A stretch of DNA of 64,000 bases from Deltaproteobacteria bacterium (GCA_034670305.1 JAXMNT010000013.1:64001-128000), one strand, 5' to 3'; numbered from the stretch's first letter, positions 1-64,000 are shown. Program-made: numbers and translations. The notes: generated by a model not told the origin, from the letters alone.

Positions 1-2
1 CG

Positions 3-851
3 GTCGAGGCCGCCTACGACGACGTGGACTCGCTCCGCGCGGTCGTGTCGCAGGAACGCCCCGACGTCGTCTTTCATGTGGCCGGCGTCACGAAGGGCGT
101 GACCTTCGAGGACTTTCGGAACGGCAACGTCACACCCACCGCAAACCTGCTCGCCGCGCTGAAAGCCGAGCACCCGAAGCTCCGGCGATTCGTGCAGGTG
201 AGTTCACAGACCTCCTACGGGCCGTCCACGCCTTCGCGTCCCACCATCGAAGACGACCCGCGCCGCCCGGTCGAGTTCTACGGACGGAGCAAACTCGAAG
301 CAGAGATCCTCGTGGAACGCTCCGGGCTACCGTTCACCATCGTGCGCCCTTCGGGCGTCTACGGTCCGGGCGACGTCGACTTCCTGGAGCTCTTTCGAGC
401 GGCGTCGATGCGCACCAACCTCTTCTTCGGCAACGAAGCGAAGTGGGGCAGTTTCATCTACGTCGACGACTGCGTGCGCGGCACGCTGATGGCCGCGACC
501 CACGACGCCACGCTCAATCGAGGCTACTTTCTCACCGACGATGTGCCGACCACCTGGGGTGCGTTTCAGCAACTCATCGTCGACGCGATGCCCCACCGGG
601 TCTTCACGGTGCGGCTTCCCGAAGCGTTCGTCTCGCTGGCCGCGATGGGCGGCGAGTTCCTCTCGAGCCGCGATGGCAAAGCGCGGCTGATGAACCGGCA
701 GAAGGCGATCATGAGCGCGCAGGATGCGTGGACGTGCAGCGGCGCGCGGGCGCGGGCGGAGTTCGGGTTCGAAGCCGAGGTGACGCAACGCGAGGGGATC
801 GCGCGCACCGACCGGTGGTACCGGGAGCAGAACTGGTACCGGTTGCGATAG
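3..851 (+). CDS. NAD-dependent epimerase/dehydratase (extended SDR), 5' truncated by the window
   Basis: DVVFHVAG, VQVSS, catalytic YGRSK (YxxxK), VRPSGVYGPGD; frame is open to the window edge. Confidence 0.85.
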   Translation, partial: VEAAYDDVDSLRAVVSQERPDVVFHVAGVTKGVTFEDFRNGNVTPTANLLAALKAEHPKLRRFVQVSSQTSYGPSTPSRPTIEDDPRRPVEFYGRSKLEAEILVERSGLPFTIVRPSGVYGPGDVDFLELFRAASMRTNLFFGNEAKWGSFIYVDDCVRGTLMAATHDATLNRGYFLTDDVPTTWGAFQQLIVDAMPHRVFTVRLPEAFVSLAAMGGEFLSSRDGKARLMNRQKAIMSAQDAWTCSGARARAEFGFEAEVTQREGIARTDRWYREQNWYRLR

Positions 852-870
852 ACGCCGGGGGCGGCGCTCG

Positions 871-930
871 CTGAAGCCGAAGCCGAATCCGAAGCCGAAG
901 CCGCTTCCGCTTCCGCTTCTGCTGCTGCCG
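871..930. repeat. Hexamer satellite (GAAGCC/GAATCC, then GCTTCC) between convergent genes
   Basis: gaagccgaagccgaatccgaagccgaagccgcttccgcttccgcttct read directly. Confidence 0.85.
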
Positions 931-936
931 GGGTGC

Positions 937-2175
937 TCAGTCGGGGAGGAGTCGGTGGTAGGCGGAGGGGTACGAGCTGAAGCGGGCGAGGTAGACGAGG
1001 TGTGGGCCGTTGAGATCGCAGCGGTAGCCGCGGGCGACGCGCGTCGGCACCCTGGCGCCCACGTCGAGGAGCATGACCACCTTCTCGGCGTAGTAGCCCT
1101 CTTCCACCATGAAGGTGACTTCGCTGGTCCAGCACACGCGACCGTTCGACACCCGCGGGTCGAGCCCGGACTCCTCGGACAGGGCGCGGCGTTCGCCGGT
1201 GCCTAGGTCGTAGCTCCAGACGATGCCCTCGCGAGACGGCGCGGTGGAACCGGTCGATTGCTGCCACACCACGAGCTCGCCGTCGATGGCCGGCGCGAGG
1301 TGCCAGCCCTCGTCGAGCCCTTCGCTCAGGCGAACCACTTCGCCCGTCTCGAGGTGGAGCGCGTCCACGTGTCGACCGAAGATCGAATCCTCGGCGGTGG
1401 AACGTTCATACACCACCCAGTCTCCGGAGAGGTCTGGCTCGGCGACGCGGAGACCGAACTCCGTGAGCTGCTCGAAACCACCGGCAGCAGTCCACTGCCA
1501 CAGCTCGGCGTGGGACCGCGGCGCGCCTACGTGGAACACGACGCGATCTCCCTCGACCACCGGCGACGAGGCGAACGCGAGGCCGCCCGACTCGAACTCG
1601 TCGCCCGACGCCAGCTCATGGACCACGACCACCCCATCGCCTTCGCGGGTCCACGCGACCCAACCACCGTCGATCGAACCGCCCACCTCGCGGGATGGGT
1701 CGTCGCTCGAGGCGATCGGTTCGGCATGGGGGGTCAATACGTTGGCTTCCGCGGGCGTCGCACGGTCCACGAGCACCACGTCCCCGCTGCCGCTCAGACC
1801 GTGTGCGTCGATCACCGCGAGACCGTCCGACGAGACCCGAACCCGCAGGTCCTGGGTGGCGAGCGTACCGAGGCGCACGACGCAGCCTTCGTCGACCGCT
1901 CCGTCGCAGTCGTCGTCGCGGCCATTGCAGACTTCCTCGACCACGGGCGACTCGCATCGAAGCGCGTCTTCGCCCGCACACACCCAGCGGCCCTCGCACA
2001 GGTCGCCGCCTGGAGCACAAGCTTCGCCGAGTGTGCCCGGAAGATCCTCGAGACCGCCGCACGCGTTGCGGTCGTCGACGACCTCGTCGATCGGCGCCGG
2101 TTCCCAGACGAGACGCGTCCGGGTGCAGCCGGCGGCAAGCGCGCAGACACCGATCAGCAAGAGGGCCCGGCTCAT
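937..2175 (-). CDS. Lipoprotein with a Cys/Asp metal-binding motif and beta-propeller repeats
   Basis: Lipobox LAAGC; EVCNGRDDDCDGAVDEGC; repeats PDLSGDWVVY, PAIDGELVVW, PRVSNGRVCW; ATGA overlap with the upstream gene. Confidence 0.75.
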   Translation of the reverse strand: MSRALLLIGVCALAAGCTRTRLVWEPAPIDEVVDDRNACGGLEDLPGTLGEACAPGGDLCEGRWVCAGEDALRCESPVVEEVCNGRDDDCDGAVDEGCVVRLGTLATQDLRVRVSSDGLAVIDAHGLSGSGDVVLVDRATPAEANVLTPHAEPIASSDDPSREVGGSIDGGWVAWTREGDGVVVVHELASGDEFESGGLAFASSPVVEGDRVVFHVGAPRSHAELWQWTAAGGFEQLTEFGLRVAEPDLSGDWVVYERSTAEDSIFGRHVDALHLETGEVVRLSEGLDEGWHLAPAIDGELVVWQQSTGSTAPSREGIVWSYDLGTGERRALSEESGLDPRVSNGRVCWTSEVTFMVEEGYYAEKVVMLLDVGARVPTRVARGYRCDLNGPHLVYLARFSSYPSAYHRLLPD

Positions 2176-3380
2176 GGTGCGACGCCTTCCGGAAAGAAGT
2201 CGCCAGCGGCGAGGTCGCTGAGATCCATCGTGTAGAGATCCCATTGGTCGTTGCGGTCGTCCGCCCAGACCAGCTGATCGGCTTCCATTCGGCCGCTCGT
2301 ACTCCGCCGCGGGTAGTCGGTGACCTGCAGACGCTCGAGCGTTCGGGTGTCGATCAAGACGAGCTCACTGCGTCCTTCGCGGTCGTGCTCGACCACCGCC
2401 CAGCGTCCCTGCAGGTCCGTGGGTTCGTCGCACGGGAACGCGTTCGAGAGTTCGGTCCTGGAACCGGTCTCGATGTCGTACATCACCGCCGCGCACGGTT
2501 TCGGTTCGGTCCATGCCACCCAGGGTTCCCGCACTTCGTTCAAGAGCGCCCGCCCGCGGTCGAGTACGAAGTTGCTGGACTTCGCCATCTCGTCCGGCTG
2601 GGTGGTCACGCGGCGGATGCCCTCCCCGTCCGTGGTGAACAGCTCGTGGAAGTGCAGCAGATGCACCGTGTGGTGTCCGTGGCGGTCGTCGAGCCACACG
2701 ACCTGGTTCCCCTCGACTTCCGGTGCCCGCTGGATGCTGTAGTGCGCCCCGTGAAGCGTGACCGCGCCGGTCCGCAGGTCCATCGAGTACACCTCGTAGT
2801 CCTCGTCGGTCCCGGCCGCGAGCTCGTACCAGGCCACGGTGTGCCCTCCGATGCGACCCCCGTACATCGAGTTCTCGCGCTCCAACCGGTGGGTGACTTC
2901 ACCGGTCTGAGCCGACATCACGACGTAGCCGTCGCCCGTGAGCACCAGCGCACGCTCGCCGGACAGCCGCACCGCCAACGCGTCTTCGGCGAGCACACGT
3001 TCTTCGGTGCCCGGACTGGACGCGGTCGGCAGATCTCGAATCAGGATCTGCCCAGGCGCGCGCGGGAAGAGCGGGTCCGCCCGGAGCCACGCGACCCGGC
3101 CTGCCTCGAGCCGGGGCGCACGATCGTCGAGCAGACTCGTCGTCAGCCGAATCGGGCAGCCCTCGTCGCGTTTGCCGTCGAGATCGTCGTCGATGCCGTT
3201 GCAGCGCTCCGGCACAGCACCCGGCGCGTCGGGCCGGGGGGCATCGGTTCCTGGACCCCCGTCGGCCGCTTCGAAGTGGTGCGACCCGCAGTCACAGCCA
3301 GCCACGCAGGCAAGCCACAGCACAGCGCACGCGCGGACGCTCACGAGCGAGGGCGTGCCAATGCGAGTCAACGAGTTCAC
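2172..3380 (-). CDS. Paralogous lipoprotein with a Cys/Asp motif and beta-propeller repeats (start uncertain, 3344-3380)
   Basis: Lipobox VAGC; ERCNGIDDDLDGKRDEGC; PEVEGNQVVWLDDR, DQLVWADDRNDQWDLYTMDL. Confidence 0.7.
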   Translation of the reverse strand: MNSLTRIGTPSLVSVRACAVLWLACVAGCDCGSHHFEAADGGPGTDAPRPDAPGAVPERCNGIDDDLDGKRDEGCPIRLTTSLLDDRAPRLEAGRVAWLRADPLFPRAPGQILIRDLPTASSPGTEERVLAEDALAVRLSGERALVLTGDGYVVMSAQTGEVTHRLERENSMYGGRIGGHTVAWYELAAGTDEDYEVYSMDLRTGAVTLHGAHYSIQRAPEVEGNQVVWLDDRHGHHTVHLLHFHELFTTDGEGIRRVTTQPDEMAKSSNFVLDRGRALLNEVREPWVAWTEPKPCAAVMYDIETGSRTELSNAFPCDEPTDLQGRWAVVEHDREGRSELVLIDTRTLERLQVTDYPRRSTSGRMEADQLVWADDRNDQWDLYTMDLSDLAAGDFFPEGVAP

Positions 3381-3486
3381 CAGGCCGCGGCTGAGCACGT
3401 CGCGTGCCAGCTCGCAGCCGGGATGCCCGCTCGAGGATCCGGGGGCGCCGTGGGCAAACTTCGTTTCAGCCTGTACAATCAGGGGT

Positions 3487-4668
3487 ATGGATCGCTTTCT
3501 TGTGTGTCTTTGCGTGTGCGCCGTGGCGGGCTGCAGTGCCCTCATCGACCCCGATGGAAATCAACTCGGCGGAGGCGGTGGCGTCGACGCCGGACCTGGG
3601 ACCGACACGGGACCCCGGCCGGACAGTGGCGGGCCCATGGACGCGGGCATCGACGTCGGTCCGAACATCTGCGTGATCGGCGAACGGTCGTGCGACGATC
3701 TCGATGTGCTCGTGGAGTGCCTCGGCGACCGCTACATGCGCACCGGTTGCCGTGCGACGGGCGAGGTCTGTGTCGAGAGTGGCGGCACCGCGTTCTGTGG
3801 TCCGGATGGTACCGAGTGCGCGCCCGGCGACAGCCGATGCACCGACACGACGACCTTGGAGCGCTGCACCGTGGAGGGGCGCTGGGAATCGATGGACTGC
3901 GAAGAAGCCTGCATCGTGGACGGCGCGGGCGCGCGTTGCGGCGCCAGCCCAGGATGTCCGCCCGGCACCCCGCCGTTCTGTGAAGGGACCGAAGTCGTCG
4001 AGTGCGTCGAAGGAGTCTTCGAGCGCACCAACTGCGCCGACTTTGGCCAAACCTGTGCAAGCCCCGGGGGTGCGGCGATGTGCGTCGGACCGGATTGTTC
4101 GCCCGCAGACGACCGCTGCGAGGGCAACACCGCCATCCGGTGCGACGAGGGCTCGATCACCCGAGAGAGCTGCGGCGACAACGTGTGTGTGCATGCCGAC
4201 GGTCCCCCGACTTGCCGCGCCGACCCCTGCGCGGGGCTCGACTCGATCCGCTCGGGCGACACCGAGAACATCGATCTCTGCGCGGAGTCCGCTGGAAACC
4301 ACTACGAGGTCATGAACGACTGCCGGAGCACCTCCACCGGCAACGACGTGATCCTGCGGCTCGAGATCGAGAGCGAAGGCGACTACACGATCCGAGTCGA
4401 AGACGACGACGGCGGCGCGAGCATCGACACCGTGGTCTACCTCCGCAGTGGCAGTTGCATGGGCCGCCAGATCGCATGCAGCGACGACGACGACTGCCGG
4501 TTCCGCGAGAGCGGGTGCATCGGCGAACTCCAGTACCGGCGCTCTGTCATCACGGAACGACTGGAACCGGGCGTCTACTACATCGTGGTCGACCACTACT
4601 TCCGCGACGGCTGGACCTGCGGCGACGTCGAGGTCCAAGTCTCCCGCTCCTTCTTCCCCGGCGGCTGA
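3487..4668 (+). CDS. Cys-rich lipoprotein with a C-terminal PPC-like beta domain
   Basis: MDRFLVCLCVCAVAGC lipobox; repeated Cys motifs; DTVVYLRSGSC...IACSDD...LEPGVYYIVVD. Confidence 0.75.
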   Translation: MDRFLVCLCVCAVAGCSALIDPDGNQLGGGGGVDAGPGTDTGPRPDSGGPMDAGIDVGPNICVIGERSCDDLDVLVECLGDRYMRTGCRATGEVCVESGGTAFCGPDGTECAPGDSRCTDTTTLERCTVEGRWESMDCEEACIVDGAGARCGASPGCPPGTPPFCEGTEVVECVEGVFERTNCADFGQTCASPGGAAMCVGPDCSPADDRCEGNTAIRCDEGSITRESCGDNVCVHADGPPTCRADPCAGLDSIRSGDTENIDLCAESAGNHYEVMNDCRSTSTGNDVILRLEIESEGDYTIRVEDDDGGASIDTVVYLRSGSCMGRQIACSDDDDCRFRESGCIGELQYRRSVITERLEPGVYYIVVDHYFRDGWTCGDVEVQVSRSFFPGG

Positions 4669-4709
4669 GCCAGTCTCGCGAAGTGAGCCAGGCCCGTAGC
4701 GCCAAGAAA

Positions 4710-6092
4710 TCAGAGCCGGAAGTGGAGGCTCTTGGGTCGAGTCAGCTGCTCGTAGCCGAACGGTGAGAGCGTGCAGCCGCGCCCCGAGTCCTTCACGCCG
4801 ACCCATGCGAGATCCGGATCGAGTGCGTCGCATCGGTTCATGAAGACGGTGCCGGTCTCGAGGGCGGTCGCGATCTTGCGGGCCCGATCCACGCTTTGGG
4901 TCCAAATGGACGCGGTCAGCCCGTACGGGCTGTCGTTCATGCGGCGCACGGCCTCCGCTTCGCTGCTGCACGACGCGATGCCGACCACCGGACCGAAGGT
5001 CTCTTCCCGCATGACCAGCATGTCGTCGGTGACGTCGACCAACACCTGCGGCGCGAGGTAGGGCAGCCCACGATCCGCGCCCGCAAAACCTTCGGCGATG
5101 AGCGGGGTCGCGCCGGCCGTGATCGCGCGTTTGATCTGGTTCTGAATCGCGTGTGCGTTTCGTTTGCGCACGACCGGCCCCAGGGTTGTCTCCGCTTCGC
5201 GCGGATCTCCAAGCACGTACTGGCGGGTGAGGGCCGCGAACTTCTCCACGAATGGTTCGTACACGTCCGAGTTCACGTAGATGCGCTCCACGGCACAACA
5301 GCTCTGTCCAGAGTTGAAGAAACTCCCGTCGACGAGGTTCTCCACCGCCAGATCGAGATCTGCGTCCGGCGCGACGTACGCCGGATCCTTGCCGCCGAGT
5401 TCCAGCCCGACCCCCACGAAGCTCGACTCGAGCGCGGTTCGAGCCACCGTGCGCCCGCCCGCCACCGAACCGGTGAACGCGATGAACTTCACGCGGCGAT
5501 CCGACACGAGCGTCGCCGTGCGTTCGTGCGTCGCGTGCACGACCTGGAACACACCAGGCGGCAACTCTGCCTCGGCCGCCGCCTCCGCGAACCGCTCCGC
5601 CACCAGCGGGGTCTGATCGCTGTGTTTGAGCACCACCGAGCAACCCGCCATCAGCGCCGGCACCACCGTGTTGACCGCCGTGAGCCACGGGTAGTTCCAG
5701 GGCGCGAGCACGAGCACGGGACCCACCGGCTCCCGAAGCACCTCGCGCACGAAGCCCTTCTTCTCGGGTGGAATCCACGAACGGAGCGCGGGTTCTGCGA
5801 GCGCGATCATGCGCCGGCCGCGATCTTCGAAGCCAGTGATCTCGCCTTCGGTGTAGCGGCGCGGCCGACCCATCTGCAGGGTCAGCTCGTCCGCCAAGAC
5901 GCTCTTTTTCGCCACGACCGCATCGATGAAGGCGGTGACGAACTTCGCGCGACGCTCGAGCGGGATGGCCCGCCACGCCTCGAAGCCCAGGACGGACGCA
6001 TCCAGGATCCGGTCGACCTCCGGGATCGTCGCGCAGGGATGCTCCGCGACCACGCTGCCATCGATGGGGGACACACACACCAGGTTCGGCAT
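4710..6092 (-). CDS. Aldehyde dehydrogenase family protein
   Basis: APWNYP, FTGS, LELGGKDP, FFNSGQSCCA (catalytic Cys), REETFGPV, YGL. Confidence 0.95.
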   Translation of the reverse strand: MPNLVCVSPIDGSVVAEHPCATIPEVDRILDASVLGFEAWRAIPLERRAKFVTAFIDAVVAKKSVLADELTLQMGRPRRYTEGEITGFEDRGRRMIALAEPALRSWIPPEKKGFVREVLREPVGPVLVLAPWNYPWLTAVNTVVPALMAGCSVVLKHSDQTPLVAERFAEAAAEAELPPGVFQVVHATHERTATLVSDRRVKFIAFTGSVAGGRTVARTALESSFVGVGLELGGKDPAYVAPDADLDLAVENLVDGSFFNSGQSCCAVERIYVNSDVYEPFVEKFAALTRQYVLGDPREAETTLGPVVRKRNAHAIQNQIKRAITAGATPLIAEGFAGADRGLPYLAPQVLVDVTDDMLVMREETFGPVVGIASCSSEAEAVRRMNDSPYGLTASIWTQSVDRARKIATALETGTVFMNRCDALDPDLAWVGVKDSGRGCTLSPFGYEQLTRPKSLHFRL

Positions 6093-6151
6093 GCGGCGGA
6101 GCGTACCCCCCGACGGCGCGGCGTCGAGCCGGAACGACTCGTCGCCTGGGG

Positions 6152-7776
<1,625 letters not shown>

Positions 7777-7780
<4 letters not shown>

Positions 7781-8151
7781 GTGCGCGCCGCAGCCACGAG
7801 TTTCTCGATCTTCTCGAGCAGTCGATTCAAGTCGACGGGTTTGGTGTCGTAGTCGTCGCACCCGGCGTCGAGCGCCTTCTCGCGGTCCCCGCGCATCGCG
7901 TGGGCGGTGAGCGCGATGATGGGGATCCGAGCGGTGGCTTCATCTGCCTTGAGGCGACGGCTCGCCTCCCATCCGTCGAGCCTTGGGAGGCTCATGTCCA
8001 TGAGCACCAGATCGGGCGCTTCGGACTGGGCTTTCTCGATGCCCTCCTGGCCGTCTACGGCCAGCACCACTTCGAACCCGCGTCGAGCCAGCCGTCGCGA
8101 CAGCATGTCGCGGTTCAACTCGTTGTCTTCGACGAGCAAGATCTTGGTCAT
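7777..8151 (-). CDS. Single-domain response regulator (DivK/CheY-like)
   Basis: ILLVEDN, LMDMSLP, IIALTAHA, DTKP; 4-bp overlap with the downstream gene. Confidence 0.93.
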
Positions 8152-8483
8152 GCCCGTCCCCACAAGCGCAGGGCACTCGGGTTCGGGTGCCGAGGCTCGA
8201 CGGCGACAAGGCTGGCGGGGGTCAGATTCACGATGGGGCTACGGCGGACAGGCACGCGTGACGCGTGGAGCAAGTTCGGGCGGGTCGAACCGGGCTCCGA
8301 TGGTAGATTCCTGGGCGTGATCCTACCGCATTTGCAGCTGGGCTCCATAGCAGACAGTCCACGGATGCCGATCGCTGCGGATCGTGCGTGGGTCAGGCGG
8401 GGTCGCCGAGGGTGGTTTCGGTCGGAAGCGTCGCGGGCGCGGCTGGGCTCCGCCGGTGCGGCCAGATCGTCAGGGCACGACCG

Positions 8484-10907
8484 ATGAGAAATCCGCTCGC
8501 GCCCCGCACCATGATGGGCCGGCTTGCGATCGTCACTGCCCTGTTCTTGTCCATCGCGGTGGGTCTCTTGCTCTGGCAGGACCAACAACGCCTGCAGAGC
8601 CGCATCGAAGAGGGGGAAATGGCCCGCATCCGCGCGATCGCCACGACCCTCGCGCTCCAGATCGATGGCACCGCCCACCAGCGCGTGGTCGCGCGGGTCA
8701 CGGACCGGGACGCGTTCACCCGATGGGCGGGTGCGCCAAGCGAGCTCCAGTCCATTCACGAGCAGCTGTCTCTCGCGGCCGACGAGAACGGCATCACGAC
8801 ACCGCTGCAGACGTTGATCCTGCGTGAGCGGGAAGAGCGCCGGGTGCGTTCGGCGCCCGAGCTCTATTTTCCGGAGGCGATGAGCGTCATCGCGACCAGC
8901 TCCGACGTCCCGTACTACCGGCACAGCGAAGACTACGTGCCGGAGATGGCCATCGCCCTGGCCGGCCGATCGGTGGGCAAACACCCGTACGCCGATGCGC
9001 ATGGCACTTGGATCAGCGCGTTTGCGCCCATCCGCGACAACGACGGCCAAGTGGTCGCGCTCCTGCAGGTGGACACGCCACTCGACCGGCTGCTCGAAGA
9101 GAGCAACCGGCACACCACCCAGCAGGCGCTGTTCGCGTTGCTGCTGCTGGTGGTCCTCGTGTGCGCGATGATCCTCGCGTCGCACCGGCTCACGCGCGCG
9201 CTGACCTTGCTCGCGCAGGCCGCCAAGCGGTTCGGACACGGCGACTTCAAGACGAAGATCACCGCGCACGGCGCGACCTCGGAGATCGAGGAACTGGCAG
9301 GTGCGCTCGAGAGCGCGCGCCAGGAGATCTCGGAACAGGTCGACGCGCAGCAGTTGACCGAAGCCCAGCTCGCGCAAGCCCTGGCGAAGGCGAAGGCGGC
9401 CACCGAGGTGAAGTCTCAGTTCCTCGCGAACATGAGCCACGAGCTGCGCACGCCGATGAACGCGATCCTCGGCTACAGCGAGATGCTGATGGAGGACGCC
9501 GAAGAACTCGGCGAGGGCTCGGATGCCAGCGAGTTCGTCCCCGACCTCGCCAAGATCCGCAGCGCGGGCCAGCACCTCTTGGCCCTCATCAACGACATCC
9601 TGGACCTCTCCAAAGTCGAAGCGGGCAAGATCGAACTCTACCTCGAGGAGTTCAACGTCCGGGAGATGCTGGAGGAGATCGGCGCCACGCTCACGCCGCT
9701 CATCGAACGGCAGAACAACGCGCTCGTCATCCGCGTCGCGAAGGGCGTGCACTTGATGTACGGGGACGTCACCCGCACCCGGCAGATCCTCTACAACCTG
9801 CTCAGCAACGCAGCGAAGTTCACCGAACGCGGGACCATCAGCGTGCACGTGCGCGAAGGCGCGGATGGGCTGGTGTTCGAGGTGAAAGACACTGGCATCG
9901 GCATGAACGACGAGCAGCGCAGCCGGCTGTTCACCCCCTTCATGCAGGCCGACGCCTCGACGACTCGCAAGTTCGGAGGCACCGGCCTCGGGCTTGCCCT
10001 CTGCAAGGAGTTCGCCGAGCTGCTCGGAGGGTCCGTGAATGTCGACAGCCGGCCTGGCGAAGGTTCCACGTTCACCGTCCGGCTTCCGCACCGCATGCGC
10101 CGTTCGAGTGTGCCGAGCGCCCCACCCGCCGCGCCCACCCAGCCGTCGACCAAAGCCCGCGGTCGGGTCCTCGTGATCGACGACGACCCTGCGGTACGGG
10201 AACTCATGGCGCGGTCGTTGACGAAGGAGGGCTACGCGGTGGGCGTGGCCGCCAGTGGCCCCGAGGGGCTCGAAGCCGCCGAAGCCCACCCGCCGGATGT
10301 CGTGGTGCTCGATGTGCTGTTGCCCGAACAAGACGGCTGGGAAGTCCTGGCCACCCTCAAGGCACACCCCATCTTGCGCGACGTGCCGGTGGTGCTCGTC
10401 ACGATGGTCGACGACCGCAGCAAAGGGCTGGCCCTCGGAGCCGCGGACTTCCTCAGCAAACCGGTGGAGTGGGAGCGGCTGCGTGAGGTCCTCGACCGGT
10501 GCGTCGGCGAACACGGCGACGTGCTCGTCGTCGACGACGACGCGGCGGTCCGAGACATGCTCCAGCGCACCCTCGAGCGGGAGGGGCACGCGGTGCGCCT
10601 CGCGTGCGATGGGCGCGAGGCCCTCGAGGCCCTAGAGGCAGAAGACACCGACCTCCCGACGGTCGTGATTCTCGATCTGATGATGCCCGAAGTGGACGGG
10701 TTCGAAGTCCTCGCCCGCATGCGCACCGATCCACGCTTGCGGCGGGTGCCGGTCGTGGTGTTCACCGCGATGGAACTCGCCCGCGAAGAACGAGAGCGGC
10801 TCGACAACGGGGTGACCCGGGTCATTCGAAAAGGCGGGCGGGGCCGGTCGGACCTCGTGGACGAAGTGCGCGGCTTGGTGGGCGAGACGTTCGCGGACGC
10901 CGAGTAA
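8484..10907 (+). CDS. Hybrid sensor histidine kinase (2 TM, Cache-like, HAMP, HisKA, HATPase, 2 receivers)
   Basis: FLANMSHELRTPMN, QILYNLLSNAAKFT, DTGIG, GGTGLGL; two receiver domains (VLVIDDD, VLVVDDD). Confidence 0.95.
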   Translation: MRNPLAPRTMMGRLAIVTALFLSIAVGLLLWQDQQRLQSRIEEGEMARIRAIATTLALQIDGTAHQRVVARVTDRDAFTRWAGAPSELQSIHEQLSLAADENGITTPLQTLILREREERRVRSAPELYFPEAMSVIATSSDVPYYRHSEDYVPEMAIALAGRSVGKHPYADAHGTWISAFAPIRDNDGQVVALLQVDTPLDRLLEESNRHTTQQALFALLLLVVLVCAMILASHRLTRALTLLAQAAKRFGHGDFKTKITAHGATSEIEELAGALESARQEISEQVDAQQLTEAQLAQALAKAKAATEVKSQFLANMSHELRTPMNAILGYSEMLMEDAEELGEGSDASEFVPDLAKIRSAGQHLLALINDILDLSKVEAGKIELYLEEFNVREMLEEIGATLTPLIERQNNALVIRVAKGVHLMYGDVTRTRQILYNLLSNAAKFTERGTISVHVREGADGLVFEVKDTGIGMNDEQRSRLFTPFMQADASTTRKFGGTGLGLALCKEFAELLGGSVNVDSRPGEGSTFTVRLPHRMRRSSVPSAPPAAPTQPSTKARGRVLVIDDDPAVRELMARSLTKEGYAVGVAASGPEGLEAAEAHPPDVVVLDVLLPEQDGWEVLATLKAHPILRDVPVVLVTMVDDRSKGLALGAADFLSKPVEWERLREVLDRCVGEHGDVLVVDDDAAVRDMLQRTLEREGHAVRLACDGREALEALEAEDTDLPTVVILDLMMPEVDGFEVLARMRTDPRLRRVPVVVFTAMELAREERERLDNGVTRVIRKGGRGRSDLVDEVRGLVGETFADAE

Positions 10908-11072
10908 CACCGGTTCCTCGTCGGCCTCGGCCGCGACCCGAAATGTGACCGAAAAACCCTGCTGGCACGAAATGCGTCCATGTGGGAAGTGACCTTCCGC
11001 GCCTTCGGCCACGCTCGCGGCGATGCACCCATCTGCTATGGTCGCGCGCCTTTTCATCCTCGTCGATTCACC

Positions 11073-11567
11073 ATGCTCCGCAAACTCGTCACCGCCCTGA
11101 CCCTGTCCGCCGTATGGGTTCTGTGGTCCTGGCACTTCGAGCCGCTCATCGTCGGGTTCGGCGTGGCCGCGGTGATCTTGACGGTGTTCACTGCTGCACG
11201 GTTGGAGGTGTTGGACGCGGAAGGCGAACCCTTCGAGCTCAACCTGCGACTCCTGGTCTTCATCCCGTGGCTCGCCTGGCAGGTCCTCGAGTCCAACCTG
11301 ACGATCGCCCGCATCATCCTGAACCCGAAGATGCCGCTCAGCCCGCACCTCATCCGCGTGCCGGCCAGCCAGCGAACGGTGCTCGGTCAGGTCATCCACG
11401 CGAACACCATCACCATCACGCCGGGCACCATCTCGCTCGACGTGCGGGACGGCGTCATCCTCGTGCACGCGCTCGACCAGCGGTTCGCAGACCAGGACGA
11501 CGGCGGCGCGACCGACAAGATGATCTCGTGGCTCGAAGGCCGCGCCAAGGCGGACCGAACGTCATGA
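11073..11567 (+). CDS. mrpE: Na+/H+ antiporter subunit E
   Basis: ANTITITPGTISL, ILVHAL; first gene of the coupled operon. Confidence 0.9.
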   Translation: MLRKLVTALTLSAVWVLWSWHFEPLIVGFGVAAVILTVFTAARLEVLDAEGEPFELNLRLLVFIPWLAWQVLESNLTIARIILNPKMPLSPHLIRVPASQRTVLGQVIHANTITITPGTISLDVRDGVILVHALDQRFADQDDGGATDKMISWLEGRAKADRTS

Positions 11568-11866
11568 GTTACGTGTACGCGGCTGCCGCGAGCGCGATCC
11601 TCATCACGATGCTGCTCGCGATGGGCCGCGCGATCGTCGGTCCCACCACCTACGACCGCATCCTCGCGTTGAACGCGTTCGGGACCAAGACGGTGCTGCT
11701 CATCGCGGTGATGGGCTACCTCTTCGGCCGGCCCGAGTGGCTCGACCTCGCGCTCGTCTATGGGCTCTGCAACTTCGTCGGGACCCTGGCCGTGCTGCGT
11801 TTCAGCAAGTACGGCTCCCTCGCCAACGACGTGACCCTCCCCCCGGACGCCGAGGACCACGCGTGA
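11564..11866 (+). CDS. mrpF: Na+/H+ antiporter subunit F
   Basis: GPTTYDRILALN, DLALVYGLCNFVGT; ATGA overlap. Confidence 0.9.
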   Translation: MSYVYAAAASAILITMLLAMGRAIVGPTTYDRILALNAFGTKTVLLIAVMGYLFGRPEWLDLALVYGLCNFVGTLAVLRFSKYGSLANDVTLPPDAEDHA

Positions 11867-12273
11867 CCCTCGAACTCGTCTTGCAGTGCATCGGCGCCGT
11901 GTTCCTGCTCGGTGGCTCGTTCTTCTGCATCGTCGGGGGCATCGGACTCGTACGCCTGCCGACCTTCTACACGCGCTGTCATGCAGCCGGAGTCACCGAC
12001 AGCGCGGGCGCGGCGGGGGTGCTCGTCGGCCTCGCGTTCGTCTCGACCCCGCTGGTCGCCTTCAAGCTTGTGACCGTGCTTGCGTTCGTGTGGCTCACGA
12101 GCGTCGCGTCGACCCACGCGCTCGTCAAAGCCGCCCATGCGCGCGGCGTCCGCGTCATGAACACCCCGCGCCTCGATTGGACGATCCCGCCGCCCGCGCC
12201 GGACGATGGCGAAGTCGATCCGAGCACGCCGCCGAGCGACCTGGGCCCGCACCTCAGCGGTGAAGAAGCGTGA
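11863..12273 (+). CDS. mrpG: Na+/H+ antiporter subunit G
   Basis: GGIGLVRLPTFYTRCHAAGVTD; GTGA overlap. Confidence 0.9.
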   Translation: MTLELVLQCIGAVFLLGGSFFCIVGGIGLVRLPTFYTRCHAAGVTDSAGAAGVLVGLAFVSTPLVAFKLVTVLAFVWLTSVASTHALVKAAHARGVRVMNTPRLDWTIPPPAPDDGEVDPSTPPSDLGPHLSGEEA

Positions 12274-13340
12274 TGGAAGAAGCGATCACCATCGCGCTCT
12301 TCGCGCTCCTGCTCGTCATGGCGATGGTGATCGGCCGCGAACGCAACCTGTTCAGCGCCGCCATGCTCACCGGCATCTTCTCGCTCATCTCCGCAGGGCT
12401 CTTCACCGCGCTCGATGCGGTCGACGTGGCATTCACGGAAGCCGCCGTGGGCGCAGGCATCTCGACTGTGCTCATCCTCGCCACGCTGGCGTTGACCGAC
12501 CACCACGAAGCCCACGACCGCCTCCATCCCTCGAAGGTGAACTGGAAAGCCGTGGGCGTGGTGACGCTGACCGGGGTCGCCTTGCTCTACGGCACCGTGG
12601 ACATGCCAGCGTTCGGCGTCGCGGACGCGCCGATCCACGAAGGCGTCGCAAAACACTACATCGACCATTCCTTCGAAGAGATTGGGATCCCAAACGTCGT
12701 CACCGCCGTACTCGCGAGCTACCGCGGCTACGACACCTTCGGCGAGCTCGGGGTCATCTTCGTCGCAGGACTCGGGGTCGCCCTCTTGCTGGGTGCCGGC
12801 GCACCTTCGATCACGAGCGAACACCCGCACCTGCCGCAAAAATCCCGCGCGCCCTACGTCCGTGAGATGCCCGTGGTGCGCGTCGTGACCAAGGCGCTCC
12901 TCCCGTTCATCTTGCTCTTCGCGCTCTACGTACAAGCCCACGGAGACTTCGGTCCGGGCGGCGGCTTTCAAGCCGGTGTGATCTTCGCGGCGGGGCTCGT
13001 GCTCTACGGACTCGTCTGGGGACCCACCGCGCTCGAGCGCTTCGCGCGACACCGCATCGTAGAACGCGCGACCGCGATCGGACTGCTCCTCTACGGGGGC
13101 GTCGGCGTCGCGACCATGGCGGTGGGCGGCAACTTTCTCGAGTACGGCGTGCTCACACCCGAGCATCCGCAGCACGGACAGCACTACGGCATCTTCCTGG
13201 TCGAGCTCGGCGTCGGCATCACCGTCAGCGCCGTGATGCTCGTCATCTACTACGTGTTCGCCGCGCGCAACGTCTCGCCGACCAGGAGTTCGGCGCCGGT
13301 CACGCTGCCCCCACCGCCCATGTCGGAGGACGCGTCGTGA
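12270..13340 (+). CDS. mrpB: Na+/H+ antiporter subunit B (DUF4040 + MnhB domain fusion)
   Basis: DVAFTEAAVGAG, NVVTAVLASYRGYDTFGE, HGDFGPGGGFQAG. Confidence 0.9.
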   Translation: MMEEAITIALFALLLVMAMVIGRERNLFSAAMLTGIFSLISAGLFTALDAVDVAFTEAAVGAGISTVLILATLALTDHHEAHDRLHPSKVNWKAVGVVTLTGVALLYGTVDMPAFGVADAPIHEGVAKHYIDHSFEEIGIPNVVTAVLASYRGYDTFGELGVIFVAGLGVALLLGAGAPSITSEHPHLPQKSRAPYVREMPVVRVVTKALLPFILLFALYVQAHGDFGPGGGFQAGVIFAAGLVLYGLVWGPTALERFARHRIVERATAIGLLLYGGVGVATMAVGGNFLEYGVLTPEHPQHGQHYGIFLVELGVGITVSAVMLVIYYVFAARNVSPTRSSAPVTLPPPPMSEDAS

Positions 13341-13762
13341 TCGCGAACCTCTGGCACTACGGCCTGGTCGTGGTCCTCATGATGACGGGGCTCTACATCG
13401 TCATCGCGAAGCGCAACTACGTGAAGAAGATGATGGGGCTCGCCATCTTCCAGACCTCCGTGATCATGCTCTACGTCACGATGGGCAAGGTGACGGGCGG
13501 CACGCCGCCGATCTTCGTGCAGAACGACGACGGCACGCTGACCGAAGGCATCGTGTACTCGAACCCGCTGCCGATGGTGCTCATGCTGACCGCGATCGTG
13601 GTCGGTGTGGCGACCATGGCCGTCGGGCTGGCGCTCGTCGTGCGCATCAAAGAGGCCTACGGCACCGTCGAAGACGATCTCGTCACCGAGCTCAACCGCG
13701 AGGACGAAGCACGGCGCCACCTGTCCGCCGCGGCGCAGCCGATCAAGGAGTCCAAGTCGTGA
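13337..13762 (+). CDS. mrpC: Na+/H+ antiporter subunit C
   Basis: NYVKKMMGL, NPLPMVLMLTAIVVG. Confidence 0.92.
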   Translation: MIANLWHYGLVVVLMMTGLYIVIAKRNYVKKMMGLAIFQTSVIMLYVTMGKVTGGTPPIFVQNDDGTLTEGIVYSNPLPMVLMLTAIVVGVATMAVGLALVVRIKEAYGTVEDDLVTELNREDEARRHLSAAAQPIKESKS

Positions 13763-15276
13763 CCCTCGATCAGCTGCCGGTCCTCGTCATCTTGATCCCG
13801 CTGCTCACCGCGCCGCTCATCGTCCTCATCCGGACGCCGGCGGTGGTGCGCCTGATGGCCATCGCGGCCGCCGCCGCCAGCGCGTTCTGCGCGGCGATGT
13901 TGGTGGCGCGCGTCGGAGAGCCGATCTCCTACCACATGGGCGGCTGGACCCCGGGCATCGGCATCGAGCTCCGGGCGACCAAAGCGAGTGCCTTCGTGCT
14001 CGCGCTCGTGACCGGCATCGCGACCGTCGCGCTCCTGCTCGGCACCCGCGGCACCCGGCTGGACGTTCGCGGCACCTCGGATCGATCGGACGCCACCGGC
14101 GGACAACGAAGCCGCGAGCACCTCTACTACGCGGCGTTCCTCACCTGTCTGGTCGGCCTCTGCGGCATGGTCATCACCGGCGACGCGTTCAACGTCTTCG
14201 TCTTCCTCGAGATCTCGAGCCTCTCGACCTACGCGCTCGTCGCGATGGGTCCTCGCCGCCGCGCGTTCAGCGCCGCGTTCAACTACCTGGTGCTCGGCAC
14301 GATCGGCGGCACCTTCGTGCTCATCGGCATCGGCCTGCTCTACCAGATGACCGGCACGCTCAACGGCCCGGCGATCTCCGCCCGCATCCAGGAGATCGGA
14401 GACCCGCGCACGCTTCATGTCGCATTCGGATTCTTGTTCGTCGGGTTCGCGATCAAACTCGCGGTGTTCCCGCTCCACCAGTGGCTGCCCAACGCCTACG
14501 CCGAATCGCCTTCGGCGGTGAGCTCGTTCCTCGCGGGCACCGCCACCAAGGTGATCTACTTCCAACTGATCCGGATGTGTCTGGTGGTCTTCGGGGCGGA
14601 CTACGTCTTCGGCACGCTGCACTTCGGGTCCATTCTTGGACCACTGAGTCTGCTGGGCATGTTCGCCGGCTCGCTCGCGGCCATCTACCAGCTGAGCCTC
14701 AAGCGGCTCCTCGCGTACTCGTCGATCGGGCAGGTCGGCTACCTGACGCTCGCACTCTCGCTCGGCACCGAAGACGGGCTCTACGCGGGTCTGCTTCACC
14801 TGGGCGCGCACGGCGTCACCAAGACCGGCTTGTTCCTGCTCGCGAGCGTGATCATCGCGCACGTCGGCACCGACCGGCTCGCGTCGTTGAACGGCCTCGG
14901 CAAACGTATGCCGCTCGTCGCATTCCTGTTCGTCGTCGGCGGCATCGGACTCATCGGGGTCCCGGGCACCGCGGGGTTCGTGAGCAAGTGGGCGCTCCTG
15001 CAAGCCGCGCTGGCTGGCGACCATCTGTTCCTTGCGGGCGCCATCCTCGTCAGCTCGCTGCTCGCGGTGATGTACGTGTGGCGCGTCGTGGAGGTCATGT
15101 ACTTCCGTGAGCCGCCCGAGCGTGCCCCGCTCCGACCCGGCTACGATTGGGGCGCGCTCGCGCCTGCGGGTTTGTTGCTCGGTCTCTCCATCGCGGTCGG
15201 CCTCTACAGCGAACCGATCTGCGTCTACATGCGCAGCGCCGCCGCCCAGCTCTTCGCCGGCGGAGGTGCGCCGTGA
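13759..15276 (+). CDS. mrpD: Na+/H+ antiporter subunit D family
   Basis: GDAFNVFVFLEISS, KLAVFPLHQWLPNAY, KRLLAYSSI, GFVSKW. Confidence 0.9.
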   Translation: MTLDQLPVLVILIPLLTAPLIVLIRTPAVVRLMAIAAAAASAFCAAMLVARVGEPISYHMGGWTPGIGIELRATKASAFVLALVTGIATVALLLGTRGTRLDVRGTSDRSDATGGQRSREHLYYAAFLTCLVGLCGMVITGDAFNVFVFLEISSLSTYALVAMGPRRRAFSAAFNYLVLGTIGGTFVLIGIGLLYQMTGTLNGPAISARIQEIGDPRTLHVAFGFLFVGFAIKLAVFPLHQWLPNAYAESPSAVSSFLAGTATKVIYFQLIRMCLVVFGADYVFGTLHFGSILGPLSLLGMFAGSLAAIYQLSLKRLLAYSSIGQVGYLTLALSLGTEDGLYAGLLHLGAHGVTKTGLFLLASVIIAHVGTDRLASLNGLGKRMPLVAFLFVVGGIGLIGVPGTAGFVSKWALLQAALAGDHLFLAGAILVSSLLAVMYVWRVVEVMYFREPPERAPLRPGYDWGALAPAGLLLGLSIAVGLYSEPICVYMRSAAAQLFAGGGAP

Positions 15277-16841
15277 GCCCCGAGATGCTCATCGGCGCCG
15301 CGCTCGCCCTTCCGCTTCTGGCGGCGCTCCTCGTCGTGGTTTTCCGGAACCAACCGAACCTGCGCGAGGCCTCGACCGGTGTGATCGGGGTCGCGACGCT
15401 GATGTGCGTCGTCGCGCTCTGGCCACTCGTGACGTCGGGCGCTGCGCCGACGCTGGTGCTGGTCGACGAGCTGCTTCCCGGCGTGCCGCTCGCGTTCGAG
15501 GTGGAACCGCTCGGACTGCTCTACGCGCTCGTCGCCGCCGGCCTGTGGCCCATCACCGGCATGTACGCGGCCGGCTACATGCGCGGGCACCACGAGAAGC
15601 ACCAGACCCGCTTCTTCGTGTGTTTCGCGCTCGCGATCTTCGCCGCGCTCGGCATCGCCTTCGCCGAGAACCTCGGCACCTTCTTCCTCTTCTACGAGGT
15701 GCTCACGCTCAGTACCTACCCGCTCGTCACCCACCACCAGACGGCGGAAGCTCGGCGCGCAGGCCGCGTGTACCTGGGCATCCTGATCGGCACCTCGATC
15801 TGCTTCTTGCTCCTGGCCATCGCGTGGACCGGACACATGGCGGGCACCCTCGAGTTCCGCGCCGGTGGCATCCTACAGGGGCACATCGCCGAGGCGAGCG
15901 TGCCGCTTCTGCTCGCGCTCTTCGCGTACGGCTGCGGCAAAGCCGCGCTGATGCCGCTGCACCGCTGGCTGCCGAACGCGATGGTCGCGCCGACCCCGGT
16001 CAGCGCGCTTCTGCACGCCGTCGCGGTCGTCAAAGCGGGCGTCTTCGGGATCCTCAAGATCGTCGTCTACGTGTTCGGGCTCGACTTGCTGACCTCCACC
16101 GAGGGTTCGGTGTGGCTGATGTGGGTGGCCTCCTTCACGATCGTGATGGGCTCGCTCGTCGCCTTCACGAAAGACAACCTCAAGGCGCGGCTCGCGTACT
16201 CCACCATCGCCCAGCTCGCCTACATCGTGCTCGGCGCCGCGCTCGCGACGCCGGATGGCATCGTCGGGGGCGGGCTGCACATCGCCACCCACGCGGTCGG
16301 CAAGATCACCCTCTTCTTCTGCGCCGGCGCGATCCTGGTCGGCGCGCACAAGAAGAACATCAGCGACATGGACGGCCTCGGACGAACGATGCCGTTCACC
16401 ATGGGCGCGTTCTTGATCGGCAGCCTCTCGATCATCGGGCTTCCGCCGATGGGTGGCAGCTGGAGCAAGTGGTTCCTCGCGCTCGGCGCCGCCGACGAAC
16501 ACGCGATCTTCATCGCGATCCTGATGCTCAGCTCCCTCCTCAACATCGGGTACCTGATTCCGATCCCGGTGCGCGGCTTCTTCTTCGCGCCCAAGCCGAG
16601 CCACGGCCACGAGGACGAGCACGGGGACGACCCACACGACGCCCACCGTGAAGTCGCGGCCGACCCCGTCGGTCCCTCCCAGTGGCGGCCCGCGCGCTGG
16701 CCCACCCTGCGGGAAGCCCCGCTGCTCTGCGTGATTCCGCTCTGCGTCACCGCCGCAGGCTGCGTGGCCCTGTTCTTCTTTGCGCGGCAGTTCGTGGATC
16801 TGCTCCGCCCGATCGTCGGCGCTTTGGGAGGTCCGGGATGA
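15273..16841 (+). CDS. Second MrpD/MrpA-like proton-conducting subunit
   Basis: FYEVLTLSTYPLVTH, KAALMPLHRWLPNAM, KARLAYSTI, HAVGKITLF. Confidence 0.88.
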   Translation: MSPEMLIGAALALPLLAALLVVVFRNQPNLREASTGVIGVATLMCVVALWPLVTSGAAPTLVLVDELLPGVPLAFEVEPLGLLYALVAAGLWPITGMYAAGYMRGHHEKHQTRFFVCFALAIFAALGIAFAENLGTFFLFYEVLTLSTYPLVTHHQTAEARRAGRVYLGILIGTSICFLLLAIAWTGHMAGTLEFRAGGILQGHIAEASVPLLLALFAYGCGKAALMPLHRWLPNAMVAPTPVSALLHAVAVVKAGVFGILKIVVYVFGLDLLTSTEGSVWLMWVASFTIVMGSLVAFTKDNLKARLAYSTIAQLAYIVLGAALATPDGIVGGGLHIATHAVGKITLFFCAGAILVGAHKKNISDMDGLGRTMPFTMGAFLIGSLSIIGLPPMGGSWSKWFLALGAADEHAIFIAILMLSSLLNIGYLIPIPVRGFFFAPKPSHGHEDEHGDDPHDAHREVAADPVGPSQWRPARWPTLREAPLLCVIPLCVTAAGCVALFFFARQFVDLLRPIVGALGGPG

Positions 16842-17269
16842 ACTCCGATCGCACACCGCTCCCGCCCTCGTGGTTCGAGAAGAACGTCGGCGGCATCGTC
16901 CGCGGCCTCGTGGTGGTCTGCGTGCTGCTGCTCGTGGCCGACCTGGTGTTTCACTTCGTCGGGCACAAACACGTGCACTTCGACTGGGAAGCCTGGCCGG
17001 GCCTCTACGCCGCGGCCGGATTCGTCAGCTACGTCGGCCTCGTCCTCACCGCCAAGCAGCTCCGCAAGCTGCTCATGCGGCCGGAGGCCTACTACGGCGA
17101 AGCGCCCCTGCGCCCGCTCGGACACCCGGCCGGCCCGGACGCAGATCCGGACGGCGACACCCGTGCCATGGGCGAGGGCGACCAGGACGAGCGCGACCAG
17201 GATGCGGGCGACCAGGATGAACACCACCGCGACGCCGTAGGTGCAGCCGGGACGGAGGAAGAAGAATGA
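16838..17269 (+). CDS. Small membrane protein inside the mrp operon
   Basis: Two hydrophobic segments, LRKLLMRPEAYY, acidic tail; ATGA overlaps on both sides. Confidence 0.8.
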   Translation: MNSDRTPLPPSWFEKNVGGIVRGLVVVCVLLLVADLVFHFVGHKHVHFDWEAWPGLYAAAGFVSYVGLVLTAKQLRKLLMRPEAYYGEAPLRPLGHPAGPDADPDGDTRAMGEGDQDERDQDAGDQDEHHRDAVGAAGTEEEE

Positions 17270-19032
17270 ACTTCTTCCTCGATCTGCTCGAGACGATGTT
17301 CCCGGGCGAGCTGATGCTGCTTGGCGCGCTGCTCGTCCCCTTCCTCAAGGGCAAGCTGCGCCTCGGCTACGTGGTGCTGCTGCCGATCTTGAGCCTGCTG
17401 CATCTGCTCACCCTCGACGTCGGCTACGAAGCGGGCGCCACCCTGCTCGGCTACCCGCTCGAGGTGGTCCGGGTCGATGCGCTCAGCCGCATCTTCGGCA
17501 TCGTCTTCCACATCGCCGCCATCCTCTGCTGCATCTATGCGCTGCATGTGAAGGGCTGGGTGGAGCACGTCTCCACGCTTGTCTACGCGGGCGCCGCGAT
17601 CGCCGCGACCTTTGCCGGCGATCTGATCACGCTCTTCATCTTCTGGGAGCTCACCGCGCTCAGCTCCGTCTTCCTCATCTGGCAGCGCGGCGTCGTACAA
17701 CCGAGCCACCGCGAGCGCAGCTACCGCGCGGGCATGCGCTACCTGATCATCTCCGTCGCCTCGGGTGTGCTGCTGCTCGGCGGCGCGCTCCTCCACTACC
17801 AGGACACGGGCTCGCTGCACTTCGGGCTGATGGGCCTCGACGCCTCGCGCGGCGCCATCTTCATCTTCCTCGCGTTCGGCATGAAGGCGGCGTTCCCGCT
17901 GATGCACAACTGGGTGCAGGACGCCTACCCGGAAGCAACCGTCAGCGGCACCGTGGTGCTCGCGTCGTTCACGACGAAACTCGCCATCTACGCGCTGGCC
18001 CGCGGCTTCGCCGGCACCGAGCTGCTCATCCCGATCGGCGCGGCCATGACCGCGTTCCCGATCTTCTTCGCCGTCATCGAGAACGACATGCGGCGGGTGC
18101 TCGCGTACTCGCTGAACAACCAGCTCGGCTTCATGGTGGTCGGCATCGGCATCGGCACCGAGCTCGCCATCAACGGCGCCGCCGCCCACGCGTTCGCCCA
18201 CATCCTCTACAAGGGCCTCCTGCTGATGAGCATGGGCGCGGTGCTCTACCGCACCGGCACCATCAAGGCCTCCGAGCTCGGCGGACTGCACAAGTCGATG
18301 CCGATGACGACCGTGTTCTGCATCATCGGCGCCCTGGCCATCAGCGCGTTCCCCGGCCTCAGTGGCTTCGTGACCAAGTCGATGGTGATCAGCGCCGTCG
18401 GCGAGGCCCACCTGACCATCGTCTTCGGCGTGCTGCTCTTCGCGTCCGCCGGCGTCTGCGACCACTCCGGCATCAAGATCCCGTTCTTCACCTTCTTCGC
18501 GCACGACCAAGGCTGGCGGGTGAAAGAAGCGCCGAAGCACATGCTGATCGCCATGGGCCTCGCCGCCTTCCTCTGCATCGGCATCGGCGTCGCCCCGAGC
18601 TTCCTCTACGCGCTGCTCCCCTACCCCGAGCTCGCCGCCCAGTACCACGCCTACGAAGCCACCCACGTGCTCACGATGCTCGAGCTGCTCCTCTTCGCCG
18701 GCCTCGCGTTCGTCGCGCTGATGAAGATGGGCGTCTACCCACCCGAGCTGCCGGCCCTGAACCTCGACTTCGACTGGTTCTACCGCAAGGGCGCGCCACC
18801 GGTGGTGCGCGAAGTCTACGGCCTCGCCGGCTACGCCCGCGAACGCCTGTGGACCGCGACCCTCGGCGCCCGCGAGGCGGTGCGGGACATCGCCAAAACC
18901 CACCACGAACCGCCGGGCGGACGCATGGGCGAACCGTGGAGCGCGAGCGCGACGACCCTGTGGGCCGCGCTGATTCTGGGGATCATGCTGCTGCTCCAGT
19001 ACGGATGCAGTCCAGCGGCTGGACTGCAATAA
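17266..19032 (+). CDS. Third MrpD-like Na+/H+ antiporter subunit
   Basis: GDLITLFIFWEL, KAAFPLMHNWVQDAYPE, RRVLAYSL, HAFAHILYKGLL, LDFDWFYRK. Confidence 0.88.
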   Translation: MNFFLDLLETMFPGELMLLGALLVPFLKGKLRLGYVVLLPILSLLHLLTLDVGYEAGATLLGYPLEVVRVDALSRIFGIVFHIAAILCCIYALHVKGWVEHVSTLVYAGAAIAATFAGDLITLFIFWELTALSSVFLIWQRGVVQPSHRERSYRAGMRYLIISVASGVLLLGGALLHYQDTGSLHFGLMGLDASRGAIFIFLAFGMKAAFPLMHNWVQDAYPEATVSGTVVLASFTTKLAIYALARGFAGTELLIPIGAAMTAFPIFFAVIENDMRRVLAYSLNNQLGFMVVGIGIGTELAINGAAAHAFAHILYKGLLLMSMGAVLYRTGTIKASELGGLHKSMPMTTVFCIIGALAISAFPGLSGFVTKSMVISAVGEAHLTIVFGVLLFASAGVCDHSGIKIPFFTFFAHDQGWRVKEAPKHMLIAMGLAAFLCIGIGVAPSFLYALLPYPELAAQYHAYEATHVLTMLELLLFAGLAFVALMKMGVYPPELPALNLDFDWFYRKGAPPVVREVYGLAGYARERLWTATLGAREAVRDIAKTHHEPPGGRMGEPWSASATTLWAALILGIMLLLQYGCSPAAGLQ

Positions 19033-19140
19033 GCGGCCTGGCGGCCGCGACGGCCGCAGGGCGGCCGAGACGCAGTCGAGCTCAAGCGCACGCGGAAGCA
19101 GAAGCCGAAGCGAGGCCGAAGCCGAAGCCGAGGCCGAAGC

Positions 19141-19167
19141 CGAGGCCCGCGACTGACGCGGGCCTCG
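19141..19167. terminator. GC-rich hairpin between the convergent mrp operon and four-helix-bundle gene
   Basis: CGAGGCCCGCG-ACTGA-CGCGGGCCTCG, perfect 11-bp stem; no U-tract. Confidence 0.5.
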
Positions 19168-19176
19168 CGGCCGACT

Positions 19177-19488
19177 CTACCGACTGAGCCGATACAGCAT
19201 CGCGCAGACCTCATCGCAGCGCTGCACCACCTCCTCGCCAACCTCGGCATACCCAAACAGCCGCACCAACCGAAGCGCCGCCTTCAACTCGCTGGCCTCA
19301 CCATACGCGATGGAGAATCGATCGACGCTCCGCTTGCCCCGCGCGTTCTGCGCTTCCGCGCAGTTCAGACAGACGGACTGCGCCGCCCGCCGCATCTGCT
19401 CACCCAGCGAACGGTCCTTGCGAGAAACAGCCGCCATCACCCCGCGCAACTCGCCAACGAGAACAAAAGAAGTTTCGAGAACAATCAT
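19177..19488 (-). CDS. Four-helix-bundle protein (23S rRNA IVP / Avd-like, TIGR02436-like)
   Basis: DRSLGEQMRRAAQSVCLNCAEA...RFSIAYGEASEL resembles the family pattern QxxRAxxSxxxNxAE...A.GxAxE; GGAGG RBS 5 nt before the ATG. Confidence 0.82.
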   Translation of the reverse strand: MIVLETSFVLVGELRGVMAAVSRKDRSLGEQMRRAAQSVCLNCAEAQNARGKRSVDRFSIAYGEASELKAALRLVRLFGYAEVGEEVVQRCDEVCAMLYRLSR

Positions 19489-19524
19489 CAGAGCCTCCAA
19501 CGCGCCACACACCAGAGCGACATT

Positions 19525-19750
19525 GCTCGGCGGCGCACCCCGTGCGCCCCCGGTGGAGAGCGCAGGGCGGGTCAAGGGCGAAGCCAGCCTTCCGAAGGCT
19601 GGGGCCGAAGGCACCCTTGACGCGACCGAGCACTCCGCCACGATGAAATTGCCGCCGAGCCAGAGCCCCACCCAGGCCACTCCAAGTCCGAAGGACGCAG
19701 GAGCCGACTTCCGAAGGAGAGGCTACAAACCGTGCGACTCCGAAGGAGAG
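19525..19750. other. Highly structured non-coding leader (nested helices plus several C-GAA-G hairpins)
   Basis: GCTCGGCGGC/GCCGCCGAGC, GTCAAGGG/CCCTTGAC, CCAGCCTT-CCG-AAGGCTGG, GCC-GAA-GGC, GTCC-GAA-GGAC, TCC-GAA-GGA, CTCC-GAA-GGAG. Confidence 0.7.
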
Positions 19751-19761
19751 CATGGGCTGGG

Positions 19762-19932
19762 AGCTGTTGCTGCCCCTGCCGCTGCCGCTGTCTCTGCCGC
19801 TGTCTCTGCCGCTGTCTCTGCCGCTGTCTCTGCAGCTGTCTCTGCCGCTGTCTCTGCGGCTGTCTCTGCCGGTGTCCCTGTCACTGCCGCTGCCGCTGCG
19901 ACTGCCACTGCGACTGCCACTGTCGCTGCCAC
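19762..19932. repeat. Tandem repeat (GCTGTCTCTGCC) x7 plus degenerate hexamers
   Basis: Seven 12-bp units at 19787-19870 read directly. Confidence 0.95.
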
Positions 19933-20204
19933 TCTCAGGAGGGCTCGCCCCGCCCGCCTACATCCCATGCGGAAACGACGGGTCGCCCACCACCAGCGAT
20001 ATGTACGCCGCCAAGTCGTCGCAGGAACCGAGTCGTGGTCGCCCGGACTCGATGTGGCGGGCCACGCGACGCAACCACGCTTCGCTGTTCTCCGGGATTC
20101 CGAACAGGGTCTGCTTCACGGTTGGCCCTGCCCGTGTAGATTCTCGACCACGCGGAAGTCTATCCCGGGAAGCCAGCCGCAGAAGAACCCGCGGCAGAAA
20201 CGGC

Positions 20205-20340
20205 GACAACTTCAGCGGCAGAAACAGAAACAGAAACAGCCGCAGTGGCAGCGACAGTGTCAGAAGCAGTGGCAGAAGCAGTGGCAGAAGCAGTGGCAGC
20301 CACAGCCGCAGAAACAGCTGCTGCACCCAGCGACAGCTAC
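20205..20340. repeat. Degenerate 6/12-bp satellite (CAGAAA, AGAAGCAGTGGC)
   Basis: cagaaacagaaacagaaacag...agaagcagtggc x3. Confidence 0.85.
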
Positions 20341-20891
20341 AACTCATCCTCTCCTTCGAATGCCTCCGGCTCCGGCTCCGGCACTTCCGGTTCCACCGCC
20401 GTCTCGAGCAGCGCCTTCACCTCGCCGAAGCGTTCGTTGGGCACCGTGATCGCGAGGTTGTACTGTACGATTTGCCAGCGGCCGTCCTGCCACCGGAGCA
20501 CGCCGCTGCCGCGCGCCGGACCGAGGCCCTCGGTGTCGAGATCTTCGTCGAACCAAGCGAGCGCGCCTTCGACGACGATGTCGCGCCGGGCAGGATGAAA
20601 CGTCCAGGCGCGGCCCCGTTCGAAGTGCGGGTGCGCGTAGGTTTGGAACGCGGTCTTGCTCCAACGCTCCGTCGCGTCGGTGCCGAGGAAGATCGAGTCC
20701 TCGCTCAGGTGGCCGAAGTAGCGGGCTTCGTCCGCGTGGGCGGCGGCGTCGTGCCAGTCGTCGAGGACGCGCGCGATGGCCGCGGACGCGTCGCCGGGTG
20801 GGGGCGCTGCTGCTGCGCCTGGCCCGACGCCCCCAGTGGCGGCACCGCAGGCGGCGAGGAGCGCGAAGACGAGGAGGCGGGGGGAGATCAT
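20337..20891 (-). CDS. SnoaL/NTF2-like lipoprotein
   Basis: LAAC lipobox; LDDWHDAAAHAD..YF, FLGTDATERW, WFDEDL, RGSGVL, W.IVQYNL. Confidence 0.88.
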   Translation of the reverse strand: MISPRLLVFALLAACGAATGGVGPGAAAAPPPGDASAAIARVLDDWHDAAAHADEARYFGHLSEDSIFLGTDATERWSKTAFQTYAHPHFERGRAWTFHPARRDIVVEGALAWFDEDLDTEGLGPARGSGVLRWQDGRWQIVQYNLAITVPNERFGEVKALLETAVEPEVPEPEPEAFEGEDEL

Positions 20892-20954
20892 GGAGCCGGG
20901 CTACGATCGGCTGGGGTGGGCCGCTACCCGATTCGAACGAGCCCGATGCGAGAG

Positions 20955-21230
20955 AGTCAGCGGCAGAAGCGACGGCCACAGAATCAGCGACAGCGGACAG
21001 AACCCGCAGCAGAGTCAGGATCAGCGGCAGCGACAGCAGCAGAATCAGCGGCAGCGACAGCCACAGAATCAGCGGCACGACAGCCACAGAATCAGCGGCA
21101 GCGGCAGTCACAGAATCAGCGGCAGTCACAGAATCAGCGGCAGTCACAGAATCAGCGGCAGCGACAGAGTCAGCGGCAGCGGCAGTCACAGAATCAGCTG
21201 CAGAGGCCAGCTGCAGAGGCCAGCGGCAGG
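20955..21230. repeat. Intergenic satellite with a CACAGAATCAGCGGCAG core (about 8 copies, 18/24-bp spacing)
   Basis: Repeated cagaatcagcgg cores read directly. Confidence 0.92.
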
Positions 21231-21233
21231 CGG

Positions 21234-22436
21234 CTAGATCAAGATCACGTTGCAGGGGAACTCCGCTTCGAGCGTCACGCCCGGCGTGTTCTGCAGCCGT
21301 TCGCAGGATTCTCCGCGGAGCTCGATGTGGCTCTCGTCGACGGGGACCCAGCCGTTCTCCTCGTCGCACGGCGGGACCTCGTCACCGTTGAGGCGGACTT
21401 CGCCTTCGCAGGCTTCGTCGGGGTTCACGCGGCCCATCAACTCGACGACGCAGGAGAGTTCCCCGCCGATGATGTCGCCGAGCGCCGCGCGCAATCCGTC
21501 GTCGTCGCCGGCGACCCAGAACTCGGCGTCGGGATCCCCGCCGCGTCGCCCGAGGCCGGCGTTGGCGACGTCTTGCAGATGCTCCGAGCTGATCGTGCCT
21601 TCGCCCACGCTGATGATGAACGTGCGGATGCCGGCCAGGTACGCGCGGCCCACCGCGGCGATGGCTTCTTCTTGACCCTCCTGCGGGTTCGCTTGTTCGC
21701 AGGTGTCCGGCTCTCCGTCGGTCGCCAGGATGAAGATGGTCGGGTCTTCGCTCGGATCCGGAATCGATCCGATCCAGTCCAGAATGAAGTCGACCGAGTC
21801 GCCGGTGGGTGTCTCGTCGATCGGATCCTCGTCCGAGTAGACCGCATCGATCGCGTCGAAGTTGGAGAGCGCCGGGTCGACCAGGGTCACGAGCGGGCAC
21901 ATGCCCATGGCCGGTCCGCGCGGCTCAGAGGAGCGCGCACTGTAGAGCGCGAGGCCGAACCGAACGGTGTCTTCGAGTTCGCGGACCAAACCCGTGTCGT
22001 CCATCAACGAGTTGCGCAGGCCGCGCCAGCGGTCGGCCGCGCCCGGGAAGTCGGCGGTCATGCTGCCGCTCTGGTCGACGATGAGGATGACGTTCGGGGT
22101 CACCCGGCGGGCTTCGATGCGGACGGACGCACACATGTCGGGCGCGTCGCCGTTCGGGGCATCCACCCGGGGCCGGGCATCGCCTTCGATCGCGACGCAC
22201 TCACCCTCGGCGGTGCACGCTTCGGAATCCGAGCAGCCCGCGTGGGTCACCGGATCGCAGTCCGCCGCGCATCGATCGCTCGAGTTGCAATAGAGCCCGC
22301 CCGGGCACGGACGGTCCGCGCACGCACGCCCACACGCCACGTTGGGCTCCTCGCCTGCGCAGGCGCCCGCGCTCGGGCCGCCGCTGCAGTCACAGGCTGC
22401 AACCAAGATCGCACCGAGCAGTAGAATGGGTCGCAT
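21234..22436 (-). CDS. vWA-domain Cys-rich lipoprotein
   Basis: VAAC lipobox; MIDAS DQSGSM, TPTG, ILATDGEP. Confidence 0.88.
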   Translation of the reverse strand: MRPILLLGAILVAACDCSGGPSAGACAGEEPNVACGRACADRPCPGGLYCNSSDRCAADCDPVTHAGCSDSEACTAEGECVAIEGDARPRVDAPNGDAPDMCASVRIEARRVTPNVILIVDQSGSMTADFPGAADRWRGLRNSLMDDTGLVRELEDTVRFGLALYSARSSEPRGPAMGMCPLVTLVDPALSNFDAIDAVYSDEDPIDETPTGDSVDFILDWIGSIPDPSEDPTIFILATDGEPDTCEQANPQEGQEEAIAAVGRAYLAGIRTFIISVGEGTISSEHLQDVANAGLGRRGGDPDAEFWVAGDDDGLRAALGDIIGGELSCVVELMGRVNPDEACEGEVRLNGDEVPPCDEENGWVPVDESHIELRGESCERLQNTPGVTLEAEFPCNVILI

Positions 22437-24821
22437 GTGGCAAGTATAGCGCGTCCGTGGCTGGTACTGTCGGGATCCCCCCCGCACGCCCGCGCTGCCC
22501 CGACCTTGCTTCCTTTCGCCCGTTCTTGTGCTCTGCTGCTCGCCTCCTGGCTGATGGGATCGGCGGCCTCGGCGCAGCCGATCCCGGTCGAGCGCCACCC
22601 CTCGCGGGCCGCTGCGCCAGATGCGGCGCCGGAAGCCCGGAGGAATGCAGAAGATCCGGATGCAGAAGATCCGGATGCAGAACATGCGGCGGATGCGTTT
22701 GGGGCCACCGCCCGGGTCGGATTCGAAGACGAGGACGAGGGGGGCGACGCCTCGTCCCAAGTGACGCGGGCGGAGCTGGACGAGCGCATCCCTCGGTCCA
22801 CGCCCGACGCGCTGCGGTTCGAGCCTGGCGTCGCGGTTCAACAGACGGCCCACGGCCAGGCGAGCGTCTACGTGCGGGGGCTCACCGGACAGCAGGTGGT
22901 GCACGTGTTCGACGGGGTGCGGCTCAACAACGGCATCTACCGACAGGGGCCGAACCAGTACTTCTTTACCGTCGACCAGCGCACGGTGGGGGCGTTCGAG
23001 GTGGTCCGCGGCAGCGCGTCGGTGCGGCATGGATCCGACGCGCTCGGAGGTGCGCTGCTCGCCACGCCCCTCTCCCCGCTCCTCGAAGAAGGGCTGCATG
23101 GAGTCCGCGCGATCCCGCGTCTCGTGCTGCAGTATGGAAGCGCGGACCGGGAGCTCGGCGGCCGCGCGCAACTCGAGCTGCGTCTTGGAGAGCACACCTC
23201 GGTGCTGGTCGGAGGTGGCTACCGAGACGTCGACCAACTCCGCACCGGGGGTGTGGTCGGGCACCGAACGCCGCCGCGCGAAGTCGGGGATCGCGGAGAC
23301 GTGGCGCCCTGGACGCCCCGGTTCGAAGAGGAGCTGCGGCACCCCGACGACCCCTCGAAGTGGCGCACGCAGCTCGGCACCGGGTTCCGCGAGGCGACCT
23401 TCGACATGCGTTTCGTACACCGGTTCGCACCGACGCTCACGCTCACGGCGGCCACCTATGGCTACCGCCAGTTCGACGCGCCCCGGACCGACCAGTGTCC
23501 TCCGCCCGAAGCCCCACTCGACGAGTGTCTGACCGTCGACAAGCAGTTCCGAACATTGACCTACGTCAGCCTGACCGGCGACGCCGGTCCGCTTCGAGAC
23601 CTTCGACTCACCGCCAGCTTTCAACGGCACGACGAGACCCGGGTTCGGGATCGACCACGGTCCCGCGTCGTGTCCCGTGAACGGGATCGGCTCGACACCC
23701 TCGGGATCTCCTTCGACGCGCGGACGCCGGTCGCGCAGCTCGGTCCGGCTGCGGTGCGGGGCCGGTTCGGGTTCGATGCGTACCGGGACCAGCTGACCAT
23801 CAGCAACGCGACGCGCACCTTCACCGACCTCGAGGTCACGACCGAACTCTCGCGCGGGCGTTACCTCGAAGGTTCGCACCACCTGCTCGTCGGGGTCTGG
23901 GCCGAACTCGAGGTCCAGCCAGCGTCCTGGGTCACCCTCCGGAGTGGCGCCCGCGTGGCCGGCGTGAGCGTGGGCGCGCCGCCGGATCCGGCGTCGGGCA
24001 GCCCGTCCGTCGACCGCAACTTTGGTGCGGTCGTCGGGCGTGGATCGCTGACGTTTCGGCCGCACGACGCGCTGCGGCTCCATGTCAACGTCGACCAAGG
24101 GTTTCGCGCACCCAACCTGGACGACCTGACGTCCAGGCAACAGGTGGGTCCCGGCTTTCAACTGGACAACCCGGGGCTCGAACCCGAGCGCACGCTGACG
24201 ACCGAAGTCGGTGTGCGGGTGCTGCACCCGGTGGTGCGGTTCGACGTGTGGGCGTTCGCCACGACCATCGACCGAGGCATCCAGCGCGCGATTCGGGAAG
24301 GCGCGGTGTGTCCGCCGGAGACGCCTGGATGCGCGAGTTCGCGGACCACCTTCCAGCTCGTGAACGCCACCGAGCGCTCCGTGCTGCTCGGCATGGAGGG
24401 CGGTCTCACGTTGGCGCTGCCGCGGGATGTTCGGGTGCGGGCCACCGCGAGCTACGCCTACGGCCAGGGGCCGGACCTCAACGGTGGCCCCGAACGGCGT
24501 CCGCTCTCTCGCGTGCCTCCCCTTCAGGGAACACTCCAGCTGCGCTGGCGTCACCGCGCGACCGGACTCAGCCTTGGAGGCGCGCTGCGATGGTCCGACG
24601 CGCAGGGGCGCCTGGCCGTCGCCGACGCGAGCGACCCCCGCATTCCACTCGGCGGCACGCCGGGCTATGCGGTCATCGACCTGCGCGCGGGCTGGCGGTT
24701 CCGCAACGACCTCGCTCTGAGCCTCGTCTTCGAGAACGTCGCGGACGCCGCCTACCGCATCCACGGAAGCAGCATCAATGGTCCTGGCCGCGGGGTGATG
24801 CTCTGGCTGCGCGCGGGCTGA
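22437..24821 (+). CDS. TonB-dependent receptor (true start probably somewhat downstream)
   Basis: Plug PDALRFEPGV, YVRGL, FDGVRLN, EVVRGSASVRHGSDALGG; GFRAPNLDDL; LEPE; ENVADAAY; PGRG. Confidence 0.93.
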   Translation: MASIARPWLVLSGSPPHARAAPTLLPFARSCALLLASWLMGSAASAQPIPVERHPSRAAAPDAAPEARRNAEDPDAEDPDAEHAADAFGATARVGFEDEDEGGDASSQVTRAELDERIPRSTPDALRFEPGVAVQQTAHGQASVYVRGLTGQQVVHVFDGVRLNNGIYRQGPNQYFFTVDQRTVGAFEVVRGSASVRHGSDALGGALLATPLSPLLEEGLHGVRAIPRLVLQYGSADRELGGRAQLELRLGEHTSVLVGGGYRDVDQLRTGGVVGHRTPPREVGDRGDVAPWTPRFEEELRHPDDPSKWRTQLGTGFREATFDMRFVHRFAPTLTLTAATYGYRQFDAPRTDQCPPPEAPLDECLTVDKQFRTLTYVSLTGDAGPLRDLRLTASFQRHDETRVRDRPRSRVVSRERDRLDTLGISFDARTPVAQLGPAAVRGRFGFDAYRDQLTISNATRTFTDLEVTTELSRGRYLEGSHHLLVGVWAELEVQPASWVTLRSGARVAGVSVGAPPDPASGSPSVDRNFGAVVGRGSLTFRPHDALRLHVNVDQGFRAPNLDDLTSRQQVGPGFQLDNPGLEPERTLTTEVGVRVLHPVVRFDVWAFATTIDRGIQRAIREGAVCPPETPGCASSRTTFQLVNATERSVLLGMEGGLTLALPRDVRVRATASYAYGQGPDLNGGPERRPLSRVPPLQGTLQLRWRHRATGLSLGGALRWSDAQGRLAVADASDPRIPLGGTPGYAVIDLRAGWRFRNDLALSLVFENVADAAYRIHGSSINGPGRGVMLWLRAG

Positions 24822-24938
24822 GGGGTCTCCTCGAGGTGGGTCACGTGGGCGCTCGGCTCTCCAACCAGCGGAAGCTGCGTGGAACCTACGCCGAGACTTG
24901 CAGCCATCCACTTCCGTCATGGGGTTGCCCGGCGGCGC

Positions 24939-25817
24939 ATGTGGGGCAACAACCTCGAGGTGAGTACGTTCGACGAACTGGTGGGGCGGCTGCCTCGGCC
25001 CGAGGAGGTGGACGCGGCGGTGCACCCGCGGGTGCTGACCTTGCCGGCGGACGACGGGGATGCGTTCGACTTCGCGTTCGTCGCGTGGCGTGATCCGGGC
25101 GGCGCCAAAGCGCTGCACGAAGCGCTCGGCCCAATCGTGGAAGCGACACTCCTCGCCGAACTCTCCAACCCGGAACCGGGCCCGGAGCGATTGAACGCGC
25201 TGCACTTCGTCTCGGTCGAACCCATCGACGAACTGCAACGGGCACTGCAGGCGTTCGGGTTCGTGCGGAGCGAGCCGTCGAGCGAACTGGCCGCATGCAT
25301 CCGCGGCGAAGCCTCCGCCTGTGGGCTGGCGGTGCCGGACGCGTTCGGGAGTGTCTGGACTGCGACCGTGGGTGGTGTCGATGCGTCCGCCATCACCGAG
25401 GAGTTGGCCAAGTTCGAGTGGCCGGCGTTCGGGGTGCAACCGGGCGCGCTGGCGCGGCTGCTCGGCACGACGATCGACGCGCCGCCGACGCCGCTCGGGC
25501 TCGACCAGGTGGAAGCAAAACTCGTCGACCGCACGCCCGGTGTGGTTCGGTGGATCGAGCCCCGGGCGTTCCTCGCGCTCTGCGACTTCGTCGCGGTGGT
25601 GTTGGCGCGGGCGTTCGAGAAGACCGTGCAATGGGCGCCAAGCGACACCGACGAAGACGGGTTCGTCTCTCCGCCGCTCGTGCGGATGAAGGGAACCGAG
25701 GGTTGGGTGCACCTGCCGCTCGGCCTGCACGTGCTGCGCTGGTGCGTGATGCCGCTCTTGCCGGGCGAAGAGGTCCCTCCGCTGAGCCACTGGGCCGAAG
25801 ATCAAAGCCGGGTCTAG
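24939..25817 (+). CDS. Hypothetical protein
   Basis: Long ORF with natural amino-acid composition in a gene-sized gap; no motif recognised. Confidence 0.6.
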   Translation: MWGNNLEVSTFDELVGRLPRPEEVDAAVHPRVLTLPADDGDAFDFAFVAWRDPGGAKALHEALGPIVEATLLAELSNPEPGPERLNALHFVSVEPIDELQRALQAFGFVRSEPSSELAACIRGEASACGLAVPDAFGSVWTATVGGVDASAITEELAKFEWPAFGVQPGALARLLGTTIDAPPTPLGLDQVEAKLVDRTPGVVRWIEPRAFLALCDFVAVVLARAFEKTVQWAPSDTDEDGFVSPPLVRMKGTEGWVHLPLGLHVLRWCVMPLLPGEEVPPLSHWAEDQSRV

Positions 25818-25868
25818 GAGTCTGCGGGTCGGGATCGCTTGGGGTCGCAAGCGCGCTATGCTCCCGCT

Positions 25869-26090
25869 GTGTCGTACGACTTCGTTCCCGATGTGCGCGA
25901 TGGATTGACGCGGGCCGAGCGGGTGATCCTCTGGCAGCTCCACGAACTGCAGAAGGAACTGGGGGGTGAGGAGGGGTTTGCCGAAGCGCGGCACGTGCCC
26001 ACCGCCATGCTCTACGGCCGCGTCGTCGAACACGTGAACCTCTCGGTGCAAGCGTTTCAGCGCATCCTCCAGCGACTGACCGGGCATTGA
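25869..26090 (+). CDS. Small protein with a GyrA/ParC N-terminal-like motif
   Basis: YDFVPDVRDGLTRAERVILWQLHEL resembles GyrA LPDVRDGLKPVHRRILYAM. Confidence 0.65.
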   Translation: MSYDFVPDVRDGLTRAERVILWQLHELQKELGGEEGFAEARHVPTAMLYGRVVEHVNLSVQAFQRILQRLTGH

Positions 26091-26866
26091 GCGATCGCGC
26101 GACGTGTTGTGCGCAGTGTCGCTGGGTCGGGCACGGCTCGGGGTGCCCGTTCGATCCCGAACATCAGGTGTTCGACGTCGACGACCCCCATCTGCTCGAA
26201 CGGGTCTGGTCGGCGAAGCCCACGGACATGCCCATCTGGTCGGTGGTCGTGCTCTGTGGGGTGATGGCGTTGTTCGGAGCCGTGGCGAGGCATCCGATCG
26301 CGATCGTGGCGATCTACGTCGGGGCGCTCGTGCTGCTGGTGGTGGCGATTCGAGCGCGGCGACGCGGGGTCCTGCGCCCGGCCGCTGCGTTGCCCACACG
26401 AACCGACGACGACCAGCGCCTCACGGGCGTCGCGTCGGGAGACCCGAGCACGATCGGGCCGTTTCTGGGCGCGTTGGCGGGGCTCGTGGTGTTCGAATCC
26501 GAAGCTGGCGTCACCATGGTTCACGGCACGACACCGAACGGGTTTTGCGTCGATGGGCCCGACGGGGCGGCCGTGGCCGTTCCGCCGGGTCCGGTCTGGA
26601 TCGACGGTGGCGAACGGCATCTGCTCTCCCAGGCAGAGATCGCGGACATCCGAAGCTCGCTCGAGCCCACGGCCCGCTTGGGCACAGGTCTGCCGGCGCG
26701 CCGAGGGTTCTGCCGTCTCATCCGGCCAGGCGACACGATCGAGGTCCACGGAACACTCGAACGTGTCCCGACCCAGGATGACAAGGCGTATCGGGAGAAC
26801 GCCGGTGGCGCGCGGGAACCGGTCGAGTCCGTGGTGCGGCTGCGGATCGTGTCGCTCCGGCCCTGA
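26087..26866 (+). CDS. Hypothetical membrane protein
   Basis: N-terminal CxxC...C, two hydrophobic segments; 4-bp overlap with the previous ORF. Confidence 0.55.
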   Translation: MSDRATCCAQCRWVGHGSGCPFDPEHQVFDVDDPHLLERVWSAKPTDMPIWSVVVLCGVMALFGAVARHPIAIVAIYVGALVLLVVAIRARRRGVLRPAAALPTRTDDDQRLTGVASGDPSTIGPFLGALAGLVVFESEAGVTMVHGTTPNGFCVDGPDGAAVAVPPGPVWIDGGERHLLSQAEIADIRSSLEPTARLGTGLPARRGFCRLIRPGDTIEVHGTLERVPTQDDKAYRENAGGAREPVESVVRLRIVSLRP

Positions 26867-26947
26867 CGAAGGGCCGCTTGCACGCGGGTGGACTGGTTGC
26901 AGACCCTGTGTCTTGTTCGAGTCGGGAGAACGGATAGACTCGCGCGC

Positions 26948-27859
26948 ATGTCTCAGCGCGCCGCTTCCTTGCTGCTTGTCACGTTCCTCCTCGCCTGCGG
27001 CGACTCGTCCGCCGACGTGGACGCTGGCGACGGGGTCGACGCCGCCACGGACACCGGCGGCTCGGTGGATGCGGACGATGGCGTCGACGCGCCGAGACCG
27101 CCTCCGTTCGTGGGACCCACCGGCGGCACAGACGGCTGCGGAGAAGCGGCACCCGAAGCCGGCACGTTCATGATCGACGTGGCCGGCGAGACCCGGGAGT
27201 ACATCCTGGCGTACTCGGGCGACTACGACGCGAGCACCCCCGTCCCGCTCATCTTCGCGTTCCATGGACTCGGCGACTCGGCGACCAACTTCCGGAACCT
27301 GCGGTTCGAGGACGTCTCCGGCGGCATCACCGTGTACCTGAACGGCACGCCGCAGGAGTCGCTGGCCAACGCGCGCGGCTGGGTGCTCGATGTCGCCGGC
27401 AAGGACGTCGACTTGTTCGACGCGGTGCTGGCCGAGATCAGCGCGTCGATGTGTGTCGACCGCGCGCGGGTCTTCTCGACTGGCTTCAGCTACGGCGGCT
27501 TCTTCACCAACGTGCTCGGCTGCGCCCGCGGCGATCTCATCCGCGCGGTGGCGCCGGTCTCCGGCGGCGGCAACGCCAGCGGATGCGTCGGCCAGGCGGC
27601 CGTGGTCGCCATTCACGGCACCTCCGACACGGTCGTGCCTTCCACCGTCGGACGCGGCGGCTTCACCCGCTGGCTCTTCCGCAACGGGTGCAGCGGGGAG
27701 AGCGAGCCGGACGGCGAGCGCTGCCGGCGCAACCTGAACTGCGACGACGGCTACCCGGCGATGTGGTGCGAACACGACGGAGACCATGTGTACCCGCCGT
27801 GGGTCCGCGGCGAGATCTGGCGCTTCTTCGAAGCCCTCCCCGAGAACCCGGGCACCTGA
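26948..27859 (+). CDS. Alpha/beta-hydrolase lipoprotein (PHB depolymerase/feruloyl esterase-like)
   Basis: LLAC lipobox; PLIFAFHG, CVDRARVFSTGFSYGG (GxSxG), IHGTSD, C-terminal H. Confidence 0.88.
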   Translation: MSQRAASLLLVTFLLACGDSSADVDAGDGVDAATDTGGSVDADDGVDAPRPPPFVGPTGGTDGCGEAAPEAGTFMIDVAGETREYILAYSGDYDASTPVPLIFAFHGLGDSATNFRNLRFEDVSGGITVYLNGTPQESLANARGWVLDVAGKDVDLFDAVLAEISASMCVDRARVFSTGFSYGGFFTNVLGCARGDLIRAVAPVSGGGNASGCVGQAAVVAIHGTSDTVVPSTVGRGGFTRWLFRNGCSGESEPDGERCRRNLNCDDGYPAMWCEHDGDHVYPPWVRGEIWRFFEALPENPGT

Positions 27860-27956
27860 ACGGCGGGGCCAGCGTCCCCATGCCCGGTGAACGCGAACGC
27901 CCGGATCGGCCGTCTGGTCAGACGACCCATCAGATGTCGTCCGATCGGATCTCCGG

Positions 27957-28565
27957 TCAGCCACCGCCGAGTTCGGCTTCTTTGGCCGTCGCGCGCTTGA
28001 ACGCTGGGCGGCTGGTACAGCGCTCCACGTACGCCGCGATCGGACCCTCGTTCGGCTCGATGCCGAACAGCACGCCCCACCGCAAGGTCGATCCCATCAT
28101 CACGTCGGCGGCGGTGAACTGGTCGCCGGCCAAGTATTCGGTCGCATCCACGGCGGCGCGCGCGGTCGCCATCGCATCGGCCAGGCTTCCCCAGGCCAGC
28201 CGACTGCTCGACTCCTTCCAATCGAAGAAGTGTTCGCAGTACGCCGGCTCGAGCACGCCCACCGAGTAGAAGAGCCAACGCAGGTAGGCCGCGCGGTGCG
28301 GACTGTCGAACGCGGGTGCCAGCGTGCCCATCGCGTACTTGTCCGCGAGGTAACAACAGATGGCGGCCCGCTCGCTGATCGGCACCCCGTCATCCACGAC
28401 GACCGGCACTTTTCCAAGTCCGTTGAGCGCCATGTGGGGGTCGGCTTTGTGTTCGGCCTTCTCCATGTCGAGCAGGTGGATCTCATAGGGCCGGCCGAGC
28501 TCTTCGAGCATCCACAGTCCCACGAACGAACGGGTCTTCACCGCATGGTGCAACGTCAATGTCAT
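27957..28565 (-). CDS. Glutathione S-transferase family protein
   Basis: WMLEELG, NGLGKVPV, ISERAAICCYLADKY, YLAGDQFTAAD. Confidence 0.93.
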   Translation of the reverse strand: MTLTLHHAVKTRSFVGLWMLEELGRPYEIHLLDMEKAEHKADPHMALNGLGKVPVVVDDGVPISERAAICCYLADKYAMGTLAPAFDSPHRAAYLRWLFYSVGVLEPAYCEHFFDWKESSSRLAWGSLADAMATARAAVDATEYLAGDQFTAADVMMGSTLRWGVLFGIEPNEGPIAAYVERCTSRPAFKRATAKEAELGGG

Positions 28566-28596
28566 GCCGCGAACCCTAGCCCACGGGTGTGACACT

Positions 28597-30474
28597 TCAG
28601 GTGCCGGCGCGGTGGATGTATGCGAGCACCGCCGCGAGCACCATCTCACTCGACGTGGCGACCCCGAACAGCTGCAGCGCGTGATCCGGATAGACAATGC
28701 ACGCGGTCCCCGAGATCACACTCAGGATCGCGATCCAGGCGATCCAGCGGAGGAGCACCACCGAGCCCACGAACAGGGCGGCCGCGAGCACGAAGCAATC
28801 GGTCGCGAACACCTGGGCGACGTCTGGTTCGATCTGAAAGAACTCGAGGCCCACGAACACCGACAGCCGGTGCAACAGCATCACCCCCATCATCGCCAGG
28901 AGCATGAACACCGCCTGGCGGTTGAACGTGCTCACCCACAAACGTTTGCGAAGCACGACGGTGCCGCCGATCATGATGAGGGTCGACACAATCGGTATGG
29001 CGAGCATGTGGGTGATCGTCACGTCGTCTTGGTCGAGGACGAAGCTGTAGGCCCCGATCGCGATCCCGACGAGCGACAACCCGAAGAGCGCGAACGCCCG
29101 CGAACCGGACGCCACCCTCGGGTCGTGCTCCCGTGCGAGGCGCTCCAGTTCGGCCTGTCGTTCACGCTGGGACTGGAGCAGTCCTTCGAGTTCTCGAAGG
29201 GTGTCGAGGGCCAGGGTGTTGTCGGGCCACTGGGCGATGGACTGTTCGAGGCCGAACTGGGCCGCGGCGAGGTGCTGGTCGACCTCGCGCCGCGCATCGA
29301 CGTCGAGCGCCTCCTCCGTTTCGAGCAGCCGAGACGCCTGTTCGAAACGCAGGCCCGCTTCGGTCGCCAGCGCGGCCGCGTCGCGGTGCCGCACGAACGC
29401 CTTCACCGCATCCCGGAACGCACCCACGTCCGCAGGGCGCGCGTCCGGGTCGACGTGGCAGGCCTGGTTCGCGAGACGGGCCAGCTCGCCCGGCACCTCT
29501 TCGTCGAACTCGAACGGCTTCGACTGCCGCGCGCTCAACAGGGCCGCGATGGCGGTCTGCGCGTCGTGCCGGGGTCGACCGGTCAGGACCTCATGCAACA
29601 CCGCGCCGAGCAGGTACACGTCGGTGCGCTCGTCGATGCGCCCACCGCCCACCATCTCGGGGGCCATGTAGTTCGGGGTGCCGCAGAGTCGGGTTTCGGT
29701 CTCTCCCACCAAACCTGCGACGCCCCAATCGGCGAGGTACACGTCGCCAAACTTCCCGATGAGCACGTTCTCCGGCTTGATGTCTCGGTGCACGACGCCG
29801 TGCTGGTGCGCGAAGCGCAGCGCCTGGCACACCTGCAAGACGATCTGCAGGTGCCCGAGCAGGCGGTTGTCGGGCTCCCCGTCCCAGCCCTCCCACCCCT
29901 CGTGGGCGGGATCCTGGAGCAGGGCATCCCAGGTGCTCCCCTCGATGCGTTTCATCACCAACGCGGGGCGGCCCGCTTCGTCGAGCCCGATGGAGTGCAC
30001 GGGGACGATGGCCGGATGTTCGAGTCGACCGGTGACGCGACCTTCCACGAGCAGCGCGTCGCGCGCGGACTCGGGGGCACCGTCTTTGGTGGTCTTCACG
30101 GCGACTTCTCGGCCGAGCGAATGCTGCTTCGCGAGGAGCACCCGCCCCATGCCGCCCTCCCCGATCAGTCCTGTCACCTCGAGATCGGCGGAGGCGCCTC
30201 GCGGTGCCGCAGGCGGACTCATCGAGCCGCGCAGGTCGAGCGAGAGACGGGGCAACGGCCGTTGCGTCTGGGTGGCCGCGGGCTCGACGTCGGCCGGGAG
30301 CGTCAGGTCCGCGGAAGCTGCCGGATCGGCCCCTGGCGCGGCCGGCCGGACCACGGACTGCGGCGGTAGGATCGTGGCGCCCGGTGGCAAGAGCGCCGTG
30401 TCCGCGGCCCCGAGCGCGTGGAGCTGGGCCTGCAGACGCTCCACTCCGTCGGGCACATCCTCCATCGACGCCAT
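28597..30474 (-). CDS. Ser/Thr protein kinase with a C-terminal multi-TM domain
   Basis: GEGGMG, VAVK, HRDIKPEN, DWG, GTPNYMAPE; about 5 hydrophobic helices at the C-terminus. Confidence 0.92.
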   Translation of the reverse strand: MASMEDVPDGVERLQAQLHALGAADTALLPPGATILPPQSVVRPAAPGADPAASADLTLPADVEPAATQTQRPLPRLSLDLRGSMSPPAAPRGASADLEVTGLIGEGGMGRVLLAKQHSLGREVAVKTTKDGAPESARDALLVEGRVTGRLEHPAIVPVHSIGLDEAGRPALVMKRIEGSTWDALLQDPAHEGWEGWDGEPDNRLLGHLQIVLQVCQALRFAHQHGVVHRDIKPENVLIGKFGDVYLADWGVAGLVGETETRLCGTPNYMAPEMVGGGRIDERTDVYLLGAVLHEVLTGRPRHDAQTAIAALLSARQSKPFEFDEEVPGELARLANQACHVDPDARPADVGAFRDAVKAFVRHRDAAALATEAGLRFEQASRLLETEEALDVDARREVDQHLAAAQFGLEQSIAQWPDNTLALDTLRELEGLLQSQRERQAELERLAREHDPRVASGSRAFALFGLSLVGIAIGAYSFVLDQDDVTITHMLAIPIVSTLIMIGGTVVLRKRLWVSTFNRQAVFMLLAMMGVMLLHRLSVFVGLEFFQIEPDVAQVFATDCFVLAAALFVGSVVLLRWIAWIAILSVISGTACIVYPDHALQLFGVATSSEMVLAAVLAYIHRAGT

Positions 30475-30580
30475 GCTCGCCCATCGGGCCCGCGACGTAC
30501 ACCGGATCGACTCCGAGAACGGCCTCGGATCTCTGGAAAACCCCGAGCGATGTCACTCAGCCTTGATACGGTAGCGGCCC

Positions 30581-33500
30581 TTGGATCGCCCCGCGAACAG
30601 TCCGCCGACCGGCCCGCTGCATCAAGTGCAGCGGAGGCTCCAGGCCGAGGAGCTCATTCGATTGCGTCGGCCGGACGAGCAGCGGCGGTACGTGGCGAGT
30701 CAGCGGGCGGGCCGCATCGATCCGAACCCACATCAAATCGACGCGGTGGTGTTCGCACTCCGCCGCATTCCGGAGGGTGGCTGCATTCTCGCGGACGAGG
30801 TCGGACTCGGAAAGACGATCGAAGCCGGGCTGGTGATCGCCCAGATGCTCGCCGAGGGCGCGCGGCGGATCCTGCTCATCACGCCGAAGCCGCTGGTCGG
30901 CCAGTGGCGCGAAGAACTCTACGCGCTCTTCGACATCGTGGTGCGCGAAGGCAAAGCGGAGCGGAACGCGTTCGACGGAGACGGAGTGTTCCTGGTCGGG
31001 CGTGAGTCGGCCGGCACCAAGACCATGTCCGGTCTTCTGGAGCACAGCGCGCCGTTCGACTTGTGCGTGGTGGACGAAGCGCACGAGCTCTTCGCGGGCA
31101 TCTACAAACGGTACGCCGCGGACGGGTCCTACAAAGACGACGCAGGCCACGCGAAGGTGGCGCACCGAGTGCGGGAAGTGCTCGGCGCGACGCCGGTGCT
31201 GCTCTTGACCGCGACGCCTATCCAGAACTCCCTCGCCGAACTCTGGGGACTGATCCAGTACGTCGATCCCTCCGGCACGTTGCTGGGCGACCTCCCGACC
31301 TTTCGAGAGCTCTTCACCGGCCAGGACGACCGCTCCCTCGCGCCGGGTGCGGACCACGAGCTGCGCCGGCGGGTGCAGCGGGTCGTGCAACGCACGCTCC
31401 GCCGGCAAGCGCAGGAGTTCATGGAGCAGCCGTTCGTGGGCCGGCGCGCGCGCACGTTCGAATACAAGATGACCGAGGAAGAGAAGGTCATCTACGACGA
31501 CGTGACCCGGTACTTGCTCAGCCCGAACCTGCAGGCGTTCCGCGGCACGCACCGCAGCCTTCTGCTGCTCGGGTTTCACCGGCGCATGGCGTCGAGCAAA
31601 GCCGCGCTCGCGCGCAGCCTGAAGAATGTCGAGAACCGGCTTCAGCGCATGCTCACCGCGGCGCAGGCCGGGCGGTTCGACGAGGGGGAAGAGACCGCCC
31701 GCGTGTTCGTCGACGACCTCGATGGCGACGACGAGATCGTGCTCGCGCTCAGCGCCGAGTCGGAGGACGAAGGCAAGGTCGACCCCGAAGCGGTGCGGCT
31801 CGAACTCGAGCGGGTGACCGACCTGCGCGCCCGCACCGAAGCGCTCGCGGTGGACAGCAAAGCCCAGGCGTTGATCCAGGCAGTCCGGGCGGTGCTCGAA
31901 CGGGGCCAGTCGTCCAAAGGCGGTCCGGCGGCGGGGTCGGGCAAACTCGTGCTCTTCACCGAGTCCCTCACCACCCAGGACTACCTGCGGGACCTGCTGG
32001 TGGAGTCCGGGCTCGTGACCGAAGGCGAGATCACCCTCTTCCGCGGGGACAACCGCGGGGCCCGCGCCAAAGAAGCGCTCGCGCGGTGGGAAAAGGAAGT
32101 CGAGACCGCCGCCGGCACCACGCCGCCGAGCCGAGACACCGCGACGCGACTCGCGCTGGTGCACGAGTTCCGAACGCGCAGCCGGGTGTTCATCTCGACC
32201 GAAGCCGGCGCCAAGGGTCTGAACTTGCAGTTCTGCGACACGCTCGTGAACTACGACCTGCCGTGGAACCCGCAGCGGATCGAACAGCGCATCGGGCGAT
32301 GTCACCGGTACGGACAGACCCGCGACGTCACGGTCATCAACTTCCTCGCGAGCGACAACGAAGCGCAACAGCTCACCTACGAGATCCTCAGCCGCAAGCT
32401 CGAGCTCTTCGGCACCGTGCTCGGCGCGTCCGACGTCATTCTCCACCAGCCGAGTGGCGAGACGAGCGAGTCGGTCCTCTCCTCGCTCTCGACCGACTTC
32501 GAGAAGCAGCTCGGCGCCATCTACCGGCGTGCGCGCTCGCTCGAGGAGATCACCGCGGAGCTCCGCAAGTTGCGCGACGAGACCGAAGCGAAGCGCACCA
32601 GCTTCGAAGCCGAGCACGCGCGCACCTCGCAGCTGATTCAGAGCCGATTCGACGAGTCGGTGCGCTCCGCGTTCCGGAAGATCGCCGAGCAGACCCCGGT
32701 GGAACTCGCCGCGCTCGACCGCGACCTCGAAGCGGTGCTGAACGCGTTCCTGAACGCGGTGGGCGCGCCGCACGAACGAGAAGAAGCCGCCGGCGCGGTG
32801 CGGTATCGAATCGGTGCCTGCGCGGCCCTTCCCGGCGCGCTCCGGGAAGGCACCGACGTGTGGATCGGCCAACCCAAGGCAGCCCACCGGCCACCAGCCC
32901 TGCACCTGGCGCATCCATTGGTGCGCGCCGCCATCGACGAGGCGCGCGAGGCCACCCAGAGCACGCAGCACGTGGAGCTCGCCGCGTCGGAGTCGGGCCC
33001 GCTCGCAGGCGCGCGCGGTTGGGTGCGGGTCTCGAAGGTCCGCCGCGACGGACTCGAGCCGGTCGAACAACTCGTCGCGGTGGGCACCCGCTTTGTGGGC
33101 GATGCGGTGGAGCCACTCGACCCGGAGACGATCGACGCACTCCTCTCGGGTGAGCTGCGCTCCGTCGCGGGGGACGCCGCGACCGACGCCCCCTCCGAGG
33201 CCCTTGAAGACGCGCTCGAAGAAGCGATGTTCCTGGCAGAGGCGGATCTCGAAGCCGCGGAGGCGACCCACTTCGAAGAGCGGCTGGAACGGCTGGAGCG
33301 TTTTGTCGAAGACCGGCTGCTCGTGCTCTCGCGACGCCAGCACGAGCTGACCAAACAACGCACCGAAGCCGAACATGCACGGGAGGCGGCCCTCGCACCG
33401 GCCACCCGCGAGCGGGCCGAGGAACGACTGCGGCGGGTTGCCGAACGTTTGGAGCAGATCGAGGTGGAGGTCGACCGGCTGCGGCGCCGGGAAGACGAGC

Positions 33501-33595
33501 GGTACACCGCGCTGAAAGAGGCGCTCTACCTCCGACGGTTCGCACCGCCCACCATCGAGACGCTGTTCGAGATGTCCTGGAGGGCCGCGCCGTGA
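30581..33595 (+). CDS. SNF2/RapA-family helicase with a C-terminal coiled coil
   Basis: NPHQ, LADEVGLGKT, VVDEAH, LLTATPIQN, STEAGAKGLNLQ, NYDLPWNPQRIEQRIGRCHRYGQ. Confidence 0.95.
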   Translation: MDRPANSPPTGPLHQVQRRLQAEELIRLRRPDEQRRYVASQRAGRIDPNPHQIDAVVFALRRIPEGGCILADEVGLGKTIEAGLVIAQMLAEGARRILLITPKPLVGQWREELYALFDIVVREGKAERNAFDGDGVFLVGRESAGTKTMSGLLEHSAPFDLCVVDEAHELFAGIYKRYAADGSYKDDAGHAKVAHRVREVLGATPVLLLTATPIQNSLAELWGLIQYVDPSGTLLGDLPTFRELFTGQDDRSLAPGADHELRRRVQRVVQRTLRRQAQEFMEQPFVGRRARTFEYKMTEEEKVIYDDVTRYLLSPNLQAFRGTHRSLLLLGFHRRMASSKAALARSLKNVENRLQRMLTAAQAGRFDEGEETARVFVDDLDGDDEIVLALSAESEDEGKVDPEAVRLELERVTDLRARTEALAVDSKAQALIQAVRAVLERGQSSKGGPAAGSGKLVLFTESLTTQDYLRDLLVESGLVTEGEITLFRGDNRGARAKEALARWEKEVETAAGTTPPSRDTATRLALVHEFRTRSRVFISTEAGAKGLNLQFCDTLVNYDLPWNPQRIEQRIGRCHRYGQTRDVTVINFLASDNEAQQLTYEILSRKLELFGTVLGASDVILHQPSGETSESVLSSLSTDFEKQLGAIYRRARSLEEITAELRKLRDETEAKRTSFEAEHARTSQLIQSRFDESVRSAFRKIAEQTPVELAALDRDLEAVLNAFLNAVGAPHEREEAAGAVRYRIGACAALPGALREGTDVWIGQPKAAHRPPALHLAHPLVRAAIDEAREATQSTQHVELAASESGPLAGARGWVRVSKVRRDGLEPVEQLVAVGTRFVGDAVEPLDPETIDALLSGELRSVAGDAATDAPSEALEDALEEAMFLAEADLEAAEATHFEERLERLERFVEDRLLVLSRRQHELTKQRTEAEHAREAALAPATRERAEERLRRVAERLEQIEVEVDRLRRREDERYTALKEALYLRRFAPPTIETLFEMSWRAAP

Positions 33596-34839
33596 CCCTC
33601 AAGGTCCTTCACACCGCGGACTGGCACCTGGGACGCGCGTTCCCCTCGTTCGACCGCGCGGACGCGGAGACGCTCTCGCGCGCGCGTTTCGAAGTCGTGG
33701 AGCGGATCTTCGGGCTCGCGAAGCGCCACCAGGTCGACGCGGTGTTGTGTGCGGGCGACCTCTTCGACGAACCGCGGCCGGACCGCGCCTGGTACCACCG
33801 CCTGGCGCAGATCCTGAAGACCCACGGCACGGGCGTGCCGGTCGTCTTGTTGCCGGGCAACCACGATCCGCTGGTGCCGGGAAGCGTCTGGCATCCGGAC
33901 CACGAGATGCGCCGGCTGCTCCCACCCTTCGCCCACGTGGTCGATCGCGGCGACTTCGAGCTTGCGCTCGGCGACCACGCGGTCGTGCTGGCCCGCCCGT
34001 GTACGAGCAAGTCCGGGCAGCGGGACAACGCGCTCGCGCTGCCGGACCGCGCGCCGGGCGACGAGCGCATCCGCATCGGCATGGCGCACGGATCGAGCTT
34101 CGACGAGCGCGGGTGGGAGACCAACTTCCCCATCGCGAAGGACGCCGCCATCCGCCGCGGGCTCGACTACCTCGCGATCGGCGACACCCACACGTTCCGG
34201 GAGGTGCCCCCCGACGCGGAGGTCCCCACCGTCTATCCAAGCGCGCCGGAGGCGACCAACTTCGGCGAGAAGGGCACCGGGTTCGTCGCGTCCGTCTTCT
34301 TCAAGCGGCATGGCCGGCGGGCGATCGTCCGCAAGGAGCGGGTGGCGCGTTGGCGGTGGCGGCACGAGCGGATCACGTCGATCGAAGCGCTGCGCACCCT
34401 GGCCTCGGAAGAGCTCGCGCACACGGTGCTGCGGCTCGAGCTGGCGATGACCGCCAATGCGGCCGAGCACGACGAAGTGGACGCCATCGTGCTGGCGCTC
34501 AAGGGCAACGAAGCGGCGCACGGACGCGCTGGGGTGCTGCAACTTCAACTCGCAGAGATGGAGCTGCGCACCGACGACATCGAACGCTACTTCGAAGGGC
34601 TCCCGGATGTGTTGCGCGCGACGGCGTCCAAGCTGCGCGAGCTCGAACAGGGCGAGTTCCCGACCCGCGCCCGCCGCGCGCTCTACCACCTGTACCGCCT
34701 CACCCGGGGCCTCGGCGACGGTGCGCGCGACGCCGACGCACCTGGACACGACGCGCCCGGACACGACGCGCCCGGACACGACGCGCCCGGACACGACGCG
34801 CCCGCCACCGAGTCCAATGGATCGGAGAGCGACGCGTGA
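33592..34839 (+). CDS. Mre11/SbcD/YhaO-like metallophosphoesterase nuclease
   Basis: HTADWHLG, AGDLFD, PGNHD, AHGS, LAIGDTH, YPSAPE; GTGA overlap with the helicase. Confidence 0.92.
   Translation: MTLKVLHTADWHLGRAFPSFDRADAETLSRARFEVVERIFGLAKRHQVDAVLCAGDLFDEPRPDRAWYHRLAQILKTHGTGVPVVLLPGNHDPLVPGSVWHPDHEMRRLLPPFAHVVDRGDFELALGDHAVVLARPCTSKSGQRDNALALPDRAPGDERIRIGMAHGSSFDERGWETNFPIAKDAAIRRGLDYLAIGDTHTFREVPPDAEVPTVYPSAPEATNFGEKGTGFVASVFFKRHGRRAIVRKERVARWRWRHERITSIEALRTLASEELAHTVLRLELAMTANAAEHDEVDAIVLALKGNEAAHGRAGVLQLQLAEMELRTDDIERYFEGLPDVLRATASKLRELEQGEFPTRARRALYHLYRLTRGLGDGARDADAPGHDAPGHDAPGHDAPGHDAPATESNGSESDA
34735..34803 (+). repeat. 15-bp tandem repeat (GACGCGCCCGGACAC, about 4.6 units) encoding DAPGH at the nuclease C-terminus
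   Basis: Read directly. Confidence 0.92.
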
Positions 34840-37800
34840 AGCTGATCAAGCTCACCTGCTCCGATTTCGCGCGCATCGCGTACGCGTCGGTGCCGCTCGG
34901 TCCCGGACTGAACGTGCTCTACGGGCCGAACGACCTCGGCAAGTCGACGCTCGCCAAGGCACTCCGGGCGGTGCTTCTGTTGCCGCACACATCCCGCGCG
35001 ATCGAAGCATGGACCCCATGGAACCGGGAGGCCTCGCCGTGGGTGGAGCTCACCTTCCGTGGCGACGACGGTCGCGTGTGGCGCGTGCGCAAGGAGTACG
35101 CGCGAAGCGGCGGCACCTCGCTGCTGACCGCGAGCACCGACGGAGAGACCTTCACCGAAGAGGCCAAAGGCCGCCATGTGGACGGAGTGCTTCGCGAACT
35201 CTTGCGTTGGGGCATTCCGGGACCGGGCGGCAAGGGCAGTCCGCGCGGCATGCCCCAGAGTTTTCTCGCGCAGGCGTTGCTCGGGGAACAAGGCGACGCG
35301 GCGCTCGCGCTCGCAGCCTCACTTACCGGCGACGCGGACGAGAGCGGGCGCGATCGCCTCACAGAAGCCCTCGAAGCGCTGGCCGTCGACGAGCGGTTTC
35401 GGTCGGTGCTCGACGCTGCGGACCAGAAGGTGTCTCTGGCGTACAGTCCGAGTGGCAAGCCGAGCAGCGCGCGGCAATCGCCGTTTCGAGTCGCCAAGGA
35501 CGAGGTGCTCGAAGCGCGGCGGGCGCTCGAAATCGCGACCGAGGCACTCGACCGGACCACCGACGCGACTCGGCAAGGCAGCCTGCTCGAGGCCGACCTG
35601 CTCGCGGCGACCGATGCCCGAGACGAACTTCGACGGAGGCTCTCGGCGGCACGGACGCGCGCGGACGTGGCAGCCGCCCGGGCGAGGGCGGCGGAGGTGC
35701 ATGCAGACCGCGCCGCGCAACTCGAACGGGTCCAAGCTGCCCGGGCGCGCGCCGAGACGAGCGCTCTCGAAAAGCAGGAAGCGGAGTCCGGCGCGACCGA
35801 GGCGGCGTTGGCGCTGGAGCGGGCACGCGCCGAAGAGGCGACCCAGCTGGCGCACCTGGCGAGCGCGCGCGACGTGCTGCGGACCGCGGGCGCGGACGAC
35901 CCACAGAGCGCGCGCAGCCAAGCGCGTGCGTCGCTGGAACGCGAACTCGGGGCGGCACGCCGGGCCCGCGATGAAGCGCGAGAAGCCGCCCGATCGCTCG
36001 CGACGCTGACCGCGGCGCGCGAGGCGCTGGCGCAACACGAAACCAACGTCGGTGCACTCGGCGCGCGGCACGCTTCCGAGCAGGCGGAACTCGAGCGGGT
36101 GGTGGCCGAGTTGCGCGACTCCAAGATCGCGCTGGCCGACCTCGCCGTGCACGACGCAGAGGCGGCGCTGGCATCGGTGGCATCAGACGAAGCGGCCATC
36201 GCGGAGCTCCGCGCCGATGCGGAACGCCAGGAGACACAAGCCACCGAACTCGAGGCCGAACTCGAGGCACTGCCGAGCGACGCGGCCCTCGCGGCACTTG
36301 CGTCGTTGCACGACGAGCTTCGATTCGCTCGCGAGGTTCTGAACGTGGGTCTGTCGGTGGCGCTGAGGAAACCGGCCGGCGTGACCTTGGATGCGCAAAC
36401 CGACGACGCCGCATGCGTGGTGGATCTGAGCACCGAGCAGGTCGAGCTCGAAGCGAACCGCACCGTCTCCATCAAAGCGTCTCTCGCGACTGGTGAGCCC
36501 GTGCTCGAGCTGCGGGTGTTCGCGGGTGCTGCGGATGCACGGGCCCGCGCCGCCGAGCTCGAGGCGCGCTGGCAAGACGAACAAGCGGTGCTCGGCGGCG
36601 TGGAACTCAGCGCATGTCGGCAATCGCGTGCGTCGCTCGCCGCGTCGATCGAAACGCATCGTCGGGACGCCGCGCACGCGCGAGAGCGCGCGACCGAGAC
36701 CGCCGCGCGACTGGGATCGAAGCGGGATGCGGAGCAGGCGCTTGCCCAGCGACGCGCGGAGCGGGAGGCGCTGGGATCCTCCCCGAGTGCGTTCGAAGGC
36801 GCCCAAGACCGCGGCGCACTGATCCGCGAACGGGACGCGCTGCAGGAGGACGTGGCCAAGCGCCGCGCGGCGGTGGATGCCCTCGCCGAGCGCCTGGCCG
36901 AGCTCGCTGCGCGCACCGCGGGGCTGAAGGCCGCCGCCGAAGCGGCTGCGCACGGCGCCACCGCTGGGGCGGAGACGCTGCCCTCCCGGGAGGCGGAGGT
37001 GCGGACGCTCGAGTCGCGCTTGGAGGACGCGCAACAAGAAGGGGACCGGACGCTCCAGCAAGCAGAGCACGCGGTGGATGTGGCCCGGACGAAGGCCGCC
37101 GAGGCGACCACTGCACGCCAAGGAGCGGAGGCTGCGGTGGAGGCGGCGCGGGATCGGCTGGCGCAGGCCCGCACCGAAGCGGCCGCCGCGGCGGGCGCAC
37201 TGGAGAACCTGGACGAGACCGCGGCAGAGGCCGCGATGCAGGAGGCCATCCAGACACTCGATGCTCGAACGCGTGCGCTCGAAGCCCTGCCCGCAGGCGG
37301 GTCGGTCGAGTCCCTCGAAGCCGAACTGAGCGCCGCGGAGATCCGACTTCGGGAAGCCGAAGCCGCCGCACAGAAACACGAGGGTCGGCTCGAAGAGGTT
37401 GGAGGCGTCGTGGCGGAGGAACGGCACCGGGTGGCCGAAGCCGCCTACGACGCGGCACTCGAACGACGTCAAGACGTGGAGACGGAGTTCGGCGCGTGGA
37501 AGTTGCTGGCCGACACGTTGCGCGAGGCGGAGCGCGATGTGGGCCACCACCTCGGCGAGAGCCTCTCCGGTCCCGTCTCGCAAGAGATGCGGCGGCTGCT
37601 CGACCGAGTCGACGCGACCACCCAGTACGAAGGGCTGTCCCTCGATGCGGATCTGGGCGGGGTCGGGGTGCGGCTCGGAGGCGAAGTTCGGTCGTTCACC
37701 CAGCTCTCGGTCGGTACCCAGGAGCAGATCGCCGCACTCTTCCGCCTGAGCATCGCCACGCACCTCGGCACGCCGATCGTGCTGGACGACCACCTGACCC

Positions 37801-37994
37801 ACACCGACCCCGTGCGGGTGCGGTGGTTCCGAGATCTGCTGCGGGCCGAAGCCCACCGAACCCAGATCGTGGTGCTCACCTGCCACCCGCTCGACTACCT
37901 GGACGAGGCGGATCTGCCGGAAGAAGGCCGCCCCTTCCGAGACCGCGCCGCAGGGCTCGTGCGGGCCGTCGACCTCACTCAGATCATCGAGTGA
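34836..37994 (+). CDS. Rad50/SbcC/YhaN-like SMC-type ATPase
   Basis: GLNVLYGPNDLGKST (Walker A), long Ala/Glu coiled coils, LSVGTQEQ signature, PIVLDD (Walker B), VLTCH; GTGA overlap. Confidence 0.92.
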   Translation: MKLIKLTCSDFARIAYASVPLGPGLNVLYGPNDLGKSTLAKALRAVLLLPHTSRAIEAWTPWNREASPWVELTFRGDDGRVWRVRKEYARSGGTSLLTASTDGETFTEEAKGRHVDGVLRELLRWGIPGPGGKGSPRGMPQSFLAQALLGEQGDAALALAASLTGDADESGRDRLTEALEALAVDERFRSVLDAADQKVSLAYSPSGKPSSARQSPFRVAKDEVLEARRALEIATEALDRTTDATRQGSLLEADLLAATDARDELRRRLSAARTRADVAAARARAAEVHADRAAQLERVQAARARAETSALEKQEAESGATEAALALERARAEEATQLAHLASARDVLRTAGADDPQSARSQARASLERELGAARRARDEAREAARSLATLTAAREALAQHETNVGALGARHASEQAELERVVAELRDSKIALADLAVHDAEAALASVASDEAAIAELRADAERQETQATELEAELEALPSDAALAALASLHDELRFAREVLNVGLSVALRKPAGVTLDAQTDDAACVVDLSTEQVELEANRTVSIKASLATGEPVLELRVFAGAADARARAAELEARWQDEQAVLGGVELSACRQSRASLAASIETHRRDAAHARERATETAARLGSKRDAEQALAQRRAEREALGSSPSAFEGAQDRGALIRERDALQEDVAKRRAAVDALAERLAELAARTAGLKAAAEAAAHGATAGAETLPSREAEVRTLESRLEDAQQEGDRTLQQAEHAVDVARTKAAEATTARQGAEAAVEAARDRLAQARTEAAAAAGALENLDETAAEAAMQEAIQTLDARTRALEALPAGGSVESLEAELSAAEIRLREAEAAAQKHEGRLEEVGGVVAEERHRVAEAAYDAALERRQDVETEFGAWKLLADTLREAERDVGHHLGESLSGPVSQEMRRLLDRVDATTQYEGLSLDADLGGVGVRLGGEVRSFTQLSVGTQEQIAALFRLSIATHLGTPIVLDDHLTHTDPVRVRWFRDLLRAEAHRTQIVVLTCHPLDYLDEADLPEEGRPFRDRAAGLVRAVDLTQIIE

Positions 37995-38019
37995 TCCGGC
38001 GCCGCGTCCCCCGATGGGC

Positions 38020-38039
38020 CACTCGACTCGCGTCGAGTG
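38020..38039. terminator. Hairpin between convergent genes
   Basis: CACTCGAC-TCGC-GTCGAGTG. Confidence 0.35.
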
Positions 38040-38057
38040 CGGCCCACGAGTTCGTGA

Positions 38058-40364
38058 TCAGCGCGAGACGGACAGGTTGTAGACGCCCTGGGTGCAGGTG
38101 GTCACGGGCATCACCCGCCGCACCCGAATGAGGACTGTGGACGGCCACGACACGAGGTGGGGACCGGTGTACGCGTTGATGCCGGAGGATGCGTCGTCGA
38201 CGAAGGTGTACGAGACGATGTCCGTCGCGGCGCCCGTCGCCACCGGAGCCGTGGTTCCGGTGCAGTTCGTGAAGACATCGAAGCGGAAGTTGGGTGCGCT
38301 GGGCCCCGTGAGGCTGAGCTGAATGTTTCCGTTGACCGGCCCGCGGGACGTGCTCGGGAAGTTCACCGTGAACCATGCTTCGGATCCGTCGGCAATCACG
38401 CCGGTCGTCGAGGCGGCCCCACCCGCGGCGATCGTGCCGAGCGGACTCGCGGCGGCGCAGACCGGGCTGCCCGCGGTTCCGGCCGAACACTCACAGCCAT
38501 CGGAGTAGGTGCCGTTCACGTCGAACTGACCCGCGTTGCACTCGAACGAGCACATGCCGGCAGCGCACATGTAGTTGGTCGCGCCCGGTGCAGCCGGGCA
38601 GAGCGCGGCGCCGGTTCCGTCGTCCGGCGTGCCGTCGCAATCGTCGTCGAGCAGGTTGCAGGACTCGAGCACGGGCGCACCAGGGGTGCACATGTTCGGG
38701 ACGCCGCCCGAACATCGCTGCACGGTGCGGCTGCACTCGCCGACGCCGCACGTCACGGTGTCGGCCGCGTCGTCCAGATCACGGCACATGCCCGGCATCA
38801 TGCCGGTGCAGGTGCCGGCCACTGGGGCTTGGCAGGTGTTGTTGCAGTCGATCTGGAGTGGGCCCGTCGGCTGCATGGGGCACTGGGTCGCCGGCGAGAT
38901 GCAGGCGCGCGCGCCGTTGCAGGTGGCCACGGTGTCGGTGACGTCCTGGCGCGAGAAGCACGTGTCGGTGCCGCCAGAGAAGCCGCTGTAGTACCCGCTG
39001 CAGGAGTAGCCGAGACATTCGTTGTCGATGTCGGCCGTCGGGGGCACCGGTGCACAGGAGCCTTCGAGGCCGGGCAGGTCGCACGCCTCGCAGGTGCCGC
39101 TGCACATGGAGTTGCAGCACCGGCCGTCGACGCAGAACAGGTCGGACTGACAGTCGGGGGTGCGTCCGCAGATACCGCCCGGGGGCCGGTCGGGGACGCA
39201 GAAGCCACCTTCGCAGTGGGCCGCGTCGATGCACTCGCCGTCGCCGATGCAGCTGGTCGGGCAATCCGGCTCCATCTGATCGCTCGTGCCATCACAGAAG
39301 ACCGGGTCGTAGGGCGCGCAGTTCAACGCTTCGACGGAGCTGGTACAGGCCGAGTCGTCCTCGATGCCTTCGATGGTCTCGCACCGGAACTCTGCGTTGC
39401 ATTGGGTCTCCCCTCGGGTGCCCTGGCAGGTCTCGGCGTCGTCGCAGAGCGTGGTCGGCATGCCGCCGCCCGGGCAGTCCGCCGTCTCGAAGCAGCAGGT
39501 GCCGCCCGAACAACAGAACCCGTTGTCGCAGTGCCCGGCGCTGCAGTCGGAATCTTCGTCGCACATGCCGCCGTCCGGCACGTCGGGCTCGCACAGGCCG
39601 CCGTCGCAGTGCGCCGGTTCGATGCAGAGCGCGTCGGAGTCCACGCCCTCGTCACTGCAGCTCGCAGCACAGGTGGTGCCCATCTCGCCGCCCTCGGCGC
39701 AGGTGAAGAGCATGCAATCGACGACGTCTCCGTCCGCGCACATCGCATCCGTGCAGGTCGCCCCGCTGACGCCGGTGTAGGTGCCGTCGCCGTCGTCGTC
39801 GCATCGCCCGGACACGCAATCGGTGGGGGGATCATCAACGGAACCGTCGCAGTCCTCGTCGATGCCGTTGCAGATCTCCATCATCGCTGGGTTGCGGAGA
39901 GGATCTTCGTCGTCGCAGTCGGGTCCGAGACATCCGATGCCCTGACCGTGTTCGTCTTCGTCCTCGTCGATGCAGCACGGACCACCCGAGGGAATGCAAA
40001 TGGGGTTGCCGTCCGTGCCAGCCGTCAGGTCGACCACGCAGTTGAAGCCGGTCGGACAGTTCGGGATGTCTGGGTTGCATGAAACGACGCATGCTTGCTC
40101 GCCACTGCTGAGCGTCGCGCAGAAGTTGCTCGCCCCACACTCGACGTGTTCGGTGCAGGTCTCACAGAGTCCGACCGTTTCGAACCCGGCGTCCGAGCCG
40201 GCGTCGGGGTCGGGCGGGGTGTCGGGCGGACCGGCGTCGGGGAGGCCGCTGTCGCCGAGCCCAGCGTCTTCGCCTTCACCGGCATCCCCTTCGGGGGGGC
40301 TTACGCCGCCAGCGCACCCGGCCAAGAGCAAGATACCCGCGAGTGCGACCCGAACACCATTCAT
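38058..40364 (-). CDS. Large Cys-rich lipoprotein with putative metal-binding repeats
   Basis: LLAGC lipobox; DCDDEDP..EICNGIDEDCDG, ESCNLLDDDCDG; many Cys repeats. Confidence 0.85.
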   Translation of the reverse strand: MNGVRVALAGILLLAGCAGGVSPPEGDAGEGEDAGLGDSGLPDAGPPDTPPDPDAGSDAGFETVGLCETCTEHVECGASNFCATLSSGEQACVVSCNPDIPNCPTGFNCVVDLTAGTDGNPICIPSGGPCCIDEDEDEHGQGIGCLGPDCDDEDPLRNPAMMEICNGIDEDCDGSVDDPPTDCVSGRCDDDGDGTYTGVSGATCTDAMCADGDVVDCMLFTCAEGGEMGTTCAASCSDEGVDSDALCIEPAHCDGGLCEPDVPDGGMCDEDSDCSAGHCDNGFCCSGGTCCFETADCPGGGMPTTLCDDAETCQGTRGETQCNAEFRCETIEGIEDDSACTSSVEALNCAPYDPVFCDGTSDQMEPDCPTSCIGDGECIDAAHCEGGFCVPDRPPGGICGRTPDCQSDLFCVDGRCCNSMCSGTCEACDLPGLEGSCAPVPPTADIDNECLGYSCSGYYSGFSGGTDTCFSRQDVTDTVATCNGARACISPATQCPMQPTGPLQIDCNNTCQAPVAGTCTGMMPGMCRDLDDAADTVTCGVGECSRTVQRCSGGVPNMCTPGAPVLESCNLLDDDCDGTPDDGTGAALCPAAPGATNYMCAAGMCSFECNAGQFDVNGTYSDGCECSAGTAGSPVCAAASPLGTIAAGGAASTTGVIADGSEAWFTVNFPSTSRGPVNGNIQLSLTGPSAPNFRFDVFTNCTGTTAPVATGAATDIVSYTFVDDASSGINAYTGPHLVSWPSTVLIRVRRVMPVTTCTQGVYNLSVSR

Positions 40365-40515
40365 GGACACGAGTGTAGCTGGGTTTGACCCCTTCGCGGA
40401 AGGGGACCCCCTCGATCCTCGTGTTCACCGGGGTGTGGCGAGGCTGGCCACGCACGAGACCCCGTGGAATCCCACCGGAAAGCGACGCTTGCCCACCCCC
40501 GAAAAACTGCCCGGG

Positions 40516-41970
40516 CTATCGAAGCACGTGGGTCAACGGCATGGGGGACTCGTCGAGTCGCGGAGGATCGAGCGGCTCGATGCGGCTTCGGCGATCGAGC
40601 GGCAGCAGGATCAACTCCCAACCCCGCACCGAGCTGGCGACGACGAGCAAGTGGGGAAGATCGGCACCGAGCTCCAGCAGCGCGATGTCGGAGATGCGGA
40701 GCGTGCCCGGCACATCCACGAGCGGAACCCGTTCGAACGTCCACCGGCCCCGCTGTGCCAAGAGCAGGACGGTGTCCCGCGTCGCCAACACGAGGTCGGC
40801 CAGACCATCGGGCGCGGTCGCATCGCCATGGGGCACGTCGGCCGCGATCACCGAGACGATGGCCGTCGGCGCCTCGATCGGCACCACCGCGCCCATGTCG
40901 TTGGACGTCAGCAGATTCAAGGTGTCTCCGTAGACGAAGACCTCGTTGGCCCCGTCGCCCGTGAGATCCCCGGCGCCCACGCCCCGGCTTCCCGCCACTG
41001 CGATCGTGCCGAGCGCCGTTCCGTCTGCGGCCACGCGCCGCACCGACGCGCCATCGACCACGATCCACTCCTGCTCTCCGTCGCCGTCCAGGTCGGCCCG
41101 CACCACGCCTGCGCCGTCGTTGCCGACCCGCACCCGCGCGCGGCGCGAGGGCGAAGCACCGCCGGCAAAAAGCCAGACCTCGCTCGGCCGGCGCCCGAAC
41201 CCGTCGGCCCAGTGGACGGCGGCGAAGGCCCCCTCCACGACGCTCAATCCCGTCGCTGCGATGCTCGCCAAGCTGTTCGGTGCCCCGAACCCACCGCCCG
41301 CCACGCCGGGAAGGAGATGGAGCGTGCCCCCCTCGGGCCCGCCTTCGGCGCCGATCTTCGCGGCGCCAAACACCAAGTCGGCGACGCCATCGCCGGTGAC
41401 GTCTGCAAACGCCGGCGGCGCGGGCCGGGCCGCGACACGATCGGTGGGGCGGGCGGAGACCAGTCGAACCGGCTTCACATCCACCCCGAGCCCGACGATG
41501 GACACGTTCCGTCCGTGGGCCACCGCGATCTCGGGACGCAGGTCACCCGTCAACTGCCCCGTCGTCAACCGCGCGCTCTCCCCAGGCGGCACCCCGCCCG
41601 GCACCGACTCCAACAAGACATGCCACATCGCCGCCGCCCGATCCGCGGGCCCTGGATCGGTCTCGGCTTCGGCTTCGGCTTCGGTTTCGGCTTCGGCTTC
41701 GGATTCGGATTCGGATTCGGCGTCGGCTTCGGCTTCGGCTTCGGATTCGGCTTCGGCTTCGGATTCGGATTCGGATTCGGCTTCGGCTTCGGCTTCGGTG
41801 TGGGCTTCGGCTTCGGCTTCGGCTTCGGTGCCGGCTTCGCCGTCGACCACGTCCTCGCCCATCGGCAGCACGCCGGCCGCCAGGCCCACCCCAACCAGCA
41901 CGCCCCAAATCGCGATCAGGATGCCGAGGCCACGCAACCCGGCCACTGCCTTCGCCTTCGCGTTCGTCAT
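40516..41970 (-). CDS. Membrane-anchored FG-GAP/VCBS-repeat protein with an acidic (EA/ES)n linker
   Basis: N-terminal [33 protein letters not shown]. Confidence 0.82.
41661..41838. repeat. In-frame hexamer satellite (TCGGCT/TCGGAT)n encoding EAEAE/ESESE
   Basis: Read directly. Confidence 0.95.
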
Positions 41971-42863
41971 CGCTTGCGCTTCTTCCGCTTCTTCTTCTTG
42001 CGCGTGCCCGCGACGCCCGCCCGGGGTGGCTCGGCCTGACAGGGATCGACACCAAAGAACTTCACCATGCGCTCGTACAGTTCTGGATGGCGGTCCGCCA
42101 GCTTTCTCGGACGTTCGAAGAAGACTTCCACCGAGACCGCGAAGAGCTCCGCCCGGTTCGTGCCTGCATAGTCGCGCAGCACCGAACGTCCTTTGCGGAC
42201 CCGAAGCAGCTCTTCTTTGACCGTCTCGTCCCACCCGGATTGGTCGGAGACGTCGGGGACGCCATCGGCGTATCCGTCCATCAAGTCGAGCACATGCGCC
42301 CACTCGTGGATGGAGACGTTGTGCCCATCGGTGTCCGACTTCCATCCCCGGCGCAGCGACTTCGAGCTGAAGATGATCGGGCCTTGACGGTGCACCATGC
42401 CAAGGATGTTGCCCTTGCCATGGCCGCCGTAGTCGTCGTCGAACGAGTCGGGGTAGATCAGGATCGATCGCCGCGCGGGCAGCTCCGCATCGTCGAGGTG
42501 ATGGACCAGCACCGCAGCACCTGCGACCGCCAGCACTCGAATCTCGTCGTCGAGCGTGCCGCCGACCGCTTCAAAGTCGTACTCCGCGAGCAACAGCTGC
42601 ACCCGGTGGGCGAACTTCGCCTGTCCGGCGTCGTCGAGCAGCCGGTAGAAGCGGATGCGCTCGAGTGCCTCCCGCGCTTCGGAGGAGAGCGGTGTTCGGC
42701 GACCCACCCACCTGCGGTACGGGCGCCTCGAGACGGCGACGGCGTAGATCAGCGCGACGCCGATGCCGACGAACACCGCGCCCATCGAACCGCGCTCGAT
42801 CCCCAACCAGGCGAGGCCGAGGGCGAGCGCCACCGCCACGCTGAGATGCACCGCCAGCCGCAT
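41967..42863 (-). CDS. MtfA-like (peptidase M90) zinc-dependent peptidase
   Basis: ILIYP, DGHNVSIHEWAHVLD (HExxH), YAGTNRAELFAV..E.FFERP, HPELY. Confidence 0.9.
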   Translation of the reverse strand: MRLAVHLSVAVALALGLAWLGIERGSMGAVFVGIGVALIYAVAVSRRPYRRWVGRRTPLSSEAREALERIRFYRLLDDAGQAKFAHRVQLLLAEYDFEAVGGTLDDEIRVLAVAGAAVLVHHLDDAELPARRSILIYPDSFDDDYGGHGKGNILGMVHRQGPIIFSSKSLRRGWKSDTDGHNVSIHEWAHVLDLMDGYADGVPDVSDQSGWDETVKEELLRVRKGRSVLRDYAGTNRAELFAVSVEVFFERPRKLADRHPELYERMVKFFGVDPCQAEPPRAGVAGTRKKKKRKKRKR

Positions 42864-42888
42864 GGTTCAGAGCCCGTGAGGGCCTGAG

Positions 42889-43443
42889 CTACCCCGCCGA
42901 CGGATGGCAGTGGTTGCAGGTGTAGTTCTCGATGCCGAGCAACGTGCCCATGGTCGGGGTCACCCGGTCGCGCATGAAAGTCACCATGTCCGGGAAGATG
43001 CGCTCCATGTTCTCCCACGCTGGGGTGCCTGGCTGCGGAACACGGTACTGGTTCGCGGCGGGCATGGCGTACTCGACGTCTGCGCCGTCGGCGCCGTGAC
43101 AGGTCTGGCATCCGTAGGACGCTGGCGACCAGCGTTCGGCGTCGTGCTCGCCGAAGACCTCTTTCATGATCGGCAGCACCTTGCCGACCATGTACCACTC
43201 GCGATCTTCGTGGCTCATCTCCGCCCACGGAGTGTCCGGACCGGAGATGCCGATGCTCTCGATCGCGCCGTGGTGGGACTCGACCACCGGGGCTTCGTCG
43301 TCGCCCCAGTCGTCGTCGAATCCGAGCTCGTCTTCGCTCCCGCCTGCCGTTCCGTCACCCGTGCCGCCGGTGGTCTGGGTGTCGTTGCCGTCGCCTCCAC
43401 ACGAGAAGACGAGGAGAAAGGAGAGAAAGGCCGCGGTTCGCAT
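42889..43443 (-). CDS. Di-heme c-type cytochrome lipoprotein
   Basis: LVFSC lipobox; CQTCH and CNHCH. Confidence 0.8.
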   Translation of the reverse strand: MRTAAFLSFLLVFSCGGDGNDTQTTGGTGDGTAGGSEDELGFDDDWGDDEAPVVESHHGAIESIGISGPDTPWAEMSHEDREWYMVGKVLPIMKEVFGEHDAERWSPASYGCQTCHGADGADVEYAMPAANQYRVPQPGTPAWENMERIFPDMVTFMRDRVTPTMGTLLGIENYTCNHCHPSAG

Positions 43444-43609
43444 GCCCGGAAGCATACACGCGTCCGATTCCTCAGCGGAACGATGTTGGAGGTCGATGGA
43501 CCTGGAGCTTGTGGTGGCCTCGCCGTCGCGAAACACACGGCGTCCACGACGCGGGCAAGGGCACGGGCAAGGGCAACGGCAAGGGAGCAGGTCGCTTTTC
43601 AGCGACCTG

Positions 43610-46600
43610 CTAGGAGGACGGCGGGGGGGGCGGGTCGCTCGTCTCGCGCATGAGCGACGCATCGGTGAACGCCCGGAACCCATCGGCATCCCCGGCCTCT
43701 GCGGCCATGCGGGCCGCGTCCTCGTACTGAAGACGCGCTTCGGTGGAGCGGCGCATCGCCTCGTACACCCGGCCCAGGTTGGCCGCGGCACGCGCTTCGA
43801 GCGCGGGCGCGTCGGCGTCTTCCGCAAGCTTGCGCGCGCCCTTCGCGTGCTCCTCCGCCGCCTCGAAGTCGCCGGTGACTTCGAGGGCGTGGGCCAGGCG
43901 CAGCTGGCTCGTCGCGCGGACGAGCGACGACGCACCCATCTCCGTCTGGACTTCGAGGGCCCGTCGGAAGGCGTTGGACGCCGCGGTGGCATCTCCGCCC
44001 TGCAGGCGGAGGTCCCCGAGCGCGACCTGAAGCGCGCCCTCGACCTCCGGCTCGACGCCAGCGCAGATCTCCAGCGCCTGCCCGTAGTGGCGCATCGCGT
44101 CCCGGTTTCGATCCCGCAGGCTCGCGATGGTGCCCAGCACCAAGTGCATGCGGGCCCGCGCCGAATCGTACGGATTGGTCAGGTCGAGCACCTCGCGCAC
44201 CACTCCGTCCGCGTGCGCGAGCTCGCCGGTCTTCGCGAGCGCGAGCCCGAGCTTCCGGCTGAAGGTCACCGTGGCGGTGTCCATGACGGTGTCGCCGCTC
44301 TCGAGGGTCTCGCGACGCGCCAGTTCGACCGCCCGCTGAAAAGCGAGGACCGCGGTCGCGGGATCGCCGCGCGTCATGGCGACGTCGCCCATGCGCTCGA
44401 GCGTCATCAGCGTGCGCATCGGTTCGTCCGCGCGGTACGCGTGTTCCGCGCGGACTTCGAGCGGCGCGCTGCGCTCGGAGTACGCCGCGAGGATCTTGGT
44501 GTGGAGATCTTTTCGAGCCGCCGCTGGAATGAAGGCCTCCACCAACTCGGCGACGAAGCGGTGCCCCGCTTCGATCGTGGTCCCGGTGATCTGGACCAGG
44601 TTCGACTCGCGCAACTCTTCCAGCCCCTCGACGTCGCGCGCCGCAGCGACTTCGCGGAAGAGGCCGAGATCGCAGCGACCGCCGAAGGCGGAGATGACCT
44701 GGAGCGCGCGCTGCGCCCGCAACGTGAGCCGCTCGACCCGCTGCGCGACGGCATCGGCCAGACGTGGCGGGAGGGTGGGATCCAGCGTCAGCGTGTCGTG
44801 TTCGCGGATCTGATCCAGGTAGAGCGGGAGGAGCCGACGGCCGACGGCCTCCGGGGCGCCTTCGACCGGAGGTTCACCGAGGACCTCCGACGCCTGTTCG
44901 AGCGTGAGTCCGAGAAGTGCGACCTGGTCGGTGACGTCGGTGTGGCCGTGTAGATCCGCCGTCAACAGAAGCACGGAGTCCCGGTCGAGCGCATCGGGGA
45001 GCCGGTCGATCACCTCGCGGGTGAGGCCGTCGCACCGGGAGTAGTCGTCGATCATCAACACGACCCGCTCGACCTGTTCGCGGCTGCTCGCGATGCGCAC
45101 CGCGGTGGCGAGCGCTTCACACACGGCGCCGGCGCGCGAAGGGTGTTCGCTGCCGATGAGCCCCTTCGGCTCGCCGAGTTCACTGAGCCCCGCCCGCGTC
45201 ATCGGATCCGCGAACATGCCCGCGTCGCGCGCGACCGCGGAGAGTTCGTCCTCCGCGACCTGGAGCAGGCCCGCGACGATGGTGCGAATCGGTGTGTAGG
45301 GAACCGGCGCGTAGAACGGAAGCGGCCCGGCGCCCGCCACGAGGTCCCCCGCCTCCGCAAACCGGCCCGCGGCTTCGTGCATCAAGCGCGTCTTGCCGAC
45401 GCCGTGTTCGCCCACGATCTCGGCTCGGAGGAAACGTCCGGTGGCCTCGCGGCGGAGCGCGTCGAGACGGGCGAGTTCTTCGTCGCGTCCCACCAAGGGA
45501 CCCCGGTCATCGGTCGGTGGGTAGAAGGATCGGATCGGCTTCTTCGGTGTCGGCGAAGTCGGACGCCGAGAGTCGTCTCCGATGCGCGTGCCGCAGGAAC
45601 CGCAGAACTTCATGTTCGTGGGGTTCGTCGCACTGCAGGCGGGACAGGTCCGGGTCGTGCCGTCGCGGTTGGCGGCGAGCGCGTCCGCAGCCCGGCGCAG
45701 CTCCGCGGCCATCTCGGCGGCGGATTGGTATCGATCGTCGGCGCGTTTCGCGAGCGCCTTGATCGCGATGTCCGCCAAGACGTCCGGAACGCCGCGGTGC
45801 GGCGCGGTGACGCGGGGATCCGGAATCGGGTCGTTGATGTGCCGGAGCACGACCTTGGTCGGCGTCTCCGCTTCAAAGGGCAGCTCGTCCGTGAGCAGCT
45901 CGTAGAGCACGACGCCGACCGCGTAGAGATCGCCGCGGCCGTCGATGGTCTCGCCTTTGCCCTGCTCCGGCGACATGTAGTCGGGCGTGCCACACACGAG
46001 CCCGGGGCGGGTGATCGAGGTCCCGCCACCGCCCACGATGGTGGCCAGGCCGAAGTCCACCACCTTCACCAGGTCTTGCCCGGTGCGGAGCTTGCGAACG
46101 ATGACGTTCTCGGGCTTCAGGTCTCGGTGAACGATGTCGAGCGCGTGCGCTTCGCCAAGCGCGTCGAGCATGCCGACCAGCACCGAGCAGATGCGGGGGA
46201 ACGGGAGGGGCCCTTCCTCGTGCATCACCATCGCCAGGTCCTTGCCGCGCAAGAACTCCATCGCGAGGTACAGGATGCCGTCGTCGGTTCGGCCGAAGTC
46301 GATGACGCTGACGCTGTTGGGATGGTTCAGGCGGCTGGAGGCACGCGCTTCGGTGTAGAAGCGCGCCACGGTCTGTTCGTCGCCCAGCAGGTGGGGGTGA
46401 ATGACCTTGATCGCGACGGTGCGCCCAAGCGTGGTCTGCTCGGCGCGGTAGACCCGCCCCATGCCGCCGACGCCGACGATCTCCTGGAGCACGTAGTTGC
46501 CGCCGATGACCCGGCCGACGAGGGGGTCGGCGTTGCCCGAGGAGCCCTCGGAGAACAGAGCGGCGCCACAGGTGGCACAGAAGCGGTCGTCGGACTGCGC

Positions 46601-46648
46601 CGCCGCCCCGCACTGATGGCAAACTCGCACGGCCGGAGAATACCCCAA
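43610..46648 (-). CDS. Ser/Thr kinase with zinc ribbons, a P-loop ATPase domain and a TPR-like tail
   Basis: CHQC..CATC, GVGGMG, HRDLKPEN, DFG, CPAC..CGSC, LVGRDEEL, GEHGVGKT, helical repeats. Confidence 0.92.
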   Translation of the reverse strand: MGYSPAVRVCHQCGAAAQSDDRFCATCGAALFSEGSSGNADPLVGRVIGGNYVLQEIVGVGGMGRVYRAEQTTLGRTVAIKVIHPHLLGDEQTVARFYTEARASSRLNHPNSVSVIDFGRTDDGILYLAMEFLRGKDLAMVMHEEGPLPFPRICSVLVGMLDALGEAHALDIVHRDLKPENVIVRKLRTGQDLVKVVDFGLATIVGGGGTSITRPGLVCGTPDYMSPEQGKGETIDGRGDLYAVGVVLYELLTDELPFEAETPTKVVLRHINDPIPDPRVTAPHRGVPDVLADIAIKALAKRADDRYQSAAEMAAELRRAADALAANRDGTTRTCPACSATNPTNMKFCGSCGTRIGDDSRRPTSPTPKKPIRSFYPPTDDRGPLVGRDEELARLDALRREATGRFLRAEIVGEHGVGKTRLMHEAAGRFAEAGDLVAGAGPLPFYAPVPYTPIRTIVAGLLQVAEDELSAVARDAGMFADPMTRAGLSELGEPKGLIGSEHPSRAGAVCEALATAVRIASSREQVERVVLMIDDYSRCDGLTREVIDRLPDALDRDSVLLLTADLHGHTDVTDQVALLGLTLEQASEVLGEPPVEGAPEAVGRRLLPLYLDQIREHDTLTLDPTLPPRLADAVAQRVERLTLRAQRALQVISAFGGRCDLGLFREVAAARDVEGLEELRESNLVQITGTTIEAGHRFVAELVEAFIPAAARKDLHTKILAAYSERSAPLEVRAEHAYRADEPMRTLMTLERMGDVAMTRGDPATAVLAFQRAVELARRETLESGDTVMDTATVTFSRKLGLALAKTGELAHADGVVREVLDLTNPYDSARARMHLVLGTIASLRDRNRDAMRHYGQALEICAGVEPEVEGALQVALGDLRLQGGDATAASNAFRRALEVQTEMGASSLVRATSQLRLAHALEVTGDFEAAEEHAKGARKLAEDADAPALEARAAANLGRVYEAMRRSTEARLQYEDAARMAAEAGDADGFRAFTDASLMRETSDPPPPPSS

Positions 46649-46714
46649 GAAGTCCGCGGGGGTAGGATGAGTTCCGTCGGTGGTCGTGCCTGCGTTCAGG
46701 GACGCCCCAGACCC

Positions 46715-48304
46715 CTACGGCCGGCCCACCCGTCGGGCGATTTGCGGGCCCAACCCCTCGAGCGCAGCGCCCCGGGCAGACGCCACCACCCGGCCCTCCG
46801 AAATCAGAAACGCCGCGGGCACCGGAGGCGCGCCAAACGCCGGTGGGGGCGTGGGGTCGAGGCGCAGATCGAAGGGCAAAGGGGTCGGCTGCGCCGCCAG
46901 GAACGCGTCCAGCGCCGACCGATCTTCGTCTACGGCGACGGCCACGATCCGCAGGCCCTCTCCGTGTTGCACCTGCAGTGCACGCATCACGTCGAGTTCT
47001 TCCCGGCACGGTGCACACCAGGATGCCCAGAACACGAGCAGCGTCGGGGTCTCTCCGTCGTGGACCGGGGCTTCGCCCCCCGACACGCGCACCGGTGCGT
47101 AGGTGGGGAGGTCGTCGCCGAGCCGAATCCGGTTCGGCGGCGCTTGCGGGCTGGGGGCGGGTTGGGGGTCCCCGAGTGCCGAGAGCCGCTGCCGCGTGAC
47201 CCGCAGCCGGCCATGGGAGACCATGGCGACATACGCCACGCCATCGCGAACCCGGAGGTCCACGTGGACCGCACCGGTGGACCGGAGCACCGGCTTCGGG
47301 TCGGTCCGTTCGCCAGTCTCCGTCACGAGTTGGAGGACCCATCGCCGCCCGTCGGGCCGCAGCACCACTGCGTTCCCCGCGTCGGCGAGCTTGACCGAGA
47401 GGCGCGGATCGGAGTCGTGGGCCAGGTGGATCGGCGCCGCGAAGATTGGCGCGGCGGACGCCGGGTGGGTGCCGAACGCGAGTTGCAGTGTGTGCCCCTG
47501 CTCGCTCCCGACCGCTGTGGACCAGCCCACCACCGTCTTCGATCCGCCTTCGCCCAGCAACGCGTCCACGCTCGGACCCGGTTGCACCGGGTCCCCGAAC
47601 GCACAGGGCGGTCGCTGCCATCCGTCCTGCGCAACGTGCCCGCGTTGGTCGAACGCCGTCGAGTCGCGGGCGGCGGAGAGCCAGCTCAGATCGTGGATCT
47701 CCATCGGGTCCCGGTCTCGGTAGACAAGCAGGGGCGGGCCCGATCGGGTGGCCGCCAAACCACTGCACAGGTCCAGCCGGTCGTCCGGGTCGTTCAGAGC
47801 GCGCCCCACCTGCGGGTCTCGCGTCAACAGCATGGGTGCCATGCCGGCGAACTGTCCGATCCATGCGGCAAAGACATCTCCACCGCGGCGTCCCCAAGCG
47901 ACCTGCTCGGTGCTGCGTGCACCATCCAGAACCACCGACGAGCCGAAGGTGTCGCCCCGCCGCACGTACACGCCGACCACTTCGCCATCGTCCACCACCG
48001 CGTACAGCTGCGAGCCGCGCTGAATCATCGGGACCGGACCCCGCGCCTGCCGAGCGACGCGTGTGGGCGTGGTCCAGCCCGCTTCCTGATGCCGGATCAT
48101 CCACGCCCCACCGCCTTGCAGGTACGACAGCCCCATCTCAGCGCCTTCGAACTCGATCCACCGAGGATGGGAGAGTTCGCCTTCGCCCGAAGCCGGCGGG
48201 TCGAACTCCTCGAAGGGCGGCGGGGCAGGCGCTTCTTCGTCGCCGCCGCATCCGAGCGTCATGCAAAGCGTCCAAACCATCATCGAGAGCCGGCGCACGA
48301 TCAT
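46715..48304 (-). CDS. Lipoprotein with a C-terminal TlpA-type thioredoxin domain
   Basis: TLGC lipobox; LLVFWASWCAPCREE, VAVAVD. Confidence 0.75.
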   Translation of the reverse strand: MIVRRLSMMVWTLCMTLGCGGDEEAPAPPPFEEFDPPASGEGELSHPRWIEFEGAEMGLSYLQGGGAWMIRHQEAGWTTPTRVARQARGPVPMIQRGSQLYAVVDDGEVVGVYVRRGDTFGSSVVLDGARSTEQVAWGRRGGDVFAAWIGQFAGMAPMLLTRDPQVGRALNDPDDRLDLCSGLAATRSGPPLLVYRDRDPMEIHDLSWLSAARDSTAFDQRGHVAQDGWQRPPCAFGDPVQPGPSVDALLGEGGSKTVVGWSTAVGSEQGHTLQLAFGTHPASAAPIFAAPIHLAHDSDPRLSVKLADAGNAVVLRPDGRRWVLQLVTETGERTDPKPVLRSTGAVHVDLRVRDGVAYVAMVSHGRLRVTRQRLSALGDPQPAPSPQAPPNRIRLGDDLPTYAPVRVSGGEAPVHDGETPTLLVFWASWCAPCREELDVMRALQVQHGEGLRIVAVAVDEDRSALDAFLAAQPTPLPFDLRLDPTPPPAFGAPPVPAAFLISEGRVVASARGAALEGLGPQIARRVGRP

Positions 48305-48352
48305 GAAGGGCTGCGTACCACGCGATCACCGTGGCGGCGACTCGGCCGGGGC

Positions 48353-50479
48353 TCAGCTTCGGCGGGAGAGGAACCCTGCGAGGCCGCTCGACCGCTCGAC
48401 CGTGTGGGTGATGCCGTGTCGGATCAGCGCTTCGGAGCCGACCAGCGTCACCGAACGACGGGCGCGGGTGATCGCCGTGTAGAGGATCTCGCGGGTCAGG
48501 AGCGGAATGGGCTCGCTCGGGAGCAGCACCGCCACCGCGTCGAACTCCGAGCCCTGCGCCTTGTGGATTGTGAGCGCGTGGGCGAGCTCGATCCGTTGAC
48601 CGAGGGCCGCCACGGCGAACACCAGAAAGCGGCCGCCGCGCCGGAACACCGCGCAGCGCTCGGAGCCGCTGTGTCCGTCGCGATCCACCCAGACGACGAT
48701 GCCCTGGTCTCCGTTGAAGAGCCCGCGGCCGTAGTCGTTGCGGGTCACGAGCACCGGCTCGCCCACGCCGATGCGCACGTGGGCGGGCGCACCCTGCCGC
48801 TCGAGGTGGGTGCGGTGGAAGGTCGCGTTGACCGCGTCGGTGCCCGTGCTGCGCCCGCGGGTGAGGCAGAGCACCCGCCGCCGCGAGGCGTGTTCGAACG
48901 ATCGATCGAGCCGAGCGCGCGCTTCGGCGTCGAAACCTTCGTCTGGGCGCCAACGGAGGCCGCGGCGAAAACTCTCGATCGCCTCGTCGCTCGTGCCTCG
49001 GGACCACCCAGCGAGGAACGAATCGAGTTCGCCGGACCAGCGAACGACGCCGAGTGGGGGCACGGAAGCGGGAGCGGGCGCGGAAGCGGCAGCGGCAGCG
49101 GAAGCGGGAGCGGAATCCGAATCCGAAGCCGAATCCGAAGCCGAATCCGAAGCCGAAGCCGAATCCGAATCCGAAGCCGAATCCGAAGCCGAATCCGAAG
49201 CCGAAGCCGATGCCGAAGGCGAAGCCGAAGCCGAAGCCGAGGCCGAAGCCGATGCCGATGCCGATGCCGGTGCCGAGGCCAGGAGGGTATGGAGGGCTTC
49301 GTCGGCGTCGCCTCGGTCGATGGCGCGGGCGACGGTGAGGACGTGGCTGCCGGCGGGGTCGGAGGGGTCCATGCGGAAGCTCTCGGTCAGGCGGGCGACG
49401 CGGGGGGTGTCGGCGAGCACGTCGCAGAGGTCGCGGAAGGCGGCGCCGGCGTCGACGCTTGGGAGCTGTTGCGCGTCGCCCAGGAGGACGAGTCGCGCGT
49501 CTTCGGGCAACGCGCGCAGGAGGCGGTCGAGCATGGCCACGTCGATCATCGAACTCTCGTCGACGATCACCACGCGCTCCGAGAGCGGGTTGCGTTCGTG
49601 GTGACGGAAGCGTTGGGTGCTGGGGATGTAGCCGAGCAACCGGTGCAGCGTGCGGGCGGACCAGGCGCGGTCGGCGACGCCCTCCCCGAAGCTCACGCCG
49701 GCGGATTCGATCGACTCGCGCATCCGGTCGGCGGCTTTTCCGGTTGGTGCGGTCAACGCGATGTCGCTCTGCGCGACGCCGGCGGCGACGAGCACGCGCA
49801 GGATCGCGACCACGATCGAGGTCTTGCCCGAGCCGGGTTCGCCGCTGACCAAGGTGAGTCGGCCCGTACACGCCCGCTCCACCGCGGCGCGCTGTGCCTC
49901 CGAGAGCGCGTGCCCGCCGGCCGAGTCGAGGGTGCGCAAGGCGTCGGCGAGCCCAGGGAGTGGCGCATCGACCAGGCGCGACTCGACGTCCCGCGCCACC
50001 CGCGTCTCGAGCGCGTGGAGGCGCTGCGCGTACAGGTGGTCGTCCTCCACCAGCAATGGACGGTAGGCCCCGGGCCGGCCGATTGCAGGCGCGAACCGTT
50101 CCGGATCCGTGGCGACTTTCTCCGCCAGCGCTTCGAGCTCGAGCGGCAACTGAAGGTCTTCGAGATGCCGCCGCAACGCGGGCCCTCGAAGCGGAAGTCG
50201 GGTCGACCCTCGGGCATGGGCGAGCCGGGCCGCAGTGACCAAACCTGCGAACTGCACCCGGTCGATCGACGCCGGGAGGAGACGCGCGAGCTCGACCCCG
50301 AGCGCCAGGTCCGCCTCGTCCAGATCCATGGACTGCGCCGCGAGCACGACCGCCTTGTCGAGCATCGGCCCTTCGATGGCGGCCACGCCCGCGCCGCGCG
50401 GATCGGTCCAGTCTCGGGCTTCGTCGAGGCGATCGCCGTCGTCCAAGTCGGCGCCGCGCGCCTTGGGATCCGCCGTCAT
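48353..50479 (-). CDS. recD: Exodeoxyribonuclease V alpha subunit
   Basis: [64 protein letters not shown]. Confidence 0.95.
49074..49278. repeat. In-frame hexamer satellite (CCGAAG/CCGAAT)n inside recD, encoding (SA/SD)n
   Basis: Read directly. Confidence 0.95.
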
Positions 50480-53400
50480 CGCGGCACCTCTTCGAGTGCG
50501 CCCGGCACCTCGAGCGGATAGCCCCACGGCGCGTCGGACTCTCGGAGTTCCCGCTCCCAGTCCACCACCTCGCTCCACGTCGGTCGGCGCGCCACGATGC
50601 CGGAGTGGGCGCCTGGCGGCGCATCCATGCCGCGCAAGAACGCGTACACCAGCCCGCCGAAGCGCTGCTCGTACGCCGCCTCGCTGTCGATGCGCAGCCA
50701 ACGAAGCACGCCGAGCGTGTAGAGCCTCGCCTGCACGGCGTAGTTGGCGTCGACGTGGGCATCGAGGGACGCCGCATCGAAACGTGGCAGCCGGTCACTC
50801 TTCCAGTCGAGCCAGTAGTAGCGCTCACCGGTTCGGAAAATCGCGTCGACGAACCCGCGGATGACACCGCGTCCGATCCGGTACGACATTCCGGGCGCTG
50901 CAGCGTCGGCCGATGTCCGAAGTCGCGGGTGCCAGGGTTCGGGCACAGGAAAGTGGAAGCTCATCTCCTTCACCACCGCGTCCAGCGACGCGAACCCGCC
51001 CGGCAGCACCACGGGCCCCTCGTGCACCGGCCGGCGCATCGATCCGAAGATCAGCGACTTGGCCGCGACCATGTGCTCCGCGTCGATCTTCTCTCGGTTC
51101 GCGTGGTGGGCGAATGTGCGCTCGACCTCGGGCCGCCCTCCCCAAGACTCCAGGTCGACCGCCTCGCGCAGGGTCCGGAAGCTGAGGTCCTCGAGCACCC
51201 CGTGCAGGAACACGCCCATGCTCGGGCCGCCAGGCAACTCGATGGCCGCGTCCTCCGTTTCCAGCAGCGCAGGTTCGACGAGGTCCATCCGGTCGAGCGC
51301 GTCGTCGACGTCTTCGGCGAGCGGCGCCACGTACCCACCACCCCGCGACTTGAGGCGGCTGTAAGAGGTCAGCACGAACCCGGCGTGGTCGCGCCGCAGC
51401 GCGGCGAACTGCGCGTCGGCCTCAGGCGGTGGCTCGAACGCGACGTCGGGCGGCGCCTCGGGCATCGCGCCCGACGCGACCCGAGGGGCGTCGCGCACCA
51501 CGACCGGCTCCCAGCGCACCGGCCGACCGGCCCCCTGCCAGATCGGGAGCAAGTCGCGCAGCCGTTGGTCGAGTTGCACGAGCGGGCCGGTGAGTTTCTC
51601 GAACCCGGCGGTGCCCGCTGGAAGCTCGGCGCCACCTGGAGGTTCGCCGCAATAGGGGACGTAGAGGCGGGCGCGGGCGCGCGTGAGCGCCACGTAGAGC
51701 AGACGCTGATCCTCCTGCCGTGCCTCGGCTTCGATCAGCGTCGCGATCGACGAGGGCACCGGCTGCAGCCAGGCTTCGCGCTGGCCGTCTCGGTGACACA
51801 CGCTGGGCTCGAGCGTGTCGCCGCCGCCGCCGCGGGTGAACCCGCCCGCGATGAACACCACCGCGGCTTCGAGTCCCTTCGACCGATGTTTCGTGAGCAC
51901 CTGGACCGCCGTCCGTTCCCCGTCGACGCGCAGGCCGCCTTCGCCCGCCATCGGTGCAGCGCGTCCTTCGATGAACGCTTCGAGCCGTGCCACCAAATCG
52001 GCGGCGTCGGCGCGCCCGCCCGATTCTTCCAGCAACACCTCGAGCACCTGACGGTAGGTCGCGAGCGAACGCTCCGAGGACTGACAGAAGAGCAGCCGGC
52101 GCGAGAGCCCACTCTCCTCGAGCAGCGCGCTCAGCAGCGCGAACCCATCGCCCTTGCGCGCGTGTTCTCGAAGCGCGTGCAGCCGCGTGACCAGCGGGTG
52201 CTGTGGTCCCACCGCGGCGGCCGCTTCGAGCGACTCGAGCCCGACCCCGAAGAAGGGCGTGAGCCAGGCCCGCAGCCGCGCAGAGGCGTCGTCGGGCTGC
52301 GCGACCGCCCGCAGCACGTCGAGCACGTCGCGGACTTCGTCGGTCTCGAAGAGTCCGTCTTGCCGATGCACGACGTGCGGGATGCCGGCGCGCCCGAGCG
52401 CCGCTGCCACCGGCTCCGCCTCGCGCGCGTTGCGGGTGAGTACGAACACGTCGCCGAACGTGATCGGCCGCATCGCCCCTGGGCGTCCGATGAGCAGCGG
52501 CTCGTCGACGATCGCGCGGATCTCCGTGGCGATCCGTTCGGCCAAGCCCTCCCGCACGGTGCCGACCCGCGGCGCCTCTTCGGGCGCCACCGGAGTCCAG
52601 AGCACGAGCGGCGGCGCGTCGTTTCCGTGCGCGTCGACCAACCGTGCGTCGGGGTGGCCGCAATGCACCCGACGGCCGTGCTGGATCGGGCCTTCGAAGA
52701 AGTCGTTCTCGAACACGTCGTTGAGCAGTTCGAGGAGCGGCTCGGTCGAGCGAAAGCTGGTGTCGAGCACCACCGGCGGTCGGCCGGCCTGCAGGGTGTC
52801 GCAAGCGCCGCGGTAGGTGTGCACGTCGGCGTTGCGAAAGCCGTAGATGGCCTGTTTCGGATCTCCGATGACGAACAGCCGCCCGCTTCCGGAATGGTCC
52901 GGGCCCGCGCTCTCGGCGGCGACGCGCGGATCGACGAAGAGCCGATGAAAGATGTCCCACTGGACCGAGTCCGTGTCCTGGAACTCATCCACCAGCGCGT
53001 GGCGGTACTGCTGTCTCAGGGCCCGCACAAGCGGCGGACCGGTGCGTTCGTCCATCAACACGTCGCGCACGCGGACCAACATGTCGTCGAAGTCGATCTC
53101 CCCGCGCCGGCGCTTCTCGTGATCGAGGCGCGTGCGAACCCGCGGCAGGAGTTCGTGCACCAGCACCCCGAACGGCGAGGTCGAGGCGTCCAGCAGCGAC
53201 GCCACCCGGCCATGGAGTTCGGGCAGCGGTTCGAGGCGCGCCGGCAACCAGCGGCGCGCCGGCTCACCCCGAACGGCGTCCGTGCGGCCCCAGCGGTCGA
53301 GCGCCACGAGCGCGTTCAGGTCGTTGGCGTCCTTCTCGAAGGCGCGCGCGATCTTCCGCAGGCCCTCGAGTTGGTCGAGCACCCGAGCGGCCACGTCGCG

Positions 53401-54126
53401 CCGCGCGATGACGTCGCGCACCGCCGCCTCGTCGTCGAGATCGGCGGCGCGCAGCGTGCGCAAGACCGAACCGAACCGCGCGCGGTCCCACGCCGGCTGT
53501 GCGATGCCGCGCTCCGTGTGCCAACCGAAGAGCGCCCCTTCGAGTCGGGTGCCGTCCATGTCTTCGAGCACCCGGGTCACGACCCGCCGCAGCGGAGAGT
53601 CGGCGGCAAGCACCACACGGAGTTCGTCGCGGAACGCGCGGCCGAACACCCGCCGCGGCTCCACGAGCACATGGCGGATCGGTTGTCGGGTGCGGAGCGC
53701 GTGTTCGCTGAGTACCCGCTGGCAGAATCCGTGGATGGTGAAGAGCGGCGCGCGGTCGAACTCGAGCACCGCTTCGGTGAGTCGAACGCGGGCCTCTTCA
53801 CTCAAGCCGGCACGACGCGCCACCCCCGCCAACGTCGTCCGCACCCGGCTGCGCATCTCGCGGGTCGCCTTCTCGGTGAACGTCACCACCAAGATCTCGT
53901 CGAGCGGAGTGCCGCCGAGCACCAAGTCCGCGACCAGATGCTGGAGCGCGAACGTCTTGCCGGTCCCCGCCGACGCTTCGATCACCACGTGGCCATCGAC
54001 CGGAATGGCGTCGAGCACCGCGGGCCGTGCGAACGCGAGTGGCAACGCGCCGGGCGCGAAGACCGGCGCCATGGAGCGACCACGCTCGGACGCCGAATCC
54101 GTCGACTTCGGAGCGTCGTCGGTCAC
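50476..54126 (-). CDS. recB: Exodeoxyribonuclease V beta subunit
   Basis: IEASAGTGKT, VTFTEKA, TIHGFC, VDEFQDTD, IGDPKQAIYGFR, YVALTRA; nuclease RGFVDAIF..LDWKS. Confidence 0.95.
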   Translation of the reverse strand: MTDDAPKSTDSASERGRSMAPVFAPGALPLAFARPAVLDAIPVDGHVVIEASAGTGKTFALQHLVADLVLGGTPLDEILVVTFTEKATREMRSRVRTTLAGVARRAGLSEEARVRLTEAVLEFDRAPLFTIHGFCQRVLSEHALRTRQPIRHVLVEPRRVFGRAFRDELRVVLAADSPLRRVVTRVLEDMDGTRLEGALFGWHTERGIAQPAWDRARFGSVLRTLRAADLDDEAAVRDVIARRDVAARVLDQLEGLRKIARAFEKDANDLNALVALDRWGRTDAVRGEPARRWLPARLEPLPELHGRVASLLDASTSPFGVLVHELLPRVRTRLDHEKRRRGEIDFDDMLVRVRDVLMDERTGPPLVRALRQQYRHALVDEFQDTDSVQWDIFHRLFVDPRVAAESAGPDHSGSGRLFVIGDPKQAIYGFRNADVHTYRGACDTLQAGRPPVVLDTSFRSTEPLLELLNDVFENDFFEGPIQHGRRVHCGHPDARLVDAHGNDAPPLVLWTPVAPEEAPRVGTVREGLAERIATEIRAIVDEPLLIGRPGAMRPITFGDVFVLTRNAREAEPVAAALGRAGIPHVVHRQDGLFETDEVRDVLDVLRAVAQPDDASARLRAWLTPFFGVGLESLEAAAAVGPQHPLVTRLHALREHARKGDGFALLSALLEESGLSRRLLFCQSSERSLATYRQVLEVLLEESGGRADAADLVARLEAFIEGRAAPMAGEGGLRVDGERTAVQVLTKHRSKGLEAAVVFIAGGFTRGGGGDTLEPSVCHRDGQREAWLQPVPSSIATLIEAEARQEDQRLLYVALTRARARLYVPYCGEPPGGAELPAGTAGFEKLTGPLVQLDQRLRDLLPIWQGAGRPVRWEPVVVRDAPRVASGAMPEAPPDVAFEPPPEADAQFAALRRDHAGFVLTSYSRLKSRGGGYVAPLAEDVDDALDRMDLVEPALLETEDAAIELPGGPSMGVFLHGVLEDLSFRTLREAVDLESWGGRPEVERTFAHHANREKIDAEHMVAAKSLIFGSMRRPVHEGPVVLPGGFASLDAVVKEMSFHFPVPEPWHPRLRTSADAAAPGMSYRIGRGVIRGFVDAIFRTGERYYWLDWKSDRLPRFDAASLDAHVDANYAVQARLYTLGVLRWLRIDSEAAYEQRFGGLVYAFLRGMDAPPGAHSGIVARRPTWSEVVDWERELRESDAPWGYPLEVPGALEEVPR

Positions 54127-57100
54127 GGGTGACTCCAGCGGATGTAGGCCGAGAGCCGCCGCCGCACCATGTCGAGCGCGACGCCTTCTTCCGGCGCTGG
54201 ATAGAGATGTTCGGTGCGCACGGGACCCCGCTCGAACGGCTCGGTCTCCCGCGCCCGCCGCACCCGTTCGATGGCCCGAGACAGGTCCGCGGGCGTGAGC
54301 GCGGTGAGGAGATCCGCGCCACCGTCCGGCCGCATGAACACCGCCTCGCACGGCAGGAAGTAGGCGTGCGGTCCATTCAGCAAGTCGCGCGTGAGCGACG
54401 TGAGAAAACCGCGTGCCTCCTCGGGATGCAGCGGACCGAAACGGCAGGAGGCGTCTTGAGCGGATTCGCCCCCGAAGAAGATGAGCCCACGGTGTCCATC
54501 GCGGGGCGCCGACTCACTCGCCACGAGCGCGACGTAGTCGAGCAGCGGGCCAAGACCCCGCCGGAGCCGCTCTCGCTTGAGGGCCACCCCGGGCTCGGCT
54601 TCCCGCGGCATCAACACGAGCGACGCCCGCCCCTGATCGACCAGCGTGTGGGTGTGCCCGACGATGCGCACCGTGCGCCCGTCGATGGTCAGCTCGATGG
54701 CCGAACGGACTTCGTCGGCTTCTTCGGCGCGCGGACTCGGACCGAAGCGGACGCGACGAGGCGGCATGGAAGCGCTCCGAGAAACGCTCTGTCGGTAGAG
54801 CCGTGCCCAGCCGCCGAGCATCGCGACGTCGTGGTCCGTGCGCTGCTCCGCCAGGACCCCGAGCGGCCAGCGACCGTGCGCTTGCAGTGGCCACACTGCG
54901 TCGGCGTAGCACTCCCGCGGCTGCCGGCGCTCCCGGAGCGCGCGCTCGAACGACTCCCGCAAACCGGTCGCCGCATCGAGCGGGTCGGGTCGAAACGGTT
55001 CGTCTTCGAGTCCGCGCACCCGCACGTCGGGCACGTCGTCGAGACGGAGCACCGAGCGTGCCCAGCCTTGGAGGGGGGACTCGAGAAAACGCCGGAGCGA
55101 CGCCAGACTGACGTCTCGCACGACGGTCTCGTCGGCGGTCCCCGACCGGCCTGTGCGGCCAGGCGCTGTGGGGTCGAGTGCGGTGTGGCTGGGCATGGGC
55201 ACGCTCTCGAAGCCCGGCCCAACCCTTGCCAGGCGCAGGTGTGCCGCAAGCGCCGGGCCCGCGTGGCGCTGCAAATCCGCGACCTGAACATCCCGCCCAA
55301 GCGCCGCGCGCCACACCGCGCCCGCTTCCCGCGCGCTCGCTTCCCCCAGCGCTTCGGTCAACGCGCCGTCCGGTCGAACGTCTTCGTGCCGGCGGAGCGG
55401 AAACGTACGCACGAGCGGCCGGTCGTCTTCCACATACAGCGCGAGCAAGTCGAGCAACTGGCGCACGACCGGGCTCGGTTCGATGCCGTCGCCGGTCGTC
55501 GAGTCGCGCGCGACCCAGGACGCCACGAACCGATCGCGGGCGGACAGCAAGGTCTCGAGGAAGACGTACTTGTCGCGCTCCGACGGAGTCACGTCGCCGA
55601 CGCGGCGTTTGCGACTGCGCAGGTCGAGCGGGTCGCGTCGCTCGCGGGTGGGGAATCGTCCTTCGCCCATCCCGAGCAGGTAGACGTGGCGGAACGGGAT
55701 CGACCGCATCGGCGCCAGCGCGGACACGACCACGCCGTCGGCCAGGTACTCGCCCCTCGAACCGCCGAGCGCATCGAGTGCACCCCGAAGCAACTCGGTG
55801 GCCACGCGCACGCCCACCGGCAACTCGGGCTCACGGGTGTCGACCGCCGCGTCTCGCGGGTCGGACACGTAGGGATCGAGCCGCCGCGCGACCTCGAGGC
55901 AGCGGTCGAGTTCGCGTTCACCGCGGCTGTCGTCCGCACACAGGTAGGCGCGGAACATCGCCACGAAGAACTTCGACCAGTCGCTGAGCGGCAGACGACG
56001 GTCGCGGGCGTAACGCGCATCGTTCGCGAGGCTGCGAAGGAGCAGCGCGAGCGTCGGTGTCAGGTCGTCTTCGTCGGCGTCGAGCGGCAGGTAGCGTTCG
56101 CCATCCAGCTCGAATGCGCGTTCGTCGTCCGCGCGTTCGCCCGTCATGAACGCGCCGAGCGTCAGTCGACGCACGCCTTGGTCCCAGCTCAGCAAATCGT
56201 GTTCGAGGTAGGTGCCCTCGTGGTCGCTCTGGTCGAGGCCGTGGAAGATCCCCAGTCGGTCGATGCAGTCGGTCCAGCGGCCGCGCACGTCCCCGTCCCG
56301 TCCGAGCCCGGGAATGCGCAGCGCGGGCTGCGAGAGAAACGAGAGGACGTCCGGTCGGCGGAACCGAGACAACAGCAACTCGATGAGCGCGATCGCGCCC
56401 TGAGCCACCGTGCTCTCGGTGGCCAGTGGGAGGTCGACCACGTTGTGCGGCAAGGACTGCGCTTCCGCGAACACCGCCCCGATGTGCGGCAGGTACGTCG
56501 CGCGGGCATCGGGGTGCACGAAGACGGCGACGTCGTGAAAACGAAGCGTGTCGTCCGCCCGCACCTCGGCCCAGATCGACTCCGCAACGATCTCGACTTC
56601 TCGACGCACGCTCGGACACGCGAACGCCTCGATGCTTCCGTCGGCCTGCGCGGTCGCCGTTTCGGGGCGCGCCCGCCGATGGAGGATGTCGTCCTGCACC
56701 CGGCTCAGCAGGGTCGGTTCCACCGAGCCGCGGGCCTCGGTCTCCTCGAGCGGCGAAACGAACCGCGCATCGAAGTCGGCGCCGGTGAGCTCGTTGCACA
56801 GATGCACGTGCTCGCGGCCGGGTCGTCCCCACCAGGTCAGCGGTGCTGGGTCGTCGATGTGCGGTGCGACCGCCGGGTGCACCTCACCGTCGAGGTCTGC
56901 GCGGTCCGCCCGCAGCGGCAACCTCGCCCGCACGGACTTCTGGTGGCGCAGCTCCGAAGCGCTCGGCACATCCTCCCAGAACTCCATGCAGGGGTTGAGG
57001 ACGTAGAGGTGGAGGTTCGTGGCACGCCCGAGTTCCGCGAACGCCCACAGGAAGACTCGGGCGACGTAGCTGAGTCCGAAGACATGCACATGGTCTGGCA

Positions 57101-57719
57101 GGCGGCCGGGTCTCGTGCCGCGACGCGCGATCCGCGAGAGCGCTTCGGGCAGCGAGAGGGCGGAGCCACGGGTCTCGAGGATCCGGCGCCACAGCGCCGA
57201 CTGCCATCGTTCGACTGGATCGTCGGACGCCGCATTCGCGGGACGCGACCAGCGGTCGAGCAGCTCTGGGCGCGAGAACGAGTAGCCCTCGAACAGGGTG
57301 GCGAGCCGTTGCGCCAGCTGGGCCCGCCGCACATCGACGGCCTCCCATGGGGCGCCCTCCTCACCCAGCTGTGCGGCCGGCAACGCGTAGTGCGCGAGCG
57401 GGCGCACCACCGGGTCCGAGAGCCACGCTTCGTCGAGCAGCGCCCGAAGCACCAGACGCTCCAGCCCGGCGCGCGTGAGCAGCCGACGGTCGAGTGCCCG
57501 CGCGATCCAGCGACCGACGAACCGTTCGAGCCGATGAAAGCGCATGTTGGCGCTCACCCCGACGTGCGCCGTGAGGGAGAGTTCCAGGTGCCGCTCCATG
57601 TTGCGGTTGGGCACCACGACGTGATCGGGCAACAAGGGATCCGTGCGCACCGCTTCGAGCGTCTCGGAGAGCGCGTCGCGCAGCGCCTCGGTACGGTTCG
57701 AATAGACCAACCGGATCAC
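54123..57719 (-). CDS. recC: Exodeoxyribonuclease V gamma subunit
   Basis: YSNRTEAL, VVVPN, LNPCMEFWED, WGRPGRE, REVE, PMRSIPF, FLETLLSAR; GTGA overlap with recB. Confidence 0.92.
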   Translation of the reverse strand: MIRLVYSNRTEALRDALSETLEAVRTDPLLPDHVVVPNRNMERHLELSLTAHVGVSANMRFHRLERFVGRWIARALDRRLLTRAGLERLVLRALLDEAWLSDPVVRPLAHYALPAAQLGEEGAPWEAVDVRRAQLAQRLATLFEGYSFSRPELLDRWSRPANAASDDPVERWQSALWRRILETRGSALSLPEALSRIARRGTRPGRLPDHVHVFGLSYVARVFLWAFAELGRATNLHLYVLNPCMEFWEDVPSASELRHQKSVRARLPLRADRADLDGEVHPAVAPHIDDPAPLTWWGRPGREHVHLCNELTGADFDARFVSPLEETEARGSVEPTLLSRVQDDILHRRARPETATAQADGSIEAFACPSVRREVEIVAESIWAEVRADDTLRFHDVAVFVHPDARATYLPHIGAVFAEAQSLPHNVVDLPLATESTVAQGAIALIELLLSRFRRPDVLSFLSQPALRIPGLGRDGDVRGRWTDCIDRLGIFHGLDQSDHEGTYLEHDLLSWDQGVRRLTLGAFMTGERADDERAFELDGERYLPLDADEDDLTPTLALLLRSLANDARYARDRRLPLSDWSKFFVAMFRAYLCADDSRGERELDRCLEVARRLDPYVSDPRDAAVDTREPELPVGVRVATELLRGALDALGGSRGEYLADGVVVSALAPMRSIPFRHVYLLGMGEGRFPTRERRDPLDLRSRKRRVGDVTPSERDKYVFLETLLSARDRFVASWVARDSTTGDGIEPSPVVRQLLDLLALYVEDDRPLVRTFPLRRHEDVRPDGALTEALGEASAREAGAVWRAALGRDVQVADLQRHAGPALAAHLRLARVGPGFESVPMPSHTALDPTAPGRTGRSGTADETVVRDVSLASLRRFLESPLQGWARSVLRLDDVPDVRVRGLEDEPFRPDPLDAATGLRESFERALRERRQPRECYADAVWPLQAHGRWPLGVLAEQRTDHDVAMLGGWARLYRQSVSRSASMPPRRVRFGPSPRAEEADEVRSAIELTIDGRTVRIVGHTHTLVDQGRASLVLMPREAEPGVALKRERLRRGLGPLLDYVALVASESAPRDGHRGLIFFGGESAQDASCRFGPLHPEEARGFLTSLTRDLLNGPHAYFLPCEAVFMRPDGGADLLTALTPADLSRAIERVRRARETEPFERGPVRTEHLYPAPEEGVALDMVRRRLSAYIRWSHP

Positions 57720-57854
57720 GGCCCACCCTACTTCGTTTCGGTGACCGGGCGCATGCTCGATCGCCCGCCCGTCTCGCGAAGCGAGCCAGGCCTCGAACAG
57801 CGCCAGCGAGCCAGGCCCGTAGCGGCAAGAAATATCGTGTGCTCTAGTTGGAGC

Positions 57855-58607
57855 GTGGCGTCTTCGACCGATCGCAGCTGGACCATCGCCGTCGTGTCGG
57901 CTGGCATCGCGACGTGGGCCGTGGTGGTCGCGGTGCCGGTTTGGGCGGGTGGCGCATCTTTCACGCCATCGCTGGCGCTCCTGGCGATGCCGCTCCTTCC
58001 GTTGTGGCTCGGCGGCTTCCCCGCACCCACCGCCGACCCCACGACCCCGCGACCGCGCTCGTGGCGCGCGCCGACGGTGTGGTGGTTGGTGGTCTTCCCC
58101 GCGACACTCGCGCTCGCTGCGTGGCTCGGCAAGGGGGTGGCCGCCGGTGAGACGTTGACCTTGCCGACGGTGGTGCTCGGAGCCGTCGCGCTCTTGGTCT
58201 TCGGAGGGCTGGCGCTCTCTGCGAGCACCCGCATCGAGCCCGCCGCCTCCGTCAAGTCGGAGACGCTCGGCGTGGTGTCGGGCGACCCCGCCGGTGCCCG
58301 GCGACGTCTCGCGCGCAAAGCGTTGCTCTTCACCGCCGCGATCGGTGCGTTCGCGATCGGCGTGATCGCGCCCTACGCCGACCGCCCCGCCTGGGTGAAG
58401 CACTGGGGAGATGCCGCAGGCGCCGCGAGCGTCTTCGCGGCAGTGGCCGCCGGGGCCATCGCGGTCGTGGTGATGACCGGCTTCGCCGGACCCGCGACGC
58501 GTCGATCACGCAAACGGGTCACCCGCCGCCGCAGCCGAATCCGTGTCGCCCTGTCGCTCACGGTCGCCGTCACGGGCTGCGGCGTGTGGCTCTTGATGAC
58601 GCGCTGA
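57855..58607 (+). CDS. Hypothetical multi-pass membrane protein (start uncertain)
   Basis: About 7 hydrophobic segments; divergent from recC. Confidence 0.6.
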   Translation: MASSTDRSWTIAVVSAGIATWAVVVAVPVWAGGASFTPSLALLAMPLLPLWLGGFPAPTADPTTPRPRSWRAPTVWWLVVFPATLALAAWLGKGVAAGETLTLPTVVLGAVALLVFGGLALSASTRIEPAASVKSETLGVVSGDPAGARRRLARKALLFTAAIGAFAIGVIAPYADRPAWVKHWGDAAGAASVFAAVAAGAIAVVVMTGFAGPATRRSRKRVTRRRSRIRVALSLTVAVTGCGVWLLMTR

Positions 58608-58700
58608 ACGCGTCCCATCCGAACGCGTCCCATCCGAACGCGTCCCATCCGAACGCGTCCCATCCGAACGCGTCCCATCTGAACGCGTCGCATCCGAACG
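58606..58700. repeat. 15-bp tandem repeat GAACGCGTCCCATCC x6 between convergent genes
   Basis: Units start at 58606, 58621, 58636, 58651, 58666 and 58681. Confidence 0.95.
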
Positions 58701-58728
58701 AACGCGGCAACGTTCGCTGCGGATCCGT

Positions 58729-59799
58729 CTAGACGGAGAGCGGCAGGTGCCGTTTGTCGTCGGTGGCCGCTGGCGTCGGAGGCAGTGGCGTTCCGTCTTG
58801 GGCGCGCCACTCGTCGAAGCTGGAGGCGCGGCGCACACACGCGATCGTGCAGGTGTCCTCGCAGCCCTTCGGCGTGTGGTACGCGCGTACCAGATCCGCG
58901 CGCGTGTACTCGAGGATCTGCAGACCCGGTTCGTTGCGTCGCTGCGAGCAGTACGAGACCACGCCCGCTTCGTCGACGTAGAGGTAGCGCGCACCGGCAC
59001 GGCACTTCCACGGCGCGCGACCGTCGCGGAGCATCTTCTGCTCCCAGCCCTCACCGAACTGGTGGAACACGCTCTTGTGACAGAGCAGGCGCATCTCTTC
59101 GTAGAACTCCGGGAGGATGTCGCCGATGAGCCCGGGGTCGATTTGTCCGACGTGGTCGTGGAGCAGACCCACCGTCATGTAGAACCCGAGCGAGCGGATC
59201 TCGTCGATGAGCTCGCGGGTCTGCGCGGGTGGCGAACTTCCGAGCACCGCGTTGATGTTCACCTTGAACTTCGCGTGCTCTTGAAGACCCATGAGGCGCT
59301 TCTTGATCTTGCTCCAGCTCTTCTGACTCACATCGTTCGGCTCGATGTTGTCCACCGAGACCTGAAGCAGACTCAGACCCGCCTCGTTCATCTGCTCGAT
59401 GCGCCGCGGCGTGACGCCGTATGCGTTCGAGATCGAGGTGACGATCATGCCGTGGGAGACCGCGCGCGCGACCACCTCGTGCAGGTCCGGATGCAGGAAG
59501 GGTTCGCCGCCGGTGAGCGTGAGAATCAGCGTGCCGAGTTCGGCCAAGTGATCGATGCGATCGAAGAGCACCTGCTTCGGAACCGGATCGGAGAAGTCGT
59601 CGTACTCGTTGCAGTAGCCGCAGCTGAGGTTGCATCGCCGAGTCACGACGAGCTGCGTGAGCAGCGGGCTCTCTTTGCGGGCCATGGCCAGCGCAGCGCG
59701 CTTGAGGGTGGTCGCGGGTTGCGGCGGAAGGGAGCGGAGCAGGTCCGCGCCGGGGAGTCGATCGAGAATGGCCATGGGGTTCCTGAAGAGACGCGGCAT
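58729..59799 (-). CDS. Radical SAM protein with a C-terminal Cys cluster (SPASM/twitch-like)
   Basis: CNLSCGYC, TGGEP, QVSVD; CRAG..YCSQ..CEDTCTIAC. Confidence 0.92.
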   Translation of the reverse strand: MPRLFRNPMAILDRLPGADLLRSLPPQPATTLKRAALAMARKESPLLTQLVVTRRCNLSCGYCNEYDDFSDPVPKQVLFDRIDHLAELGTLILTLTGGEPFLHPDLHEVVARAVSHGMIVTSISNAYGVTPRRIEQMNEAGLSLLQVSVDNIEPNDVSQKSWSKIKKRLMGLQEHAKFKVNINAVLGSSPPAQTRELIDEIRSLGFYMTVGLLHDHVGQIDPGLIGDILPEFYEEMRLLCHKSVFHQFGEGWEQKMLRDGRAPWKCRAGARYLYVDEAGVVSYCSQRRNEPGLQILEYTRADLVRAYHTPKGCEDTCTIACVRRASSFDEWRAQDGTPLPPTPAATDDKRHLPLSV

Positions 59800-60092
59800 C
59801 AAACGGCCGCAGGTCGAGCAGCCATCGCGAGGCAGCATCCGTGCCAGCGCGGTGATGGGTCGTCAAATCGGCCATCTCGTTACCAACGCGTCACGCTGCG
59901 TAACTTTCTGCGACGAAACGCCGCCCCGTCCGCCCCGTACACCCACGCGATGCATGACTTCTTCCAGTTTTCTGGCCACTCGATGGCCACTGCAGTAGCC
60001 ATGCAGGACCCTTCCGCCTCCATTTCCCCCGATCATCCCCACTCGTCCGTCGTGGGCGAAGCCGGTCCGATTCTTGCTGATTCGGCTGTCCC

Positions 60093-61061
60093 ATGGAGGA
60101 CCCCTCGATGACTGAACCCCAACATCGGCTCCCTCCGTTCCGATCGCTGCTCAAGTCCACCGAGGTGGAAGACCCGATCAACATCCTGGTGCACCGGCCG
60201 CTGGCGTACGCGTTCGTGTGGTCGATCTTCAAGACACCCCTCACGCCGAACGGCGTCACCTACCTGGCGATGGTCGCGGGCGTCGCGGCCGGCGCCTGTT
60301 TCTTCGTGGGCACCGCCGCCGCCATGGTGTGGGGCGGCATCCTGCTCTGGACGGCCGCGATTCTGGACGGAGCCGACGGCATCCTGGCGCGCGCGAAGAA
60401 CATGCAGTCGCAGTTCGGCCGCGCGCTGGATGGCGCCGCCGACATCGTCGTGGCGTGCGTCACCGTGTTCCCGGCCTTCGCCCACATGTACTGGGTGAAC
60501 CAAGACCCGATGCAGCTCTGGCTGGCGATCCCCGCGGTGGGCCTGACGATCCTGCATCTGCCGATCTACGACTACTACAAGGAGTCGTACCTCCGGATGA
60601 CCCGGCTGGATCGGGGCGGCGAGGGAAGCGACGAAGCGGAGATCACTGCGCTGGCGGAGAAGTCCAAGAGCATGGGCTTCGTCGCGCACTTCACGATGAC
60701 GCACGTGCTGCTTCCCTTCGTGCAGACGCAGGGTCGGCTCATCCGACTGCTCAACCCGCGCGCACTTCGCCAGGGCATTTCGATCGACCGCGACGATCGG
60801 ACGGTCGCGATCTACCGCAAGCACAACCTCTGGCCGATGCGGTTGTGGACCATCGTCTCCCTCGCGCCGCACAGCTACATGATGGCGATCTGCGCGATGT
60901 TCGATCGACTCGACATCTACCTCTGGATCCGCCTGTTTGGCATGAACAGCGTCTTCGTGATCGCGGCCCTCTGGCAGCGTCGAGCCACCGCCGCGACCCT
61001 CGACGAGTTGAACGAACTCGGTGTCGTGCACACTGACGAGCCCGAACTCGCCGCCGCCTGA
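60093..61061 (+). CDS. CDP-alcohol phosphatidyltransferase family protein
   Basis: TPNGVT; DGADGILAR......FGRALDGAAD signature. Confidence 0.92.
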   Translation: MEDPSMTEPQHRLPPFRSLLKSTEVEDPINILVHRPLAYAFVWSIFKTPLTPNGVTYLAMVAGVAAGACFFVGTAAAMVWGGILLWTAAILDGADGILARAKNMQSQFGRALDGAADIVVACVTVFPAFAHMYWVNQDPMQLWLAIPAVGLTILHLPIYDYYKESYLRMTRLDRGGEGSDEAEITALAEKSKSMGFVAHFTMTHVLLPFVQTQGRLIRLLNPRALRQGISIDRDDRTVAIYRKHNLWPMRLWTIVSLAPHSYMMAICAMFDRLDIYLWIRLFGMNSVFVIAALWQRRATAATLDELNELGVVHTDEPELAAA

Positions 61062-61273
61062 GATCGCACTACCTCTCGCTTCGGGAAACGCAGCGCAGGC
61101 CGCAGGTTGAGCACCCGGCGCGTACATGCCGCGAATCTCGCCCACTGAGCAGCAGTGACCCCGGTGTGAACTCTGGGATCCGGTGTGACCCCATCACCAC
61201 AGAGTAGTGCCTCTGCGGCACGGCACGGCTCGGTTGGATTCCGCTTCCCAACCCCCGGTGGTATAGCTCGGAC

Positions 61274-61777
61274 ATGTGCACGACACGACTGGGAGCGATG
61301 CTCGCGTTCGCATCATTGGGGCTGTTCGCGTGTGGTGACGACCCGCCCGGCGACGTCGAAGGAAACTACTCGTTGACCATCACCAACGGCGCGAACGGCT
61401 GCATGACGGACAACTGGACGGAGGGCGAGTCGAGCTCTGGTACGCCGTTCGTCGTGACCCGAACCGACGCCTCGACGGTCGGCGTCGTCGAAGGACTCGC
61501 GGGCGTGTTTCTGCAGAGCTACGTCGGCACCAACCGTTTTCAGGGCGCGACGGCCGGCACGCGCATGAACTTGTTGGCGATCGGTACGACGCCCTACTCG
61601 ATTCCGGGCTGCGCATTCACGATCGACGCCGAGGTCTCGGCCAACGTGTCCGGCGAGTTTCTCTCGGGCGAGATCGTCTACACCCCCAACACCGACGGTT
61701 CGGTCGCGTGCGGGCTCTTGAACTCCTGTGAGAACGTGCAGACGATCGCCGGGACCCGCCCGCCGCCCGGCTCCTGA
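61274..61777 (+). CDS. Hypothetical lipoprotein
   Basis: LFAC lipobox; beta-rich; TGATG overlap with the P450 gene. Confidence 0.7.
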   Translation: MCTTRLGAMLAFASLGLFACGDDPPGDVEGNYSLTITNGANGCMTDNWTEGESSSGTPFVVTRTDASTVGVVEGLAGVFLQSYVGTNRFQGATAGTRMNLLAIGTTPYSIPGCAFTIDAEVSANVSGEFLSGEIVYTPNTDGSVACGLLNSCENVQTIAGTRPPPGS

Positions 61778-63192
61778 TGAACTGGCTCTCGCCGCTCCCA
61801 CCCCGTGGTCAAGTTCCCAAGCTCCCGTTCCTCGGCCACGCGGTGGCGATGGCCCGCGACCCACTCCAACTGATCACCCGGCTCGGGAGTGAAGGCGACG
61901 TCGTCCCGATCCAGCTCGGACGCTTGAAGGGGCATCTGGTCCTCCGGCCGGACCTGGTCGAACAGGTGCTCCGCTCGCGCATGAAGCTCTACTCCCGCGA
62001 GACGCGGGTCTATGTCGCGATGCGGGACTTCCTCGGCCGCGGCATCCTGACGTCCAATGGCGCCCACTGGCGCAAACACCGCCGCATCGTGCAGCCCGCG
62101 TTTCACAAACGCCGACTGACCTCGTTCGCGGGCGCAATGACCCGCATCGCGTCGCAACACCTCGACGGATGGCTCGCGCAGGACGGCCCGTTCGATGTGA
62201 GCGACGCCATGATGCATCTGTCGCTCGACATCGTGAGCGAGACGTTGTTCGGACTCACGCGCCAGCAAGACGGCCCCGCCCATGGGATCCAGACCACCCA
62301 CAAAGACGCCCGCGCGATCGTCGAGGGGGTCGAAGAAGGCCAGGCGCATGCGCAGCGGGTCATCAGTGGGCTCTTCCGGATCCCGCTCGATGTGCCGACG
62401 CCGGCCAACCGACGGTTCCGCGCGCGCATGCGCCGCCTCGACGCGCTCGCGTACCGATTGATCGCGGACTGCCGGGCGCACCTCGAGCGTTCGCCCGACG
62501 AACCGCACGACCACGTCCTGGCGATGCTGGTCGAAGCCCGCGACGAGACGGGCGCACCGCTGCCCGACCCACAGATCCGCGACGAGCTGCTGACCCTGTT
62601 GTCCGCTGGCCACGAGACCACGTCGAACGCGTTGAGCTGGACGCTTTGGCTGCTCAGCGAGCACCCCTCGGTCGCCCGCACGCTCCACGCCGAAGTCGAC
62701 GCAGTGCTCGAGGGCCGAGCGCCGACGATCGAAGACCTCGGCCAGCTGAAGTTCACCCGCGCCGTGATCGACGAATCCATGCGGCTGCGGCCGCCGGTCT
62801 GGTTGACCGGACGGATGGCCATCGAGGACCACGACATCGAAGGCCGCCACATCGCGAAAGACTCCGCGGTGCTCATCAGTCCGTGGGTCACCCAGCGCTC
62901 GCCGGCACTCTGGGACAACCCGCTGGGGTTCGACCCCGAGCGATGGCTCGAGCCGGCCGACCGGCACCCGTTCGCGTTCTTCCCGTTCGGCGGTGGCGCA
63001 CGCAAGTGCATCGGAGAGGCGTTCGCGTACCTCGAAGCGACCTTGGTGCTCGCGATGATCGCGCAGCGCATGCGCCTGGATCTGGTGCCTGGTCATCCCG
63101 TGGTTCCGCAGCCGCAGATCACGCTCGGCTTCGAACACGGCCTGCTCATGCAGGCGACGGCACGCACGCCCGCCGCACCAGGAACGGTGTAG
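61777..63192 (+). CDS. Cytochrome P450
   Basis: AGHETT, ESMR (ExxR), FDPERW, FPFGGGARKCIG. Confidence 0.96.
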   Translation: MNWLSPLPPRGQVPKLPFLGHAVAMARDPLQLITRLGSEGDVVPIQLGRLKGHLVLRPDLVEQVLRSRMKLYSRETRVYVAMRDFLGRGILTSNGAHWRKHRRIVQPAFHKRRLTSFAGAMTRIASQHLDGWLAQDGPFDVSDAMMHLSLDIVSETLFGLTRQQDGPAHGIQTTHKDARAIVEGVEEGQAHAQRVISGLFRIPLDVPTPANRRFRARMRRLDALAYRLIADCRAHLERSPDEPHDHVLAMLVEARDETGAPLPDPQIRDELLTLLSAGHETTSNALSWTLWLLSEHPSVARTLHAEVDAVLEGRAPTIEDLGQLKFTRAVIDESMRLRPPVWLTGRMAIEDHDIEGRHIAKDSAVLISPWVTQRSPALWDNPLGFDPERWLEPADRHPFAFFPFGGGARKCIGEAFAYLEATLVLAMIAQRMRLDLVPGHPVVPQPQITLGFEHGLLMQATARTPAAPGTV

Positions 63193-63882
63193 ATGTCGGA
63201 CGACAAAGAAGCGCGAATCGTCGCCGCGCGGTTGCGGCTGAAGGAGCGGTTCGAAGCCAAGAGTTTGGCCACCCCTTCCCAGAGCGACCCGAGGCCCAAA
63301 GGAAGTGGCCCGCAGAACCGGCACGGCATGCCGCAGCTTCCACCCGGGCAGGTGATCGCCAAGGGGTGGCCGGTGCTGGACCTCGGTCGCAAACCGATCG
63401 TCCGACCGGAGGACTGGAAGCTCACGATCGACGGCGCCTGCCTGCACCCAACCGAACTCGATTGGGAGACGTTCATGTCGCTGCCGCAGTCCGACGACGT
63501 CAGCGACTTTCATTGCGTGACGACGTGGTCGAAGTTCGACGTGCCGTGGCGCGGCGTCCGGTTCTCCGAACTGATGGCGCTGGTGTCGCCCGACGATGGC
63601 GCCACCCACGCGATGTGCCACGCCTACGACGGGTACACGACGAACGTGTCGCTGGCCGAAGCGATGAAACCCGACGTGCTGCTCGTCCACCACGCGCTCG
63701 GAGAGCCGCTGCCCATCGAACATGGCGGGCCGATCCGCATGATCACCCCGCAGCTCTACGCGTGGAAAGGCGCGAAGTGGATCTCCCGCATCGAACTGAT
63801 GACGGAAGACCGCGCTGGATTCTGGGAAGAGCGCGGCTACTCGATGACCGCCCATCCTTGGCGGGACGACCGCTACTCCTAG
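63193..63882 (+). CDS. Molybdopterin-dependent oxidoreductase (sulfite oxidase-like/YuiH)
   Basis: DFHCVTTWS, WRGV, EHGGPIR, YAWKGAKW, GFWEERGY. Confidence 0.92.
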   Translation: MSDDKEARIVAARLRLKERFEAKSLATPSQSDPRPKGSGPQNRHGMPQLPPGQVIAKGWPVLDLGRKPIVRPEDWKLTIDGACLHPTELDWETFMSLPQSDDVSDFHCVTTWSKFDVPWRGVRFSELMALVSPDDGATHAMCHAYDGYTTNVSLAEAMKPDVLLVHHALGEPLPIEHGGPIRMITPQLYAWKGAKWISRIELMTEDRAGFWEERGYSMTAHPWRDDRYS

Positions 63883-64000
63883 GTTTTGCGGCAACTAGCC
63901 AGCGCCACTGCACCCGTGACCTCCCACGCCGCCGCCGAGATCCTTTCGATCGCACCGACCGCCGAAGGCCGGGTGCACGCCCGATTGCGCCTCGTATGCG

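Follow-up and report, generated by a model that had tools for sequence, protein, structure and literature searches.

The cassette consists of three genes on the plus strand of the window, the 64,000-nt stretch of DNA that was analysed (GC content 0.69), and codes for a SNF2 protein, a nuclease of the SbcD/Mre11 type and a Rad50/SbcC-like ABC ATPase. As stated in the original prediction, the genes are co-oriented and consecutive genes overlap in a GTGA. The features of the cassette are as follows:

30581..33595, +, SNF2 gene (product P0001), TTG start, 1004 aa
33197..33550, +, C-terminal coiled-coil hairpin and tail of P0001 (residues 873-990), predicted nuclease contact from the complex-prediction interface
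33592..33595, +, GTGA in which the SNF2 stop codon overlaps the nuclease start codon, read from the sequence
33592..34839, +, SbcD/Mre11-type nuclease gene (product P0002), GTG start, 415 aa
34734..34804, +, tandem repeat of 15 bp, 4.7 copies, coding sequence of the P0002 DAPGH tail
34836..34839, +, GTGA in which the nuclease stop codon overlaps the ATPase start codon, read from the sequence
34836..37994, +, Rad50/SbcC-like ABC ATPase gene (product P0003), GTG start, 1052 aa
36153..36755, +, central domain of P0003 (residues 440-640), modeled as a beta sandwich at the coiled-coil tip, replacing the zinc hook or hinge

The third-position GC of the SNF2 and nuclease ORFs is 0.86 and 0.90, respectively, and they therefore behave as real genes; the GTG start of the ATPase gene is internal to a longer ORF (33747-37994, plus strand). 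The cassette is bounded, as had also been predicted, by a divergent Ser/Thr kinase gene upstream (28597-30474, minus strand; Pkinase, 2.7e-39) and by a convergent gene for a Cys-rich protein downstream (38058-40370, minus strand; MopE motif, 5e-09). The GTGA overlaps at both junctions count towards the coupling of the three genes in one machine.

Features of the three products

P0001 matches the Pfam domains SNF2-rel_dom (9.8e-21) and Helicase_C (3.2e-15), and has a RapA/DrmD-type layout with an ATPase core (ca. residues 45-610) followed by a RapA-like C-terminal region (residues 611-1004). Motifs GLGKT (75-79), DEAH (165-168), TATP (210-213) and motif VI (565-576) were invariant in an alignment of 15 SNF2 sequences. 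The model of the C-terminal region (pLDDT 82.5), whose helices 262-358 correspond to residues 872-968 of the protein, was matched to RapA by Foldseek (E 4.2e-06). Only this fold is alike, and identification of P0001 as RapA was rejected from its score with NF003426 (131.2, cut-off 576) and from an ATPase core that begins near residue 45, without the N-terminal RNA-polymerase-binding domains of RapA. The top PADLOC families for P0001 were defence helicases (DrmD, 1.9e-128; BrxH, 6.3e-59; HmaA; DpdE), although its scores with the NCBIfam DrmD models were far under their cut-offs (NF038318, DrmD_b, 432.8 bits versus 950; NF038317, 241.7 versus 610). BREX BrxHII (1.5e-40) and Zorya ZorD (5.1e-25) gave partial matches only and were also rejected; no other BREX or Zorya genes were found in the window by Pfam and PADLOC searches of the flanks, the PADLOC scan covering all but two kinase genes. 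The nearest SNF2 paralogues found by tblastn are 30-35% identical to P0001 and, in the 14 loci that contain them, they adjoin a type III Mod-like adenine methylase in seven and a Res-like protein in nine, with the cassette nuclease or ATPase present in none.

P0002 matches Metallophos (6.1e-18) and contains all the phosphoesterase motifs I-V with their metal ligands; the motif residues (D10, H12, D56, D59, N90, H91, D92, H166, D198 and H200) were invariant among 17 aligned sequences. Its scores are under the cut-offs of the NCBIfam models TIGR00619 (65.5 versus 77.65), NF008206 (48.2 versus 450) and mre11 TIGR00583 (23.7 versus 434.6). Its PDB sequence matches are SbcD and Mre11, covering residues 2-95 only; the SbcD_C domain was absent in the Pfam search, and no PADLOC family matched. 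The C-terminal DAPGH repeat tail is strain-specific, occurring in none of 16 aligned homologues.

P0003 has a split head and a pair of long coiled-coil arms; it lacks a CxxC hook, its Walker B reads 'VLDD', and its Pfam match to AAA_23 (6.7e-06) scored 27.3 bits, with the cut-off at 27. In an alignment of 14 ATPase sequences, at least 90% keep K36 of Walker A (the reading listed first, from L037, begins only after this motif), and Q152, S958, G960, T961 and Q964 were invariant; the ABC signature of P0003 is LSVGTQEQ. The catalytic motifs of the three proteins, which had been predicted to be intact, are invariant in the SNF2 protein and in the nuclease, but the ATPase departs from this: its Walker B is hhLDD rather than hhhhDE, with D984 and D985 invariant in 14/14 sequences, and either H or R occupies the position of the H-loop histidine. 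Cysteines occur in P0003 only at positions 8, 527, 594 and 1016, with no CxxC, and no invariant Cys was found in the coiled-coil arms of the 14 aligned sequences.

The central domain of P0003 was modeled with high confidence (pLDDT 93.2) as six strands between helices, with P480 and D523 invariant in the 14-sequence alignment. It had no Foldseek match in the PDB at E ≤ 0.001, and its profile found only 444 cluster representatives out of 1.84 billion, most of them 1050-1100 aa long. Likewise, P0003 had no PDB match by sequence. Its closest ESM Atlas clusters carry AAA_23 and AAA_27; P0003 itself showed no Pfam AAA_27 match at E ≤ 0.01, and weak N-terminal AAA_27 matches (2.4e-05 to 5.2e-04) were present in 3/14 ATPase relatives and in a pair-only ATPase from Rhizobium. 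The PADLOC matches of P0003 are restricted to the N-terminal P-loop, that of LmuB (1e-07) spanning residues 16-109. The original view that the genes match no named system is thus maintained.

Conservation and transfer of the cassette

Among 25 distinct loci that contain a related nuclease gene, 23 have the SNF2 gene immediately upstream of it, and the ATPase gene lies downstream of the nuclease in 23/24 testable loci. Recurrence of the same order in 23/25 related loci puts the triplet far beyond chance. The loci belong to Myxococcota, Acidobacteriota, Pseudomonadota, Gemmatimonadota and Latescibacterota. In the reverse direction, five of the six SNF2 orthologues from a sample of 400 genomes adjoin a nuclease match and the sixth is at a contig end. 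The cassette is therefore conserved and co-inherited, in agreement with the original proposal of a dedicated unit.

This proposal was also favoured by a complex prediction that took in the SNF2 protein (residues 385-1004) and the nuclease (residues 1-375), without the ATPase. The pair scored 0.81, the best of three controls 0.00; the mark applied was reached by 58/80 solved complexes and by 2/110 mismatched pairs, counts that hold only roughly here, since custom alignments were used. Runs agreed in at least 78% of contacts, with partner pLDDT of at least 84. The prediction supports binding of the nuclease by the SNF2 C-terminal coiled coil (residues 873-990). It is very improbable, then, that the genes are mere neighbours, with a SNF2 protein that has no part in the work of the nuclease-ATPase pair. 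Relatives of the pair do exist without SNF2, in L021-L025, L045, L046 and on plasmids of Rhizobium and Vitreoscilla; nevertheless, order and overlaps are kept over five phyla, the SNF2 and nuclease trees agree, all six close SNF2 orthologues from the 400 genomes are at a nuclease gene or a contig end, and the SNF2-nuclease pair passed the prediction, in which every control scored 0.00.

As an accessory module, the cassette is rare and spreads horizontally between phyla as a unit. A close nuclease homologue was found in 5/400 other sampled genomes of the same phylum and in 0/300 of the order of carrier G429, so that vertical inheritance of the triplet as a core set is rejected. Two outcomes that would have counted against the original prediction, a SNF2 gene not syntenic with the pair in other genomes and a vertically inherited core, were hence not observed. 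Both the nuclease and the SNF2 tree contain one common clade with 100/100 support and short branches, mixing Pseudomonadota, Gemmatimonadota, Acidobacteriota and Latescibacterota, which indicates that the cassette moves as a unit. Some vertical inheritance is also indicated in the family of the window, because a Lon gene and a Sir2-family gene stay near the cassette in L031 and L014; by BLASTP clustering, the pair-only loci L019 and L020 have the same two neighbours. Some copies are decaying: in L042 the ATPase gene is interrupted by an IS transposase and also frameshifted, in L035 it is missing, and in L043 the SNF2 gene is fragmented. This decay resembles that of genes under fluctuating selection.

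Transfer between phyla as a unit could also mean that the cassette works for a mobile element and not for its host, in end processing, recombination or competition between elements during the transfer of integrative elements. Some loci fit this unlikely possibility, with integrase, PIN-DUF433 and ParB_N genes beside the cassette (L043), three transposase genes around or inside it (L042) or an rve_3 integrase gene downstream (L034). Against it, clustering across 16 loci groups no genes other than the three of the cassette, the flanking genes vary, and no conserved integrase or replication gene accompanies the cassette. Furthermore, close relatives were on viral contigs in none of 43 loci, and close forms were not found on plasmids, whose relatives are only ca. 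30% identical and all lack SNF2.

Proposed mechanism and role

The three genes probably encode one DNA-cutting translocase-nuclease-ATPase machine; participation of the ATPase in the complex, the substrates and a role in defence are what we infer from the data above. In this machine, an SbcF/Mre11-type nuclease would pair with a hook-less, SbcE-like ATPase of the Rad50 family, and a RapA/DrmD-type SNF2 translocase of double-stranded DNA would be tethered to the nuclease via its C-terminal coiled coil. SbcCD and Mre11-Rad50 clamp DNA ends or blocked DNA, and the ATPase-nuclease pair might similarly clamp DNA ends, or DNA blocked by structures or proteins. The SNF2 motor would draw DNA through the complex or strip bound proteins, and the nuclease would therefore continue cutting. 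The 'DD' Walker B suggests a slow ATP turnover and hence a long-lived clamped state. Foreign DNA, from phages or plasmids, would be destroyed without a methylation partner, self and non-self possibly being discriminated by free or unusual DNA ends.

Defence against such foreign DNA is the most likely role of the cassette, with a probability that we place at about 0.5. The cassette would be, at these even odds, an uncatalogued anti-phage or anti-plasmid system, new in its architecture, for methylase-independent restriction, in which a nuclease clamp of the SbcEF type, lacking the hook, is wired to the C-terminal coiled coil of a DrmD-type SNF2 translocase. Since its DrmD-like kin occur in methylase/Res modules and the cassette has an effector of the Mre11-Rad50 type, the same SNF2 lineage would have been plugged into either. 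The kinship of SNF2 to defence helicases, the rarity, transfer and decay of the cassette, and its neighbours in some loci all favour defence. Known defence genes lie within ca. 6.5 kb in 4/18 annotated loci: in L199, genes for PglZ (1.2e-233), BrxD (2.1e-163) and an Lhr-like helicase (BREX) directly precede the cassette and share its strand, and a PDC-S37/Hhe helicase-nuclease neighbours the cassette in L036, L043 and L201. The predicted anti-phage or anti-plasmid role is supported by these four loci but weakened by the other 14/18, including the window, which lack a recognised defence neighbour. The flanks are mostly housekeeping genes (Lon, GlnS/GltX-type tRNA synthetase, MetH, LpxC, HrpA and cytochrome oxidase). 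The evidence against defence further includes the 0/43 loci on viral contigs, the signs of vertical inheritance and the repair role described in the literature for SbcE-SbcF. In addition, no other SbcD-like match was found in the genome of the window (96% complete), where SbcCD-type activity could come from the cassette alone.

In an alternative reading, possible albeit tentative, the same three-subunit machine acts in accessory repair as an SbcEF-type processor of breaks and hairpins, the SNF2 protein clearing nucleoid proteins, stalled polymerases or covalent adducts before resection. Motor-assisted resection has analogues in HerA-NurA with Mre11-Rad50 in archaea and in the SNF2 remodellers that aid eukaryotic end resection. 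As far as the published description goes, the architecture of the cassette matches that of SbcE-SbcF from B. subtilis, a repair and competence factor. The absence of another SbcD-like gene from the genome of the window and the housekeeping flanks of the 14 loci point the same way, some of these flanks containing genes of DNA metabolism (family B polymerase in L034, HrpA in L038, methylpurine glycosylase in L039, RtcB in L044 and an AddA-like gene in the window), as does an independent sbcD-sbcC-SNF2 row in 15 Enterococcus loci. Repair cassettes, too, can be patchy and horizontally transferred. Conversely, the cassette is very rare (5/400 and 0/300 genomes), crosses phyla and leaves decaying copies, its SNF2 kin are restriction-type, and BREX or PDC-S37/Hhe genes neighbour it in the four loci above. 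A canonical SbcD above the cut-off also coexists with the cassette in 2/5 carrier genomes, which we take as non-redundancy, and no SOS-box-like site appeared up to 350 bases upstream of the SNF2 gene in the 17 loci that include this stretch, which is a weak test.

If the cassette acts in defence, it would represent a new effector logic in bacterial immunity, with a motor of the chromatin-remodeller type feeding an Mre11-Rad50-type nuclease and no gene for DNA modification, and a bacterial model for the cooperation of SNF2 proteins with Mre11-Rad50-type complexes, known only indirectly in eukaryotes. If it acts in repair, it would bring a third subunit, and a mechanism that can be tested, to the SbcE-SbcF branch of Rad50-family proteins, which is poorly understood. 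Either way, biochemistry and structural work have concrete targets in the predicted interface (SNF2 residues 873-990) and in the confidently modeled, unmatched central domain of the ATPase.

Comparison with known systems

No account of the cassette was found in the literature searched, and its proteins do not reach membership in any PADLOC or NCBIfam model. Like E. coli SbcCD and Mre11-Rad50, it has neighbouring genes for a phosphoesterase with all the Mre11 motifs and for a split-head ABC ATPase with a long antiparallel coiled coil. Membership of these canonical complexes was rejected, because P0002 is under the SbcD and Mre11 cut-offs and P0003 lacks the CxxC hook and the Walker B DE; the cassette, unlike SbcCD, also adds a SNF2 subunit. 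The premise that canonical SbcCD does not include such a subunit needs the caveat that, in 15 Enterococcus loci, sbcD-sbcC is directly followed by a different SNF2 gene (in L051, sbcC stops at 14256 and SNF2 starts at 14257). As in the cassette, a SNF2 gene abuts an SbcCD-type pair, but there it is downstream, and both SbcD (with SbcD_C) and SbcC (CPVC hook, LSGGE and FIDEG, with Walker B IDE, unlike P0003) are canonical. The Enterococcus SNF2 protein is of another type (SWIM plus SNF2_assoc), 27-37% identical to P0001 in best local matches of 104-251 residues.

P0001 resembles DrmD of class 1 DISARM in aligning nearly full length to DrmD models (residues 154-980 with NF038317) and in having the same RapA-like C-terminal region. 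DISARM was rejected because P0001 is far under the DrmD equivalog cut-offs and because DrmA, DrmB (DUF1998), DrmC (PLD) and the methylase are missing from all 18 annotated loci (Pfam and PADLOC searches of flanks). The cassette also differs from SNF2-Mod-Res-like operons, whose methylase-adjoining SNF2 paralogues are only 30-35% identical to P0001 by tblastn. Lamassu (LmuB) and Wadjet (JetC) are SMC-type systems against foreign DNA and, like the cassette, couple a long coiled-coil ABC ATPase to a nuclease, possibly a working likeness. Lamassu was rejected because the LmuB match is limited to P0003 residues 16-109 and LmuA and LmuC do not occur in the flanks; Wadjet, because PADLOC matched no Jet family (JetA, JetB, JetC or JetD) in the three proteins or the flanks, JetC not being among the 16 family matches listed. 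A working likeness is also possible with the archaeal herA-mre11-rad50-nurA operon, in which an Mre11-Rad50-type pair is encoded with a dedicated DNA translocase; the archaeal translocase is a hexameric HerA/FtsK-type ATPase accompanied by the nuclease NurA, whereas the motor of the cassette is SNF2 and there is no NurA.

The closest studied relative, judging by the architecture given in its published description, is SbcE-SbcF (YhaN-YhaO) from B. subtilis. SbcE is described as an SMC/Rad50-like ATPase without CxxC, whose central domain, specific to its family and with a conserved proline, lies between two long heptad regions; its gene adjoins that of an SbcD-like phosphoesterase, which SbcE is reported to bind, and the pair has a role in double-strand break repair and competence (PMC2811018). 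P0003 likewise lacks CxxC, its two coiled-coil arms flank a central domain in which a proline is conserved, and its gene adjoins that of an SbcD-like nuclease. The yhaO-yhaN-yhaM locus, in contrast, is described without a SNF2 gene (PMC2811018), P0003 has no AAA_27 match at E ≤ 0.01, and the likeness of the central domains is one of described architecture. Within the bounds of the published description, P0003 is nearer in architecture to the repair protein SbcE than to Wadjet JetC or Lamassu LmuB.

Organisation of the cassette and its products

The cassette lies in a window with a GC content of 0.69, and its three genes and their immediate neighbours are:

28597–30474: Ser/Thr kinase gene, upstream of the cassette and divergent from it
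30581–33595, plus strand: SNF2 translocase gene (product P0001, 1004 aa), TTG start
33592–34839, plus strand: SbcD/Mre11-type nuclease gene (P0002, 415 aa), GTG start
34836–37994, plus strand: Rad50/SbcC-like ATPase gene (P0003, 1052 aa), GTG start
38058–40370: Cys-rich MopE-motif gene, downstream of the cassette and convergent with it

ORFs, junctions and flank annotation confirmed the layout of the original prediction, in which three co-oriented genes are joined by GTGA overlaps, here at both junctions, between a diverging kinase gene and a converging Cys-rich gene. A sequence scan of positions 30200–38300 found no promoter-like sites and four terminator-like sites versus 4.4 expected, and hence nothing usable. 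The 350 bases ahead of the SNF2 gene, available in 17 of the 20 loci listed, contain neither a CTG-N10-CAG site nor a Myxococcus-type LexA box, although this is a weak test; for L032, L033 and L037 the stretch available was 23–28 bases, and L018 and L044 are one contig. The matching public sequencing runs were four DNA runs from a single study, with no RNA runs among the matches listed. Elsewhere in the window, the minus strand carries a candidate 1721-aa ORF without Pfam or PADLOC match (21234–26399), a 1012-aa protein combining zinc ribbons, a Ser/Thr kinase domain, an AAA_16 NTPase and TPR repeats in a STAND-like signalling architecture (43610–46648) and, 12 kb downstream of the cassette, an AddA-like 1291-aa UvrD-type helicase with a C-terminal PD-(D/E)XK nuclease domain (50476–54351).

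P0001 contains SNF2-rel_dom (9.8e-21) and Helicase_C (3.2e-15) Pfam domains, and its helicase motifs are invariant in an alignment of 15 homologues. Its top family matches are defence-associated SNF2 proteins (PADLOC DrmD, 1.9e-128; BrxH, 6.3e-59; HmaA; DpdE), with scores far under the NCBIfam DrmD cut-offs (432.8 versus 950, and 241.7 versus 610). The C-terminal 394 residues are predicted to form a helical bundle, a beta domain and a long coiled-coil hairpin (pLDDT 82.5), and resemble the RapA C-terminal region (Foldseek E 4.2e-06), with low TM scores.

P0002 is a calcineurin-type phosphoesterase by Pfam and alignment, with all Mre11/SbcD metal-ligand motifs invariant in 17 homologues; its sequence likeness to SbcD or Mre11 is limited to the first ca. 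95 residues, and it had no match in PADLOC. A 15-bp tandem repeat of 4.7 copies (34734–34804) gives this nuclease a DAPGH-repeat tail seen in no homologue, and similar peptides matched at eight further places in the window's own genome.

P0003, an ABC ATPase whose head is split and whose arms are long, carries the Walker A motif GPNDLGKST, a conserved Q152 and signature LSVGTQEQ, and a Walker B motif, LDD, that is invariant in the 14 sequences aligned. There is no CxxC hook in its sequence; at the coiled-coil tip, where a zinc hook or hinge would sit, residues 440–640 are predicted to form a beta sandwich between helices (pLDDT 93.2), with P480 and D523 invariant; this domain may serve as a dimerisation tip. 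The protein had no match in the PDB by sequence at E ≤ 0.01, nor did this central domain by Foldseek at E ≤ 0.001. In the wide VIA structure list, the domain retrieved mostly helical hairpins, with SMC/MukB hinge entries at Z 9.0–9.7, not above unrelated rows. Its profile matched 444 cluster representatives, of 1.84 billion, at E ≤ 0.001, 337 at 1e-10 and 67 at 1e-30. None of the 12 longer ATPase variants (1209–1393 aa) among 14 proteins scanned contained fused extra domains.

Conservation and transfer of the triplet

We collected 25 distinct loci whose nuclease matches P0002 over ca. 350 residues or more (the window, L014–L017, L019, L020, L031–L044 and L199–L202), after merging L013 with L031 and L018 with L044, which are the same contigs. 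A P0001-type SNF2 gene lies immediately upstream of the nuclease gene, on the same strand, in 23 of them, so the synteny of the SNF2 gene with the nuclease–ATPase pair holds in other genomes. The ATPase gene follows the nuclease gene in 23 of 24 testable loci, being absent from L035; in L016 the contig ends within the nuclease gene. The two exceptions to the upstream SNF2 gene belong to one genus and have in its place an ORF overlapping the nuclease start:

L020, 7197–9518, plus strand: 773 aa
L019, 10246–12111, minus strand: 621 aa

These ORFs have no Pfam match, have lost the Walker A motif and are only faintly similar to P0001 (E values of 1e-05 and 2e-04 in a single comparison); judging from sequence, they may be decayed, non-enzymatic SNF2 remnants. 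Searching in reverse, among 400 further genomes from the phylum, we found six SNF2 matches at E < 1e-250, five of them abutting nuclease matches and the sixth at a contig end. Clustering across 16 loci showed that only the three cassette genes are shared, and that the flanks differ. Fourteen second-tier SNF2 paralogues from the same phylum (L203–L216; 30–35 % identity to P0001 by tblastn) never adjoin a cassette-type nuclease or ATPase (0/14); in seven loci their neighbour is a type III Mod-like adenine methylase (PDB 6k0w_B, 2.7e-49) and in nine a Res-like 911-aa protein, and they constitute SNF2-Mod-Res-like operons.

The SNF2 and nuclease proteins are also predicted to interact. Modelling of SNF2 residues 385–1004 with nuclease residues 1–375, using self-made alignments for which calibration counts hold roughly, scored 0.81, versus 0.00 for the best of three controls; that mark was attained by 58 of 80 complexes with solved structures, compared with 2 of 110 mismatched pairs. 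Contact agreement between runs was at least 78 % and partner pLDDT at least 84, and the predicted interface lies between nuclease residues 1–47, 234–253 and 307–310 and, on the SNF2 side, the hairpin of the coiled coil and the tail (873–921, 968–990). PDB searches found the SNF2 and Mre11-type families separately, and we know of no solved complex between them.

A strong nuclease homologue (E ≤ 1e-74) is present in 8 of the 40 nearest relatives, and such a homologue in 5 of 400 genomes across the phylum and in none of 300 other genomes from the order of the gammaproteobacterial carrier G429. Named carriers include Polyangiaceae, Kofleriaceae, Myxococcaceae, two Acidobacteriota, Pseudomonadales, Longimicrobiales and Latescibacterota; cluster searches with the nuclease and with the SNF2 protein gave at least 120 clusters each, the best 120 in each case all being at 52 % identity or higher, and a SNF2 homologue of 55 % identity is known from Sorangium sp. 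So ce448. Trees of the nuclease (21 rows) and of the SNF2 protein (17 rows, without L033, which is partial, and L043, which is fragmented) both contain a short-branch clade with 100/100 support that mixes Pseudomonadota, Gemmatimonadota, Acidobacteriota and Latescibacterota, indicating, therefore, that the cassette crosses phyla as a unit; the window's family forms a separate clade in the SNF2 tree. Some copies are decaying: in L042 (10001–15608) the ATPase gene has an ISAZ013-type transposase insertion and a frameshift and the nuclease gene is shortened, in L035 (11207–13260) DUF6642 and AAA_16 genes replace the ATPase gene, and in L043 the SNF2 gene is broken into five pieces.

None of 43 loci on viral contigs contains a close relative (best matches 22–41 % identity in the best segment, and none above 29 % over more than ca. 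160 residues), and phage records gave a single distant match. Matches came from 131 plasmid records, all below 60 % identity, with the 25 listed at 30–34 %; the two inspected are nuclease–ATPase pairs without SNF2. The single close relative among metagenome contigs, on a 2.2-kb contig, added nothing on neighbourhoods. Nuclease–ATPase relatives without SNF2, plasmid and distant chromosomal, include:

L111, 8004–11752
L112, 7995–11833
L046, 8195–9916
L022, 3874–6039

Pair-only relatives of ca. 30 % identity on Rhizobium and Vitreoscilla plasmids are annotated as 'DNA repair exonuclease' and 'AAA family ATPase', and a VWA-domain gene adjoins two distant chromosomal pairs.

Genomic context: defence or repair

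We annotated ca. 6.5 kb of flanks in 18 loci (the window, 13 more and 4 others), leaving out the short contigs L015, L016, L017, L033 and L037 and the pair-only L019 and L020; Ser/Thr kinase matches to PD-T4-6 models, generic in the window's phylum, were not counted as defence. Known defence genes flank the cassette in four loci. In L199 (90–6315, plus strand), the cassette SNF2 start is directly preceded by a same-strand row of genes for PglZ (1.2e-233), BrxD (2.1e-163) and an Lhr-like helicase whose end is an RNase D-like exonuclease, a layout that resembles the last part of a BREX locus, putatively of type 2. In the other three, the cassette abuts a PDC-S37/Hhe (PADLOC) gene for a 1900-aa DUF4011/AAA_11/AAA_12/MTES_1575 helicase-nuclease, which diverges from the SNF2 gene in two loci and converges on the ATPase gene in the third:

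L036, 1256–7036, minus strand
L043, 3979–6699, minus strand
L201, 537–6272, plus strand

Together with the defence-type kin of the SNF2 protein and the canonical SbcD found in addition to the cassette in two of five carrier genomes, these neighbours point to destruction of foreign DNA, to which we assign a probability of about one half. Less probable, yet a serious contender, is an accessory DNA repair module. Consistent with repair, the flanks look like housekeeping regions in 14 of the 18 annotated loci, and the window's own genome (96 % complete) has no other SbcD-like gene. Within the window's family, a Lon gene and a Sir2-family gene stay close to the cassette in L031 and L014, and the same neighbours cluster, by BLASTP only, in L019 and L020. 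Canonical sbcDC followed by a different SNF2 gene occurs in 15 Enterococcus loci out of 66 other loci checked. The nearest studied look-alike, Bacillus subtilis SbcE-SbcF, functions in break repair and competence according to the part of PMC2811018 consulted.

Comparison with known systems

The original prediction matched the triplet to no named system. Membership tests upheld this, placing the cassette in none of DISARM, SbcCD, Lamassu, Wadjet, RapA, BREX and Zorya. No published description was found in the literature searched; that search did not extend to an ABC-ATPase classification by Krishnan et al. (2020; cited in PMC10586767), which may cover this family. SbcE-SbcF resembles the cassette ATPase and nuclease in architecture, although the likeness is not demonstrable in sequence. 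In the Enterococcus loci, sbcD and sbcC are both canonical, encoding SbcD_C and a CPVC hook, respectively, and the gene directly after them encodes a 1059-aa SNF2 protein of a different type (SWIM and SNF2_assoc):

L051, 10004–17436: sbcD-sbcC-SNF2 row, with the same layout in L053, L054, L056, L057, L060, L061, L071, L075, L081, L084–L086, L088 and L109

Whereas canonical SbcC from one such locus has CPVC, LSGGE and IDE, P0003 has no CxxC, LSVGTQEQ and LDD at the corresponding positions. The Enterococcus row is a linkage of SbcCD with SNF2 independent of the cassette. The cassette itself probably encodes a nuclease complex of the Mre11-Rad50 type into which a SNF2 motor is hard-wired.
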